DNA of 64,000 nucleotides from Trypanosoma brucei. Lineage: Eukaryota. The DNA is taken from positions 1,472,001 to 1,536,000 of the forward strand of contig CP000066.1 in the NCBI GenBank assembly GCA_000002445.1. The letters run 5' to 3'. A program made the translations under genes and the position numbers. The stretch's first letter is position 1, and every line of letters begins with the position of its first letter. Positions 1-64,000 of this stretch are shown here, piece by piece. The notes beneath the pieces were generated by a model, which was given only the letters and a program-made list of their open reading frames with translations, had not been told where the DNA came from and did no database searches.

Positions 1-693
1 CTCGTTTTAGCACAAATGGATGAGTTAGGTGTCCCGCGTACGCACCTGTCGCGTGTATTGATGGATGAAGTGGAGGACTCGTTACGTAAGTTCCAAACAT
101 ATAGGTCGCGCTTTTATGAATGGGGTCGTGCGGTAAAACAATTTGACTTCATTGAGTTCCGACGACGTAACGGATGGTTATACGACCTTCACCTGATGAA
201 GTGCACAACGAAACAAGTGGGGCCGCTGCGTGACTTCAACGATCCCGACGCCGTGCAGGGTGCCGTGGCGACAGCTGAAATTCCCGCATTCTTCAATGAA
301 AGGCCAGCGTGGGAGCGGCCTCCCTTGGAAGAAACGCTTTACGTAACGACAAATAAGGAGCGGTATGACGACGTCCGTGGGGGTGACATTTACTATGACG
401 ATACGCGTAGTTTACATGACCGCTCGCCCACGTGGATGAATGAAGTGCCAGAAACACGGTACGATCGACTGTACGGCGTGAACCATCCAGACATCGCGAA
501 GATTGGCATCCGCCGCCACCTGAATGTTGAATATGTGAACCGAAAGGAGGTTGTAGAGCGCGATGCGGCGCTTATGAAGAAAACATTAAGTAGTGGACGT
601 CGCCTGCGGCACCGCGTGGAATCATCGCGTACGCATCGCAATGCTGGTTCACTTTCCGGGATCTCTTCCACAGCAGGTGGTGGGTCACGGTAG
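1..693 (+). CDS. 3' end of a hypothetical protein; the gene starts upstream of the window
   Basis: Frame 1 is open from base 1 to the stop at 691-693, so the first ATG at 16 is probably internal. The translation is hydrophilic and protein-like. No motif recognised. Confidence 0.5.
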   Translation, partial: LVLAQMDELGVPRTHLSRVLMDEVEDSLRKFQTYRSRFYEWGRAVKQFDFIEFRRRNGWLYDLHLMKCTTKQVGPLRDFNDPDAVQGAVATAEIPAFFNERPAWERPPLEETLYVTTNKERYDDVRGGDIYYDDTRSLHDRSPTWMNEVPETRYDRLYGVNHPDIAKIGIRRHLNVEYVNRKEVVERDAALMKKTLSSGRRLRHRVESSRTHRNAGSLSGISSTAGGGSR

Positions 694-1329
694 GGTTACC
701 GCCGTGTTTTGCGGGATTTTTTTTTTGCCTCTTGTGTTTGACTTATCGGTTTTGTTGGGGATTGTGTCTGAAATATCCTGTCGCCCATGTCTGTCTCCTG
801 TAAATAATGGTCTTGGTACATCCGACGTGTGTCCCTTATTCGTTATCTTTTTTCTTTTTTTCCCCCCGGTGTTTCCCGTTGTCATTCTTGCTTGTCACTG
901 ACTTGCAGTGAAAGTGGAAAGAAAGAGGAATTTTAAGAGATGAAATCCCATGTTATGGTGGACTGCGTTTCTTCCTCTTGTTGTTGGTGTTGTTGGCACC
1001 TGTTCGGCTTGGTTATGAGGAGTTTTTGTTCGTTCTTAATTTACCCGTTTCTTTTTTTTTTTACCACTCAGTGGCATCTGGGGGCTGTTTGGCGTGCTGC
1101 TGCATTTTTTCGCTTTTAGATGCCTTTGCTCCTTATTATTTATTCTTCTTTCATTCCGCTACACACTTTTACATCTCCTGCTTCCCTTCTTCACAATAGG
1201 GTAAGACGTTTTTACGGCATAAGAAAGGTTCAGAAGTACACACAAACGCGAAGCGAAGTGGTGGGCATAGAAAGCGGTAGCGAAGGAGGGAACATCCAAA
1301 ATAAAGGTATTAGTAGAAGCGAGGAAGAA

Positions 1330-1438
1330 CTTAGCTTATCCTTCCTCTTTTTTTTTCTTTTCAATATTGTCTAATTTGTTTCCATTTTGCTTCCGTTGAA
1401 ACTTATTATTCGCACCACAAAACATACCTTCTCACGCA
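1330..1438 (+). promoter_or_regulatory. polypyrimidine tract plus AG dinucleotides; putative SL trans-splice acceptor / 5' UTR of the CCCH gene
   Basis: tccttcctctttttttttcttttcaatattgtctaatttgtttccattttgcttccgttg, followed by AG and the ATG at 1439. Confidence 0.45.
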
Positions 1439-2123
1439 ATGGGGCGTGGAAAGGGGCGTGGGAAGAACATTGACATTACCAAGAGTTTCTTCCAGCAAGC
1501 GGGATCGTTGGGTCGTGTTTCAGTCCAGCTCTCTCCAACTCGGGTTATTTCGGTAGGTGAGGACGAGATCAGCCCAACGAATGGTAGCAGGGCGGCTTTA
1601 CAGCTGTGGCGAGATGACGGGACGGAGGTGGCGTTGAAATTGTGTCAGAATTGGAGGCAGGGTACATGTAATAGTCAAGGAGCTTGTAGTAATGCCCATG
1701 TGCTTGCATATCACAGCCAGATGCCTATGCCCAATATGGTGGGTGTGATGAATGCTTTTACACCCATTCCAATGCCTTCAACCGGCCCACGTGACAATTC
1801 CGAGAAATCGGTCTCACCTAAATGTTTACACCGGCCCCAGCTGCCACACCAACAACCACAAGGTGCCGTGGTTGATCCCGGCCGTGCAGCAGAACATAAG
1901 GTTAACAGTAACACCACAAACACAACAAGCCACGGTACACTCATTCCTGCACCTAGGAGTCAACAGAACAATCGGCAACTTTACGCGGCAAACAATAGTT
2001 CTGCACCTTCAGGGGTACGTGCTACCAACACAACCTGGGGGCGTGAGGCCCTTGGACCTGAAAACCACTACGGAAGCCAACAGCAGACTCATAATCCTCA
2101 ACCGCAACCGCAACATCAACCGC

Positions 2124-2154
<31 letters not shown>

Positions 2155-3178
2155 GCAACAGCAGCAGCAGCTTGCGACTCAACCCCGAGGTGCGTGGAAT
2201 GTGTTGCAGCCTAACGATGATGGTAGACGACAGGCGGCGGGTGTTGTTTTAAGTGCTGCATATCTTGACAAATTGAATCAGAGACCAAAGGACAAGTGCG
2301 AGCTCGTGAAGCAGAAGGCTGCAAACAGTCAAAATAGCAGTAGTTTCAGCGGTAACAATAGTTTGAACAGGGGGAGCGCTCCGCGCCACCAACCATCCCG
2401 AAGCCCAACAGGGCCCCGAAGGGAAGACACGTGGGCAAGTGTTGCGGCGTTAAACCATTCAAACGGAGCTTCCGTCATTTGGGGCGATGGTGGTGTACAA
2501 ATGTGGGATTTGATGTTGAATAATACCGCCGCCTCGCCAACCCCATCGCAGACCAGTGGTGTTAATCAACCGGCTTTGGGTCGTGATTTAAATTCTGCTG
2601 CACTGAGACCAAATTCGGGCCAGTTGTGGTCATCCCTTGCTTCCAATGGTCGGCAACGGAGTGTCAACAACAATGCGGTCCCCAGCGCCACTATTAACAA
2701 CAACAACAACAGCAGCATCAACAGTGGTGGTTTCATCAGCGTAAACACCAGCCCCAACATCGGGAATAACAACAGCCCTCAGCAATGCTCCAGCAATAAC
2801 GGTAATGGTGGTATAACTGGTGGAAGCAGAACCTCAAGTGCCACTGCGTCTTCTGAAGCTCTGAAAAACCAACTGTTGCGAGCGTTGGTGGGTGGAGGAG
2901 CGGAAGCTGATGAACTCACTTCTCCTCCTCCTCCTCCTCCTCTTCCCCGAGCAGAAGTTGCGCACAGTCGAGTGAGCAGCGGTATCGTTAGCATAAACAC
3001 GGGTGCACCATCGGTTGGTTGTGCTGCTGAAGGCATGAAATCGGGTGTATTGTTAAGTTTATTAGGGAATGATGGAGATGGCGGAGTAATGCATGGGATG
3101 ATGCCACCACAACCGCCTCCCCTTCAGGACGGTACTCACAAGATCCAACATTTGATGGCGCTGCTAACCACAGAATAG
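1439..3178 (+). CDS. CCCH-type zinc-finger protein (ZC3H family, putative RNA-binding) with Q/N/S-rich low-complexity regions
   Basis: N-terminal C-x7-C-x5-C-x3-H motif (CQNWRQGTCNSQGACSNAH). A Q16 tract plus PQ repeats, poly-N/S and a P7 run. Long polypyrimidine tract 1330-1420 then AG/ATG at 1439. Confidence 0.65.
2123..2170 (+). repeat. (CAA/CAG)16 trinucleotide repeat encoding polyglutamine inside the CCCH gene; flanked by imperfect (CAACCG) units from about 2102
   Basis: Direct reading: caacaacaacaacaacaacaacaacaacaacagcaacagcagcagcag. Confidence 0.9.
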
Positions 3179-4110
3179 ACTCATGTGAAACAGTTTCTTT
3201 TTTCTTTTTTTTACTTCACTTTTTTTATTTTTATTTTGCCTACTTTAATTTTATTACGTAATTTTCGTCTACCAGTTTTGGTTGATGTGAAATTTGACGA
3301 TGCTTGTTTGTGTGCGTGCGCATGCGCATGTGCGTTGACGGAAGGGGAGGAGGAAAAGAGTGTTGGTAAAACAAAGTTTAGGGAGGTGATGATGTTGGTG
3401 AAATTTGTTTCTTCAAAGGAGGTAAAGAAAAGCAAGGAAGAAGTAGAAAAAGGTGGTGGAGGAAAAATGAAGGGTATGATGTGGGATGGAGTGAAGGAAA
3501 AGACTGAAGAAATAAAAAAAACGGAAGGGGTTGGGAAAACTCCTCCTCCCCTCCCCCCAAAAAAAAAACAACAACCACAAAAAAAAAACAATACAAGCGA
3601 AATCAGGTTGCCATATGGTGGTTTTGTCAGTGCATTCTAATGTTTTGCCTTGGCACTTTTTCCCATCTGATGTCTTTAGTTTTGGGGAGATTTATTTTGG
3701 TTACTGCCGTTTGCGTCGGCTGTTTAGTCCGGTTGATTTCACCTTTTTTTTCTTTTTCTTTTTCTTTTTCGTGTATTTCTTTTTTCTTTTTTTTTTTCTC
3801 TCTCTTTCCTCTTTCCTCTTTCATCTTCTTCTTCGCGTGTGTGGCCTTTGCAATTTAAGAGATGTACTAATACTAATTTTTGTTATTACTACACAGCCTC
3901 TTTTGTGTGTGTGTGTTTCTTTCCCGTTGGTTGTCCCCGAGACGTTAGTTGTTGCTGCGGTGTTTTTTTTTTGTTTTCCCCCTCTTTCTTCTTTCGTTTT
4001 GTTGTGCGCGTGTAGAGGAATGAGAAAAAGTAGAAATAACGTGACTTAAAGAAAAACAACAACAACAACAACTTCTTTTGTTGTTTATTTGTTTCAGTGT
4101 TGTGGCTACT

Positions 4111-4158
4111 TTATTATTATTATTATTACCATTATTATTATTATTGTTGTTATTATTG
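4111..4158. repeat. imperfect (TTA)n / (TTG)n trinucleotide repeat
   Basis: ttattattattattattaccattattattattattgttgttattattg. Confidence 0.9.
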
Positions 4159-5404
4159 TAGCCGAAATTCCGTTGTTGATAGGTACGTATGTGTGCGTAT
4201 TTGTGTTTGTTTTTTTTTTGATTATTTTTCCTTCATTGTGTGACTTTCTGTGCTGCAGTTGCCTTCTTTATGTGTTCATTGTGCTTATTACTCATTTCTC
4301 TGCTCGTCAGCTTTGCTATGAATATGCTTGTACACATATGCATGCACCAACTTAGGTATATTAAATATATATATTAATATTTGTGTTTATGTATGTTTTG
4401 TTTGACTGATGCTCCTGCAATGTTTAATGTGGAAAAATGATATTTGGGCGATGAAGTGAAGCGTATGGTGAGAGGTTGTATAGTTGAAATATAAGAATAT
4501 TTCAGTTCTTTTTTCTTCTTTTTAATTCCGTTGTGTTGTGTTGGGTTGTGTTTTTGAAAATTTTGTGTTCTCTTCTCTTCTCTTCTGTTTCGTTTTGTTT
4601 ATATTTATATATATATTTATACGAAAAAAAAAATGTGGTTAAGGGAAGGAATGTAAAGGAATAAGAAGATTTCAAACAAAATAAAAAAAAAGAGTGAATG
4701 GTGGCGCGGCCGCTTTTTCCACCTTTGTGCGTATCTGTGTGTGTCTTTTTTTTTATTTCTTTTCTCGTTATGAGTAAAAGAAAATATAAAATAACTGTTC
4801 GTTAAGTAATTAATTAGGCGATTGAGTATTGGAGGTGAGGGGAAAGGTGTGGCGACGAGGTTCACAGAAAAAAAAAAAACGGAAAAAAAGGAAGAGGTGA
4901 AGGAGGTTTTGTTTGCAAAGAACTTCTGAAGTGAGGTTCTTCCTCTTTTTTACTTTTTTTTTTTTAAATATCCTGTTTTGTGTGCTTCTCCATTCATTTT
5001 AGTTGAACAGATGAGCATATAGAATATATATATATATATATGTATACATGTAACTGCGTAAACGAAGTTACATTTATTTGTTAGGGGCAAGGCGTTTTTT
5101 TTTCTTTTGCAGCCATGCAACAAGTTGGAGTGCGAAACTGTTGCGTGAAGTTATTGTTGTGTTGTCGTTGTTTCTTTACTTTTTTTTTTTATAATTTAAA
5201 TTATATTGGAGGAGGCGTTAAGGAAAGGAGGAGGGAAAGAGGTGGAGGGGGAAAAAATATATATATATTTATGTTTGATTGCGATGGTAATTGATTGGGG
5301 TCGCCGCCATTTAATTGGTTTGTTTTTAATAGTTGCTTTGAGTTTATGTGTTGTTCTTATGAAAAAAAATTTTTTTTTGATCATTTGTCGTACTCCTCTC
5401 TGTT

Positions 5405-5437
5405 GTTTACTTTTACTTTTACTTTTACTTTTACTCA
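5405..5437. repeat. (TTTTAC)5 hexanucleotide repeat
   Basis: tttacttttacttttacttttacttttactc. Confidence 0.9.
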
Positions 5438-6166
5438 TTCAACTTTTCACCGCTTGTGTTAGCGACAGAGCGATGGGTCACGAGGCGTTGACCTTCATTT
5501 TTTTTTTTTTGGTCCTTTTCCCCCCTCCCCATTCTTTTTTGTTTTAAAAAAAAAATTATCTTTTTACCTTTATTTCCTTTTTCCTTCTTCCCTTTTTTTT
5601 CACTTCTTTTTTATGTTTTTTTTTTTACAAAAAAAAAAATTAAAATGTATTGGTTATATTTTTGTCGCTGCTGTTTGTCTCGTGGCGCTTCAGAAAGTAA
5701 ATAGTGTGTGTGCGAAATATAGTGGATTCTGTTGTTTTTTTTTTTTGAGTAGGGAGAAGGGGCTGAGAGGCGGGGATTATTTAGTGACGACAATGAAGTG
5801 CAGCGATGTGCTTATTAATAATATTATTATTATTATTGTTGCGAGTGTTGTTGTTGTCATTATTGTTATTATTAGATTTTTACGCAATGCACAACTGAGT
5901 GATTACAATCATAATCATTATTGTTGTTGTGATTGGTACTATTCCTTTTAACATTTTTTTATTTTGCGTTTCTTACGACTTTATAACGTCTTCAATTCAA
6001 TTCACCTTTTTTTTTTATTTTGCGTGTGTGTGCGTTTGATTGTGATACCAACCGGTGGCAGTTTTCGCTGTGTCAAATATAATTCATTTGATCAATGAAG
6101 AGAAAATAAAAGGAAAAAAAGAAAGAAAGAAAAGACTTAATTCCTCCTATTTTCTTCTTTTTTTTT

Positions 6167-6169
<3 letters not shown>

Positions 6170-6203
<34 letters not shown>
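6170..6203. repeat. (TG)n microsatellite
   Basis: gtgcgtgtgtgtgtgtgtgtgtgtgtgtgtgtgtg. Confidence 0.95.
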
Positions 6204-6204
<1 letters not shown>

Positions 6205-7397
6205 CTTATTACAGTACCCCTCTTTTTGATGTGTTATGGTTCCGTTGCGTCTTTCTTTTTTTTTTTTTCGTATTTATTTACCCCCATCCTCTCTTTATTT
6301 ATTTATTTATCTCTCTTTCTTTCTTTCTCTTTCCTTCCATTATGCCTTTTACTAAATTTTATTTTAATTTATTCTCCTCCGTTTTTCTACTTCCTTCCCT
6401 TTTCTTCGTTTTTTCCCCCTCTTTTTTTTTTATTACTTTGCTACTCTCCACTTTTAGTTCCTATTTGCCTTTATGTGCGTCTGTGTTTGCTTTGTTCATA
6501 TGCCACTTCCCCTCTTTTTGCAAAATAAAATAAAAATAAGAAAAAAAAAATAAAGTAGAAGGAAAGAAGGAGGAGAAAAAAAAGAGGGAAAAAGGATTAT
6601 AGTATTATAGTATTATAAATATTATATATATATATATATTTGTTTTTTCTTTTCTCTTTCTTTTTCAATATGTTTTGCTTGTTTTATACTGCGATGAGAA
6701 GCGGTGATTGGGCTTCATTTCAAACCAAATAGGGGAATTGTGGTGTGTGCATTTCTATTGTGTAAGTCTCAAGAATATTAAAGGTGATGTCTTTCTTTCT
6801 TTTTTTTCTCTCTTTTATATGTAGGAAAAGTGGGGTAAATAAAGTAAAGGGAAAGAAAAGAAAGAAAGAAGAAAAAAAGGAAAAAGTCAAGAAAGAAAGG
6901 AAATGGGAGAGTGAAGGGATTATTATTATTACTAATGCAGTTAAGAGAGGAAATCCTAGATGGCATATATTTATACATCTACATCTACATATATATATAT
7001 ATATTGCTTCATTTATTTATTTTTGTTTATGTGCGTGTCTTTTTTTGTGTTGATGTATTGCAACAGGAGCGTGAAGAGAGCAACAAACGAACGTACAGAG
7101 AAAGGGGGAAAAAAACAGATAAATGATACGGAATAGGGAATGGGGGAAATCCTTCTCCGAAAATTCTTTGCAGATGTTTGTTTCTCACGGTTGTCATAGA
7201 AATATTTGGTTTACGACTTCGTATCAGTGGATGTTTGTGTTCCGTTTATTGTTATTATTTGTCACATATTTCTCCAAAAGGAGATACACTTTGCAAGAGG
7301 GAGGAGAGAGAGGAGTGAAGAAAATGAAGAAAATAAGATGTATATGGTTACTGTACTGCATGCGGTACACATAACCATGAAAAAAATAAAAAAGAGA

Positions 7398-7424
7398 GTG
7401 GTGGTGGTGGTGGTGGTGGTGGTG
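7398..7424. repeat. (GTG)9 trinucleotide microsatellite
   Basis: gtggtggtggtggtggtggtggtggtg. Confidence 0.95.
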
Positions 7425-7766
7425 ATCCACTTGCACTTTCTTTTTGGTGGAGCGTGTCAATATGTTTTTTTTGTTATTAATGTTTTTATGGTTGTTGGCG
7501 TTTTTCCCTCCCCTTCTTCTGTCATGTAGCAATTACCTTTACATGGCTACACTTTGCCTACTTGTCAAACTGTTCTCATCTGTACCGAAACATCTTTTTA
7601 TTCTTAACTTCTCTTTCTTCCTTTCTTTCTTTTTTCCCCCACCGCTTACTCTTTATCTATACCACTGCTACGCATGTATGTGTGGTGTGGGAATTACAGG
7701 ATACGTGCTGTATCCTGCTTTCCTTCTTAGTGTCGCATTTTATTTGCCATTACCATCAAAGAAGCG

Positions 7767-9176
7767 ATGTTAAGTTTTTTGATTGACTGCAGCGAAGACA
7801 AAACTGATCTCACATCGCTTCTTCTACTGTCACGGTTGCTGAATGATGAACAAAAGGAAAGGGAGGCACCAAGTGAGGGTCCGGCTGGAAATGTTTTAGA
7901 GGCATCCATTAAAGACAAGGAGAAAGGAAGTGGTGCATCTTTAGATGAAGGAACCGCGACACAAAAAGAAAGCGGTGTTGAGGGAGGAGTGTCGACGGCA
8001 AAGAAAAGATCAAATGTTGCCGCTCAGCGCGGTTCTAAGGACAAGACACAACATCAGACACAAGCGGCGAATGCTTCCGTTACCGTTTCCAAACCGAATG
8101 TTGGTGGGCCCGTGCCACCACTTGCACTGACGAGCACGTTGGCTTTTATGATGAACGGTTGTGGTAGCTCCCGCAGCGAGTTTCCAAATCTCTCTCTTCT
8201 TTGTGAAATCAGCGGCAGCGAGGAGGCCCCTCCCCAAGCCCCGATGCAAAAAGTCAACTCAAACTCTGAAAAGCGTGTAGAAGCAAAAACTCAGGGTCGA
8301 AAACCCATTCAACGGCGCCCCCGAACCCCTCCACCAGGCACACAAGCCGTACAAAGGAAAGGAAGAAGGGCTTCAGCGGAACCATCATTGGTTCCCCATA
8401 CGCCTCCCAAACTGGAAGAGGCGGTGATCCCGATATCAAAGTTTCGTGCGCCATCTTCCGTTGGAGATGATGACATGGCCCCCACTTATTCGCGAAACGG
8501 AGGTCATACGGTAGCGAAACGTGTTATTCAATACACTGAGAATATACCGTTGACAATTACTTCGTGCACTCCTGACAGCAAGCGTCGGTCATATGCGCGA
8601 CGTTACGTTTCCCGGTTACTTAGTAGTCCCATTGACGCCGCACACTCAAGGTACCGTGGAAAGTTTGAGAATGCAATCACTCACGCTCGTGGTTTTTACT
8701 CAGGAGTAACGAACAGCAATGTAAGTTACCATCTTGATCCCCCATCACTCCGAAGACAAGGTCCAGAAACCCCTAGTGTGAGTGTTTATAAAGCGGAAAG
8801 CAATACAAGTGAATTTGGTGGGTCAACAGCCAATTTATTTCATAGAATCAACAGCGACTGCAAAGGAAGGATGTCGAAAAGTTTACATCATTTGGAACAA
8901 GGAAAGTTGTACGGAGCAACGCGATCCTCCTCTCTGGGCTCAAATATAGCGCCGTCACCGATGGGTGGAAATGCATCGAGGTGTTTGTTGAGCTTACGCC
9001 GCTTGGGGGATGTGAAGAGACGTCAGAGCGGACTTGTGTTGGTGGAAGATCAACTTGAGAGGCAGCAGTCTCGCTTTCTAGATTTAATGATAGAAGGGAA
9101 GTCCATGCAATTTACCGTCCGAGCTCCACAGAAGAAGAGGAAATTTCGCTCAGGGGGGAAGGCTCATGTGACATAA
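7767..9176 (+). CDS. hypothetical protein, basic and S/R/K-rich
   Basis: 469-aa ORF, the longest in the region and on the same strand as its neighbours. Pyrimidine-rich tract 7600-7660 upstream. No recognisable domain. Confidence 0.5.
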   Translation: MLSFLIDCSEDKTDLTSLLLLSRLLNDEQKEREAPSEGPAGNVLEASIKDKEKGSGASLDEGTATQKESGVEGGVSTAKKRSNVAAQRGSKDKTQHQTQAANASVTVSKPNVGGPVPPLALTSTLAFMMNGCGSSRSEFPNLSLLCEISGSEEAPPQAPMQKVNSNSEKRVEAKTQGRKPIQRRPRTPPPGTQAVQRKGRRASAEPSLVPHTPPKLEEAVIPISKFRAPSSVGDDDMAPTYSRNGGHTVAKRVIQYTENIPLTITSCTPDSKRRSYARRYVSRLLSSPIDAAHSRYRGKFENAITHARGFYSGVTNSNVSYHLDPPSLRRQGPETPSVSVYKAESNTSEFGGSTANLFHRINSDCKGRMSKSLHHLEQGKLYGATRSSSLGSNIAPSPMGGNASRCLLSLRRLGDVKRRQSGLVLVEDQLERQQSRFLDLMIEGKSMQFTVRAPQKKRKFRSGGKAHVT

Positions 9177-9790
9177 TGAACAGTTGTGAAGTTAGGACGG
9201 GGCGTATGTTGCCTTCCTTTTGAATCGTTCCTGTGGGTCGTGGTGAATCTTTTCCTCCTCGCTACCTTTCATCCAACATACTTCCGTCAATTAGAAGAGG
9301 GAATATGTTCGCAGCCTTGACTAAAATGGACATGTGTTTTGGAAGAGTGTTTATATTATATTTTTCTTGTACTTTTGTTCTTTCCTTTTTGATCTTCTTT
9401 GCTTTTTTTTCTTCGTATCTTTTTTCATCCTTTTTATTTATTTCCCTTTTAGCAGCTCTGAAACTTTCAACACTTTTTTTTGTTTGTGCTCACCCGTAAC
9501 TAAGTTAACATCCCTTTTCTTTTTCCCTTTTGTTTAGGTGTCACTTGTATTTCCACCTGATTTTCTACCGTAGTTGTTGTGCGGTTGACGTATTACATTT
9601 ACTGGATTGTTTTGCACGTTTATTCGTTTAAACCTCAGCTGCCACACGGGGGCGAGCCGATTTGGGTGGTATTTTTTCCTCCCTTCGGTAGCTCCCAGAA
9701 GAAAATAAGCAATATATATATATATATATATTTACATTTATAAAACACCCAGGAGAGAAGTGAAGTCACGTGTGAGGGGAAAACTGCGGA

Positions 9791-10279
9791 ATGAGTAGTG
9801 AGAGATATGTGGATGGTGACCTCGGTGAGCCTTTTAACAGTGCAGAGCCGCTTACGTTACCAGTTGTTGTTCAACTCCTTCGCGGCCGGCGGGACACGTC
9901 ACTCGATCATCCCGCCTCACGTCTTATTGAAAAGACATGCAGGCAAGTGGAACTCATGCAGGAAACATGTGCAGATGAGTGCCGGGTGCAACGAGTAATG
10001 GAGACGAGGTTGCGACTAGTTAACAAAAATAATCGCCAGCAAATGAATGCCCACCTGGGGAATTTTGTAGTGGGAGAGGATGGATTTGCCACTCTTCCAC
10101 CGGAATCAGATGATTTCCTCGACACAGCGGAGGAGGAGGCTATGAAAATGTTTGAGGTGGTAGCACTTGGCACGCTTCAGCCAAAGACGGCGGACGAAGC
10201 TCGTGAGTTAATCCCTTCACTGGGAAGGTTTGAACCGGCGGATTTAAATAAGGTTTTAGAAATGCTCGACTCTTTATGA
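9791..10279 (+). CDS. hypothetical small acidic protein (162 aa)
   Basis: Protein-like composition. Upstream polyY 9672-9690. No motif recognised. Confidence 0.45.
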   Translation: MSSERYVDGDLGEPFNSAEPLTLPVVVQLLRGRRDTSLDHPASRLIEKTCRQVELMQETCADECRVQRVMETRLRLVNKNNRQQMNAHLGNFVVGEDGFATLPPESDDFLDTAEEEAMKMFEVVALGTLQPKTADEARELIPSLGRFEPADLNKVLEMLDSL

Positions 10280-10819
10280 AGTGGGCTAACAAACACGGTA
10301 GTCGCAACGATAATAACATCGAGCTCGAGAAGGGCACATCACCTTTGGATTTGTGGGGGTTCACAAGTGGTGGATGCTTGCTTTTTGTATTCGTTGTTAT
10401 ACGTTAGGGCGTTGCGAGAGGCACGTCAATGGTCGGTCTCGTCCATTCGCTCGTTCTTTTTTTCCCCCCTTTGAATAAAGAAATGATATTTACTAAATTC
10501 TCTGTTTTTGAGTTGGTTCGACTGTTTCCTTGTGTTGAGCCCAACTTTTTTCTCAATTTTTTTTCTTCTGTGGATCTTTCTATTTTTCTTTCAAAGGTTG
10601 TAACCCATTTACAGCACTCTCCCGCCTCTCTCCTATTAGCAGAAGTGAAGCTTAGGCAGCGGAGACAACAGTGTGCTCTGTTGACACTGTTGGTGTAATT
10701 AATCTATTTCAAATAAGTTAACCTTTTTTTTGCATTCTACTTTGACGTTATAAATTAATTATCCGTTTTTTTTGTTGAAGTTGGGCACTCTAGTTGCTGC
10801 TGAGGTTAATTAGTAAACC

Positions 10820-11596
10820 ATGACCACGTTCAAGCGGGAAGACCTCCGTCGTGTCTTTTTTAGTGATCTCTCTGATCAGTGCAATGAAGATATCATACAT
10901 GAACTTTGCACGCAGTTTGGGCCTGTTGCCAACATTGTTTGGCCAACGTCAAGTAATCTCGGTGGTACGCAGCAGATGACATTTTGTTTTGCGGATTTCT
11001 ACAACGCAGAGGATGCCAAATATTGCTTTGAGGCTCTACATCGCAGTCGAACAAAATTGTTTGGAAAGGAACTGCGCGTTTCCCACGCAAGTACGGATGT
11101 GCACCAGAAGGAAATCGGTTCGCGTTCGAGTAACCGGCATGTTGTTCACGAACTGCACGAGATTGGCGCAAAAGTTGTTGTCCGTGGCGTTGATCTTAGC
11201 GTAACTGAGTACGAACTGACTTCATTCTTCGCGCAGTTCGGGAATTTCGCCGTCCCCCCACGGATGGTACGCGACTTTGACGGAAACTTCCGAGGTGTTG
11301 TCATTCTCTCTTACGATGATTTTGCCTCTAGCGACCGTGTCATTGAAGAAATGCATCAAAAGATATATCGGGATCGTCCTATATCTGTTACCTACGCTGA
11401 GCTGCCCGACGGAAGCGGAAGATTGCATGGTACAGCGGAAGAACGGGCGAATGCGGCACTGTTCCGCGAAGAGGCGAGAAAACATGAGGAGCGCATCGCT
11501 CGTGAGCAGCAGGAGCACGAACGGGAACGCACACGCAAACGGCAGCAAAACACATCGTGGGCTGCAGGTATCGACCCCTACGCTCGCGTACGTTAG
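10820..11596 (+). CDS. SF3B4: splicing factor 3b subunit 4 (SF3b49/SAP49) homologue with two RRM domains
   Basis: Two RRM-like blocks. The second RRM and its tail align with human SF3B4: DRPISVTYAELPDGSGRLHGTAEERANAALF versus [30 protein letters not shown]. C-terminal charged R/E-rich tail. Confidence 0.8.
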   Translation: MTTFKREDLRRVFFSDLSDQCNEDIIHELCTQFGPVANIVWPTSSNLGGTQQMTFCFADFYNAEDAKYCFEALHRSRTKLFGKELRVSHASTDVHQKEIGSRSSNRHVVHELHEIGAKVVVRGVDLSVTEYELTSFFAQFGNFAVPPRMVRDFDGNFRGVVILSYDDFASSDRVIEEMHQKIYRDRPISVTYAELPDGSGRLHGTAEERANAALFREEARKHEERIAREQQEHERERTRKRQQNTSWAAGIDPYARVR

Positions 11597-12185
11597 TTGG
11601 TGTGGGAGAGAATGATTCTAAATGACAAGGGCTGATCATGTGCACTATTGTTAGATTTTTCTGCGGTGCAGTTTCATTGATCTGGTTTCATCTTCTCTCC
11701 TCTTTTTTTTTCACCCTCTTTTTTTTTTTGTTGAACATGCGTTGCGTTATCCATGCGCTTCAGAAGAGCCGGTTGTTATTAAAATCTTATCCTTTGGTTT
11801 CCCTTAATCTTAATATTAACCTTGATATTTTTGTCTGTATTTTGTTCTATTTTCACTTTCTTGTTTGTTTATTGGAGCACGTTCCCGGACTTTACTGTTT
11901 CGAGGAACAGGCGGTAAAGGCTGTAGGGTGGAGAAATTTCTTCTCCACTGAGGGGAGAGCCTATCACGCGTGCTGAGGGATAGTGGGAAACTGGTTGATT
12001 TTCCCACAAGTTGTGGAAGTTGTTTCCATAGAGCAGTGCTGAATAAGCAGCCGTGTCCACAAAACGAGAAGGAGGCCGGTGGCTACGTGTCGCGTCTCCA
12101 ATTGAATAGAATAGAAAACCTCAGCACAAAAACTTGGAAGAGGTTGAAGGTAGAGAGGTGTCGAGAGAGGTTGTGAACCACTGTA

Positions 12186-15020
12186 ATGGGTCGGGCAACA
12201 GAGGCACAACGTGCCGAAATGGCAAAGGAGGAAAAACTACAGCGGGCGCTGCATGAAAACCGGCAACTCAAACAAGAGGTTCTGGGATTGCGCGATAAGT
12301 TGAAGATATTGCAAGTAAAGTTTAATAAGGTAACTAATGACCTGAAGCGTGTTTCACCTGACATGTTAAAACATCTTAACGAGGTTGCTTCATCCGCTGC
12401 AACATCACCGCCCCTCTCGTCAATGCGGACCGCCACAAGCGTTGGCGGTGCTTATGCTACCCGGCAATCAACACCGGGTAAAAGATCATTTTCTCTTCAG
12501 CCGCATGCGGGAACCGGTGAGGGGGCTGCTCTATCATTGGGAGAGGCGGTGGACCCTGCAGAGTTGCAACAGTGCCGTGAAGCACTTCATCGCGCCCAAT
12601 TAGAGATCGTAGCGTTACGTGCTAATACCGCCGCAACTGTGGGGGGTACAACAGCTGGTCCCTCGCCACCATCTCCGGCTATGGTCACTGTAATAGAAAA
12701 ACTTAGACAGGATCTTGCTAGCGCTGTGGTGGAGCGAGACCAACGCGCTGCTGAGGTTAGTGTACTTCGTGACGAGTTAACACGGACTCGCACCCAACTG
12801 GAAGATGTGCAATTCACTCAACAGCAGCAACTTGCTGTGGAGAGGCACACTTGTGGCATGCTTAACGGGCGTGCCCAAGCGGCCGAGAGTGGAAAACAGC
12901 AGCTGGAAGCCGAATTTCGTCGTTCCGTTGAAATTCTCACACGGGAACGGGATGAACTTGCACTTAAGCTTCGCCTGTTACAAGAGGAGATGGACAGCGA
13001 AAAACGGTACGGGGCGGGCACCGTTGATCCCACACAGCTTGTTCAAGTTCAGGCAGATTTGCAGGATAAGTCAAGGCAAATCACTATTTTGACTAGTCGT
13101 ATGCAAGGGTCGCAGCAGCAGGTGGAGACTCTTAAGAACGAATGCAGTCGCCTTTTGGATGAACTCCAGAAGTTTCACGCGATGCATACAGAAACGAAGC
13201 GGCAGCTACTGGAACTGGAAGGTGAGCGAAATTTGTTGCAAGTACGCTGTGCACGTGTCGAGGAGTTAGAACGGACCGTGAAGCACAAAAGCGAGGAACT
13301 TATTCGTACCGAGCAGGAACTTTTGCGCACAGCAAGTACCCTGCAGAGTTGCAATAGAGAAACTGAAGAGGCTGTTCGACGTGAATTCTCCTCCCGCCTG
13401 GCAGATGTTCAGGGAATGCGGGACTCTGCTGAGGCACAACGGCGTGAAAAGGAACGACAGCTCCTCGAGGCGCAACGTGAGTTGGGGGAGCTGCGTCGTC
13501 AGTTAGAACTCACTCGCGAAAACGCCACTATGTTCCAAGCGCAGTTGGAGAAATCGGAGGAGGAACGACAAAAGTTATCAGCAATGGCCTCCGTGGCGGG
13601 GTATACTGTGAAAGAGTTCGGTGATGAAAAGGTTAGACGTGCCCTGGCGGTAGTGGCCATGCGAGGTGACTCTGGTATTGACCGTAACGGTGGGACCGGA
13701 GGCGTGACAAATGGGTTTAGTGATAAGGTTCCGGTCAATGCGTCAGACGGCGCGGCGGGGGAGGCGCTTGAAATGTGGGATGCACTTCGGTGGGATGAGG
13801 GATGGGAGGCACAACAGTTGCGTGAAGCACTTGCAAGCGCCGCCCTCGACATGGAACTGGCCGAATCCCGCTGTACTCAAATGAACGAACAACTTGAACG
13901 AAATCGTCACCTAATGCAGCAGCTGTCGCATGAACGCGACGCACTGTTAGAAGAGAACATAGAGATGCGGCGGCGGCTCACGCATGTTCAAACTGCGTTT
14001 GCCAAACAGCAACTGGAGTCATACAATGCGGCGAAGACGCGTGGCACCACAAATGGAGGAAAGGGATCAAGCGATGGTATTATCAACTTTTGCATACATG
14101 ATTTGGAGTGTAACGATGCAATGCTGCGTGCTTTGGGTGCTTCCCAAGTCGCCGGTGCGGCTGTCACTCTGTTCTTCTCGCTCGATGGTCTACGGTCGTA
14201 CGATACGATGATGTCGCCCATGTTCTACTCACTTGATAGCCCTCTTGACATACGCTTCTGCTACGATCGTCTTGACCGTGATGAAGCTACTGTTGCGGAG
14301 ATACGTGCAACAACGTTCGTGTTTCAACTTCACCAGGTATGTGGCACGGGAACAAACATTGTCGCTATGGGGGAACTTCCGGGTGTTGCGCTTCTGCAGG
14401 CACGAGAATCAGCCGTTCTGGAACGCGTTAAGCTAGTAAGCGGTAGCGGGGAGGAAGTTGGGGTTGTCGCCGTTGAGATGTGTGCTCTCAACCTGTTGTT
14501 ACCTATTCTGCTGGATCGTCCACTCTCAGGCGTTGGAAAGGATGGCGACTTTTGTCTCAGCTCAGACGCAGTGCGTGCAGCACTGGTGGCCATGCGCAGT
14601 GTCGTTGCACTCCGTGTGCAAGTTTTCCGTGCTGATGGCCTGCAGAATTCACCCACACCGCAACCGTATGTTTTCTACACCGCGGCGATGCCATCTACGA
14701 CACACGGTGGGATTAGTTGTATCCGTGATACAGTTGTTCACACGTCCACGAAAGCCTTAACATCCGATCCTGTGTTTGACGAGGAACCTATCGACCATCG
14801 TGTGGTAGTGGACAGTGAGTTGATTTCATTTGTGTCTGAGAGCTCGGTGGTATTTGTTGTGTTTGACGCGCAGGCGCGAGATGTGCGTTCGAATTTGGGC
14901 GTTGCGGAGGTTCCATTAAGGCCATTACTTGCATCACCACAGGCGGTAATACGCAAGACGGAGGTGTTACATCCACAGGGAACGCTGAGCATCGGACTAT
15001 CGTGGGTGTGTAGAAGTTAA
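12186..15020 (+). CDS. coiled-coil protein with a C-terminal C2 domain and a possible second upstream C2-like region
   Basis: N-terminal ~480 aa are heptad-like, E/R/L/Q-rich coiled coil. The C-terminal ~150 aa show a classic C2 beta-sandwich pattern (LRVQVFRADGL...PYVFYT...DPVFDE...VVFVVFDAQ...GVAEVPL). Architecture resembles coiled-coil/C2 proteins such as the T. brucei FAZ protein CC2D or RPGRIP1L-type ciliary proteins. Identity not established. Confidence 0.6.
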   Translation: MGRATEAQRAEMAKEEKLQRALHENRQLKQEVLGLRDKLKILQVKFNKVTNDLKRVSPDMLKHLNEVASSAATSPPLSSMRTATSVGGAYATRQSTPGKRSFSLQPHAGTGEGAALSLGEAVDPAELQQCREALHRAQLEIVALRANTAATVGGTTAGPSPPSPAMVTVIEKLRQDLASAVVERDQRAAEVSVLRDELTRTRTQLEDVQFTQQQQLAVERHTCGMLNGRAQAAESGKQQLEAEFRRSVEILTRERDELALKLRLLQEEMDSEKRYGAGTVDPTQLVQVQADLQDKSRQITILTSRMQGSQQQVETLKNECSRLLDELQKFHAMHTETKRQLLELEGERNLLQVRCARVEELERTVKHKSEELIRTEQELLRTASTLQSCNRETEEAVRREFSSRLADVQGMRDSAEAQRREKERQLLEAQRELGELRRQLELTRENATMFQAQLEKSEEERQKLSAMASVAGYTVKEFGDEKVRRALAVVAMRGDSGIDRNGGTGGVTNGFSDKVPVNASDGAAGEALEMWDALRWDEGWEAQQLREALASAALDMELAESRCTQMNEQLERNRHLMQQLSHERDALLEENIEMRRRLTHVQTAFAKQQLESYNAAKTRGTTNGGKGSSDGIINFCIHDLECNDAMLRALGASQVAGAAVTLFFSLDGLRSYDTMMSPMFYSLDSPLDIRFCYDRLDRDEATVAEIRATTFVFQLHQVCGTGTNIVAMGELPGVALLQARESAVLERVKLVSGSGEEVGVVAVEMCALNLLLPILLDRPLSGVGKDGDFCLSSDAVRAALVAMRSVVALRVQVFRADGLQNSPTPQPYVFYTAAMPSTTHGGISCIRDTVVHTSTKALTSDPVFDEEPIDHRVVVDSELISFVSESSVVFVVFDAQARDVRSNLGVAEVPLRPLLASPQAVIRKTEVLHPQGTLSIGLSWVCRS

Positions 15021-15682
15021 ATGCGTTGAAGAAGGAGAAGCGAATTTTAAGTTTCATGAGTGTGGTTGTGCGGAAAATTCTGAAACCCCTTGCTCCAGGT
15101 GGTTTTCATTTTTCCTTCCCAACCGGTGAGGTTTTTTGTCTTTATTATTTCCGAACGCACGCTGGTATTTTCACGTGTGCGTGGAAATCCGTGCACACGC
15201 AACCATTCAATATGAGTGTTTTTATAGGGCGCCAACTCGCATTTCTGACAGGCGATCCACTTAACCACCAGTGATTACGACCAAGCGAAGTGAGTGATCT
15301 GTGTGGCTTGCACATCCGTACGGCTTTAGTGCGACAACCAATGGTGGATTTCGTTTTGTGTGTTTTCTGTCCTCCCCGCTCCTGTTTCGGTATCTTTTCC
15401 TTATCCTTTTTCATTTCTCCACACTCTTCATCCACCTGCTTTGGCGTCTTGTCCACGATAATTTTTTTTGTTGTTGTTGTGGGACGCCTTTAATCCTTCT
15501 CCACAGTAGTGCAGAGTCGGCCGCGTAGGCAAAAAGGATAGCACAGGTCCTCCCCCCTTTTTTCTTGGGCAGTACTCTTAAAAAACAACAACAACAACAA
15601 CAACTCATTTTGCGCCCCGGAAGTGAATCGCATCACATCGCGGCCTTCAAATTAGGGAACTCCAATACCCGGCGGAGGGATC

Positions 15683-16201
15683 ATGTTATTCACCCGCTGT
15701 CTGCTAGCGGTCACGACAATCAACAGTAGCACGGCATCGGCAGCCGGCCGCCTTATTCGCATCAGGAAGAAGTCAAAATGGATTGACAGGAGAAGCAAGC
15801 GGATTCCGCATAACGGAAAGGATGTGTGGCAGTTTGGCGAACAACCCAGTTGCGCGCTATGCCACGTGCGGTTCAGGTTTAAGCAAGACTACGAGGCACA
15901 TAAGGAAAGTGAACTTCATCAAAACCGTCTGCGGTGGGTGGAGACTATGAAATGGTGGGAGGAAATCGGGGAACCCCACCATCAGCAGCACGCGGCATCG
16001 GAGTGGGAATGGTTCCGGCAGCGCGTTTTACCCGCTAAAGCCGCAGCAATGGGATTGTCAGAAGAGGATGCGGCGAGGGAATTGCGGCGTGCTGTTATGC
16101 ATGAGACACCTCGTTGGTACTCCCGCATCCAGCCCCCGAATGCCCGATCGGAGATAAAGGAACCGAGGGACCAGCGTTGGCCATCATCGCCGAAATGGTA
16201 G
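15683..16201 (+). CDS. C2H2 (U1/matrin-type) zinc-finger protein, possibly organellar
   Basis: C-x2-C-x12-H-x5-H motif (CALCHVRFRFKQDYEAHKESELH). N-terminus MLFTRCLLAVTT...RLIRIRKK is basic and amphipathic, like a mitochondrial presequence (inference). Confidence 0.5.
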   Translation: MLFTRCLLAVTTINSSTASAAGRLIRIRKKSKWIDRRSKRIPHNGKDVWQFGEQPSCALCHVRFRFKQDYEAHKESELHQNRLRWVETMKWWEEIGEPHHQQHAASEWEWFRQRVLPAKAAAMGLSEEDAARELRRAVMHETPRWYSRIQPPNARSEIKEPRDQRWPSSPKW

Positions 16202-16603
16202 TGCTATTGGTAGCATTTTCGTTGTTTCATTTCGTAACCTCCTTGAGGGGTGGTGTTGTACGCTCTAACTCGAGGGTGCTGGCCAGCGCTTTTGCATACC
16301 TTCTCTTGAGTGGAGGAAACAACCTCTTCAGCACTGCTGTGCTCAACAACCGTACGATCTACTGGCAATGTTTGCTTTTCTGTTCTTTTTTTCTTTTGCA
16401 GCATTCACCAAATTCACTTACTCCTTCCTATTCAACGATTTCCCTATTGACGCCGGATTTCCCCCATTTGAAGGTCAGGTGGAAGTAGCGAAGGAACAAA
16501 AAGGAAAAATAAAGGAAGAAGAAAACAAGAAAAGACACCTCGAAGTGGCGGGACTTGTTTATTTCTTTGCCAGTTGTGCTGCCTCTACGAGTTACTGACA
16601 CAG

Positions 16604-16666
16604 CTTTCTTTTTCTAGTTTTTATTGTGTTTGTCGGCACTGTTGACGACCGAGGTGCAGCGCAGGG
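16604..16666 (+). promoter_or_regulatory. polypyrimidine tract / putative trans-splice acceptor region for the repeat-protein gene
   Basis: ctttctttttctagtttttattgtgtttgtcggcactgttgac precedes the ATG at 16667. Confidence 0.4.
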
Positions 16667-19600
16667 ATGGACGGTTATCTTCCTAACCTTACCAGGGAGA
16701 GTTTAAACATCCCTACGAGAGGGATTTCCGGTCAAAACCAATGGCGGACGGTGCGTCGTGTTTGCAACACTGCGAGCTCTCACGATGGTTATAAAAAAAT
16801 GCTTGAGGGTGTTCGAAGGCAATTCCTTGAACCAGCATATCAGGTGCCGGTATCACGACTACCTGATGTTCCGGTACCATGCCGCCCGCCGCCCTCCTCT
16901 TCCTCTCCCGGTCGTTTCTCGCGGAACCTTCAGTACACTGTGAAGGATCGAAAAATTGTGAAGAAGGAGGAGGAAGATATATGCAGCCCCTCACTGGAAG
17001 CACTGGAGGAAAATGGACGGCAGCACATCATTGTGAATGAAGTTTGGGAGCGGCAGGTTTTGAAGCAGATGATGATTGTCCGTTATGTTACATTTGTGCT
17101 CCGGGATGAGATACGCGACTTGGAGCTTGTTGAACGAGAGCAGCGTGGCACCATCGCCTTTGAGGAGGAGAAGGAGCGCTATTGGTTGCAACATGAATCT
17201 GATGCGAGCGTTCAACTCCGTGAATACAAGTTGGCACTTTCAGCTAAGAGGGAAAAGCAGAAGAGACTACAAGAGAACGAGGCGTTGTATCGTGCTCGAT
17301 CGTCAAGTTCTCCGTTTCCCATGAATGAATTCAAGATGGAACCTGATGCCCAGAAAATCCTTCAGGAGTATCTAAAGATGAAACATCTTGCAGACGACGG
17401 TGAAGGCCAGCCTCAAGAATGCCCCCATCCCCCACTCCGGAGGTCGCCGCAGCAGCAGCGATCAGCTGAGCGCTACAGGCGATTGATAGGTAAAGTTTCC
17501 AGTCACAATAACCCACCAGTGGTTCGTGTGCAACCACTCAGTAACGTATGCAATACCTTGGGTATTGCAGCTTATATGGGTCTTCTGGAGAAAGACTCGG
17601 AGAGCCGTAAAATGATTGAGGAGCGTGAGGAGGAGGAGTACAAACGCATCATGGAGCATTTTGAGGAGCAGTCCTCTCTACTGCTGACGTGGAAGCACAA
17701 ACGCCTGCACTTGGAGCGGCTTATTTATTGGAAAGCTCAGAGTGAGGAGCGCCGGCAAAAGGAGCAACTCAGGATTGAAATGGAGGTGCTGAGGCCTCGA
17801 AAGCAGATGGCAATGCCGCACGAGGAGTTGGCGGCGCAGGAGGAAGAATTCCGTAATATGCTCGGAGCTGAAGAAGGCACGCGGCGTGGGGATTTGTTGC
17901 AGCTGCACAACGAATACTTCATGCGCACAAAGGCAAAGGCATTAGGCAATGAGGAAATGAATCTGCGGGCCCATATTCTTCAAGAAGATATTGGGGTCCG
18001 AAAGCTTCTCGTCCAGGGCCTGGAAATTATATTGCGGCAGGGTATTTGCAAGGAATGGGAGCAGAATGTTGTGATGCTTGTGCCTGAGCAGATTCAGGCG
18101 CTGGCGAAACTAAATCGAGAATGGATTGAGCACGAGAAGCAGATTCTAACGATCCAGAGGGCAGTACGTAGCTTTCGCGCCGGTCGACTCGGGTGGCGTA
18201 TCACCCATTCTGAAATCGGTCGCATTATACAAAAGAAGCGCGATATCGCAAAGATTGATCGCGGCAAAAAGTCACTTTGCGAGTACAAGAATTATCTTGC
18301 CTCGGAGTTCGCCGCCGTCGAAGAGGAAGTACGCACACTTCATGCTAATGAACGTAATAAATTGTTTGATGTAGAGTACAACAGCCGAACGATCGTGTAT
18401 ACTGAGGAGGAATGGAATCGGGGCGTGCTGCGGCGTACCGAGCGACAGGATCTATACGACAGCGTGATAGTTCCACTTGTAACAAACTGTTTCTCCGCTG
18501 AGTTAGACGCCCGCCGTGAAATTGATGTTGAAGAGGAATTCGTTCGCGGAAGGATGTGCAATTTTTTCAACCGCCTCAGTAACATCATCCGGACAAAGAC
18601 GTACGTTCTGGGGCGTGAGGTGGAAGGACGTGCCGCCATCGAAAAGGATGAAAACAATTTTTTTTTTTCAATCCTCTGCATGGAGCTAGACGACCGCGAT
18701 TTGGTTCGCATAATGATGAAAGAAATCCAAGCACAAAAGGAAGAAGAGCTGTTCGCGCAGGCGTTGGTTCTGCTTGAGTCGCGGAAAGAGGAGGAGATGT
18801 ACATGTACGCACGCCTTACTAGACTTCATTATGAATTCAAACGTGAAAAACTGGAGATTGAAGCTTTGGACCCAAATCCTCGGGCATTAATTGCTCACAC
18901 TTTTTTGAACACTGCACTCTGTTTTTTCTGTGACGAATCGGTTAAGTTTCTTGAAAACTATGGGTCGCTTCTGGTAGAGCAACATTCTGAAATTGTATAT
19001 TTGTGCTGCGTTGCGATTACGGAGGAAAGGGAGGAGGAAGCTCGCCACCTCCTTGAGCGGTTGGAGAGTCGTGCATGGCCCGAAATAACTGATTGTGCTC
19101 ACCGGGAAATGAGTTCAAAACTTAGAAAGGAACTCCGAAATATAGGAGCCGCTAGCCGAATAAAAATTTTCTATAGGAAATACCGGAATGGTGATGTAGG
19201 AAGGTCAGGCATGCGGAAGCACCTTCGCGAAGCCTTTCGCGTAATGCGAGAGAAGGCAGAGCTGAAGGAGGTTTTTGACAGGCAGCGCATTGACGTTCAG
19301 GAGTGCAGGCACAACCTCCGTGATGCGGTCGCGATACAATCCTACTACACATACAGACGTATTGCTCTTGAGCTTAGTGTAGTCGAGAATAGAGCAGAAC
19401 CCCGCGGTCGCTCAGAGTTGGAGGGTCAGGAAGAGATGATGTTCAAAATGATTTTAAACTACTTTGAACCCCCTGCTGTCCCCATGGTAGATGCAGTAAC
19501 AATATTGTTGCACAGTGAGTCGCATGGTCGTATACGAATCAAAAAAGAGTGGCAGAAGGCTATTGAAAACGATTTTACAAGAAGAAAAGAGTGGTTTGAG

Positions 19601-22600
19601 AAGGATGTGTTGGCGATCATAACGCTGAGGAAGTGGCAAAAGTTTGCTGCAGTGAAGCGCAAGAGGACTTTCATAAAGGCCGAGCTAGAAAAGCTGGTTC
19701 TATCTGAACTTACACAGCGTCATGAATTAGAGTTAAACGAGACGAATGAGCGATTTATCGATATCGTTAAACCCATGGAGTACACCACACATCACCAAGC
19801 GTATCTGGATCAAGATGTGCCGCGTTTCTTAAACGAGATGTGCTTCGATATTGGTTTCCACCTTGGAATAAAAGAGGAAGAGTGGCAAAACCGCATGCTT
19901 TTGCTATGGAGGATGCGTAACAGTTACCACGAGAAAGAGCTGGAAACTGAAGAATTTGCTACCCGCGCCGCCCTACAACAGAGCAGTTTCTACGACGGTG
20001 TTGACTTAATTGAGGTTGTTTGCGACGAAAGTATCTTGCGAGCAGCACTCTGTGATGAGCGTAGATACTTCTTGATGCGAATACTGGCAAGGTTGGAAAG
20101 AGCTTCACGTGGGGATATTATCCACAGCTACGACATCCACTCGCTATGGATGCACGAATATACATGCAGAAAGGAACTCTACGTTGAATACATATATTCT
20201 CTCCACCATATTGCCCCGGAAAAGAACACAATACAACATACAAAGTGTTTGCTCATCGATGCTGAAATATCACACACCACAGAAGCAGAAGAAAGCTACG
20301 AAAAGTCTACAAATCACCAACCGCTCAACGACAATGCAGAGGACAATAATATAACATCCTCAGCAAATATAGTTGATCAAACAAACGCCACCCCTCAGGG
20401 ACCAATAGTTGACCAACCTGCAGAAGATCTCACCAAGGCTGAGGAGCTTGATGAACCTGTTGCTGATACTGAAGTAGCTGAGAAGGAGCCTACTGATTCT
20501 GAGGTGATCCCTGAAAAGGAAATTCCAGACACTGAAGCTGCGGCTGAGCAACCTGCAGAAGATCTCACCAAGGCTGAGGAGCTTGATGAACCTGTTGCTG
20601 ACACTGAAGTAGCTGAGAAGGAACCTACTGATTCTGAGGTGATCCTTGAAAAGCAAATTCCAGACACTGAAGCTGCGGCTGAGCAACCTGCAGAAGATCT
20701 CACCAAGGCTGAGGAGCTTGATGAACCTGTTGCTGACACTGAAGTAGCTGAGAAGGAGCCTACTGATTCTGAGGTGATCCCTGAAAAGGAAATTCCAGAC
20801 ACTGAAGCTGCGGCTGAGCAACCTGCAGAAGATCTCACCAAGGCTGAGGAGCTTGATGAACCTGTTGCTGACACTGAAGTAGCTGAGAAGGAACCTACTG
20901 ATTCTGAGGTGATCCCTGAAAAGCAAATTCCAGACACTGAAGCTGCGGCTGAGCAACCTGCAGAAGATCTCACCAAGGCTGAGGAGCTTGATGAACCTGT
21001 TGCTGACACTGAAGTAGCTGAGAAGGAACCTACTGATTCTGAGGTGATCCCTGAAAAGGAAATTCCAGACACTGAAGCTGCGGCTGAGCAACCTGCAGAA
21101 GATCTCACCAAGGCTGGGGAGCTTGATGAACCTGTTGCTGACACTGAAGTAGCTGAGAAGGAACCTACTGATTCTGAGGTGATCCCTGAAAAGGAAATTC
21201 CAGACACTGAAGCTGCGGCTGAGCAACCTGCAGAAGATCTCACCAAGGCTGAGGAGCTTGATGAACCTGTTGCTGACACTGAAGTAGCTGAGAAGGAGCC
21301 TACTGATTCTGAGGTGATCCTTGAAAAGGAAATTCCAGACGCTGAAGCTGCGGCTGAACAACCTGCAGAAGATCTCACCAAGGCTGAGGAGCTTGATGAA
21401 CCTGTTGCTGACACTGAAGTAGCTGAGAAGGAACCTACTGATTCTGAGGTGATCCTTGAAAAGGAAATTCCAGACACTGAAGCTGCGGCTGAGCAACCTG
21501 CAGAAGATCTCACCAAGGCTGAGGAGCTTGATGAACCTGCTGCTGACACTGAAGTAGCTGAGAAGGAACCTACTGATTCTGAGGTGATCCCTGAAAAGCA
21601 AATTCCAGACACTGAAGCTGCGGCTGAGCAACCTGCAGAAGATCTCACCAAGGCTGAGGAGCTTGATGAACCTGTTGCTGACACTGAAGTAGCTGAGAAG
21701 GAGCCTACTGATTCTGAGGTGATCCCTGAAAAGGAAATTCCAGACACTGAAGCTGCGGCTGAGCAACCTGCAGAAGATCTCACCAAGGCTGAGGAGCTTG
21801 ATGAACCTGTTGCTGACACTGAAGTAGCTGGGAAGGAACCTACTGATTCTGAGGTGATCCCTGAAAAGGAAATTCCAGACACTGAAGCTGCGGCTGAACA
21901 ACCTGCAGAAGATCTCACCAAGGCTGAGGAGCTTGATGAACCTGTTGCTGACACTGAAGTAGCTGAGAAGGAACCTACTGATTCTGAGGTGATCCCTGAA
22001 AAGGAAATTCCAGACACTGAAGCTGCGGCTGAACAACCTGCAGAAGATCTCACCAAGGCTGAGGAGCTTGATGAACCTGTTGCTGACACTGAAGTAGCTG
22101 AGAAGGAGCCTACTGATTCTGAGGTGATCCCTGAAAAGCAAATTCCAGACACTGAAGCTGCGGCTGAGCAACCTGCAGAAGATCTCACCAAGGCTGAGGA
22201 GCTTGATGAACCTGTTGCTGACACTGAAGTAGCTGAGAAGGAGCCTACTGATTCTGAGGTGATCCCTGAAAAGGAAATTCCAGACACTGAAGCTGCGGCT
22301 GAACAACCTGCAGAAGATCTCACCAAGGCTGAGGAGCTTGATGAACCTGCTGCTGACACTGAAGTAGCTGGGAAGGAACCTACTGATTCTGAGGTGATCC
22401 CTGAAAAGGAAATTCCAGACACTGAAGCTGCGGCTGAACAACCTGCAGAAGATCTCACCAAGGCTGAGGAGCTTGATGAACCTGTTGCTGACACTGAAGT
22501 AGCTGAGAAGGAACCTACTGATTCTGAGGTGATCCCTGAAAAGGAAATTCCAGACACTGAAGCTGCGGCTGAGCAACCTGCAGAAGATCTCACCAAGGCT

Positions 22601-23053
22601 GAGGAGCTTGATGAACCTGTTGCTGACACTGAAGTAGCTGAGAAGGAGCCTACTGATTCTGAGGTGATCCTTGAAAAGGAAATTCCAGACACTGAAGCTG
22701 CGGCTGAACAACCTGCAGAAGATCTCACCAAGGCTGAGGAGCTTGATGAACCTGTTGCTGACACTGAAGTAGCTGAGAAGGAGCCTACTGATTCTGAGGT
22801 GATCCCTGAAAAGCAAATTCCAGACACTGAAGCTGCGGCTGAACAACCTGCAGAAGATCTCACCAAGGCTGAGGAGCTTGATGAACCTGTTGCTGACACT
22901 GAAGTAGCTGAGAAGGAACCTACTGATTCTGAGGTGATCCCTGAAAAGCAAATTCCAGACACTGAAGCTGCGGCTGAGCAACCTGCAGAAGATCTCACCA
23001 AGGCTGAGGAGCTTGATGAACCTGCTGCTGATGCTGAAGTAGCTGAAATGTAG
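16667..23053 (+). CDS. giant repetitive protein (2128 aa): ~1240-aa unique charged/coiled-coil N-terminal region followed by ~19.5 tandem 45-aa strongly acidic repeats
   Basis: Single uninterrupted ORF. The N-terminal part is E/R/K-rich with heptad character and an IQ-like stretch (IQRAVRSFRAGRLGWRI). The C-terminal part is an array of AEQPAEDLTKAEELDEPVADTEVAEKEPTDSEVIPEKEIPDTEAA repeats. PolyY 16604-16635 upstream. Confidence 0.8.
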   Translation: MDGYLPNLTRESLNIPTRGISGQNQWRTVRRVCNTASSHDGYKKMLEGVRRQFLEPAYQVPVSRLPDVPVPCRPPPSSSSPGRFSRNLQYTVKDRKIVKKEEEDICSPSLEALEENGRQHIIVNEVWERQVLKQMMIVRYVTFVLRDEIRDLELVEREQRGTIAFEEEKERYWLQHESDASVQLREYKLALSAKREKQKRLQENEALYRARSSSSPFPMNEFKMEPDAQKILQEYLKMKHLADDGEGQPQECPHPPLRRSPQQQRSAERYRRLIGKVSSHNNPPVVRVQPLSNVCNTLGIAAYMGLLEKDSESRKMIEEREEEEYKRIMEHFEEQSSLLLTWKHKRLHLERLIYWKAQSEERRQKEQLRIEMEVLRPRKQMAMPHEELAAQEEEFRNMLGAEEGTRRGDLLQLHNEYFMRTKAKALGNEEMNLRAHILQEDIGVRKLLVQGLEIILRQGICKEWEQNVVMLVPEQIQALAKLNREWIEHEKQILTIQRAVRSFRAGRLGWRITHSEIGRIIQKKRDIAKIDRGKKSLCEYKNYLASEFAAVEEEVRTLHANERNKLFDVEYNSRTIVYTEEEWNRGVLRRTERQDLYDSVIVPLVTNCFSAELDARREIDVEEEFVRGRMCNFFNRLSNIIRTKTYVLGREVEGRAAIEKDENNFFFSILCMELDDRDLVRIMMKEIQAQKEEELFAQALVLLESRKEEEMYMYARLTRLHYEFKREKLEIEALDPNPRALIAHTFLNTALCFFCDESVKFLENYGSLLVEQHSEIVYLCCVAITEEREEEARHLLERLESRAWPEITDCAHREMSSKLRKELRNIGAASRIKIFYRKYRNGDVGRSGMRKHLREAFRVMREKAELKEVFDRQRIDVQECRHNLRDAVAIQSYYTYRRIALELSVVENRAEPRGRSELEGQEEMMFKMILNYFEPPAVPMVDAVTILLHSESHGRIRIKKEWQKAIENDFTRRKEWFEKDVLAIITLRKWQKFAAVKRKRTFIKAELEKLVLSELTQRHELELNETNERFIDIVKPMEYTTHHQAYLDQDVPRFLNEMCFDIGFHLGIKEEEWQNRMLLLWRMRNSYHEKELETEEFATRAALQQSSFYDGVDLIEVVCDESILRAALCDERRYFLMRILARLERASRGDIIHSYDIHSLWMHEYTCRKELYVEYIYSLHHIAPEKNTIQHTKCLLIDAEISHTTEAEESYEKSTNHQPLNDNAEDNNITSSANIVDQTNATPQGPIVDQPAEDLTKAEELDEPVADTEVAEKEPTDSEVIPEKEIPDTEAAAEQPAEDLTKAEELDEPVADTEVAEKEPTDSEVILEKQIPDTEAAAEQPAEDLTKAEELDEPVADTEVAEKEPTDSEVIPEKEIPDTEAAAEQPAEDLTKAEELDEPVADTEVAEKEPTDSEVIPEKQIPDTEAAAEQPAEDLTKAEELDEPVADTEVAEKEPTDSEVIPEKEIPDTEAAAEQPAEDLTKAGELDEPVADTEVAEKEPTDSEVIPEKEIPDTEAAAEQPAEDLTKAEELDEPVADTEVAEKEPTDSEVILEKEIPDAEAAAEQPAEDLTKAEELDEPVADTEVAEKEPTDSEVILEKEIPDTEAAAEQPAEDLTKAEELDEPAADTEVAEKEPTDSEVIPEKQIPDTEAAAEQPAEDLTKAEELDEPVADTEVAEKEPTDSEVIPEKEIPDTEAAAEQPAEDLTKAEELDEPVADTEVAGKEPTDSEVIPEKEIPDTEAAAEQPAEDLTKAEELDEPVADTEVAEKEPTDSEVIPEKEIPDTEAAAEQPAEDLTKAEELDEPVADTEVAEKEPTDSEVIPEKQIPDTEAAAEQPAEDLTKAEELDEPVADTEVAEKEPTDSEVIPEKEIPDTEAAAEQPAEDLTKAEELDEPAADTEVAGKEPTDSEVIPEKEIPDTEAAAEQPAEDLTKAEELDEPVADTEVAEKEPTDSEVIPEKEIPDTEAAAEQPAEDLTKAEELDEPVADTEVAEKEPTDSEVILEKEIPDTEAAAEQPAEDLTKAEELDEPVADTEVAEKEPTDSEVIPEKQIPDTEAAAEQPAEDLTKAEELDEPVADTEVAEKEPTDSEVIPEKQIPDTEAAAEQPAEDLTKAEELDEPAADAEVAEM
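20408..23050 (+). repeat. 135-bp tandem repeat array, ~19.5 copies, near-identical units with a few recurrent point variants
   Basis: Period measured directly: the same 18-mer recurs at 20417 and 20552 (offset 135). Variants recur at fixed positions: GAG/GGG, GTT/GCT, CCT/CTT, GAA/CAA, and synonymous GAG/GAA. Confidence 0.95.
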
Positions 23054-24009
23054 TTGATTATCTTTAAAATTTTGATTGTTGGTAATATTTGTGACGTTGC
23101 TTGTCTTTTATTTTGATTTTTTTGCAAAATTTCTTATTGTTTTTTGTAGAAATTTGAATAATTTTGTATTTTGAATTCTGTTGTCCAGGTTTGTAAACCT
23201 TTTTTTAAAAGTTTTTACTTTCTGCTGTTATGTCTTTCTGGTTATATATGTATTTTGTATTCCCTTTACTTTGGTTATCTTTTGGTTGAAAGGGTAGAGG
23301 GTGGAGATATGTAAATATATGCGTGTGTGTGTGAATAGAATTTTTGTAGGTTTTTGTGGTCGAATTTGTTTCTTGATGAGTTTTTTTTTGTTAAAAAAGT
23401 GTTTCTGTAATGATATCATGTTTTTTTGTGTCTTTACTGAGGTGCTGTGAGAGTGTTGTGCTTTATGGTATTTAGGTTTTTTTGTGGTTGTGTGAATTGT
23501 GTGAATGTTTGTCTTTTCAGTTGGTCGGCGAATTGAGTTTCTAGTGGGTTTGTTCTCCACATTCTATGTAAATTATTTTCGGTGTTTCTTTCCAATCGGA
23601 AAATTATTCTTGTTTAATGTTTTATGTACTGCTTTGACTGTTAAATTTTTTTTGCAATGATTGCTCAATTTTTTGTCCTCCATTTTCTCCCCGATTAACA
23701 TTAGATTTACTTTGAGGAGATATTAGTTTGTGCGCACTAATTTGGTTGGTAGTAGGCACATTTGTAGAGGGAAGGGATAAAGGGCTATTATTTTTTTTTG
23801 TTTTTTTGACAGGATCTCCGCGTGTGTGAGGGGACCAACCTAAAGTTGTAAGAGAGCAGTGAGTTAAGCAACCGAGAGGGAGATTAGGGACGCTATCACT
23901 AACCAGGATAGCCATATATATTATTAGTGTGATTTTGAAGGCTACGTTACCCCAGATACAACAAGCTGTGAGAAAGGAGGAAAGTTCTGCAAAGGGAGAA
24001 GTATATATA

Positions 24010-24088
24010 CCCCTTCCTTCGTCCTTTACTATTTTCTTGTTTGTTTTTATACGCCTCTGAAGGTGAGGGCTAGGGACGTTGTGCTCCA
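24010..24088 (+). promoter_or_regulatory. polypyrimidine tract / putative trans-splice acceptor region for the UBX gene
   Basis: ccccttccttcgtcctttactattttcttgtttgtttttatacgcctctgaag, then AG before the ATG at 24089. Confidence 0.4.
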
Positions 24089-25300
24089 ATGGATGAAGAT
24101 GTGGTGCAAATCTTTATGGCAATGTGTGATTGCAGTGAAACTGTGGCAATAAGCCTCTTATCAGAGGCTAACTTTGATGTGGATTATGCCTACCATCTCC
24201 ATATGTCGCGTACCCAAGGGGCTGATGAAAGTGTTACTTCACTTCACGGCACTTCCCCACAAGGAGAAGCACCTCATTTACAGGAACCTGAATTACCGCA
24301 TGCCTCTTACGTAGTGAACCGGCTTGATGGTGGTGGTGGCTACGTGGGTGGTAATTACCCTCACGAACGGGATTTTTTGCTTGATGAAGTGGAAAGTGAG
24401 CAGGATCTACTGGATTCAGTGTTCCCTATACCAGCTTTTGTCCACCGCAGTCCCGAACCCTTTGATACTTTTTGCACTGATTCCTTAAATAGAGACCAGT
24501 GGGTTATTTTGAGTTTTGTTTTGAATGATTTTACGGGGTTTTGTGTCAACAGAGACATTTGGCGGTCGGAAGATTTATTAGAGGTTCTTAGTATGTTTTC
24601 AATATATCAAACCACCGCCGATGTAGGTGAGGGACCCGGGCTTGCGCACGGCTATCGCCTCGACGTGGAAAAAGATATTCCAACTCTCCTTATAATCAAT
24701 CCAATAACACGTGTAAAGGAGACGCGAATACCTATAAATGTCCATGAAGCGACCATTGAGAGTTATGAGGTTAAAAATGCTCTTCTCACCTTTGTTGGTG
24801 AGAAGGGCTCGCCAAATCAGTGGGAGGAATGCAGGCTGCGAGGAACATATGAAAACGCATCCCCCGTTTTGCATACAGAAAATTCGAGAGAGTACGTGGA
24901 TGTTGAAGAAACGAGCATTCCATTTTCTGAACCAGAGGCAGGACGCCGTGATGAGGCAAATGAAGGGGTTGTAGCACAACCACCACAAATATTGGCTGTT
25001 GATATCAGTCCCTACGAAGTCCCTGCAGAAGTGGGAAGTGCCTTTACTTTGCGCTGCCGCTTGCCCAAGGAACAGTTAACGTTGCGCCTTAAACCTGAGA
25101 TGCCCGTTCTACTTTTATTGAAATATCTTTCCACCCGGTTGTACTTTAGCCAGTCAACCGCCTTTCCCGGAGGTGTCCCAAATTGCTCACTAAGGGTTGG
25201 TTTCCCTCCGAAAGATCTTATTGTGGAAGACGGTGAGGTTCAGCTTGGAACTTGTCCGGGGTTAAGATCAGGAGATACAGTGGTTCTTCACATCCATTGA
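24089..25300 (+). CDS. UBX-domain protein with N-terminal UBA-like and central UAS/thioredoxin-like regions (UBXD7/FAF1-like architecture)
   Basis: N-terminal helical UBA-like segment (VVQIFMAMCDCSETVAISLLSEANFDVDYAYHL). C-terminal beta-grasp UBX-like segment (LTLRLKPEMPVLL...RVGFPPKDLIVEDGEVQLGTCPGLRSGDTVVLHI) with an FP[PR]-loop. PolyY 24010-24055 upstream. Confidence 0.6.
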   Translation: MDEDVVQIFMAMCDCSETVAISLLSEANFDVDYAYHLHMSRTQGADESVTSLHGTSPQGEAPHLQEPELPHASYVVNRLDGGGGYVGGNYPHERDFLLDEVESEQDLLDSVFPIPAFVHRSPEPFDTFCTDSLNRDQWVILSFVLNDFTGFCVNRDIWRSEDLLEVLSMFSIYQTTADVGEGPGLAHGYRLDVEKDIPTLLIINPITRVKETRIPINVHEATIESYEVKNALLTFVGEKGSPNQWEECRLRGTYENASPVLHTENSREYVDVEETSIPFSEPEAGRRDEANEGVVAQPPQILAVDISPYEVPAEVGSAFTLRCRLPKEQLTLRLKPEMPVLLLLKYLSTRLYFSQSTAFPGGVPNCSLRVGFPPKDLIVEDGEVQLGTCPGLRSGDTVVLHIH

Positions 25301-25680
25301 TGTTAGCTGGAAGATGGCAATGCTAGTGTTAGCGATAGGCAACACAATTTTTGAGGTTAACCATCATTATTATTTCTATGTGGTAGCTGTTGCAAACGCT
25401 TATGTTTTTGTTTGAGAGGGGGGGGAGGCCCAACTCTCATTCATTTGAGCAACCTTCTTCTCTGTGCGTGGGTATTTTGCATCTGGAAGGTCGTGAGAAT
25501 TTTTTTCCGCTCACGTTCACGGGTGGTTTCACATCGTGGCCAACACCCCTCCCCTCCCTCCCCTACGCGCGCTCACTGACTGTAATGTTATCATCTTTCC
25601 GTCGATCACTGTTATCATTATTATTTTGTACATCTTACCCTCTCTGCCGTATCGAGCGGCGTTTAATTACTAAACCCATT

Positions 25681-25745
25681 CTCCTTCGCCCCTTCCCCAC
25701 CCTTATACCTTTTTTTTTTGTGAATCCCATGCAAATTGTGCTCCC
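25681..25745 (+). promoter_or_regulatory. polypyrimidine tract / putative trans-splice acceptor region for the ArfGAP gene
   Basis: ctccttcgccccttccccacccttatacctttttttttttgtg upstream of the ATG at 25803. Confidence 0.4.
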
Positions 25746-25802
25746 TGAATTGAAGGGATATTTACTCAAGGTTGTGGACAAAATTGCTCCCTCCAACTTG
25801 TA

Positions 25803-26630
25803 ATGACGGAAAAGGAAAATGGAAACAAAGATAAGAGGCGGAAGGAGAAGCATCGCAAACATCATCGTGACCGCCGCGAAAGTTGTAATGGTGTTGTTAA
25901 CTCATCTGCAGCCAAAACTAGGCCCGAAACTGCTGTGGCAATAGAGGGTGCGGATGAGGAAGTGGAGAACTGGGATGAAAACCGTACACGGGTTGATCAA
26001 CTCTGTCAAACCTACCCGAACAACATGTGCAACGACTGCAACAACGCTGGAACTCGCTGGGCCTCGGTTAATCACGGCGTGTTTTTATGCATTCGGTGCT
26101 CCGGCATCCATCGCTCACTGGGCGTCCACGTGTCGAAGGTGAAGTCAGCTAACATGGACAAGTGGAGTGCAGCAGAGGTTCATTTGATGGAACTCATAGG
26201 CAATCAACGGGCAAAGTTACTTTACGAGGCGCATCTTCCTAAAGATATGAAGCCCATGACGTTTGCAGAGTCTGATGCTACTCTACAAACTTTTATCCAG
26301 CGGAAGTATCAGGAAAAAGCATTTTCTGTGGAGGCCGTAGATGAGAAACTTCGCCAGTACCATAAAGAAGCGCGGTACGGGAAGAAACCGAAGCGGAATA
26401 GCAGCGCGAGTCGTAAAAAAAAAGCGAATGACGGAGCGAACGACAAAGCCGAGAGGAGTTTGAAGGGGGAGGACACAATCAAGGCGTTATATGGCTCCAA
26501 TGCGGAGGTTATATCTAAAATGTCAAAGAGGACGGGACCCATTCGTGGGACTTTTGGAGTAGTGAATGTTGGACCGGAAGCGTACGATGAGCGGCGCAAG
26601 ACACTTCTGGAGCAGTTTGGCTTTTCTTGA
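25803..26630 (+). CDS. ADP-ribosylation factor GTPase-activating protein (ArfGAP)
   Basis: Canonical ArfGAP C4 zinc finger with arginine finger: CNDCNNAGTRWASVNHGVFLCIRCSGIHRSLGVHVSKVKS...W. Basic K/R-rich N-terminus. Confidence 0.85.
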   Translation: MTEKENGNKDKRRKEKHRKHHRDRRESCNGVVNSSAAKTRPETAVAIEGADEEVENWDENRTRVDQLCQTYPNNMCNDCNNAGTRWASVNHGVFLCIRCSGIHRSLGVHVSKVKSANMDKWSAAEVHLMELIGNQRAKLLYEAHLPKDMKPMTFAESDATLQTFIQRKYQEKAFSVEAVDEKLRQYHKEARYGKKPKRNSSASRKKKANDGANDKAERSLKGEDTIKALYGSNAEVISKMSKRTGPIRGTFGVVNVGPEAYDERRKTLLEQFGFS

Positions 26631-27135
26631 GCGCTTTTTTTTCTCTTTTGGACGAAAACACCCATTCCCTGCACTGTAAGTATGTGGTGGTGAAGAAGTT
26701 AGGGAGTACGTAACTGTTGAGGCGCAACTCCTGCTCAGATATGAAAGCCCATGGTGATGATGATGTCGACCATCGAGAAGTGTGAGTTGACAGTGGCGCA
26801 ATCGCCTTTATGTTTTCTCTGTCTTGCAATGTTAACATGGGCGGTTGAAATTTTTCTCTCTTAGTTCACCGTTCAGTGTAAAATTACCATCTAGTTGTCT
26901 ATGTGCATGCACTTGACCCTATTGTACCTATTGCTGTTTTCCTTATGATAAACAAAAAATCATTTCCCTCTTTCTCCTAAAAAAAAATAATAATAATCCA
27001 GCGACAACGTCAAACAAAGAAAATATAGCAAAAAATTGCTTTGGTGATACACGCGAGAGGGTAATTGTGTTATTACGTTTTCGAACTTGCCTGCTGTAGG
27101 GGGCAGCGTTTCACTGTGATTTTTCTTTCCTTCCA

Positions 27136-28290
27136 ATGCATACTCTGTCCTCATGTGATTTTGAGGCGTTGAATCGTGTGTTGGACTTTTTGCGCCTCCA
27201 CCCCAGTGAAATCCACAGGGACGAATTTAATGGACTTCGCGAATTCTTAACGTCACTGGGCGCCACTCTTTCTCCCAGAACATATGAACCCAACACGACT
27301 GCGGGACCAGAGGCAAATGAAGAGGACACAGCGAGTGAACCGGATGAAGAACTATGGAAGTTGGAAGACGTGGCGGATGATGGGATTCCAGCAGGCAGTG
27401 GAGATCCTTCACCTGAGCAGGAGGAGAAAGCGATGGAGCTCAAAGCAGCAGCGGCCGACTGCGCGGCTGATGGTCGACTTGACGAGGCTGTTGACTTACT
27501 CGCTCAGGCACTTCGCCTGGTGCCGGGAAAGGCAATGTATTGGTCACAGCGCGCAAGTTATTTGCTTGAGTGCAAGCGTCCCGGTGCTGCATTGCGTGAC
27601 GCCAACAGGGCACTCTCTCTTAACCCTGAAAATGTACGTGCTTTGCGCGTCCGGGGAACAGTGAATCGCCACCTGGGAAAGTGGGAGGACGCACTCAAAG
27701 ACCTGAGTGAGGCACAAACTGTCGATTACGACGAGAAGACGGATGCACTGCTTCGGCTGGTCCAGGAAAAGGCAAATGCACGGCGACAGTCACGTCGTCG
27801 GAAGGAGGAAGAGCGGGAGGCAAAGCGACAAGAGGCCCTCCGCCGCCAGCGCGAGATGGAAATGCAACGAGAGGAGGAGGAGGAGCGACGACAAAACCAG
27901 CGGCAGGCACCTCCATCAGGGGGATTCCCCGGAGGATTCCCAGGCGGAATGCCAGGCGGGTTCCCGGGTGGAATGGAGGAAATTATGAAGGACCCGGAAA
28001 TCTTGGAAGCCATGCGGAATCCGGAGATTGCGTCTAAGTTCTCTACTCTCATGCAGAACCCTATGGCTGCTCTGGGGATGATGAGTGATCCCCAAATGGG
28101 TCCTCTGCTTCAGAAAGTTATGTCAAAAGTGATGGGTGGTGGATTCCCGGGTGCGGGAATGCCGGGTTCTGGTTTCCCGGGAGGAGGCATGTCAGGTCAG
28201 GGGTTTGCTTCTTCACCAGACGCAACACCCGGTACCACGAATTCGGCCCCACCTAAGGGACCACTTCATGACCCTGACGAGTTGGATTAA
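27136..28290 (+). CDS. HIP: Hsc70-interacting protein (Hip/ST13-like)
   Basis: N-terminal Hip dimerisation-like region, TPR repeats (AMYWSQRASYLLECKRPGAALRDANRALSLNPENVRALRVRG), a charged R/E region, GGFPGGFPGGMPGGFPGGM (GGMP-type) repeats and a C-terminal STI1/DP domain (MKDPEILEAMRNPEIASKFSTLMQNPMAALGMMSDPQMGPLLQKVM). Confidence 0.8.
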   Translation: MHTLSSCDFEALNRVLDFLRLHPSEIHRDEFNGLREFLTSLGATLSPRTYEPNTTAGPEANEEDTASEPDEELWKLEDVADDGIPAGSGDPSPEQEEKAMELKAAAADCAADGRLDEAVDLLAQALRLVPGKAMYWSQRASYLLECKRPGAALRDANRALSLNPENVRALRVRGTVNRHLGKWEDALKDLSEAQTVDYDEKTDALLRLVQEKANARRQSRRRKEEEREAKRQEALRRQREMEMQREEEEERRQNQRQAPPSGGFPGGFPGGMPGGFPGGMEEIMKDPEILEAMRNPEIASKFSTLMQNPMAALGMMSDPQMGPLLQKVMSKVMGGGFPGAGMPGSGFPGGGMSGQGFASSPDATPGTTNSAPPKGPLHDPDELD

Positions 28291-28814
28291 GTTAATGGCA
28301 ATATTGTGGGAACCCCACCCCCTCATTGATTACCGGCATATTTAACGTTCAGAATGGTGAGTAGTTGTTCAGGTAAGTATAGCAACACACATACTAAAAT
28401 ATACTTTTTATTGTCATGAACAGCAGCTCCGTGGTTAGTAGCTCTTTATTATTTGATTGTCCACTCTATACAAAACAAAGTGTACGGTGTTAAAAACGAA
28501 ATCTGTTCATATTCCTTCTTGGTCACGACTATCTGTTTGACGTATTCGCCCGATGGTTTCCTTTTGTAAATGGGGAATGATTATTATTATTATTATTTAT
28601 TTTTTTGAATTCTTTTTTCAACTTTACTTCAAACAAATGATTTGGATATATGTCCCTAAGGACTTGTGAGTGCAAGAAGAAAAGAAGTCTGTAACAACAC
28701 TGAGAGGAAAAAAGAATAATAAATAATATTAATTAGAGATTACAAAAGGAAAGTAAAATAAATACCGGAAGCGGCAAGTACAAAAGAACCAAAGGACAAG
28801 GGAAAAAGTATCGA

Positions 28815-29132
28815 ATGCCCGCACGTGCATCCCAACGGACGCCACGAGGTACCACCTCTAAATCGGAGCGACAAGTGACAAACAAAGAAAACCCACAGGA
28901 ACAAGCGACGACAGCTCCAAATGACTCCACACGGACCGACATCCCAGATGTTGTGGCGGAAGTACAGAAAGTGGAAGCTATTTTAGCAAGAAGGCGTGAG
29001 ACAATGGGAGCTGGAAGTAATGGATTTACCTGTGGCACATGGGTTGCTCTTGTGGTTTTAGAGGTACTCGCATTTGTATGGCTCAGTTGGGCGATGGATG
29101 TGTACGCCATGTACCGTGGCGCTCGTCCTTAA
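28815..29132 (+). CDS. hypothetical small protein with hydrophilic N-terminus and a single C-terminal transmembrane helix (tail-anchor-like)
   Basis: 105-aa ORF. C-terminal WVALVVLEVLAFVWLSWAM hydrophobic helix. Overlaps a minus-strand ORF (28733-29110) of similar size. Plus strand is preferred only because of the polycistron direction and its more protein-like composition. Confidence 0.35.
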   Translation: MPARASQRTPRGTTSKSERQVTNKENPQEQATTAPNDSTRTDIPDVVAEVQKVEAILARRRETMGAGSNGFTCGTWVALVVLEVLAFVWLSWAMDVYAMYRGARP

Positions 29133-29416
29133 TCTAAGTGCAGTCCCGCAACTGTCATCTCGTTGTTGTTTTTTGTTTTTTCTTGTTCTCTCTCTAGTTT
29201 TCTTTGTGAGATTTGCTGTGCTATTCGCAAGTAAGGAGATAGGAGAATGAATATATTAGAAATGAGGTTTGTGCAAGAGATTGATGGGAGGTAAGCGATT
29301 TTCGGTGCTTTCTGCACATTGGTTGTGTGCTTTGGTGCCGTCGTTTCGTGTGTTTGAGGGCAACCAAACATACGGCGAAGAGATACGCCATTTAATTTAA
29401 GAATAGAAATACTGGA

Positions 29417-29418
<2 letters not shown>

Positions 29419-29472
<54 letters not shown>
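29419..29472. repeat. (AT)21 followed by (GT)6 compound microsatellite
   Basis: Direct reading of atatat...atgtgtgtgtgtgt. Confidence 0.95.
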
Positions 29473-30272
29473 TGTTGCAGTCGTGTATGGATGCTCGCAT
29501 GTATGGATGTTATTTTTATTTCTTTTTTTTTCTCACTACTCCTTTTTCGCTTTTTTCATTTTTGTATTTGGGAAAAGGGAGGAGGTGTATATATGGTTTA
29601 GAGGGGGGGCCGCTGTCATGAAGGAGGGAGGCACGGAGGTTAGGGAATACCTTTGTAAAATATAAGACTGCGCTGAACGCAACGGGTCGGCAAGTATTTT
29701 TTTTTTATACCTCTTTTCTGTTATACGATACCGTACTGCATATCTCTCAACTTGTACGTTACGTGAAGGGGTGAAATATGCGCCAATAAGGCGTACTTCC
29801 CCTCACTTTTAGAATGCAATTAATAGAAATGCAGGTTAGCAACTGACTGGGTTTTTGAAAGATGGAGAAGGAAAGATTGCACGAAAGATAAGCTGAAGTG
29901 GTGGAGAGAGGAAGGCTTTTGCGAGTGACACACGACAGCACTACTGAAGGGATGAAACGCGTTGATTTTGCGTTTTGTTTATTTTCATACTTCGAGTTAC
30001 TTCGTTCTTTTTTCGGAATTTCTCTGCCTTTGGTTCTGGCATCTTTTGTGTGTTTTAACTTCCCCTACAGAATGTGCCTTTGCGGGGGCAGGGTATCAAG
30101 CATGATGTTGTGACAGAACAGCGTGATCAGTGGTCATTGCCTTGTGTAGGAACGTTATTTTCCTTGTATCTTTCTCTTTAATTTTCTTGAATCATTTGCA
30201 TTTTGTGCATGTTTGCATATCTCTTTTTTTTTTCGTTGTTGTTGTTCCGTATCTTGTCTTGCATTAGGCGTG

Positions 30273-31097
30273 ATGGAGAGGGTAACATACGCTCGAACGG
30301 GGGCGCTTAGATCAACATACGCCGGTTTGCCCGTTACCAAAGAGCGTTTAGTCACCGCTGCACCTGCAAAATGGTTTCCACTACTCACAACGGTACCGCA
30401 ACGAGTACTTAAAAGCATCTCTGATAGTGATGGAGTTGACGGAAGCCTTCTTGGATTTTTACCAATAGCTTTTGTTTTTGAAGAGCTTCGAAAACACCTC
30501 TCAGATTTTACCCAACATGCGGCATTTCTGCGTGCCGTGCTTCAGTGGTACCATCAGACTGCGGGGGATACTTTGGAAAGTGAGATTGCCACTGATAAGG
30601 TGGAAATATTCCAACCGTACCTTCCCGCATATCGTCTTCGCGTACTAAAGGAAGGTGAAACAGTCGCGACATTCAACGACATTTCGCGCCGTGCCGTGAC
30701 GCTGATGGGGAAGGACCGCGGAATTAACGACATCCCGTTAGATCACCCGAGTTGTTCCGCACAGCACGCTGCCCTAGAGGTAAATTTTGTTCACAGAAAC
30801 TCTGAACCGTTTCAGCAGCGTTTACATACTTTGATGCAAGAGGAATATCGGAACATAAATTGGAGTTCACCGGATGAGGTTGGAAAGTTATGCGCACATG
30901 CCCTTCAACTGATGCGGGAGTTTGGGGGTGATGAGGATATGTGGTTAATGGAACTGCAAGTGGTTGACCTCGGTTCAACCAATGGCACAAATCTCAACGG
31001 GGAGTTGTTGCGACCATTAGAGCGGGCGACGGTTATTGAGGGGGACGTACTAACTTTTGGGTACTCAACAAGGAAGTACTTGATTGTCCGAGCTTAA
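30273..31097 (+). CDS. FHA (forkhead-associated) domain protein
   Basis: C-terminal FHA signature: GKDRGINDIPLDHPSCSAQHAALEV...LGSTNGTNLNGELL...VIEGDVLTFGYSTRKYLIV, carrying the conserved G-R, S-x-x-H and N-G elements. Start moved to the internal ATG at 30273 because the first 20 codons of the ORF run through a pyrimidine-rich tract. Confidence 0.6.
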   Translation: MERVTYARTGALRSTYAGLPVTKERLVTAAPAKWFPLLTTVPQRVLKSISDSDGVDGSLLGFLPIAFVFEELRKHLSDFTQHAAFLRAVLQWYHQTAGDTLESEIATDKVEIFQPYLPAYRLRVLKEGETVATFNDISRRAVTLMGKDRGINDIPLDHPSCSAQHAALEVNFVHRNSEPFQQRLHTLMQEEYRNINWSSPDEVGKLCAHALQLMREFGGDEDMWLMELQVVDLGSTNGTNLNGELLRPLERATVIEGDVLTFGYSTRKYLIVRA

Positions 31098-32125
31098 TTA
31101 CCTCCTTTTTTTTTGGGGAGGGCCTTGGCCTGTTGCGACGCCTGCTGCTCACTTCAAAGAGTATGCATGGGCAATCACGTCTGAGTTTATGTTGTTGGTA
31201 GTTTTTGTTGAGATGCTCCGCTAGTTCTCTGAACTCAGCTTCACACTGAGTTTCTAATGAATGTGCGTGTGTGGGTGTCACCACAGAACTTGTGCTTTTA
31301 CCAAGTTCCAGTTTTTGTTATTATTATTATTCCTCTAAAGCTCTCCTCTATATTTAACTAATGGGGACGCGTTGGAGTCATGTGGTGGTAGTTAAAAGCG
31401 TGATGTTACTGCTGGAGAATTTATTGTCACTTCTTTTTTCGCTCCGGAACAAGACAAGTTCTTTCCTTGAGGGTGTATGGAGGGAGGGAAAGGAAGAAGA
31501 TCCCGCGGAAGGGAGGGTGGATCAACTTGCTGAAAGTTATGTACAAACGTGCATACGAATGAAAGTTTTGGAACATTTTTCCTTCCTTCGCTTTTACGTT
31601 ATGATGAGTGTGTAGTACACAGGTATTTGTTTTCTGCGTTCAACTTTTCAATCTGGTACCGTCCGGTGAGTTTTCTTTATGCGATGGCCTTCCCATAAAT
31701 GCGATGGAAGAAATAGTGTGGTGATTGAAGTGAATCAGTATATTCTTTGCGTCTGATCTTAACAACAAAAAAGAAAAAGAGTGACACGAATTATCTTACG
31801 TGTTATATCAGCAGTGCACCGTTTCATACCACAATCTTCAGCATCCTACTCATGGTGTCCATAATACTTGTGATTTCGTCAAAAATGTGTTGGACAAAGT
31901 TCTTATACTGTTGCCGTTATTAACTTTACTTCGTATGGGAGGGCATCTGTAAGTTACTTTTCTGTTTTGTTAAGTTCATAATACCGTAGGAGCGACAGTA
32001 ACATATGCTTACATACATCAAGAAATATTCTTTATTTTTTTGTGTACGTGTCATATCTTGCTTCTCCGAAAACTCATTTCTCCTGTTTCGTCTGTATTTC
32101 CTTTTTTTTAAAAAAAAAGTGTAAA

Positions 32126-33067
32126 ATGCCATTCTGGAAGTATTTCGTAATTACCAAACCGGAGGTAGATGATGATGACCTTCCCCTGGCGAAGCACCGC
32201 ATTTATGACGATGACGGTAACCTGAAGCCGTTGACTGTGGATTCGATTCAACGGAAAGTCAATACAGCTCAAGGAAAACCCAAAACATCTCCAAAGAAAG
32301 AAATAACTCTTACACCAAAAACGCGCGCAAGAATATTGCGAAGTGTGGGGGTTTCTCCAACAGGCCCACGGAGAGTTCCTGAGCCCTCTACTCCAATTAC
32401 AGAAGCACTGACAACTCCTGAAAGCGTCAAGAAACGGGCAGTCAGACCCTCTGTAGAAAACTCAGACACGGCACGAGCCCTCTACACATCAAATGCGGAA
32501 ACATCAACACCAGACCAGAAGGCAAAAGGAGGAAAGGGATCTCTCAAAACAACACCAAAGAAAAGCGAGACCCCGAAAAGAAGTGCCTCAACACCGTCCA
32601 AATCACCAAAGAAGGAAGAACCAAAGACACAACCGACTACTGCTACGGAACCAGCAGCAAAATTATCACCCAAAAAGAGATCTGCTGCCTCGAAGGAGAC
32701 CACCCCGAGGAAATCGGCATCACCTCAAAAGGAGAATAACAAACGGAAAGCGGATTCGCCAGTAAACGTAACACCGCCAGCAAAGAAACCTGCTGCATCT
32801 AAAAAGGCTAAGAGAAGCAGATCGGCCTCGCCTCAGAAAGAAAAGGAGGAGAAGTCGCCAGTTGCGCAGACATCACCAAAAGCAAAGGCGAAAGGGGCCG
32901 CATCGAAGCGTTCACGATCTGAAACGGAAAAGGCGGTAGAGGAAGTGTCACCTCAGTGGAGTTGGTCCATCGATTCCCTCCGGGCGTTTGCCGCGGAAAG
33001 AAAAATTGATATATCGCAATGCAAGAAAAAGGTTGATATCTTTAACAAGATAAAGGATGCGCTATAA
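32126..33067 (+). CDS. basic K/S/P/T-rich protein with multiple S/TPKK-type motifs and a C-terminal SAP-like helix; putative nucleic-acid or chromatin binding
   Basis: Repeated SPKK, TPKK and SPQK motifs. pI clearly basic. The C-terminus WSWSIDSLRAFAAERKIDISQCKKKVDIFNKIKDAL resembles a SAP motif. Start taken at the ATG at 32126 after the polyY/A-rich tract. Confidence 0.5.
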   Translation: MPFWKYFVITKPEVDDDDLPLAKHRIYDDDGNLKPLTVDSIQRKVNTAQGKPKTSPKKEITLTPKTRARILRSVGVSPTGPRRVPEPSTPITEALTTPESVKKRAVRPSVENSDTARALYTSNAETSTPDQKAKGGKGSLKTTPKKSETPKRSASTPSKSPKKEEPKTQPTTATEPAAKLSPKKRSAASKETTPRKSASPQKENNKRKADSPVNVTPPAKKPAASKKAKRSRSASPQKEKEEKSPVAQTSPKAKAKGAASKRSRSETEKAVEEVSPQWSWSIDSLRAFAAERKIDISQCKKKVDIFNKIKDAL

Positions 33068-33861
33068 GTGTGTGTTATTTTCTTTTCCTCCATCCCCCTC
33101 ATGTTGTCAGTGATGGTGTGGAGGGTACGGTGGTAGGAGTTTGAGATGTTGTATGTATCTCTCGTTGTAGATGCCTCTTGTGGCACAAATACCTTTTGGT
33201 AGGCAAACTGGTTGAATGCATCACAGGGGTTTAGAGGTATTCCTCCGGTGTGGATCTGTGGAGTCTGCACTGTTGTTTAAATGATTCAAATTCACATTTG
33301 TATTTTAGAGATATTCCCCCGGGGCACCGAAGGACACATGCATCCCCGTCAACAGCAATACGGATGAGGGGATGATGTGGGATATACCCGCACGTGTGTT
33401 GAAAGTGTTCTGAGCATCTTTGCAGTGGAAAGGGGGGAAAAAAGTAATAAAATAAAACAACCCTCGACGGGACGTAACTTCCATGAGTCAAGGGAAGTAT
33501 AGATGGATGGAAATACATGCAGGAAAAGTTGATACTGTCATGAATCAGGGTGAGTTTTTATAAATGTACCAACCTTTTCCATCAATATCTTTTCGTTTCG
33601 TGAGATTCTGATTATTCCATTCTATTCGGTTCGGTTCGTATGTACTCCTCATTCGTCCTAGATCATGTCCTGTCCACTCTCGCCCACATTCGCTGTGCGG
33701 CATACCGCACTGCGCTTTTTTCTTTTTTTTTTTGTGTGCATATGCGTTAGTGGAGTATGGACATATATATGTAGATGTATAAATATATTTATTTGTGCGT
33801 TTTTTGTCGTCATTTTTACTCTTGTTGTAGCTATATGAAGTTGAAGAGATTAAAAGGCTAA

Positions 33862-35415
33862 ATGATAACGGACGTTACGAGCACTAAACGGCCCGTGGAA
33901 TCACGCAAGTGCATTGTTGTAATGTGTGCGGATACGCGTTATCATGTTGTTAGAACTGCTGCCGTATCGCTTGGTTGGCACGTGGAGGACGGGGAACGTG
34001 ATGATGTACCCTCCTCCTTTCATGGGATTTCACTAAATAAAGATATGAATTCCCTTAGTGAAACAATTTCTCTTCTCGGCGCCAAGTGTAATGCGGCTCT
34101 AAATCCTCAGATAATTTGGCTGGACAAAAGCGTTTTATCGTCCCGTGTCGCTGCGTTATCGTGCTTCCATCGCGTCAATCACTTCCCAGGCATGCATGTG
34201 ATTGCACGTAAAGCTACCTTGTTTAAGCGGCTCATGCGTATCCGCCGCCAACACGATCTGTCGCCAACGTTAAGGCGTTCACTTGACGCGTTTCCATGGA
34301 GTTTTTCCCCTTCCACAGAGTTACTTCAACTTGAGAGGTTTATTAGCGATGGACGTGAAGGGGAAATCTTTATACTTAAACCAAATAAAGGATGTGAGGG
34401 GAAGGGTATAATCATTACAGCGGAACCTCTACATGTTGTGGAGAGGATGACAGATGAGGAAAGAAATGAGTGCCTCGTACAACAGTACGTGCCGCATCCC
34501 CTTTGTATTGACCGTAAGAAGTTTGATTTGCGTATTTATGTCCTCGTGACGTCTGTTGTTGTCGGTAAGCCGCCTCGAAAAGGGTTCCGCGGTGCAGCTC
34601 CGCCAAAAGAAACGCATGGTGGATCTTCTTTTCCTCTAAATGGGCTTCAGTTGTTTGTTCATAAGGAGGGTTTGGTGCGTATCTGCACAGAAGACTATGC
34701 GACCCCCAACGCAAGCAACTGTAAAAGACAGGGCATGCATTTAACCAATTACGCTGTTAATAAGCGGGCTCAAGGGTTTTCGGTTGGTGATGTTTTGAAT
34801 ACAGATGATAGTAGCAGTAATGGGATTTGTGAAGGAAACAAGCGAGACTTCAAGTTTTTGGAGCATTACATCAATGGCCTTGTTGGGTGCAAATCCGATA
34901 CAACTGAAGATGATGTTTCCGGCGGCGAAACCACATCACGCTGGGAACGTGTCTTGCACCGAATCGACAGATGTATTTTACTGACGGTACTTTCCGGATT
35001 GGAGAATTTGCGGCGAGAGTTTATTGGAACAGGAGCTTCACGTGGTTCACGAAGCGACGGTCGTAACTGCTTTGAGTTACTTGGAGTTGACATTTTGTTA
35101 ACGGAGGATTTAAAGCCTGTTCTTATGGAGGTAAATCATTCCCCTTCCCTATTTTGCGACTCCGATTTTGACTTTCGAACAAAACACCGCGTACTGATGG
35201 ATGTATTTCGTTTGCTAGAACCATATGTGCCTTCGCTTGAGAATTGTAATGATGCGGCGTATGCAACACTTCAGGAGTCCATAACTGCGGGAGGTAACAT
35301 GTCTTCGACGGGGTTTCGACAAATATCTCCTTTACGCGTGGGTGGTGATGACTGGGCGGATGAAGAAATGCAAATGTTTGAGGAAATGCTTCGTCATGCA
35401 AACGGGTTGAGGTAA
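33862..35415 (+). CDS. tubulin-tyrosine-ligase-like (TTLL) family enzyme, probable tubulin polyglutamylase or related
   Basis: TTL-domain motifs: FILKPNKGCEGKGI, QQYVPHPLCIDRKKFDLRIYVLVTS, FELLGVDILLTEDLKPVLMEVNHSPSL. Confidence 0.8.
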   Translation: MITDVTSTKRPVESRKCIVVMCADTRYHVVRTAAVSLGWHVEDGERDDVPSSFHGISLNKDMNSLSETISLLGAKCNAALNPQIIWLDKSVLSSRVAALSCFHRVNHFPGMHVIARKATLFKRLMRIRRQHDLSPTLRRSLDAFPWSFSPSTELLQLERFISDGREGEIFILKPNKGCEGKGIIITAEPLHVVERMTDEERNECLVQQYVPHPLCIDRKKFDLRIYVLVTSVVVGKPPRKGFRGAAPPKETHGGSSFPLNGLQLFVHKEGLVRICTEDYATPNASNCKRQGMHLTNYAVNKRAQGFSVGDVLNTDDSSSNGICEGNKRDFKFLEHYINGLVGCKSDTTEDDVSGGETTSRWERVLHRIDRCILLTVLSGLENLRREFIGTGASRGSRSDGRNCFELLGVDILLTEDLKPVLMEVNHSPSLFCDSDFDFRTKHRVLMDVFRLLEPYVPSLENCNDAAYATLQESITAGGNMSSTGFRQISPLRVGGDDWADEEMQMFEEMLRHANGLR

Positions 35416-36266
35416 CATAACATTTTCGTAAAGCGTCCAGCTTGAAAGCGAACTGCGAGATATGATGGTCCCTCCTGTCGCTTTATCGATTTTCTTTTTT
35501 TTTTTCTCTCTCTCTTTTTTACATGTGCTTTGAGGGGCATTACTCGGTCCTGTTGTCCGGATGTTTTGATACTCTGTGGTTTCTTATTTTGTGGTTACCT
35601 AAACCGTGTGTCTGTCTGTTCGTACTACCACTATTCAAGAGGGAAAAAGAAAAGGAAGAGTGGGTTCGACACAAACCGTTTTTTATTTAAAAGGGGATAT
35701 TCGCAGGTTGGCAGTGGGGCACTTTTTATAGTATTGGTTTCGAATGTCGAAACGCATACCGTAAGATGTTAGTAATGAAAAAAAAAAGATGTCTGCATTG
35801 TAACTAACTACGTGGAATTTAACAACAAAGCCAAAAAAGGAAAAGAAAAAAAAAGAAAAATAATACAATAAACGTACCGTTACATAAATTCCCTTCTCCC
35901 ATCGTGGCGTTGGTTTCCGCCTGTATTCATGATGTCTGTCAACAACAGGGGCACTGTCTTTGTGGGGGTGAAATATTAACGTGTATTATTCGCTATTGGC
36001 ACTTCTTTTTTTTTAAAAAAAGACTTGTAGTTGTTTCTGAGTTATTTTTGTAGGTTCCAGGAACCTCTTTTCAAACGATGTGTTGTAAGCAATATATATA
36101 TATATAACCCCCTATGCGTCAGGGCCTCTTTTCCTTTTCCTTTTTCTTTTTTGCTATTATTAGAACATTTTCCACCCGTGAGGTGTATTTTAGACTAAGG
36201 TATATTTGGTACCCCGCTCTTTTAAAGGGTTTTAATAAGAGGGGTCAAAAACAAACAAACAAACCC

Positions 36267-37814
36267 ATGACTTCTCCAAAACGGCCCGTGACTTCTTTTG
36301 TTCCATTTGATGAATCTTCCCAACAAACTACCACTGATGTGAACATAGTGGAAATGGCGATTCATCGCTCTATCGGACTTTTTTCTATTAATGTCTTTGA
36401 CGACACAACAGCAGATGTCGCACCAGAGGATAGTATGAAATTAGACGACTCCACAATTGCGTTGATGAAAACATACGTGCTTTCCCGTTTACTTGGCCAT
36501 CCCCATGAACCACGCTTAACATCGGAGGTTGAATCGAGGTTCTCCGCATTTATTCATGAGCGGAATAGTCGAAACCTTCTTGAACTACAGCAGGTGTTTT
36601 GGTGGGCTCGAAAGTTTCACAAGACGCCTGTAACTGACCTCTTTGCGGAATATACACGTGGTCATGCTGCTCAGCGACAGGCATGGTGCCGCTCGAAAGG
36701 TAGAAATGGTCAATGTATTTCTAGAGTAGATCGTTCGTCATTTCGTACCCGGTCGGTGTTACGAGAGTCGATGCTTCCGTGTTTTTCAACTGGCAAAAGG
36801 GTTGGTGTTCCACCATACAATTACAGAGTAGCTCCATCACTTCAAGAGGATGTTGTGAGGGTGTTATTGACAGCTTTAGCTCAACAACCGATTAGTTTTC
36901 TCCTTCCTGACGGGCGTATCCTTCCCCTATTAATGGCAAATCCCATACCATTGCCCTCTTGCATTACAAGTTCATACCGCTGCGATACTTGTGCCAATTA
37001 TCCCTCATATGTGGCTTTTCAATCATCTGCAGGTGCAAATGCACACGAAACCCCGGCTGACGTGACATGTTTGTCTAGCATCACAATGTGCTTGCCTTGT
37101 GCAGTGCACTTCGTGTATGAAAGCTTTGCTAAAATGAAAGCAGCGTTGGCGCCACCGAAGTACGTGCCATTTAACGATGGGGAGTGTCGAATGAACGTGT
37201 GGTCTGCGGTTTATGAGGGAAACACAGTGTGGATGTCTGTAGAACTTGAACCAATTAATTTATATTTGTGCGTGTGGCAGTTACAGGAAGGGCTGTTGAT
37301 GGACCAGCTGCCATTCGCTGAGCAGTTCTCTTCGGTGGCGGTGCCAACAGGAACGTGGCGTGAGCAAGCAACAATAGTTTCTCTTCACAATGGTAAAAAG
37401 CAATACGATCCGACAGCCGTGTGCCCCATATGTTTAGAGCCGTTTAATTCACTGGACCTGAACAATGAAAATAGCGTTTTCTCTGCGGTCATGAAAACGA
37501 GTTGTCAGCATTGGTTTCACACTCAATGCCTTGTGGATTTGCGGTGTGCCTCCTCGAGTAGTGGTGTTTGCCCGATATGTCGGAATAAAAACTATATTCC
37601 GAATTCAAGCACAAGTGAGGCATATGAGGTGAAATTAACATTGGCGCAATCTCCACGGGGTATGCGACCACCAGTTGTTAGAGTAGCGGTAGCGGCACTT
37701 CTTGGTGAGGAGTACATAAACCCAACATCTGTTGTTGCGTGTCGCGTCTTGAACCTTCGCTGTGGCGAGGAATTTAACGATCGGGAGAAAGACAGCTCCT
37801 GTTCTCCCATGTAA
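36267..37814 (+). CDS. RING-H2 finger protein (putative E3 ubiquitin ligase)
   Basis: C-terminal CPICLEPF-x20-CQHWFHTQC-x13-CPIC matches the RING-H2 spacing C-x2-C...C-x-H-x2-H-x2-C...C-x2-C. Start taken at the ATG at 36267 downstream of polyY 36122-36152. Confidence 0.7.
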   Translation: MTSPKRPVTSFVPFDESSQQTTTDVNIVEMAIHRSIGLFSINVFDDTTADVAPEDSMKLDDSTIALMKTYVLSRLLGHPHEPRLTSEVESRFSAFIHERNSRNLLELQQVFWWARKFHKTPVTDLFAEYTRGHAAQRQAWCRSKGRNGQCISRVDRSSFRTRSVLRESMLPCFSTGKRVGVPPYNYRVAPSLQEDVVRVLLTALAQQPISFLLPDGRILPLLMANPIPLPSCITSSYRCDTCANYPSYVAFQSSAGANAHETPADVTCLSSITMCLPCAVHFVYESFAKMKAALAPPKYVPFNDGECRMNVWSAVYEGNTVWMSVELEPINLYLCVWQLQEGLLMDQLPFAEQFSSVAVPTGTWREQATIVSLHNGKKQYDPTAVCPICLEPFNSLDLNNENSVFSAVMKTSCQHWFHTQCLVDLRCASSSSGVCPICRNKNYIPNSSTSEAYEVKLTLAQSPRGMRPPVVRVAVAALLGEEYINPTSVVACRVLNLRCGEEFNDREKDSSCSPM

Positions 37815-38670
37815 TTTCACACAAACAAGCAAACAAACACAATACACACAATAATACACAAGGTTTGATGCAGGGGGGAAAGATAAAACGGAAATAAATA
37901 TGAGTGATTTCCGCTTATGAAAGGTTTTAGTTTACAGAGGCGTTCAAGTGGAGGTTGGTGACCAGTTTTTTTCCCCCTTTTCCGTGGTTATTGGTGTTGT
38001 TGTTGTTATTGTTATTTTCCTCCTCTCATATTTGAACCTGATGTCCTGTTGTTGCTTTCAACCGCGGTTTCATACCAAATTTTTTTGGGAACGAATCCGG
38101 AGCTGGTGGGTTGTAAGCGCTCACGCGTGTTAAATTGTTTGCCCACTTGATATGTTTGCTGAAACAACATATTCGCTTTAATTTAATTTAATTTACTTTC
38201 CTTTTTTTTTTCGAACAATCCACAGTGATGTCTTACCTGCATTGTGTGCGAGTGCAGTGTAGTTAATTTTTTTTCTTTTATGTTTCTCTTATGTGAAATG
38301 ATGAGCTCTTCTTCGAATTGGTGCAATGAAGTTAAATTTGGTAGGGAAGAAGCAAACTAATTATATTTAATGCACATTTTTCTAATACATTTTGTTTCAG
38401 CACACTCCTTTCCCCCAAACTTTCCTCTGATCGGTGCAATATTAAACTTCAACCTTGTCGCTGGCGGTTGTGGTGGTTGCTCGTTCCTTCAGCAAAAACA
38501 AAAAACAAAACAAAAAAGAAAAGAAAAGCAACGACGGAACCACAAACACAAACAAATGTGGTACATATCGCGTGCGTCACATGTTATGCACATTTTTTTT
38601 TTTTTGAAGTTGAGAGGGATACACAAGGGATTCACTACCGCAACTGCTTTTGCGCAGGTATGTACGTATG

Positions 38671-38720
38671 TTTATATTTATATATATTTATATATATTTA
38701 TATATATTTATATATATTAC
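38671..38720. repeat. (TTTATATATA)5 decanucleotide repeat
   Basis: tttatatttatatatatttatatatatttatatatatttatatatattac. Confidence 0.9.
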
Positions 38721-39721
38721 ATGTCTGTCGGTCTGTCGGTTTTTTTTGTTGTGCATTTGATTTGAAACACACTGGCGGTATGCGGGTACAGTAATTTTCA
38801 TCTCCCTATGCTGAAAAATGCTTATGAGGGCTCTCACTCCTTTTTTAGAAAAAAAAATCTTGTTTCAGGAGTTGTGTGTTGGTGGTGTATGTTGCCTTTT
38901 TTCCCCCCCCTTTATCTGGACTATTATTCAGTTTCTTTTTTGTTTTTGTTTTCTTCCTTATATTTGGGGAGGGGAGGGGTGCTTTTAAATTTCTTCCTTT
39001 TCTTTTTTTTTGCTGATAATAATCGGGATTCGTCACCTTGAAGTTTTTTTTTCTTGGGTGTGGGGGTGGGGGAGGCGGAGAGGGGGAGGTCAATGATCGC
39101 TCAATTCTTTTTTTTTCTTTCAATAATAATAATAATTATTATTATTAATATTATTGACACGAATAATGGAAAGAGTTTGTACAGGGGAGGGCCGAGGAAG
39201 TTGTTTGAGTCTCATGAGAAAGGGACAACTCGATGAGTTTTATACTAATAATAATAATTATTGTTGCTGTCGCCTCCTTATTTTCTTTTGTTCGAAACTT
39301 CCCAACAAATTGTTGAGGTTGGTGACGGAAGCTTGATTCCCGTTGTGTATGCTCGTGTCCTTTTTGTATTTCTCTTCCTTTTTATCGTCATTTTGGCTTC
39401 TGTTTGTGTTTGTATTTGTGTTTGTGTGTTTTTTTTAATTATTTTGGTGCCCGTTGTTATTTTTGGATGAAGTTCCTCTCATTTTTATATCAAAGAAATG
39501 TCTACCCGCTTCCGTCAGCCGATAGCGTTGGGACACGAGTTTCATGTGAAACCCCTCAGGACAAAAAAAAATTTTCCGCCACACTTCGAATCTTTCAACT
39601 CCCTTGATTGATTCTTGAATTTTGAATTTTGTTTTTTTTAAATAATATATATACAAATCTTTTCTTCGTTGTTGTCTTTTTTTTTCTTTTGCCCTGTAGT
39701 TTTCTGCTGGCTCTCTCTCTT

Positions 39722-39749
39722 TATATATATATATATATATATATATATT
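39722..39749. repeat. (TA)14 microsatellite
   Basis: Direct reading. Confidence 0.95.
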
Positions 39750-40080
39750 ACAACGGAGGAGGAGAGAAAGAAAATAAATGAAAGAAAAACCTTCTGTAAA
39801 GTTGTGCCTACTCAAGTGAGTTGTTAACACATTTGGATGGGAGGACGGCCCCCTCCCCTACAGCACCTTCCTTTTGTTTGTCATGTGCCCCAATTTGTTA
39901 TCTCTTCACATCCTTTAATGATTTTCTAACTTCTTCCTTCTCCATCAATTCGTATTCTTTTTTTTATATATATCTTTTCTTCCATTTCTATTTTACTTTA
40001 CTTTTTTTTAATGTTTAATATCCTCTCTCTCGCTTTTTCCCATTTTCCTCACCCTACATTTTTTTTTTAAATGTAGAAGG

Positions 40081-41823
40081 GTGTTTAGAAAACATTTCAA
40101 GGAAATGCCCACCCACAGAGATCCGGATGAGCTTGAAGAGTTATTACAATATATGGCACCTGGAAGTACAATAGACGATATCGTTAGTGATAGTAACAGT
40201 GATGATGAAGTTGGTAATTATCGCGTTATGCATGGAGGTCGTCGGTGTGATGCTGCGCGTATTGTATTAGGTTCTGCGCCTGGTACCAATACTCAGCGTG
40301 AGACAACGTCATTAAGTAAAATGCAACCCTCAAAACACACTACAAATAATGCCAGTGTATTACGTAGGATACGTGTGGATGAGTTTTATGGGGACGTCGC
40401 CCCTGGTGTGGGTGGTGGCGGTAGCAGTAGTGTAAATCAGAGGACAATTAATGATCTTAAAGATGTGGCGCATTCCAACCGACTCGCCTCCACGCAGGCA
40501 CCGCGAGATGTGGACCGATCGGAACGGGCAACTGTAGAGAATGTCATGGACCCACGGACCCGGTTGTTGTTATACAAACTTGTGAACAGCGGTCAGCTTC
40601 GTGAGATTAATGGTTGTGTGTCAACTGGAAAGGAGGCAAATGTTTACTACGCAGTTGCTGGTGATGGGAGCCCAGCCGCTGTGAAGGTGTTCAAGACGTC
40701 TATTCTTGTGTTCAGAGACCGCGATAAATACGTGTCTGGGGAGTTCAGGTTCCAGCGGTACTGTAAAAGTAACCCACGCAAAATGGTGCGTACGTGGGCG
40801 GAAAAGGAAGCGCGCAATTTGAACCGCCTGCAGGATGGTGGAGTTCTTGCGCCTGCAGTGATTCTTTTGCGGCAACATGTTATTGTAATGGAATTTCTTG
40901 GTGAGGACGGGTGGCCCGCGCCTCGGTTAAAAGAGGTCCGTTTCCCTTCTGCTGCAGCGTTGGACAAATGCTACCTTGATTTGTGCTGCACGATGCGCAA
41001 AATGTACGGTCGGAGTAAACTCATTCATGGAGACCTTTCCGAGTATAATCTTCTGTTGTACCGCGGCCGTGTTGTGGTTATCGATGTTTCGCAATCGGTT
41101 GAAAAGGACCATCCGCGTGCAATGGACTTTTTGCGGCGTGATATCGTTAATGTTAACGCCTTCTTTCGGACAAGAGGGCATCAGCAGCTTTTCTCACTTC
41201 AAGACTTATTTCACTTCATCACGGCACCTCCGGCATCTCGTGGCTGGCAGCGCTGCGAAGGATCTGATAACTCCTCGGAGATTTTACAACATTTGCTTTC
41301 TCTACGCGAGGAGCGTGAACGCGAAGGTAATTTGACTGCTGTGGATGAGGATCAAGCCAAAGTGGATGAACAAGTTTTTTTGAACATCGCAGTACCACGT
41401 AGTCTTGGGGAAATTGCAGACCACCGAGCTCCCAACGCAGAAATTGCGCCATACGTTGCCGAAATGACAGCGGCACGTGCGGACTCGCTAGCGGAGGTAA
41501 AACACGAAAATCAAAAAAATATGACTGAGGAAAAGAATGAGGAAGATGAGGAAAGTGATGATTATGACGAATGTGAAACGGATGATAGTGACGGTACGGA
41601 TGATGACGGACAGGAAAGAGCCGGTAAAAGGGGGAAAAGCAACGAGAAGAATGCCACTGCTGAGTACGATGATGACGGAGAGGGGCGGCAATTACCCAAA
41701 ACAATTGCTGAGATGACGAAGGAGGAGCGCAAAATATACCACAAGTCTGTGAAGGAGGCCAATCGCGAGCGTCGTGCGAACAAGAAGAAGTCGAAAAATG
41801 GAAAGGCGAAGAAAAAGAAATAG
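40081..41823 (+). CDS. RIOK1: RIO1 serine kinase (atypical protein kinase, ribosome biogenesis)
   Basis: RIO1 signatures: INGCVSTGKEANVYYA, LIHGDLSEYNLLLYRGRVVVIDVSQSVEKDHPRAMDFLRRDIVNVNAFF. Acidic then basic C-terminal tail. Confidence 0.85.
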   Translation: MFRKHFKEMPTHRDPDELEELLQYMAPGSTIDDIVSDSNSDDEVGNYRVMHGGRRCDAARIVLGSAPGTNTQRETTSLSKMQPSKHTTNNASVLRRIRVDEFYGDVAPGVGGGGSSSVNQRTINDLKDVAHSNRLASTQAPRDVDRSERATVENVMDPRTRLLLYKLVNSGQLREINGCVSTGKEANVYYAVAGDGSPAAVKVFKTSILVFRDRDKYVSGEFRFQRYCKSNPRKMVRTWAEKEARNLNRLQDGGVLAPAVILLRQHVIVMEFLGEDGWPAPRLKEVRFPSAAALDKCYLDLCCTMRKMYGRSKLIHGDLSEYNLLLYRGRVVVIDVSQSVEKDHPRAMDFLRRDIVNVNAFFRTRGHQQLFSLQDLFHFITAPPASRGWQRCEGSDNSSEILQHLLSLREEREREGNLTAVDEDQAKVDEQVFLNIAVPRSLGEIADHRAPNAEIAPYVAEMTAARADSLAEVKHENQKNMTEEKNEEDEESDDYDECETDDSDGTDDDGQERAGKRGKSNEKNATAEYDDDGEGRQLPKTIAEMTKEERKIYHKSVKEANRERRANKKKSKNGKAKKKK

Positions 41824-42458
41824 CACAGGTGTACATGGGCGTAATATTGGCTCATGAAAGCATCAAATAAATAAAATCGTGTAACGTTAACCCCATCCTG
41901 CAGTATCAAGGGGAGAGTTTGAGTGTCATTAGATTCATCTCATGCTTCACATGATTTCTTTCCTTTTACAAGCGTGAATGAGCTATGAGGAGGGAAGGGA
42001 ACTGATGGTAAAGTAATAAAATAAAAGAAAGTTATAATGATATGATTGTGGAATTGCGTCTCTCCATATGTTAACATATACACGAATATACATGTGTTTG
42101 TATACATCTTTTTTTTTTAAAAAAAAAATATATGTGGGAATTTTTTTTTAGCATACTTTTTTATCATTTTTTTTTTGAATCTGCTCATCAACATAGGTTA
42201 GAAGCAAACAAAAAACAAGTAAAAAAAGAGGAGAAAGCGGTCTGAGACACTGCTGTGGAGAGGGGCTACAACGGCTAAAGCCCTTTACGCTCTTCTTGCG
42301 TGTAGTACCATCATTTCTACCAGGTGTTTGGTTGCATTTAAAATATTTTGTTACGACTGATAATTTTGTTATATTATTATTATTATTATTTTCAACGGTT
42401 ATCGCTAATTGTTAACCCGATACGTCAGGTGTGGGTTCCTGTGGTCATCCCATGAAGT

Positions 42459-43076
42459 TTGGGAATGTTACGACTCTCCAGTCGGTGCCACTTGTATGAA
42501 AAGCTTGGGCGCACAAAACTTGGCGCAGAAGTGTTGTTGAAAACACGCAATGATATGCGAGGGTTTGGGAAGGACAGTAATTTTATTGTTCGATTTCTCG
42601 CGCGCAGGCGACCGATTGATTTCTTAGCGTTGGAGGTGGATGGCCGTTTAGCACGGGAATTGCATCCCTCTTTTCGTATTGTAAAAAATGCATGTACTCT
42701 TTTACTTATGGGACCCGTTTTTGTAATGCTCGTCAGTGGCATGATGTCACCTACTTATTATCTTTTAGTTTCTACCAATATAATGACGGTGGATCGTTAC
42801 AATGGTTTATGGGAATTTTCGCACTGGGCGGTGGTATTGTGTGGGCAGTTGTTTGTGTTTATTTTCCTTTACGACCTTTCGGTGTATGTTCGTTATCCAT
42901 TTTTTGCCTATATTTTAGTGCCCATGTACCGGCGTTTGGGTCTGCAGCGTCATCAGAATGTTACGGTTCCATTGGATGAGGTAAGGCGACGGGCACGCGC
43001 AAAACCGTTAGGCGCTCCGTTGAGTACTGTAGGAAAGAAACTTAAGAATAAACGAACAGGAACACGCGGTTCCTGA
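42459..43076 (+). CDS. hypothetical membrane protein with about 2-3 predicted TM helices and a basic C-terminus
   Basis: Hydrophobic segments LLLMGPVFVMLVSGM and AVVLCGQLFVFIFLY. Same strand as neighbours. No motif recognised. Confidence 0.45.
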   Translation: MGMLRLSSRCHLYEKLGRTKLGAEVLLKTRNDMRGFGKDSNFIVRFLARRRPIDFLALEVDGRLARELHPSFRIVKNACTLLLMGPVFVMLVSGMMSPTYYLLVSTNIMTVDRYNGLWEFSHWAVVLCGQLFVFIFLYDLSVYVRYPFFAYILVPMYRRLGLQRHQNVTVPLDEVRRRARAKPLGAPLSTVGKKLKNKRTGTRGS

Positions 43077-43715
43077 TTAACCTTTTTTTTTGTTATTTTT
43101 TTAATCATCACTATTAATATCATCATAATTATTAATATACATATATATTTTTTCTCTTCTGCCTGAGGGCTACATCATGTGTTTTGCGTAAAAGTAAGAT
43201 TCCCCTTAACCTGTTGTTGGAAATCTGTCTCCATTGCGAATGCTGGCCTTTGCTAGTGCTATTATTATTATTATGTTGTTGTTGTTGTTGCTGTTGTTCC
43301 AACTTACTCATTTTCCCATGTCACTGATCTCTTTGCTATTTATCCGGTTGCTACTGTCGTATGAACTGCCGACAGTTTACAGCAATAAAGGGGTTTATAA
43401 AGCACCACCAAAGGGAGGAGCCGGGAACAGGAAAAAGAAAAGGAAAAAAGAAAGTGCGTTTGCGTGTGGTGCATTCCATTATAAAAGTTGATCAGATAAT
43501 TTGGTGAGTTGCGCCTAATCGTACGGACGATAGGGACTTGCGACTACACCTTTTTTTTTTAAAAAAAGAAAGAAGTGATAGCGGTGGTGGGAAAATCATT
43601 AGTATATTACGGGAAGGGAATAGGCGTTACAAGATAGGTCCTAAAAAGGAGAAAGACATTGCGTTGTGAGGGGAGCGCGAGCTCCAACTTGAATTTGAAA
43701 TAGCGGAAACAAAAA

Positions 43716-46439
43716 TTGAACCTTGCGATGAACTTCGCCGTACCTCCAGAATATTTAGCTTCTTACGTGAATGCGCAGGCCGTGGTACCAAAAACCGCGC
43801 CACCGGCTAATCTTCAGCATCGATTTGAGGACCCGCACCAAATGCAAAACTGGGGTCCCCAAGGTGTTGCACCAGTTACCACTGATGCGCACACAACATA
43901 CGGAACTCATGCTGATCAGCCACAAGAATATCTCCCGCAGCAGTACCAACAGGGTGGGCAACCAATAACAGCGCAAAACTCAAACAAACTCTACAAGGCG
44001 TCAGCACCTCCCCACTCACCACAACCGCAGCAATATTTGCCAACCGCACCTTCTCCCCAGCAATCAGACACGGTGATTTGTTGGGATGTTCAACTCGCAA
44101 AGTTGCATGAGAAGAGCACATTTCTTGATCACCCCACAATTCCGCGGTTTCTTCACTCATATGTGGATCAGGATATGTCACGGTTACCTCCATCGCTGCA
44201 GTACATCGCTCCCGCAAATCGTACGACCATGCGGCCAACTGCTCAAGTGCTTCCAAATACATCGAAGCTGGCAGACACGTTGCAGCTGCCGCTAGGAATT
44301 ATTTTTCAACCCTTTGCGGATACCCGACCAGCTGAAGTAGATTTTTCACAACTAGGTGGGCGCCTTATACGTTGTTGCAGGTGCATTGCATATATAAACC
44401 CTTTCACAACGTTCTGTGAAGGAGGGCGGCGGTGGCAGTGCATGTTATGCCGGCACATGAATGAGACACCGAACGAATACTTTTGCCAACTGGATCAACA
44501 AACAGGGTTGAGGTTAGATTTGCTTCAGCGCCCCGAGTTGACACATTGTTCAGTAGACATCTACCCATCACGGGAGTTTTTGCGAAATCCCCCTCAACGG
44601 CCGGCATTTATTCTTTTGTTGGACTGCACGTATCATGCAATAGCTTCAGGGAATCTGCGGGCCATTTGTGAGGGCGTTCTTGCAGCGCTTGACACTATGA
44701 AAGACGAGGACGCCATTTATATGGGTGTTATTGGCTTTTCATCTACGGTGTACTTTTTCAACATGGCCTCGACATTACAGTCCCCTCGGGTTATTGTGGC
44801 ACCCGACATTGTGTGGGATGATTGCAAGGTGGAAGACAACTTCAAAGTAGAACCCATTGAATTACCCAGCAGCGTTAATGAACTGTTGGTTAATGTGAAG
44901 GATTCCTACCCGCTGCTGAAGGAGCTTTTTGAGAAACTTCCAGAGATGTGCAGCGATACGAAAGATGTGGGTTGCGCATTTGGTCCTGCTTTTGCTGCGG
45001 CACTCTCCATGCTTGGAAACAGTGGAGGTAAGATACTGGCGAGTATTGACACCATGCCGTCTATTGGCAGTGGAAAACTAAGCCCACGATTTAACATTTC
45101 AAAACTCTCTAACCAACCAAAGGAGTATACTGTGTTGACGGAGGCAAACGAATGGTACAAACATCGGGCTTTGGCGTGCTCGAATAGTAATATATCCGTT
45201 GACATATTCGCTGGTTCCGCACAGGATTTGGATCTGGCGACAATTGCTCCTCTTGCTCGCCTCACCTCAGGAAAAATATACCGTTGTACCCCAGTTACTT
45301 TGAACGGCATCTCACGTCAGGTGCACCGTGTGTTGACGCGGTACACCGCCTTTGAGGCTCTTCTACGCGTGCGCACGTCAAAGGGCCTAACTGTACCGAA
45401 TTTCTATGGACATTGCCACGTGCGGGAACCCGATCTTCTTGCTCTTCCCATAGGTGATGAAGATTCTTCTTACACAGTGGAGCTAAAACCTACCCATGAC
45501 CTCAAGGGAAACTATGCTTATGTTCAAATTGCTGTTGTTCACACCAGTCGTTCTCGAGAGAGGCGTATTCGTGTGCATACATTTCAACTGGCTATATCGG
45601 GATCTATTGGTCAGGTAGTGAACTCCGCGGACTCTCTCGCAGTTGCGTCTTTCCTCAGCAAGATGGCTATTGACAGTGCCATAAAGAATCCATTCCAAAA
45701 GGTTCAGCAGCGGATAATGGAGCGCTTACTGACTACCATACGTGCAGTGAAAACTCATAACGAATCTCATGGTCAACGTGGTGGGTATTTTATGATGCCA
45801 GATTCACTTCGTTTCGTCCCTCAGTTGTTGCATGGTTTCTTTAGGAGTGCAGCGATTGGGTTCTCGACTTCGACGCCTATTCTCCCAGACGAGCGTATGG
45901 CTGCCATCTCCCAAGTGGTTTGTACGGCACCGCAAGGTATCGTTCCTTTTTTCATTGGATGGACATTTGAGGTGTATTCTCCATATGTACCGCCTGAGGA
46001 ACTGCCGCAACCAATTTTTTCCTCGCAATCTTTTTTTAAACCAGATGGTGTTTATTTACTGCATATCGGAACCGCACTCGTCCTCTGGTACGGGCGAACC
46101 ACTGATCCTGCCGTTCTCAACGTGTTAGGTTTACCGTCCAACAGCGGAGAAACGCAGGCACCGAAGGGACCGCCGCAGTCACAAGGAAGGGAACCGCGAT
46201 ATTTAATCACGGATGAACAACTGATTGAAATCCGCAGACGTTTAGATGAATTGTTGTGGAAGTTGAGTGATATCACACGCTGTGGATTTACTGTCTCTCT
46301 TGAAATATGCCAGCAGGGCAGCAAAACAATTGAGCCGGTTCTCACCCGCATGATGATGGAAGATGAAGTGCGGTCATTGCCAAACTACGCATCTTTTCTG
46401 CGGGACGTATGGCAGAGGTCTTCACTGATCGCTAAGTGA
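43716..46439 (+). CDS. SEC24: COPII coat subunit Sec24
   Basis: P/Q-rich N-terminus. Sec23/24 zinc finger (CCRCIAYINPFTTFCEGGRRWQCMLCRHMNE), followed by trunk/beta-barrel/helical regions typical of Sec24. Length 907 aa. Confidence 0.85.
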   Translation: MNLAMNFAVPPEYLASYVNAQAVVPKTAPPANLQHRFEDPHQMQNWGPQGVAPVTTDAHTTYGTHADQPQEYLPQQYQQGGQPITAQNSNKLYKASAPPHSPQPQQYLPTAPSPQQSDTVICWDVQLAKLHEKSTFLDHPTIPRFLHSYVDQDMSRLPPSLQYIAPANRTTMRPTAQVLPNTSKLADTLQLPLGIIFQPFADTRPAEVDFSQLGGRLIRCCRCIAYINPFTTFCEGGRRWQCMLCRHMNETPNEYFCQLDQQTGLRLDLLQRPELTHCSVDIYPSREFLRNPPQRPAFILLLDCTYHAIASGNLRAICEGVLAALDTMKDEDAIYMGVIGFSSTVYFFNMASTLQSPRVIVAPDIVWDDCKVEDNFKVEPIELPSSVNELLVNVKDSYPLLKELFEKLPEMCSDTKDVGCAFGPAFAAALSMLGNSGGKILASIDTMPSIGSGKLSPRFNISKLSNQPKEYTVLTEANEWYKHRALACSNSNISVDIFAGSAQDLDLATIAPLARLTSGKIYRCTPVTLNGISRQVHRVLTRYTAFEALLRVRTSKGLTVPNFYGHCHVREPDLLALPIGDEDSSYTVELKPTHDLKGNYAYVQIAVVHTSRSRERRIRVHTFQLAISGSIGQVVNSADSLAVASFLSKMAIDSAIKNPFQKVQQRIMERLLTTIRAVKTHNESHGQRGGYFMMPDSLRFVPQLLHGFFRSAAIGFSTSTPILPDERMAAISQVVCTAPQGIVPFFIGWTFEVYSPYVPPEELPQPIFSSQSFFKPDGVYLLHIGTALVLWYGRTTDPAVLNVLGLPSNSGETQAPKGPPQSQGREPRYLITDEQLIEIRRRLDELLWKLSDITRCGFTVSLEICQQGSKTIEPVLTRMMMEDEVRSLPNYASFLRDVWQRSSLIAK

Positions 46440-46546
46440 GTACAGTTCATAAAAGATGAGGGGGGGGGAAAGCTTCATTCCCGAAACGCACGTATTATAT
46501 GCTTAGGATTAGTTGAGGATGGACACACGCATATTCATATATATTT

Positions 46547-46552
<6 letters not shown>

Positions 46553-46578
<26 letters not shown>
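46553..46578. repeat. (AT)13 microsatellite
   Basis: Direct reading. Confidence 0.95.
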
Positions 46579-47764
46579 CTTTGCGCATTAAAACATAAGT
46601 GTTAATGCGCAGTAGCGAGGAGGGAAATGTGGGATTCAGTGCAAGAGTGCATACGGTAAGCGGCAAAGTGATGATATCAACTCTAAGCAGGATGTTGTGA
46701 GAGTCAAGAGGGCATGTTCAGGTAGCAGCGCAATCACAATAGCAACCTTCACATCACCATCTTGTTCACTTTTTTTTTTGACGTGCCGGCGTGTAATGTA
46801 GTGGAAATTTAGCAGTGATCAACATTTAGGGTACTGTCACACTCACACCCTCTCTCTCTCTCTTTTCTCCGTCGGTGGAAAAACCGCGTTATTTTCGTTG
46901 TTGTTGTTGTTAACTTGCGGTGCTTGCGTTAACTTTTCTCATCCCTTTCCTCCTTTTCTTCTTCATTTTGGGAATTGGTAGCTTGCAGCAGTGAATTGCA
47001 TGTGTCTGTGTATGTTAGTTAATGAACTGTTAAATAAGTTGTGGAGGAAGTTTGAGGTTGTGGTTGCAGGAAGAAACAGGTGCGTGAGATGCAATGTTTT
47101 TGGTGTTACTGGTAGCGGGGGGGGGGGAGCATTTTCTTTTTCGTTTTTTATTTAATCGCGTGTTTTTTTTTTGTGGCTGTGGTGATGAATGCGGAGTCGG
47201 ATTTGTGTTATCCTTTTTGCACTCTGTACCTCAGCTCAGTGGTGAAGTCTCAATATATAGATAGTGTATTGTCTCCTTTGGATACGTCAATTGCTTGCGT
47301 CTTAATGACTGTGTTTCGCTTCCATGAGGTTTTCGTGACATTTTTTTTGGTTACATTTCCCGTTTGTTGCTCGCCTCTTCTTGCGTTCGGTATTGCGATG
47401 CAAGTACCTCTGTGTGTGTGTTTTTTTTAAGGCGATTTCTTCTTGTTTTTTTTTCTTAATTGTGTCAAAGCACGTGCAGGTGGTGAGCATTACATATAAG
47501 GCTATAGATATAGTTCATAAAGGCTGGAGAGCGGAACAGGCGGTCTTATTGAATTACCAAAGAAGGATAAAACATAGCAATTATAATATTAATAATAAGG
47601 AATCCAGGTACTTTGAGGCTGCAGCTGTAGTGAGAGATAGTTAAAAAAGGAAGCAAAGAAATTGAGGGAGAGATTATACATCTCCTCTTGTGTCGTCTTT
47701 TTTTTTCTTTTTTTCTTTCTTTTTTAAAGAAAAAATTGTACTACAAAGCAATAAAACTATTGAA

Positions 47765-48580
47765 ATGCCAAAGGTTCTCATCCCTATGTGCAGCGGGTGG
47801 GTTCTGAAGTCAGTGATGTTGCTTCTATTGGTTCTGATTACCATAAAGTCTGTGCCGGAGGTTGTAGCAGCAGCTCAAGACAAATCCGTATCTTTGGGAA
47901 GCCGTGAGGAGCAAATTGCTTTTTGGGAAGGGGAAATTGAAAAGTTAAGGTCAAAGAGCCTCATTGAGGCTGAGCGAAGATACGGTAATGCCAAACATGA
48001 ATTGGAGGAGGCAAAGAAGAATTCGGGATGGTTTTTTGTTAGTGAAGTTGACAAGGCACGGATAAAGCGACTGGACGAGGCGTACCGAGAGCGACTTGCT
48101 GAACTCTCTGTGTTAAATAAGCAAGAGGAGATGTTATTGGCCAAACTCAAGCCTCTGTATGGAATTGTCTCGCAGCGCTTCATGCAGGAGCAGCGTGACA
48201 CAATTGCTCAAACGTTGCGTACCTTGCAGGATATGAGTTACGACCAAGCATGGTACAACTCCCTCTTTAATATTAGAGAGGCGGAGTCTTTTACGGATCT
48301 AATTATCGGGTTCGCTATTGAGTGGTTGTCAACTTATATATTCATGTATCCATTTGCATCTCTCTACTACGCTTTTTGGTCGGCTCCATGGTCCATCTAT
48401 GCTTATTCCTCCGGCCCATTTGACATTGTTGTGGGCGCTTTCGCTTGGGTGGCTTCAGTGACTTTCATGCTTCTGCCGTATCTTGCGCTTATTGGTGGAG
48501 GTTATTACTTAACTAGGAGCCGCGGTATCCACATCTCAGACATGTTGCGTAGTTTTGGTGCGAGAAGACGAAGGGGCTGA
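47765..48580 (+). CDS. hypothetical membrane protein: N-terminal signal/anchor, coiled-coil segment and C-terminal hydrophobic helices
   Basis: Start at the ATG at 47765 (MPKVLIPMCSGWVLKSVMLLLLVLITI...) after a T-rich tract. Heptad region EEQIAFWEGEIEKLRSKSLIEAERRYGNAKHELEEAKK. C-terminal aromatic-rich TM helices. Confidence 0.45.
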   Translation: MPKVLIPMCSGWVLKSVMLLLLVLITIKSVPEVVAAAQDKSVSLGSREEQIAFWEGEIEKLRSKSLIEAERRYGNAKHELEEAKKNSGWFFVSEVDKARIKRLDEAYRERLAELSVLNKQEEMLLAKLKPLYGIVSQRFMQEQRDTIAQTLRTLQDMSYDQAWYNSLFNIREAESFTDLIIGFAIEWLSTYIFMYPFASLYYAFWSAPWSIYAYSSGPFDIVVGAFAWVASVTFMLLPYLALIGGGYYLTRSRGIHISDMLRSFGARRRRG

Positions 48581-48702
48581 GAAGAGAATTATTAGAAATA
48601 TATATATTTTTTCCTTCTGTGCATAAAATGAGGGGAATGGCCAACTATTGGTGTAGCCCTTTATGCTCGTTTCTCTCTTTCTCTCTCTCACTCTCTCTGT
48701 AG

Positions 48703-48752
48703 GTGTGTGTGTGTGTGTGTGTGTTTGTTTGTTTGTTTGTTTGTTTGTTTGT
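48703..48752. repeat. compound (GT)11-(GTTT)7 microsatellite, preceded by an imperfect (CT)n from 48673
   Basis: gtgtgtgtgtgtgtgtgtgtgtttgtttgtttgtttgtttgtttgtttgt. Confidence 0.95.
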
Positions 48753-49397
48753 CCTTGCATCCGCAGAAGTAATGGCGCCTCCAAGCCGCGCTTCAGTTCA
48801 GTCTTTTGGATTGGAGACCATTTGATAGTAGGCGAAGAAAATTTCGTAACTTTGTATGCGTATGTGCGCTTACGCCTGCGCCTTTTACCGTGCACCCCAA
48901 TTGTGTTATAAATCCAGTGGTTGTATGCAATTAGTTATCTATTTTTGGTTCAGTGGATAGCATACAAGGGGTTTCACCTTTTCACAAATCTCTTCTACTA
49001 ACGTCGCAGTGATTTGTGTTACGATTAAGTAGTAACATTTTTAAAAATATAAGTACTGGTGTGCCTGAAAATGTGGCTATGGGGTGTATGTAGTACTGTC
49101 TGGTTCCTTATTGAGTCTTTATTTTCAATTCTTTAAAACAATACGGATGATTCCCATCTACTTATTTTATTGCGTTCTTTAATAAAATAAATGCCTCACT
49201 TCCTCAAATACAACGTTGTTGCGTTCATGATTCAGTTTCCGGCAGTTTTCCAAGGAACATCCATTGTAGTCATTTTTTTTTCTTTTTTTTATTTGTCGAT
49301 ACAAGAGCGGGCCGCTTTCTGTAGAGGAAGCGTAACATCTACAAGGGATTGTTGAGGTGATTGTAGCCCCACAACTTAGCACCACTATCAAGCGTTA

Positions 49398-52300
49398 ATG
49401 AAAGGAAATGACAACGACTGTAACGCTGCGGACCCGGAGGTATCTCAACTTGTCATTCCTCCAGAACTCGAAAGGGCTCTTCATGCACATCAAATATCTG
49501 CGCTTCACTTCATGTGGAGGAAACTTGTTGACAACGGCATAGAACGTGTTATTCGTCAGAGCCGTGGTGCACCACTAACTGACCGTGTGAGGTTGTATCA
49601 AGAAGTGTTTGGTTGCATTGTTGGTCACTCAATGGGATTGGGAAAAACCATCACTGCGCTCAGTTTCTTGTTATTACTGCAAAAACACTACGCAACATCT
49701 GACAATGTAAGTAGTAAGCACAAAGTCACCGATTCCTCTGAGGCTAGTGAAGACGAAGATACAGCCGGGGCACCCGTCACCGCTTCATGTATTCGCGTGC
49801 TTGTGTTAACACCGCGCAGTTGCACGTACCATTGGCAAAGTAGTGCTGAGCAGTGGATGAGTTCCAGTCTTTTCGGAGGCACGCAACTACCTTTGTACGT
49901 ACCGCTCGGCAACAGTGCTACAGACGCCCTCGTGTTAAAACATTACCACGAAGGTGGTGCTCTGCTTCTTGGATATGAGGAGTATAATAAACTCGTATCC
50001 CGAGCGAGGGAAGTAGCTGGTGGTGGTCAGTCCTATTCTCGTGTTCATTCCATTTTTGACCGTAGTCGACCACCTCTACCGCTTACACGCCAAGTTGTCA
50101 TGTCAGAAATGTTGGAAAGTTTTGATGTGGTTGTCTTTGATGAGTCGCATCGTTTTAAACGTCCCAAGTCGAGGCTTGTGACGGCACTCAAACAGTCTTT
50201 GCACGCTGTGCAACTGCGTATCGCACTGACGGGGACTCCGCTACAGAATCACCTTGAAGAATACGGCGTCATGCATTCAGTAGTGACAGGTGGTGCTTTC
50301 GATTTGGCTCCGTTTCGTCGTCTCTTCGCCATACCCATTGAGCGAGGCCAATGTGCCGATTCCACATATGAACAATATTTGGAGATGCAAAAATGTGTCG
50401 CTTCACTTCGGCGGTTCTTTTCCACTACTGTGCACCCGTGCGGGCCGGAGGTACTGAAGCGTGACCTTCCAGAACGGCGCGAGTACCTCATTCTTGTGGG
50501 GTTATCACCTCAGCAGGAGGACGCATACCGCTCTCTCTTGAGGCAGTTCTTTCCTGATATGAATAAGGGCGTAATATTAAACCTGCATCACAAGGCTTCA
50601 CACATATGTTGTCATGCGATGATGGACAACCAACTTGTGCAGGTACTCTGCCAGAGTGTATATGTTGATGAGAATGGACGAGAAACCCATAGCAACTTAG
50701 GGGCGGGAAGGGGTGTTCAAACTCCTGGGAAAGATAGTGTTACTGATGACTGTGACAGCGAATCAAGGGAAAGTTCTCGGGATGAGTCAGAATTTAGTGG
50801 CGATATAAGCAGTTCCTCTTCGTCGACGTCTTCTAGTGCTAGTGACTTGAAAGGACAATCACAGGCAAATACGTCAAAGGAAAATGCTTCCGTAGATATT
50901 TGGCTCAAAAGGTTGCGAATTGACGAATCCCCGAAACTTAACCTGACGCTTTCCCTTCTTCGCTACATTAGTGAGGATCTTCGCGAAAAGGTGGTGCTCT
51001 TTTCCACTTACAAGAGCCACTTGTATCTTCTCATGTTTCTCCTAAGACAAAGAGGTGTCGTTTCTGAGGTTTTACATGGAGGCGTTGAGGTTAAGGAACG
51101 TCAGCTGATCATTGACCGCTTTTCGGTCGATCCATCGCTGCGTGTGTTGTTGTGCTCAACAAAGGCACTTGGTGTGGGTATCAACCTGGTCGCAGCTAAT
51201 CACTGCATTCTTTTTGATGTGAGTTGGAACCCAAGTGATGACACCCAGGCAACTTATCGTCTCTACCGCTATGGCCAACGTCGGCCAGTAACAATTTATC
51301 GTATCGCTACAGAGGGAACTTTCGAGCATGTTGTGTTCTTTTACGCTCTGAGTAAATCGTGGATCCACAAAAAGATTGTTGATGTATCCGATCCCGCTCG
51401 GTACGATCGCCACGTAAAAGAAAATTATTTCATCTATCCTTGTCCACTTCCCGTTGATTTTGAACAAGTCGATGGAAAACCTGAGGTTCGTACTAAACTT
51501 CCAAACGGTGAGGCGCTGCAGAAAAAATGGCGGGATTACGCTTCCCTTCACTGCCCCTCTTTACTCCATACCGCACGAGACGGCACGTTTGCGTGGATTA
51601 GGGCGATTACGGAGTATTCCTTTTTGGTGCGTGACAGCACTGAGGAGGCCATAAGGGAGATGGGATTGCGATTTGAGGCGGAAAGGCGAAAACCTTTGAT
51701 GCCCGTTGTGATTGAAAAAGTAATGGGAGGAAGTCGGCCTGTGCAGGAGAAAACGGGGAACACCATGCAACGTTGTGAACCATCCCTACAGGTATGTTTA
51801 AGCGGATGCGCTGATCAACTGGTGTCGATGGCCAGCCAGGGGCAAGCTCATCATGAAGAAGTCCAGCGGCATGTGGCAGACGTAAGCAAACAAGAAATGG
51901 AGAAAAGACTCACTTGTCTTCTCGCAAAGGTGCTCGGTGTTCCTGAGCCAGCTGGAGGATTAGTTGAAGTGGTCACACTTATCTTCCATTTAGGTGTAGA
52001 TCACGTTATGCAGGAAACACTTAACAAAGCACCTTACGCGAAGCTACGTTCAGTTCTCAACGCTAGAGTTCTAAATAGCAAATTATCGGAAAAATCACTA
52101 CAAAACTCACTGAAATTTAAGCCGTTCACTCTCTTCGCCATCATGGCACCAACTGAGGTGACATACACCTTAACAGAGTTAGGTTTCAACAGACCATTTG
52201 CCCCTCATTGTACACTTGTTGGTGTGCGTTGCGCTCTACGGAGCAACAATATATCTCGTGATACGCTTCAAGAGCTGTACAATCTTTTGGCTTCTGCAAG

Positions 52301-53891
52301 CGCCGACGTTAATATTGGAACTGGTGATGCCGTAACAGCGGCAGATGTTGAAGCTGTGATGCTGAAGTGCATGGAAAGTTATTGGCCACCGTACGCCGGA
52401 ATGGCACTGCCTGCTCCTACAAAGGGCGCAGAACAGAGACGCAGCCTTGCGGAGCGCGCCTTACGAGTAGCGGGGGAGCATACAACCGGTTTTGTGCTGC
52501 CGAGGGAAGCAGCGCGATATGTTGGAATATCTCCTTTAACTGACCGGTGTGATGTTTACCAGTGTCAGCGGTGCAATGATGGATTGATGGAGCGTATGCT
52601 ACCTGAATATGTGCTGAAATGCGGTCGTTGTCACTACAATGCAGAATTTGACTTACAGTCGCAACCTGAGACGCACCACGCATGTGCAGTGTATCAGTTT
52701 TCCGTTGTCTGTGGATTGTTAGATGCTTTTTCACATTTTGAGAGCCTGAAGAAGGCATTTGTGCCTTTAGAGTGTCGGGGCGTGCTGCACGCTCTGAGGC
52801 GACTCCGTCAGTTGTCGAAGGTATACACTCCAAAAGAGTTTATTTCCAGTGTGCTGCGTTTTGGAGTGGAGAGTTTTTTGCAGGAGTTGCCAGAGCCGAC
52901 GCTTGGTCTTCTGCGCTTACAATGCGGGGCTAAAGATGTTGATACTTTGAAGGATATCCTCTTATCGGATTCCAGTTTCGCATTGTCCAACTGTGTTCAC
53001 ACGCATGTGCGGCAGATGCTGATAAACTGGTTGAAGTCGAACACAGTAGCAAGTAGTGGGATGCACATTGTTACAATGCCGGAGGCGCTTATTATACTGG
53101 CACTTCAGCTCTTAGGTAAAAGATACAAGGGGGAGAATGGATTTGCCAAAGATGTACTCTCTGAGGCACAAAGCGGTAATCTTTGCGGTAACGCGGCGTT
53201 GCTGCGGTTCGTATGTGACGCAGTTGTGAAGCTCAAATACATCGAGCGGTTGTTGGAACGCCCTCTCACACGTGCAACTTTAGACGCTTTTATGATGGAC
53301 TACGCAACGCCTAGCGGCGGAAGTAGTGAAAGTGAGGGTAGCAAACCTGACGAGCAGTTGAACGGACAGGAGAAGTCTGATGATGAGGAATCAAAAGTGG
53401 ACGAAGAAGATGAGGAAATGCATTCGCTCTCGACAAACAGTGCTTCTTCCCCCTCATTTCGTCCTGACTCGAGGAAACGGCAGCGCTCTCCTTCCCTTTG
53501 CATGTCCGAGGCCACCGTCTTGTCAACAGTGCAGTCATCCTCCTATTCATCATGTTATCCTGGAGGTGAATCGTTGGAGACATCTGTCAGTGAAGATCGG
53601 GCGGAGTCCGTCGCCTACGAAGCAATGGAGGAAGGTGACATACAGATGGTGCGATCTGCTCACTTCTGGGCATCACACTGTGAAGTATATGGAATCAGCA
53701 GCACGGAGACCCATACTATTCAAATAGACGGTGAAGGATGTACTGCGAATGTGCTACATCCACCTCCTAACAGCTTCTGGGCACGTGAAGTCCATGGAGC
53801 AACACACGACGGAATGCGGATATCCAGTGTGATTGATCTGTTTCTTGAGAAATTATTCGTATTATCTGCTTCGGTGCGCGTCATCAAGTAG
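49398..53891 (+). CDS. SNF2-family ATPase, ATRX/ARIP4(RAD54L2)-like subfamily, with long S/E/D-rich C-terminal extension
   Basis: Motif I GCIVGHSMGLGKT (the GCIxAHxMGLGKT hallmark of the ATRX/ARIP4 group), motif II VVFDESHRFK, motif III LTGTPLQN, motif V/VI GVGINLVAANHCILFDVSWNP...QATYRLYRYGQRRPVTIYR. Confidence 0.85.
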   Translation: MKGNDNDCNAADPEVSQLVIPPELERALHAHQISALHFMWRKLVDNGIERVIRQSRGAPLTDRVRLYQEVFGCIVGHSMGLGKTITALSFLLLLQKHYATSDNVSSKHKVTDSSEASEDEDTAGAPVTASCIRVLVLTPRSCTYHWQSSAEQWMSSSLFGGTQLPLYVPLGNSATDALVLKHYHEGGALLLGYEEYNKLVSRAREVAGGGQSYSRVHSIFDRSRPPLPLTRQVVMSEMLESFDVVVFDESHRFKRPKSRLVTALKQSLHAVQLRIALTGTPLQNHLEEYGVMHSVVTGGAFDLAPFRRLFAIPIERGQCADSTYEQYLEMQKCVASLRRFFSTTVHPCGPEVLKRDLPERREYLILVGLSPQQEDAYRSLLRQFFPDMNKGVILNLHHKASHICCHAMMDNQLVQVLCQSVYVDENGRETHSNLGAGRGVQTPGKDSVTDDCDSESRESSRDESEFSGDISSSSSSTSSSASDLKGQSQANTSKENASVDIWLKRLRIDESPKLNLTLSLLRYISEDLREKVVLFSTYKSHLYLLMFLLRQRGVVSEVLHGGVEVKERQLIIDRFSVDPSLRVLLCSTKALGVGINLVAANHCILFDVSWNPSDDTQATYRLYRYGQRRPVTIYRIATEGTFEHVVFFYALSKSWIHKKIVDVSDPARYDRHVKENYFIYPCPLPVDFEQVDGKPEVRTKLPNGEALQKKWRDYASLHCPSLLHTARDGTFAWIRAITEYSFLVRDSTEEAIREMGLRFEAERRKPLMPVVIEKVMGGSRPVQEKTGNTMQRCEPSLQVCLSGCADQLVSMASQGQAHHEEVQRHVADVSKQEMEKRLTCLLAKVLGVPEPAGGLVEVVTLIFHLGVDHVMQETLNKAPYAKLRSVLNARVLNSKLSEKSLQNSLKFKPFTLFAIMAPTEVTYTLTELGFNRPFAPHCTLVGVRCALRSNNISRDTLQELYNLLASASADVNIGTGDAVTAADVEAVMLKCMESYWPPYAGMALPAPTKGAEQRRSLAERALRVAGEHTTGFVLPREAARYVGISPLTDRCDVYQCQRCNDGLMERMLPEYVLKCGRCHYNAEFDLQSQPETHHACAVYQFSVVCGLLDAFSHFESLKKAFVPLECRGVLHALRRLRQLSKVYTPKEFISSVLRFGVESFLQELPEPTLGLLRLQCGAKDVDTLKDILLSDSSFALSNCVHTHVRQMLINWLKSNTVASSGMHIVTMPEALIILALQLLGKRYKGENGFAKDVLSEAQSGNLCGNAALLRFVCDAVVKLKYIERLLERPLTRATLDAFMMDYATPSGGSSESEGSKPDEQLNGQEKSDDEESKVDEEDEEMHSLSTNSASSPSFRPDSRKRQRSPSLCMSEATVLSTVQSSSYSSCYPGGESLETSVSEDRAESVAYEAMEEGDIQMVRSAHFWASHCEVYGISSTETHTIQIDGEGCTANVLHPPPNSFWAREVHGATHDGMRISSVIDLFLEKLFVLSASVRVIK

Positions 53892-54193
53892 AAGCGTCTT
53901 GAACTCGTTCAGTAAAACTTTTCGCTTTTTCGGTGTTTTGTTCAGGTGTGATTACCTGATTTTTATCTGGTGAACTTCTTCGTGTTGCCGCCCTTTGTCA
54001 AAGCTGCCTCTTTACAGTTTTTTTTATTTTCACGATTATTCGCTGTTGTCTTGTGATATACTGTGACGATCTAATTAATTATTATTATTACTTTCTTATC
54101 ATGGTGTCATATAATTGTTTACATTATTGTCGTTCCATCTTTCCACTATCGTCAACTCTGCCGTGTTGTGTACTTATGTCCGTGAGTTAGTTA

Positions 54194-56926
54194 TTGGGTA
54201 GGACTAGCGAAGGAGAGGGCATAGCGATGAGTGATTACGGAGATTCTTTTGATAGCAGCGCGTCGAGCAGTACAACAACTCCTTCGTCATCGCTAACTTC
54301 AGCGTCTTCTTCGCAACAGGAGAGTGAGAAGGCAACATCGGATACTAAAGAGTTAACATCCGTTGTATCTCCACTTGCTGCGTTGCCTGTGCCTTTACCA
54401 CTCCCAGTTCCCGTCGCAGCTCCAGTTCCTGCACCAGTGCTAAGTCCTCAACCAGCTTCTGGAGTGTCTTCGGAGGTTACTGCTGCGGATGCGCCAACCT
54501 TAAAACCTACTGATAACTTGCCCACTCCCGATATCGCTGCAGCACCTCGCGAAGCCGTCGACTCGCAGGAGCCACCGATGCGCAGCCCAAGAAATTCGAC
54601 GGCGTCCAAAACGCTCGTTAACACGAGCGATTCTGCGTACGAGGCACCGGGGGGTGATCTCGCTGCGGCAGATACAGTGGCTTATAAGCGTCTTACGTCC
54701 TATGTGGCATTCAACCAGAGTTCTGATGGATCAGTAGCTGCTGAATGCGCAAACACCTCTAGTTTTAGCGGAAAGCGGGAAGCAAGTGCTGATGATGATA
54801 CGAAGGTACCCAAGATGGATGAACCCACGGGTCCGGTAGCTACTCTAGAAGAAAATTCAGAAACAGCAACCGCAGCCGGAGTTGAGGAATCATCTACAGT
54901 CGACGGCAGTAGCGCTTTCAGCACTCTGTCACAGCACTTAAGCAAGACAGTTACGCACGCAAAGTTGTGTGCCGAAATGGCGTCAGTTACGAAGGGTCCC
55001 AGTGACGAAGTACGGACAGGTGGTGATGGTGTCATGCATCCATCTGGAGACGGCGGGGGGCCGATGATCACGGCGAACGTACCTGCAGCTGCAACCACGA
55101 TGCTGAAACCTTTGATGTCACTACCGCCTCTGCCATCAGCAGCGGAGAGTATGACTCTAAAGGCGGATTTTCCACTGCCCTCAACGTCCCCGTCCCCTGA
55201 TGGACTTATCCCTGAGCGTATTGCATTCGCAGCACAGTCGATTCAAAGCATGCCAATACCTCCACCGTTGCCTCCTGCTCCACTTTCAGGCATTAAATCA
55301 GGAATGATGCCGAGCCTGGATAACGCTCCCGCATCAAGCTTCTACCTGCCGCCGCCACCGCTGGCCCAATCGCGGGAGCCACCGGTGAACAATAAAATCG
55401 TAGAGCTTCGAGAAACCTCCGAAGCAGTGGAAAAATTGGTGCGGGCGTTTGCTCTCTTGCGTGGCCATAACCCCACCGGCTCTAGGGGAGCTGCTGCCGA
55501 CATTTCTGAGGTATCCTTCGCGCCCAATGAACTTGCACGGATGTCGAGTCTGCGCCAAGAACATGGCGTGGGTGACTCGGCCACGATAAAGACTTCCCAA
55601 ACGCACCGTCGCCGCCCGTTGCGGAGCGGTATGCCAAAAACGCACGTGGAAGAAAGTGATGAGAACCAGAAGGCGTCACAACAGATAAATGAAGCGGCAG
55701 TGGAAGAGGCTGTCTTGAGTCTTGTAATGGAGATGATGCAGCAAGATCCTCAACAAATGTCCAAAGCAAGTAGTAGTCGCCGCTTTCTTCAACCAGCATG
55801 TGAATTGATTGGAATGGATGATTTTCGCTATTCGCACCATCGGAGCTCAAAACGGCAGCGGGGCCCGCGGCCACAGGCGGCCCCACTCTCAGTATTTGGG
55901 GGTGGAATGCAGGCGTTCGCGCCTGATGATGATGGGGCGGCTGAAAGTTTATACAATAGTGTCATAGAAGCTTTGGGTAAGTATGTATGGTCACATGTGG
56001 AAGAATCATCGCTGCGAGGCGAGAGACCGACCTTTCCCCCTGTAAGCGCCCACTGTGCCATAGCTTTGCAACTAGATCTTTTATCGGTTTGTTTGCAGGT
56101 GATTGAGACCCGACTTACCCACCGTGGTAATGTTGCGGATGGACCCGTATGGATCCAGTATGACGGCCCCCGTGAATCCGAACCTCTTGCTCGAAACGCC
56201 GCTCACTGCCTTCCGTTTGAATCTATTGACGTAAAGACAAGTCGACGACCCGTCTTCCGTTTAGAGTATTGGGTGACCCGTGAGAACATGTGGGCAGTTG
56301 CAGAGGCACTCGTCTCTTCTGTTCGTGGTGGGATCCTTGATGGCGGTGACGGTTACGGCGTATTCAATGCAAAGAGTACTACATACGTGGACCCCGATAC
56401 ATTATTCCCTACTCGTGTACCATATTTTTCATTACTTCCAGGGGACTCGTCTCGCCCACCGCGTGAGGAATGCTCACCGTCGCCTGGGAAGAAGTTTTTT
56501 ACAAACACAAGAAGAAGCGACAAGGATAGCGAGGATGAGGCAACAGATAAGCCATGTGCAGAGCATTTCCACCTTGAACCACCTGCACTTCAAGCTATTG
56601 CCCATGCAGTTTCTACTGTTGGAACTGAGATTCTCGAAGAAAACATCAACGCTGCGCGAGGTGACTACAAACAAAATTACGGCGATGCAACATGCGCTGT
56701 GGTGGAAGCTGTGCGTGAGCTACTGGAGGACGCAAACATTCGTGCTGCGGTACGGCGCCGTGCCAAGGCGAAGATGAAAGATATCGCTCAGCGCCGTGAG
56801 GTGGAGGGGCAGCTGAGTCGTGAGGAAAAGGAACGTTCTATTATTGCCGCGGCTGAGGCGGAAGCCGAGCAGGTGGTACAGAGGATCTTGCAAGAACTGC
56901 GTGTTGAAGAGGCAAGGAATGTGTAA
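54194..56926 (+). CDS. hypothetical protein with A/P/S/T-rich low-complexity N-terminal half and structured C-terminal half
   Basis: 910-aa uninterrupted ORF on the cluster strand, protein-like composition. No recognisable domain. Confidence 0.5.
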   Translation: MGRTSEGEGIAMSDYGDSFDSSASSSTTTPSSSLTSASSSQQESEKATSDTKELTSVVSPLAALPVPLPLPVPVAAPVPAPVLSPQPASGVSSEVTAADAPTLKPTDNLPTPDIAAAPREAVDSQEPPMRSPRNSTASKTLVNTSDSAYEAPGGDLAAADTVAYKRLTSYVAFNQSSDGSVAAECANTSSFSGKREASADDDTKVPKMDEPTGPVATLEENSETATAAGVEESSTVDGSSAFSTLSQHLSKTVTHAKLCAEMASVTKGPSDEVRTGGDGVMHPSGDGGGPMITANVPAAATTMLKPLMSLPPLPSAAESMTLKADFPLPSTSPSPDGLIPERIAFAAQSIQSMPIPPPLPPAPLSGIKSGMMPSLDNAPASSFYLPPPPLAQSREPPVNNKIVELRETSEAVEKLVRAFALLRGHNPTGSRGAAADISEVSFAPNELARMSSLRQEHGVGDSATIKTSQTHRRRPLRSGMPKTHVEESDENQKASQQINEAAVEEAVLSLVMEMMQQDPQQMSKASSSRRFLQPACELIGMDDFRYSHHRSSKRQRGPRPQAAPLSVFGGGMQAFAPDDDGAAESLYNSVIEALGKYVWSHVEESSLRGERPTFPPVSAHCAIALQLDLLSVCLQVIETRLTHRGNVADGPVWIQYDGPRESEPLARNAAHCLPFESIDVKTSRRPVFRLEYWVTRENMWAVAEALVSSVRGGILDGGDGYGVFNAKSTTYVDPDTLFPTRVPYFSLLPGDSSRPPREECSPSPGKKFFTNTRRSDKDSEDEATDKPCAEHFHLEPPALQAIAHAVSTVGTEILEENINAARGDYKQNYGDATCAVVEAVRELLEDANIRAAVRRRAKAKMKDIAQRREVEGQLSREEKERSIIAAAEAEAEQVVQRILQELRVEEARNV

Positions 56927-57807
56927 CATAAGAAAAAACACGGTGTTCTCGACTCTTCTTGACGATGCTCCGTTACTAGCGCACATTAATAACACTTTCT
57001 TGCATATATATACATATTTGTGTGCGCAACTCAATCCATGTGCTGACCCCAGCATTTTTGCGAAGGTGCCAGTTGATTCTTAATATCATCTATCGGTATG
57101 TATACGCGTGCGTGTTTGTGTGGAACCGTCTTCTTGTTCATATTGGCTGTTGTTATTTGTATTTTTGGACGTGGGAGGGAAGAAATGGTGTTGACTTACA
57201 TTATTGGTTTTTTTGTATGGTAAATATTCGCACCGGTGAGGTGGTTATCTACGTGATGTGTTTTTGTAGGTGCTTTCCCCCTTTCACTGAACAGTTCATT
57301 ATCCAAAAAAAAAACTCTTATACCCGCGCTACTGCCTCCGAACAACAGAAGTTTTGGCGATTGACATTCTCCCACTTGTACACAGGTACACGCGCGCACG
57401 TATATTTGTATTAACACGTACAAAGAGTATTTTCCTCCCGAAAAGTACAGTGGATTAAACCTGCCGCTTGCTTGAAGTGAAGTTAAAGTGCTGGAGAGGG
57501 TAAGGAGGTATTCACTTTGGATTTACGGGAAACTCAAAGCGCCCAGCACACTGGAACTCCCAGAACTGTAATTATCAAACGAAAAGATCGTCGAAGTAAT
57601 TTGATACAAACAGGAAGTGGCATTACATCAGACGAGCGGCCAGTACCTGCGTGCAACTCAGTCAAGTGGAAAATTCTTTGTGTGAAGGTAAAGGAAGGGA
57701 TCAAAAAAAAAAAAAAAAGAGGAATACTGTGTAAAGGTCCGTGTGCTCTTGTGGGTTGTTTGGTCGTGGTAGCAGTTGACGTTTCGAGCACACGGTGTTA
57801 AATCTCC

Positions 57808-59373
57808 ATGGAGGGCCGCAAGGGAAAAACCTCGCAGTTACGAGGAGGACCTAAGCATGGCCATCCAAGTGGGAGCAGATCCAACCTTCGCTCGCGTCAA
57901 AGGGATGGAAACCGACACTGGTCTCCTTCACACCGCGACTCACGTGACTACAAGAAGCGGTTTCGCAGTCCGTCTCCAAACAGTGGAAGTGTGAGCCGTA
58001 GTAGCAGCCGGGGAAGCGCTTCCTACAGCGGTAGTAGTGTCAGCGACAGTTACAGCAGTGACAGTAGCGCACGCTTTGATTTCAGGCGCCGGCGCTGGTC
58101 ACCGAGCCACCGCAGTGGTGGAACTGCGGGAGCGTTGTCATATTCCAAAGGGTATGATGTAGGGGATAGTGATGCAGTGTTAGATCACCCTACTACAGAT
58201 TGGGTTTGTGGTGTGTGTAGCAACCCCAATTCTGTGAACCGTGAGGACTGTTACAGGTGCGGAGCCACTTTCTCCGCTAGTGTAAATGCAGTCCCCAGTG
58301 AAGAAGTTAAGGTTTCCAATATTCCAAACGGGGTGACTTTTGCGGATATTGGACAGAGACTTGGTGAATACTTTTCGCAGTACGGTGACACGTGCCGTAT
58401 TATTGCCCACGATATGGATAATGTTGATACTGACGAAAGTGGTGGAAGTGCTTACTTATTATTTGAAGGTGTGGTTGAGGCTACGAAGGCGTTGACGTAC
58501 GCCCGCTCAGCGTTGCTTTTGGGTGACATTCGGTGCCCCATGGAGTTTTCGCTGCAGGGACGCGCAAAAAAGAAATTGAATGACGTATGGGAAAGAAATG
58601 GTGAAGGTAGTGATGATCGGCGTGGTGGTGTCAGTCTATTACCTGCTCCACCACCTGCTGTTGAGGGTCTCCCAGATGATTTGCAACCCGCCGTATGGAA
58701 ACCTGTGGAAAACTTCCCTTCCGTAGAGGCAGAAATGAATTATTTGGATATGCTTTCGCATCACTGGTCAAAGCTATCTCAAGCGCAAAAAGACTACTAT
58801 GATGAAGGTGTGCGTAGGGCTCTTGCTGCTCAACGTCGAAAGCAACCTTCGCAGCAAGTGACCGAAACCTCCGCTACATCTAGGGGAGAAACTAATACTG
58901 TTAATGCGCCTACCTCGAGTGGTAACCCATCACCACAAGGCAACGGATCGTCACTTGAGAGTATCAAGAAGCGCTTAGAAGAGAAGAAAAAGTCAATGCA
59001 AAACGTAACGGAGGTTCCAAAAGTTGCCGCGTCACTGAAAGAGCGATTGGCGATGAAAAAAGCCCAACTATCATCAGCAGCCAAGCCAGGAAATGCAACA
59101 GAGTCTGATGCCGTTGGTTCAACTACGGCGGTGTCCTCAACTTTCTCACCACCGTCTACAGCATCAGTCCTCCCACCATCACAAAAGGAATCCGCAGCGT
59201 CACAACAACACTTATTCTTTGGGATCCCGATACCCCCCAGATTCCCTGCCAAAACGGATTATTTATTGAATTCCAAGTCGCTCCCCGCTCGCGCCGGTGT
59301 GATATTCCGTTACGTACCCCCGGCGGTGGCGGAGCGTATTTTGCAGCCCCCACTGCTACCGCATTCCTCCTGA
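57808..59373 (+). CDS. RNA-binding protein with N-terminal RS/SR-rich domain, RanBP2-type zinc finger and RRM-like region (putative splicing regulator)
   Basis: RS dipeptide-rich N-terminus (RSRQRD...RSPSPNSGSVSRSSSRGS). ZnF_RBZ motif WVCGVCSNPNSVNREDCYRCGA (W-x-C-x2-C-x3-N-x6-C-x2-C). Following segment VKVSNIPNGVTFADIGQRLGEYFSQYGD...AYLLFEGVVEATKAL looks RRM-like. Confidence 0.65.
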   Translation: MEGRKGKTSQLRGGPKHGHPSGSRSNLRSRQRDGNRHWSPSHRDSRDYKKRFRSPSPNSGSVSRSSSRGSASYSGSSVSDSYSSDSSARFDFRRRRWSPSHRSGGTAGALSYSKGYDVGDSDAVLDHPTTDWVCGVCSNPNSVNREDCYRCGATFSASVNAVPSEEVKVSNIPNGVTFADIGQRLGEYFSQYGDTCRIIAHDMDNVDTDESGGSAYLLFEGVVEATKALTYARSALLLGDIRCPMEFSLQGRAKKKLNDVWERNGEGSDDRRGGVSLLPAPPPAVEGLPDDLQPAVWKPVENFPSVEAEMNYLDMLSHHWSKLSQAQKDYYDEGVRRALAAQRRKQPSQQVTETSATSRGETNTVNAPTSSGNPSPQGNGSSLESIKKRLEEKKKSMQNVTEVPKVAASLKERLAMKKAQLSSAAKPGNATESDAVGSTTAVSSTFSPPSTASVLPPSQKESAASQQHLFFGIPIPPRFPAKTDYLLNSKSLPARAGVIFRYVPPAVAERILQPPLLPHSS

Positions 59374-59820
59374 TGGCTCATACTTGGTGTCCCTTCCACT
59401 TATTATTATTACTATTATTTTCTCTTCTCCTTCTGGTTTGACGTTACTTCACGGAACACACAAACGCAAACATGCGCAGACATTTTTACCCGTGTGCCAA
59501 TACGGATGGATAACACGTGTTGCAGTAACTGCGTTATCTTCCTTCCCGTGGCTGCGATTTGTCCCATTTTGCCTTCGGTTCGTTGTTTGACCCGTAGTTT
59601 CTCCCATCACTCGTGCCTAAAGTTCACCTTATTCTTTTTTGCTATTTTAACACAGCGTACATAGACCAGAAGGGGGAGCTATTGTTATTATTGTCATTTT
59701 TTTTTTCGTGAAAAAGAAAAGAGAGGAGGATAATAACTTAATAGGGAGTAATTGGAGAAAAGGGAGGGTAGGTGGACGTGGTACCGTAAAGCATTTTTGA
59801 AAGAATTGTAAGACTTCAGG

Positions 59821-60348
59821 ATGACTGGGCGGAAGCGTGTTATGTGGGATGAAAAGAACCTCGAAGACAACGAGGAATATCGACGTACTCATCCCGTCAC
59901 GATGCACATAACAGAACCAAAAACACCGTTTCAGTATCCCGAGGACGAGGAAGATTTTGAAGAAGCATTAGAGAGAAATGATGACGGCGGTGGTGATGAG
60001 GTTGAAAACGGTGGTACGTGGGACCCAAAAGTAAATGAACTCGCACGACAAGTTCGAGAGGAGTTTCGCAAGGAGGCGCCTGTGGTGGTGGCGCCAGTGG
60101 CTCCAAGCGGGCGACCGATGTTGTCAGATGAAGTTGTGAGCGGTGAGGCGTTGGAAAAACAGCGGGCAGCTGAGTTCAAAACTATGCGCAAAGCTGTTTA
60201 TGCGGACGAGGGGGCGCGAGTAAAGGCACTGTTAGGCAAAGGCAACACCTTTGATGATGATGGTGATGATGGTGATGATAATAACGAGGAGGAGGAGGGA
60301 GAGGAAGGGAAGAAGGCGGAGGATAGCAATGGCATAGGTGAAAAGTAA
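59821..60348 (+). CDS. protein phosphatase 1 inhibitor-2 (IPP-2) homologue
   Basis: MWDEKNLEDNEEYRRTHPVTMHITEPKTPFQYPEDEED aligns to the human I-2 core [31 protein letters not shown]...DDED. EFKTMRKAVYADEG aligns to QFEMKRKLHYNEG. Acidic D/E-rich C-terminus. Confidence 0.6.
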   Translation: MTGRKRVMWDEKNLEDNEEYRRTHPVTMHITEPKTPFQYPEDEEDFEEALERNDDGGGDEVENGGTWDPKVNELARQVREEFRKEAPVVVAPVAPSGRPMLSDEVVSGEALEKQRAAEFKTMRKAVYADEGARVKALLGKGNTFDDDGDDGDDNNEEEEGEEGKKAEDSNGIGEK

Positions 60349-60467
60349 CTTGGACATATGAGAGGTCAGATCGGTATTTAACTTACCACCTTCCCCTGTA
60401 TATTTTCCCCTTGTGAACAAAGGTGTTCCCTCTGACTCATGTTTTCCTTCCGGATGAGATGTGCATG

Positions 60468-60494
60468 TATATATATATATATATATATATATAT
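60468..60494. repeat. (AT)13 microsatellite
   Basis: Direct reading. Confidence 0.95.
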
Positions 60495-61108
60495 GGTAAT
60501 CATGCACAAGACGGTCGTGATGGTTTTTTTGTCAACGGAGTAATTAACAATCTTTTCTTAGGCGGCGCTTCTAATTCTGTTTTGCTTACTCGTTTATTTA
60601 CCTCTATGTGCCGAGTTGTGCAGCTAGTATAAACCTTTCACTGTGTGAGTACTTCTATCTATCTATATGTATATATATACATATATAGATAGATAGCGAT
60701 TTGTATGGGCATGCATGCCGATTGGAATATGCGTAACTGTTTCTCTGAAGATGCCCCGTTACGGGGATGAGAAAGTGTGTATAGGGACGCGCAATGCCGC
60801 CAATTGACTTCATTTGTTTTTTCGTTCATTTTTATCTTTTCCCACCTGTTTTTCCTCCGCTCTTAATGTGTTCTACTTGAAGAAGAGAACGTTTGAGCGA
60901 AGAAGTGCCACATCGGGCTATCACCCTTGTTCATCATTTAGCTGTTGAAACAAAAAAAAGGGGGCATTTCCCTCTCTGGTCGGTATTTCCGCTGTTGCAT
61001 GTGATGTATTTCATTATTTGTCTCCTTTTTTTTTCCCCTCATATGTCTCTCCTCTGGTGTAATGAGGGGTTTGCTAGTGGTGAAGGGAAAAGTTGATTTC
61101 CGTATCCG

Positions 61109-62572
61109 ATGTTTAGTGCTAAGAGAAAGGATGTGGCCGAGGCACTCATAGGTTTTTTACACGCCATCTTCACTAGCTTTTACGTGGATGTTTTTATTGG
61201 GCAATACGTTTTGGTAGGCGACCGTGATGAAAACATGGGGCCTACGCACGACAATGGTAATCACATCGATAGAACTATTAGTAGTAGACGCAGCGACGGG
61301 GGTGCGATATGGTACCTTGCGCTGACGCAGTTACTGTACTTTTTTTTGCTTCTGAAAAATAGTGTTATCTTCAGGCAACATGCCAGCACGGCTACATTTT
61401 CGTCGTTTCCCCTGCGACGGTTGTCTTCGTTGCCAGTGTGCGGAACTTTATTGTCCTTTTGTTTTGCATTAATGTGGTTCCCTCTCGATCTGCCGTTTCT
61501 CAACGCAGCTACATCGTTTACGCTGTTAACGGCTGCTTATCAGGCACTATTTGCTCGTTGCAGGAAATTTGTGGATGCCCTTTCGAGAAGTTCGCTAAGG
61601 CGTCCGGAGGGTAATATCGCCTGTACGCTTTTTGCGGCAGTAGGCGTGGCCGTGGCGTGTTGGCTCCACGGCATTCCCAACAATCCACAACCAATGCGGT
61701 GCTTCACAACCTTTTGTGCGGTTAGCGGGGCCGTCGGTTTTTTTGCTTGTGGTCGCCAGAAATCGCATTCGAACTCGTGTTTTGGAACTGACATTACGGA
61801 AGGTGATGACGGGGACGTGCTGCAGGAAGCGGTGTGGTTTGTACAACAGACCATGCTCCGCAGCAGCATGAAGGTTGCTTTGCTGTTGTGGATGTTTCAG
61901 GGATACAATGGCTTGATTGCTACGAGTTTCATTAGCGTGTTTCTTACTGCTTGCCACGATACAATTCCGCTTCCTCTTCGAGGGTTGTTGCTGTTTATCG
62001 TTTTCGTATTGCCGCAGGGGACAGACACGGTTTTGGCGTCATTCAAAAGGGTGGTTGGAAAGAAGCGCCTTGTCGCCCTTCTTCTTGCATTGCTAGCGTT
62101 CATTGGCTTTTTGTTTATCCTCGTGGCATTGCGGGATCACTTGTTTATTTTACACATGAGCCCAACAGCATCCACGTTGTCTTTTGCGGTCCTGCTTGTT
62201 ATGCATCGGCTGATGATTGATACATTGAGTCGTGTCCAAAGTTGGGTCCTCCGCGATGTGGTGGAGGAAGACACAGTTATTTTCTGTCGCCCCAAGCCAA
62301 TGACGGCAAATGTGCAATTGCTACTTGATAGTGCTTCTCAACTTGTGCAGTGCGTGGCACTGGTTCTAACTTCCCTCCATTTAGTGAGCGTTTCAAGCGG
62401 GAAAAGCGTAAAACCATTCAAAGCCGCGTGGGTCGTGGGTTGCCCGACTTTAGTAATGTCAGTAGTGATGTTGTTGATTTGGGTGCGATGGTACAACTTG
62501 GAAGGTTCACATTTGCAGTTTGTGAAGATGGCAATGCGGAAGCGTGCGGACGGGTCCGATCCAGTTGTTTAA
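61109..62572 (+). CDS. hypothetical polytopic membrane protein (about 10 predicted TM helices)
   Basis: Multiple 18-23-residue hydrophobic segments through the 487-aa ORF. Same strand as neighbours. No motif recognised. Confidence 0.5.
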   Translation: MFSAKRKDVAEALIGFLHAIFTSFYVDVFIGQYVLVGDRDENMGPTHDNGNHIDRTISSRRSDGGAIWYLALTQLLYFFLLLKNSVIFRQHASTATFSSFPLRRLSSLPVCGTLLSFCFALMWFPLDLPFLNAATSFTLLTAAYQALFARCRKFVDALSRSSLRRPEGNIACTLFAAVGVAVACWLHGIPNNPQPMRCFTTFCAVSGAVGFFACGRQKSHSNSCFGTDITEGDDGDVLQEAVWFVQQTMLRSSMKVALLLWMFQGYNGLIATSFISVFLTACHDTIPLPLRGLLLFIVFVLPQGTDTVLASFKRVVGKKRLVALLLALLAFIGFLFILVALRDHLFILHMSPTASTLSFAVLLVMHRLMIDTLSRVQSWVLRDVVEEDTVIFCRPKPMTANVQLLLDSASQLVQCVALVLTSLHLVSVSSGKSVKPFKAAWVVGCPTLVMSVVMLLIWVRWYNLEGSHLQFVKMAMRKRADGSDPVV

Positions 62573-63249
62573 TGCTAGTTTAGAATTCAAATTTGTTTGC
62601 TAGTTTGTTTTCTCGTCTCGATCTTTTTGACCAGACGACTTCTTCCTTGTGTAGTTTCTATTCGTCATTTTATATTCGCACAGGGAGTCGAGCAACAACT
62701 CTGTCAGATACACATTTTGTTCTTCGCACATTTATGGAAGCAATTGCTTCCGTGTGTTTAGTGCATAGAAAACACTTGCTGTGAAGTATTTTCATGCTCT
62801 TGTCACTGTAATCTTCCTTTCTTTCTTTTTTTTTTTACAACATAACGTCGACTTAATAAGACATTTTTATGTCATTTCTCTCTCTCTCTCTACGCAACCT
62901 CTCAACTTATTCTGTTGTTGTTAATGTGTTGTTTAATTCGGTGTATTACCAACCACCCATTCTTACTTGCTACCACCCGTTAGAATTTACATTTTCCCTT
63001 CACCGTTTCTTCCCTTTGAATAAGTACTTCAATCACTTCGCTAGCGGCACGGTTTCAAGTGTCAAAAGGAAGGCAAAGCAAAGATAACGGTGAGTATTAT
63101 TGCTTATATTATACATATATATAAACATAATTATCAATACATATTTGTGAAGACAACGAAGGAATAGGGAGGAAAAAGAAAAAGAAGAAAGAAAAAAAAA
63201 AGAGAGAAGGAACAGAATAAGCAATTCTGATTTTGCTCCGAGGAATAAT

Positions 63250-64000
63250 ATGACATCCCGACCCTTGACGGGGTTGCGGGCGCCCTCATCTATGGGAGTG
63301 GCAGGTGGACTCGTCACAGCAGGTATGAGACCAACAACAACATCAGGTGGTGGCACAACGTTAGGACGCATTCAGGCAAAGATTCAAGACGGTAATTTCA
63401 CCGCCACGGTATACGGGTACATTCGAGATCATAAATATGACGAAGCAATTGAGGTGCTTCTCCTTCAATTGGACGAGTTCCCGCGTAGCCGCGCAGCCAT
63501 TTCCCTCATTGCCTACTGCTACTACCACGTTGGGGATTTTGCGGAGGCGGCACGCATGTATCAACAGCTAGTAAAGATATGCCCAAATGTGGAAGAATAC
63601 CGTGTTTATCTCTGCCAATCACTTTATAAAGCTGGAGCGTACGTGGAAGCAAGCAAGATGTGCACTATGATCGAGTCTGAGCAATATTCCATGCGGTTGA
63701 TGAAGTTGCAGGCCTCGATAGCGTACGAACAGGAGGAAATTCCACAAACAAAGTCATTCTTGGAAAAATGCCCGCCAGAGGACCCTGAAGTAATTATACT
63801 GCAGGGTTGTGTATTGTGCAATGAAGGCAGTTATGAGGAAGCGCTAGCAAAGTTTCAGGAGGCGCAGGCTGGTTTGGGTTTCAAGCCAGATCTTGCGTAC
63901 AACATTGCTTTAACGTACTACCGGATGCAACAGTACGGACCATCACTCAAGCACATCGCGGAAATTATTGAGCGCGGGATTCAAGAACACCCCGAACTTA
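63250..64000 (+). CDS. IFT70: intraflagellar transport protein IFT70 (TTC30/DYF-1; PIFTB2 in trypanosomes), 5' portion only; the gene continues beyond the window
   Basis: ATG at 63250. The translation aligns closely to human TTC30A over the first ~250 aa: GNFTATVYGYIRDHKYDEAIEVL versus GEFTALVYRLIRDARYAEAVQLL; PRSRAAISLIAYCYYHVGDF versus PRSRAALSLLGYCYYRLQEF; and LKHIAEIIERGIQEHPEL is near-identical to LKHIAEIIERGIRQHPEL. Not in the ORF track because the ORF runs off the end. Confidence 0.9.
   Translation, partial: MTSRPLTGLRAPSSMGVAGGLVTAGMRPTTTSGGGTTLGRIQAKIQDGNFTATVYGYIRDHKYDEAIEVLLLQLDEFPRSRAAISLIAYCYYHVGDFAEAARMYQQLVKICPNVEEYRVYLCQSLYKAGAYVEASKMCTMIESEQYSMRLMKLQASIAYEQEEIPQTKSFLEKCPPEDPEVIILQGCVLCNEGSYEEALAKFQEAQAGLGFKPDLAYNIALTYYRMQQYGPSLKHIAEIIERGIQEHPEL

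What the first reader, a model, noticed from the sequence alone, without database searches (positions are those of the whole stretch)
16667..23053. Giant protein with ~19.5 near-identical 45-aa hyper-acidic tandem repeats fused to a ~1240-aa coiled-coil/IQ-like N-terminal domain
Seen in sequence: one 2128-aa ORF whose last ~880 aa are 135-bp units encoding AEQPAEDLTKAEELDEPVADTEVAEKEPTDSEVIPEKEIPDTEAA. Each unit carries ~17 acidic and 3 basic residues, so the array has a net charge of roughly -270, a PEVK/E-rich, intrinsically disordered, polyanionic segment. Established knowledge: trypanosomatid proteins with long, highly homogenised tandem repeats (CRA/FRA, SAPA, GM6, MARPs, others) are frequently cytoskeleton- or flagellum-associated and are immunodominant B-cell antigens. 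The 45-aa period does not match the repeat families I know (38-aa MARP/MAP, 68-aa GM6/FRA, 12-aa CRAM), so the family assignment is open. The N-terminal domain (coiled coil, IQ-like IQRAVRSFRAGRLGWRI) suggests a structural or cytoskeletal anchoring role with a long acidic tail that could bind cations or basic partners. This is the most unusual gene in the window.
Basis: partly seen in the sequence, partly recalled or inferred. Interest (0 to 1): 0.6.

Follow-up and report, generated by a model that had tools for sequence, protein, structure and literature searches.

The report
Known trypanosome flagellar rod antigen I2/PFC25
This giant repeat-bearing gene is real, but it is the already described Trypanosoma brucei paraflagellar-rod protein and cattle-serum antigen I2 (Tb927.3.5310, PFC25), so the finding is a correct rediscovery, not something new.

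Summary
There is one 2128-aa ORF (16667..23053, + strand) whose last 880 aa are 19.5 copies of a 135-bp/45-aa unit. Each unit has 17 acidic and 3 basic residues, and the array's net charge is -266.

The protein is 100% identical to XP_844121/Q580U4 of T. brucei TREU927 chromosome 3. Two independent chains of accession numbers tie it to Tb927.3.5310. That gene is the repetitive antigen I2 (Imboden et al. 1995: found with infected-cattle serum; immunogold labels the whole paraflagellar rod). A 2024 TrypTag-based preprint names it PFC25. RIT-seq shows about a 10-fold loss of representation on knock-down.

The statement that the family is open was wrong.

Details I added:
- An independent long-read assembly carries 44.5 copies, so the copy number here is strain-specific or collapsed.
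- Orthologues in T. rangeli, T. conorhini and T. theileri carry arrays of different periods; T. cruzi, T. grayi and T. vivax carry none.
- The conserved core is about 87% helical but has no heptad periodicity.
- The core contains 17 conserved copies of an unannotated E-x3-R-x2-[ILV] motif and three IQ-like motifs (weak Pfam support).

Novelty: already known. Interest: low.

The parts
16667..23053 (+). Complete coding sequence of Tb927.3.5310 (antigen I2 / PFC25 / 'paraflagellar rod protein'), 2128 aa, stop TAG at 23051-23053
   Evidence: ORF list. 2128/2128 identical to XP_844121.1 / Q580U4 of T. brucei TREU927 on a 1,653,225-bp contig. Linked to the locus tag through T. cruzi orthologues XP_811482.1 and PWU98970.1.
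16985..20188 (+). Conserved helical core (aa 107-1174), shared by the 26 relatives found, all those that could be named being kinetoplastids
   Evidence: Alignments A1-A4. Exhaustive profile search found 26 relatives in 1.84 billion proteins. AlphaFold2 with 25 sequences: about 87% helix, helices up to 223 residues, mean pLDDT 58.3, pTM 0.24. No Pfam domain above threshold and no relative in the PDB.
17006..20189 (+). Region holding 17 family-conserved copies of the internal motif [LVI]-x3-E-x3-R-x2-[LIV]-x2-E-E-x3-[FWL]-x2-[LIV]. The anchor E residues are at aa 114, 125, 156, 392, 453, 570, 612, 651, 789, 911, 951, 1014, 1072, 1096, 1121, 1144 and 1164.
   Evidence: Invariant E/R pairs spaced i,i+4 in the 24-sequence alignment. 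E-x3-R-x2-[ILVM] occurs 25 times against 4.0 expected, reached by 0 of 2000 shuffles, and z is 6-13.6 in all 24 members. Anchors and logo. 13 other ORFs of the window have z<=2.4.
18143..18229 (+). IQ-like motif 1, ILTIQRAVRSFRAGRLGWRITHSEIGRII (aa 493-521). Q497 and G509 are invariant; R511, H514 and G518 are nearly invariant across the family.
   Evidence: The Pfam IQ model hits 10/24 family members only weakly.
19151..19234 (+). IQ-like motif 2, ASRIKIFYRKYRNGDVGRSGMRKHLREA (aa 829-856). G845 and L853 are invariant. Some relatives have a true IQ here (for example P0031 ITIQRFFRNYQLGKVGRSG).
19610..19669 (+). IQ-like motif 3, LAIITLRKWQKFAAVKRKRT (aa 982-1001). The family consensus is QRxWRxxxAR; T. 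brucei has L in place of the Q.
20189..20410 (+). Poorly conserved linker (aa 1175-1248) between the core and the array
   Evidence: Alignment A1, columns 1190-1300.
20410..23046 (+). Tandem array of 19.5 x 135 bp encoding the 45-aa acidic unit EQPAEDLTKAEELDEPVADTEVAEKEPTDSEVIPEKEIPDTEAAA (aa 1249-2128, net charge -266)
   Evidence: The same unit occurs in 44.5 copies in T. b. equiperdum locus L001 11302..17276.

Best explanation
The gene is Tb927.3.5310 of Trypanosoma brucei chromosome 3. It encodes the high-molecular-weight repetitive antigen I2, also called PFC25 and annotated 'paraflagellar rod protein'. It is a structural component of the paraflagellar rod (PFR), the lattice that runs alongside the axoneme.

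Shown: the identity of the gene; its PFR localisation (published immunogold and tagging); a fitness cost on RNAi (published RIT-seq); conservation of the 1070-aa helical core in the relatives found, the named ones running from Trypanosoma to Leishmania (my searches) and, in the preprint's tables, to Bodo; restriction of the 45-aa array to the T. brucei group among the genomes seen; and variation of its length between assemblies.

Inferred mechanism: the long, almost entirely helical core is built from at least 17 copies of an E-x3-R helical motif and integrates the protein into the PFR lattice across all its domains, as PFR1 does. Its two or three IQ-like motifs may dock calmodulin, which is also found throughout the PFR. 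The C-terminal array is a proline- and glutamate-rich, probably disordered polyanionic tail that projects from the lattice. It grows and shrinks by unequal recombination and is homogenised by gene conversion. Because the epitope is repeated many times in an abundant cytoskeletal protein released from lysed parasites, it is a dominant antibody target in infected cattle. A specific biochemical role for the tail (cation or Ca2+ buffering, entropic spacer) is possible but unproven.
For: Identity: 2128/2128 identical to XP_844121.1/Q580U4 'Paraflagellar rod protein', T. brucei TREU927, on a contig of 1,653,225 bp.

Locus tag, chain 1: the review PMC2813431 tabulates TbI2 = Tb927.3.5310 with T. cruzi orthologue XP_811482, and XP_811482.1 lies in the 90% cluster of my T. 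cruzi hit P0004.

Locus tag, chain 2: the supplement of bioRxiv 10.1101/2024.04.19.590284 lists Tb927.3.5310 'Paraflagellar rod protein' with reciprocal best T. cruzi hit PWU98970.1 at 39.17% identity. PWU98970.1 is P0004, which is 39% identical to the window protein.

Localisation: anti-I2 immunogold labels the whole PFR. [quoted passage not shown]

Fitness: RIT-seq representation is 0.10 at day 3 and 0.08 at day 6 in bloodstream forms.

Conservation: 26 relatives in the exhaustive search, with conserved synteny in T. b. equiperdum, T. theileri, T. rangeli and T. conorhini.

Helical core and motif. IQ-like motifs.

Tail: composition. Array length is 19.5 versus 44.5 copies. Arrays of other periods occur in orthologues, and there is no array in T. 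cruzi, T. grayi or T. vivax.
Against: I could not read Imboden et al. 1995, so I have not compared the original I2 cDNA sequence with this unit; the assignment I2 = Tb927.3.5310 rests on the review's table. The preprint's sub-domain assignment comes from light microscopy. The structural models have low confidence (mean pLDDT 43.8 and 58.3), so 'elongated helical rod' rests on secondary structure only. The T. brucei protein itself does not reach any Pfam IQ score, and no calmodulin-binding data exist for it. RIT-seq for a gene with an internal repeat may be noisy. I found nothing that tests a function for the tail.
Confidence: 0.9

Rival explanations
1. The array as it stands in this window is an assembly artefact: a collapsed, expanded or chimeric copy number. 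On this view the true gene differs in length, while the gene and its repeat are real.
For: The independent long-read assembly of T. b. equiperdum has 44.5 copies (5,975 bp) between colinear flanks, against 19.5 here. The orthologous arrays broke or gapped three other assemblies. The T. equiperdum model P0001 ends in out-of-frame sequence where the array begins.
Against: The window array is perfectly in frame with no indels. Its units carry an irregular pattern of 9 variable sites, which speaks against a simple collapse to identical units. The comparison is with another subspecies or strain, where real copy-number differences are expected. The long-read array is itself error-ridden, with unit lengths of 133-136 bp.
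Confidence: 0.35
2. The acidic array has a specific physiological role in the PFR, such as low-affinity Ca2+/Mg2+ buffering next to calmodulin and the other PFR signalling enzymes, or acting as an entropic spring or spacer like the PEVK/poly-E region of titin. On this view it is not merely tolerated, antigenic sequence.
For: Net charge is -266 over 880 aa, with 11% proline and 49% P+E+V+K. Most Trypanosoma orthologues keep a clearly acidic tail after the core (net about -13 to -40 where delimited, -3 in the truncated T. conorhini model), and three further lineages evolved their own arrays there. The protein sits in the same compartment as calmodulin. No array in frame has a stop.
Against: Leishmania orthologues end right after the core with no acidic tail. 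T. cruzi, T. grayi and T. vivax manage with 118-227 aa and no repeats. The unit sequences are not conserved between lineages: the T. brucei unit against the other tails scores z = -0.7 to 0.9 versus shuffles. Length varies more than 2-fold between close relatives. All of this suggests weak constraint on sequence and length.
Confidence: 0.25
3. The protein is a canonical two-stranded heptad coiled-coil filament protein with a bona fide IQ/calmodulin-binding neck: myosin-neck-like or PFR1/PFR2-like.
For: Almost all-helical prediction with very long helices. IQ-like strings are conserved. Pfam IQ hits 10/24 family members.
Against: There is no heptad periodicity of hydrophobic residues in any of six members tested (lag-7 z from -0.5 to 0.7). 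Only a weak lag-11 signal appears in four of them, and none in T. brucei. The Pfam IQ matches are all weak (best E 0.0022) and absent for the T. brucei protein. The canonical G at IQ position 7 and the basic residue at position 11 are not kept.
Confidence: 0.15

Closest known systems
T. brucei antigen I2 (Imboden et al. 1995) = Tb927.3.5310 = PFC25
   Same: It is the same gene: 100% identity to the TREU927 reference protein. It is a high-molecular-weight repeat protein (242.8 kDa calculated, against '>180 kDa' for the serum fraction used in the original screen) and a PFR component.
   Different: Nothing differs at the level of the gene. Not found in the sources I could read: the E-x3-R internal motif, the three IQ-like motifs, the 19.5 versus 44.5 copy difference, and the lineage-specific arrays of orthologues.
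Other repetitive PFR antigens of T. brucei: Tb5.20/ROD1 (Tb927.11.15100) and I17 (Tb10.26.0960)
   Same: They are high-molecular-weight, internally repetitive PFR-associated proteins found by antibody screening of expression libraries.
   Different: They are different genes on other chromosomes. ROD1 is an outer-domain marker and I17 labels the PFR-axoneme linker region, whereas I2/PFC25 spans the whole PFR. According to the review, I17 has no Leishmania orthologue and I2 does.
Trypanosomatid cytoskeletal tandem-repeat antigens (MARP 38-aa, GM6 68-aa, T. cruzi FRA/CRA)
   Same: The general architecture and immunology are shared: long, homogenised tandem repeats in a cytoskeletal or flagellar protein that are recognised by infection sera (established knowledge; MARP and GM6 are used as diagnostic antigens in PMC12921242).
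   Different: The unit length (45 aa) and sequence are unrelated. My database search with the unit was uninformative because it missed even the protein itself, so I did not formally test sequence relatedness to those families.
Titin PEVK / poly-E segment (functional analogy only)
   Same: A proline-, glutamate-, valine- and lysine-rich, probably disordered repeat region attached to a structural filament protein; P+E+V+K is 49% of the array.
   Different: There is no sequence relationship. The array is far more acidic, with no PPAK-type 28-aa modules. Elasticity and Ca2+ binding are untested here.

Membership tests
Tb927.3.5310 / antigen I2 / PFC25 orthologue group | Sequence identity to the reference T. 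brucei protein | tested here: met
   2128/2128 identical to XP_844121.1/Q580U4; cluster membership.
Tb927.3.5310 / antigen I2 / PFC25 orthologue group | The accession corresponds to locus tag Tb927.3.5310 | tested here: met
   The chromosome-3-sized contig, plus two independent published orthologue tables whose T. cruzi entries (XP_811482, PWU98970.1) are both in the cluster of my T. cruzi hit P0004.
Tb927.3.5310 / antigen I2 / PFC25 orthologue group | The repeat unit equals that of the original I2 cDNA clone | not testable with these tools
   Imboden et al. 1995 is not held in the library, and I had no access to the GenBank entry.
Paraflagellar rod component | Experimental localisation to the PFR | not testable with these tools
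   Taken from the literature: immunogold over the whole PFR, and mNeonGreen tagging with lateral position relative to PF16 and ROD1.
IQ calmodulin-binding motif proteins (Pfam PF00612) | Match to the IQ profile above the curated threshold | tested here: not met
   No IQ hit for the T. brucei protein at E<=0.1 or E<=1. 10/24 relatives hit only weakly (best E 0.0022).
IQ calmodulin-binding motif proteins (Pfam PF00612) | Core consensus [ILV]Q-x3-R-G-x3-[RK] | tested here: inconclusive
   Motif 1 keeps I, Q and R6 but has S/R at position 7 and G at position 11. Motif 3 has lost the Q in T. brucei. The stretches are nevertheless among the most conserved of the family.
Canonical heptad coiled-coil proteins | Heptad (3.5-residue) periodicity of hydrophobic residues | tested here: not met
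   Lag-7 autocorrelation z from -0.5 to 0.7 in six members; only 3 of 93 windows reached the power cut-off, and their best periods (3.1, 3.4, 4.2) do not agree. I did not run a dedicated predictor such as COILS or MARCOIL.
MARP / GM6 / FRA-CRA repeat antigen families | Unit length and sequence of the repeat | tested here: inconclusive
   The 45-aa period differs from 38 and 68 aa. The sequence search with the unit returned nothing, not even the source protein, so it is not a valid negative.

The most novel reading that the evidence does not exclude
The 'featureless' core of I2/PFC25 may be a previously undescribed helical repeat protein: 17 or more copies of the module [LVI]-x3-E-x3-R-x2-[LIV]-x2-EE, conserved across kinetoplastids. 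Together with three IQ-like motifs it would act as the scaffold that positions calmodulin throughout the PFR lattice. The acidic C-terminal tail, expanded independently into arrays in several Trypanosoma lineages, would be a selected cation-buffering or spacer element and not neutral antigenic sequence.
Probability: 0.15. Interest if true: 0.45.

Novelty: already known. Interest (0 to 1): 0.15.

Why it matters
As a discovery it does not matter much. The gene was cloned in 1995 precisely because its repeats are immunodominant, it is annotated in the reference genome, and a genome-wide tagging project has localised it.

The exercise has three practical by-products:
- The copy number of the array in the reference (19.5) should not be trusted, or at least not generalised, since a long-read assembly of a close relative has 44.5. 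This matters for anyone using the unit as a diagnostic antigen or estimating the protein's size.
- The orthologous arrays break or gap current assemblies of T. rangeli, T. conorhini, T. theileri and T. equiperdum, so those gene models are truncated.
- The conserved core, listed without any domain in the published PFR tables, has a clear internal repeat and conserved IQ-like motifs. These give testable handles on how this fitness-relevant PFR protein is built into the lattice and whether it docks calmodulin.

Tried and rejected
1. My first guess was antigen I17, because the first homology search found only Trypanosoma hits and the review says I17 is absent from Leishmania. I rejected it: the contig size points to chromosome 3, and the T. 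cruzi orthologue accession matches I2, not I17. One literature search on a locus tag guessed from memory (Tb927.10.10140) was wasted; that tag is PFC19.

2. Homology between the T. brucei 45-aa unit and the C-terminal tails of the other species looked plausible by eye (shared AAEQP, ending in EM). Local alignment scores are no better than composition-matched shuffles (z = -0.7 to 0.9), so I do not claim it.

3. The protein database search with three repeat units returned nothing, not even the source protein. It is not usable as evidence of absence.

4. Structure prediction of the core with 5 sequences (pLDDT 43.8) and then 25 sequences (pLDDT 58.3) never reached a confidence at which a fold search would mean anything, so I ran no fold search.

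5. PDB profile search: no relative. Pfam: only sub-threshold DUF7007 and weak IQ matches.

6. Heptad or hendecad periodicity as support for 'coiled coil': no heptad signal and only weak lag-11 in some relatives.

7. The two long antisense ORFs inside the array (873 and 910 aa) were considered and dismissed as by-products of a stop-free 135-nt unit.

8. I could not obtain Imboden 1995 or Goto 2011.

Full report
**Observation.** The window contains one ORF, 16667..23053 on the + strand, of 2128 aa. Tandem Repeats Finder reports one outstanding array at 20410..23046: period 135 bp, 19.5 copies, 97% matches, no indels, score 5022. Only 9 of the 135 columns vary among the 19 full units. The variant types are 3 synonymous and 7 non-synonymous, giving 11 distinct 45-aa variants among 20 units. 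The repeat region starts at aa 1249 and is exactly 880 aa. Each unit has 17 acidic and 3 basic residues. The array has net charge -266 and pI 4.05, and is 25.6% Glu, 11.3% Asp and 10.6% Pro. The whole protein is calculated at 242.8 kDa with pI 4.43. Two long ORFs on the opposite strand inside the array (873 and 910 aa) are the expected by-product of repeating a 135-nt unit that has no stop in those frames.

**Identity.** A search with the N-terminal 1247 aa found only six clusters, all from Trypanosoma. The best (99% identity) is named 'paraflagellar rod protein' in T. equiperdum. That cluster contains a 2128-aa member, XP_844121.1 / AAZ10562.1 / UniProt Q580U4, 'Paraflagellar rod protein' of T. 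brucei brucei TREU927. It lies on a 1,653,225-bp contig, which I take to be chromosome 3. The window ORF is identical to it at all 2128 positions, so the window is T. brucei TREU927 chromosome 3.

Two independent published tables connect this protein to locus tag Tb927.3.5310:
- The PFR review by Portman and Gull (PMC2813431) lists 'TbI2 = Tb927.3.5310' with T. cruzi orthologue XP_811482 and L. major orthologue LmjF29.0350. XP_811482.1 is a member of the 90% cluster of my T. cruzi hit P0004.
- The supplement of bioRxiv 10.1101/2024.04.19.590284 lists Tb927.3.5310 'Paraflagellar rod protein', with reciprocal best T. cruzi hit PWU98970.1 at 39.17% identity. PWU98970.1 is the accession of P0004 itself, which is 39% identical to the window protein.

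**What is already known about the gene.**
[quoted passage not shown] An antibody against I2 labelled the whole PFR by immunogold EM (Imboden et al. 1995, cited).
- The 2024 preprint names the gene PFC25 and includes it in a 151-protein PFR proteome derived from the TrypTag project.
- The preprint places the start of its signal 2.0 +/- 0.17 um from the kinetoplast, in the inner/middle cohort with PFR1, PFR2 and calmodulin. [quoted passage not shown] That agrees with the 1995 immunogold result.
- Its orthologue table extends to Leishmania, Leptomonas, Phytomonas, Paratrypanosoma and Bodo saltans. It has no entry for Strigomonas, Angomonas, Perkinsela, Euglena or Naegleria, and no domain is listed for the protein.
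- In the RIT-seq data reproduced in PMC3332058, representation of Tb927.3.5310 fell to 0.10 at day 3 and 0.08 at day 6 of RNAi in bloodstream forms. The mRNA is at 72.6 rpkm, about 3-4 copies per cell by that paper's conversion.

The finding is a correct rediscovery.

**Is the array an artefact?** The same locus in an independent assembly of T. b. equiperdum (GCA_003543875.1, contig CM010674.1, 2.27 Mb; locus L001) has the same gene order and colinear flanks:
- gene start to array: 3742 bp, against 3743 bp here;
- array end to the next gene: 1036 bp, against 1043 bp here.

Its array, however, is 5,975 bp, or 44.5 copies. That array is full of single-base length errors (units of 133, 134 and 136 bp), which explains why the gene is annotated there as two fragments, P0008 and P0007. 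So the repeat is real, but 19.5 is either specific to TREU927 or an under-assembled number. With 44.5 copies the protein would be roughly 120 kDa larger (my estimate from the array mass).

**Evolution of the tail.** An exhaustive profile search of 1.84 billion representative proteins with the conserved core found only 26 relatives. The ones that carry names are T. theileri, T. vivax and the Leishmania enriettii group; the rest are unnamed contigs. Synteny (RRM protein, C2-C2_1 protein, small protein, this gene, UBA protein, ArfGAP, TPR/STI1 protein) is kept in T. b. equiperdum, T. theileri, T. rangeli and T. conorhini.

After the core, the Trypanosoma orthologues continue into an acidic tail (net -13 to -40 over 118-227 aa in the four models where I could delimit it, and -3 in the truncated T. 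conorhini model). The Leishmania proteins stop shortly after the core. Repeat content differs by lineage:
- T. rangeli and T. conorhini carry at least 2.7 copies of a 114-bp unit, and in both the contig ends inside the array.
- T. theileri carries a 45-bp acidic unit (EEPEEPAHEDKEEE...) on both sides of a run of N.
- T. cruzi, T. grayi and T. vivax have no repeats in the tail.

The T. brucei unit is not detectably related to the other tails (z = -0.7 to 0.9 against shuffles). My reading is that an acidic tail is ancestral to the genus, and that it has been amplified independently, with different units, in several lineages. The tail is constrained in composition but hardly in sequence or length.

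**The N-terminal domain.** No Pfam family reaches threshold and no solved structure is related. AlphaFold2 models have low confidence (mean pLDDT 43.8 with 5 sequences, 58.3 with 25; pTM 0.19 and 0.24). They agree on about 87% helix in very long helices, one of 223 residues, with no compact fold. Because of the low confidence I ran no fold search.

The autocorrelation of hydrophobic residues at lag 7 is at background in all six members tested. Only a weak lag-11 signal (z = 2.4-3.5) appears in four of them, and not in T. brucei.

Two further IQ-like stretches, at aa 829-856 and 982-1001, are also conserved. However, the Pfam IQ model matches only 10 of 24 members weakly (best E 0.0022) and not the T. 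brucei protein. Calmodulin binding is a reasonable hypothesis, since calmodulin is a PFR component with the same distribution. It is not established.

**An unannotated internal repeat.** In the 24-sequence alignment, most of the invariant and nearly invariant columns come as E/R pairs four residues apart. The pattern E-x3-R-x2-[ILVM] occurs 25 times in the T. brucei N-terminal region against 4.0 expected, and none of 2000 shuffles reaches it. It is enriched in every one of the 24 members (z = 6.0-13.6). It is not enriched in 13 other ORFs of the window, including the E/R-rich helical neighbour (z <= 2.4).

Seventeen copies are conserved in position across the family. Their profile is [LVI]-x3-E-x3-R-x2-[LIV]-x2-E-E-x3-[FWL]-x2-[LIV], and several copies come in pairs 11 residues apart. 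A profile built from them finds 3-13 copies per family member and none in shuffled sequences or seven other window proteins; that test is partly circular because the profile was trained on the family. I found no mention of this motif in the papers I could read, and the published PFR tables list no domain for the gene. I could not search other PFR proteins for it.

**Mechanism.**
- Shown: this is an abundant, fitness-relevant structural protein of the PFR, found across all PFR domains.
- Inferred: the elongated helical core, made of the E-x3-R modules, is the part built into the lattice and may carry calmodulin on its IQ-like motifs. The C-terminal array is a disordered polyanionic appendage whose length drifts by unequal recombination while gene conversion keeps the units alike. 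Its multivalency explains why it was picked out by infection serum.
- Open: whether the tail also buffers cations or acts as a spacer. The persistence of acidic tails and the recurrent arrays argue for some selection. The lack of a tail in Leishmania, the absence of sequence conservation and the two-fold length variation argue against a precise role.

**Verdict.** Novelty: already known. Interest is low. The minor new points are the copy-number discrepancy, the lineage-specific arrays that break other assemblies, and the internal E-x3-R repeat of the core.

Noticed in passing
window 17006..20189 (aa 114-1174 of the ORF): The supposedly unique N-terminal domain contains 17 family-conserved copies of a helical motif [LVI]-x3-E-x3-R-x2-[LIV]-x2-EE. 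E-x3-R-x2-[ILVM] occurs 25 times against 4 expected, z is 6-13.6 in all 24 relatives, and 13 other window ORFs are not enriched. It is not annotated in the sources I read.
   Followed up: partly
L001 11302..17276 (T. b. equiperdum GCA_003543875.1 CM010674.1): The same array has 44.5 copies, against 19.5 in the window. Its units carry many +/-1-nt length errors, so the gene is annotated there as two fragments (RHW73445.1 of 769 aa and RHW73826.1 of 635 aa).
   Followed up: yes
L003 9753..10066, L004 9749..10065, L002 9980..10947: Orthologues in T. rangeli and T. conorhini have 114-bp (38-aa) repeats on which the contigs end. T. theileri has 45-bp (15-aa) acidic repeats interrupted by a run of N. 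All three gene models are therefore truncated.
   Followed up: partly
window 20360..22981 and 20395..23127, minus strand: Two long antisense ORFs (873 and 910 aa) lie entirely within the array. They are repeat-periodic, low-complexity translations, most simply by-products of a 135-nt unit without stops in those frames.
   Followed up: partly
window 12186..15020 (+): The upstream neighbour is a 944-aa protein with a significant Pfam C2-C2_1 match (first C2 domain of RPGR-interacting protein 1, E = 1.5e-08, above threshold) and a weak Cep57 match. It is possibly a ciliary-base or transition-zone protein. It is syntenic with I2/PFC25 in four other trypanosome assemblies examined (T. b. equiperdum, T. 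theileri, T. rangeli, T. conorhini).
   Followed up: no
P0043 (T. vivax Y486 CCC47298.1), aa ~650-980: The T. vivax Y486 model contains a near-exact internal duplication with a period of 165 aa in the core. The newer T. vivax model P0021 stops at that point (815 aa). This is probably an assembly or annotation artefact, not biology.
   Followed up: no
P0024 (3412 aa, unnamed contig): One relative is a fused gene model. After the I2-like part it continues into two copies of a UBA/UBX-like protein resembling the downstream neighbour of the window gene (24089..25300). This looks like read-through annotation across syntenic genes.
   Followed up: no
P0022, P0025, P0030, P0028 (unnamed kinetoplastid contigs): Several long relatives carry, after the core, up to three copies of a module of about 110 aa containing the string G-[LV]-x-Y-x-PS-[SD]-FAP. 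This module is absent from the Trypanosoma proteins and is a different C-terminal elaboration of the same family.
   Followed up: no
window 1..64000: All ORFs of 200 aa or more outside the repeat array lie on the + strand, except one 205-aa ORF (41219..41836) that lies inside a longer + strand ORF. This is as expected for one trypanosome polycistronic transcription unit. Intergenic regions hold many short TA/AT/TG microsatellites.
   Followed up: no
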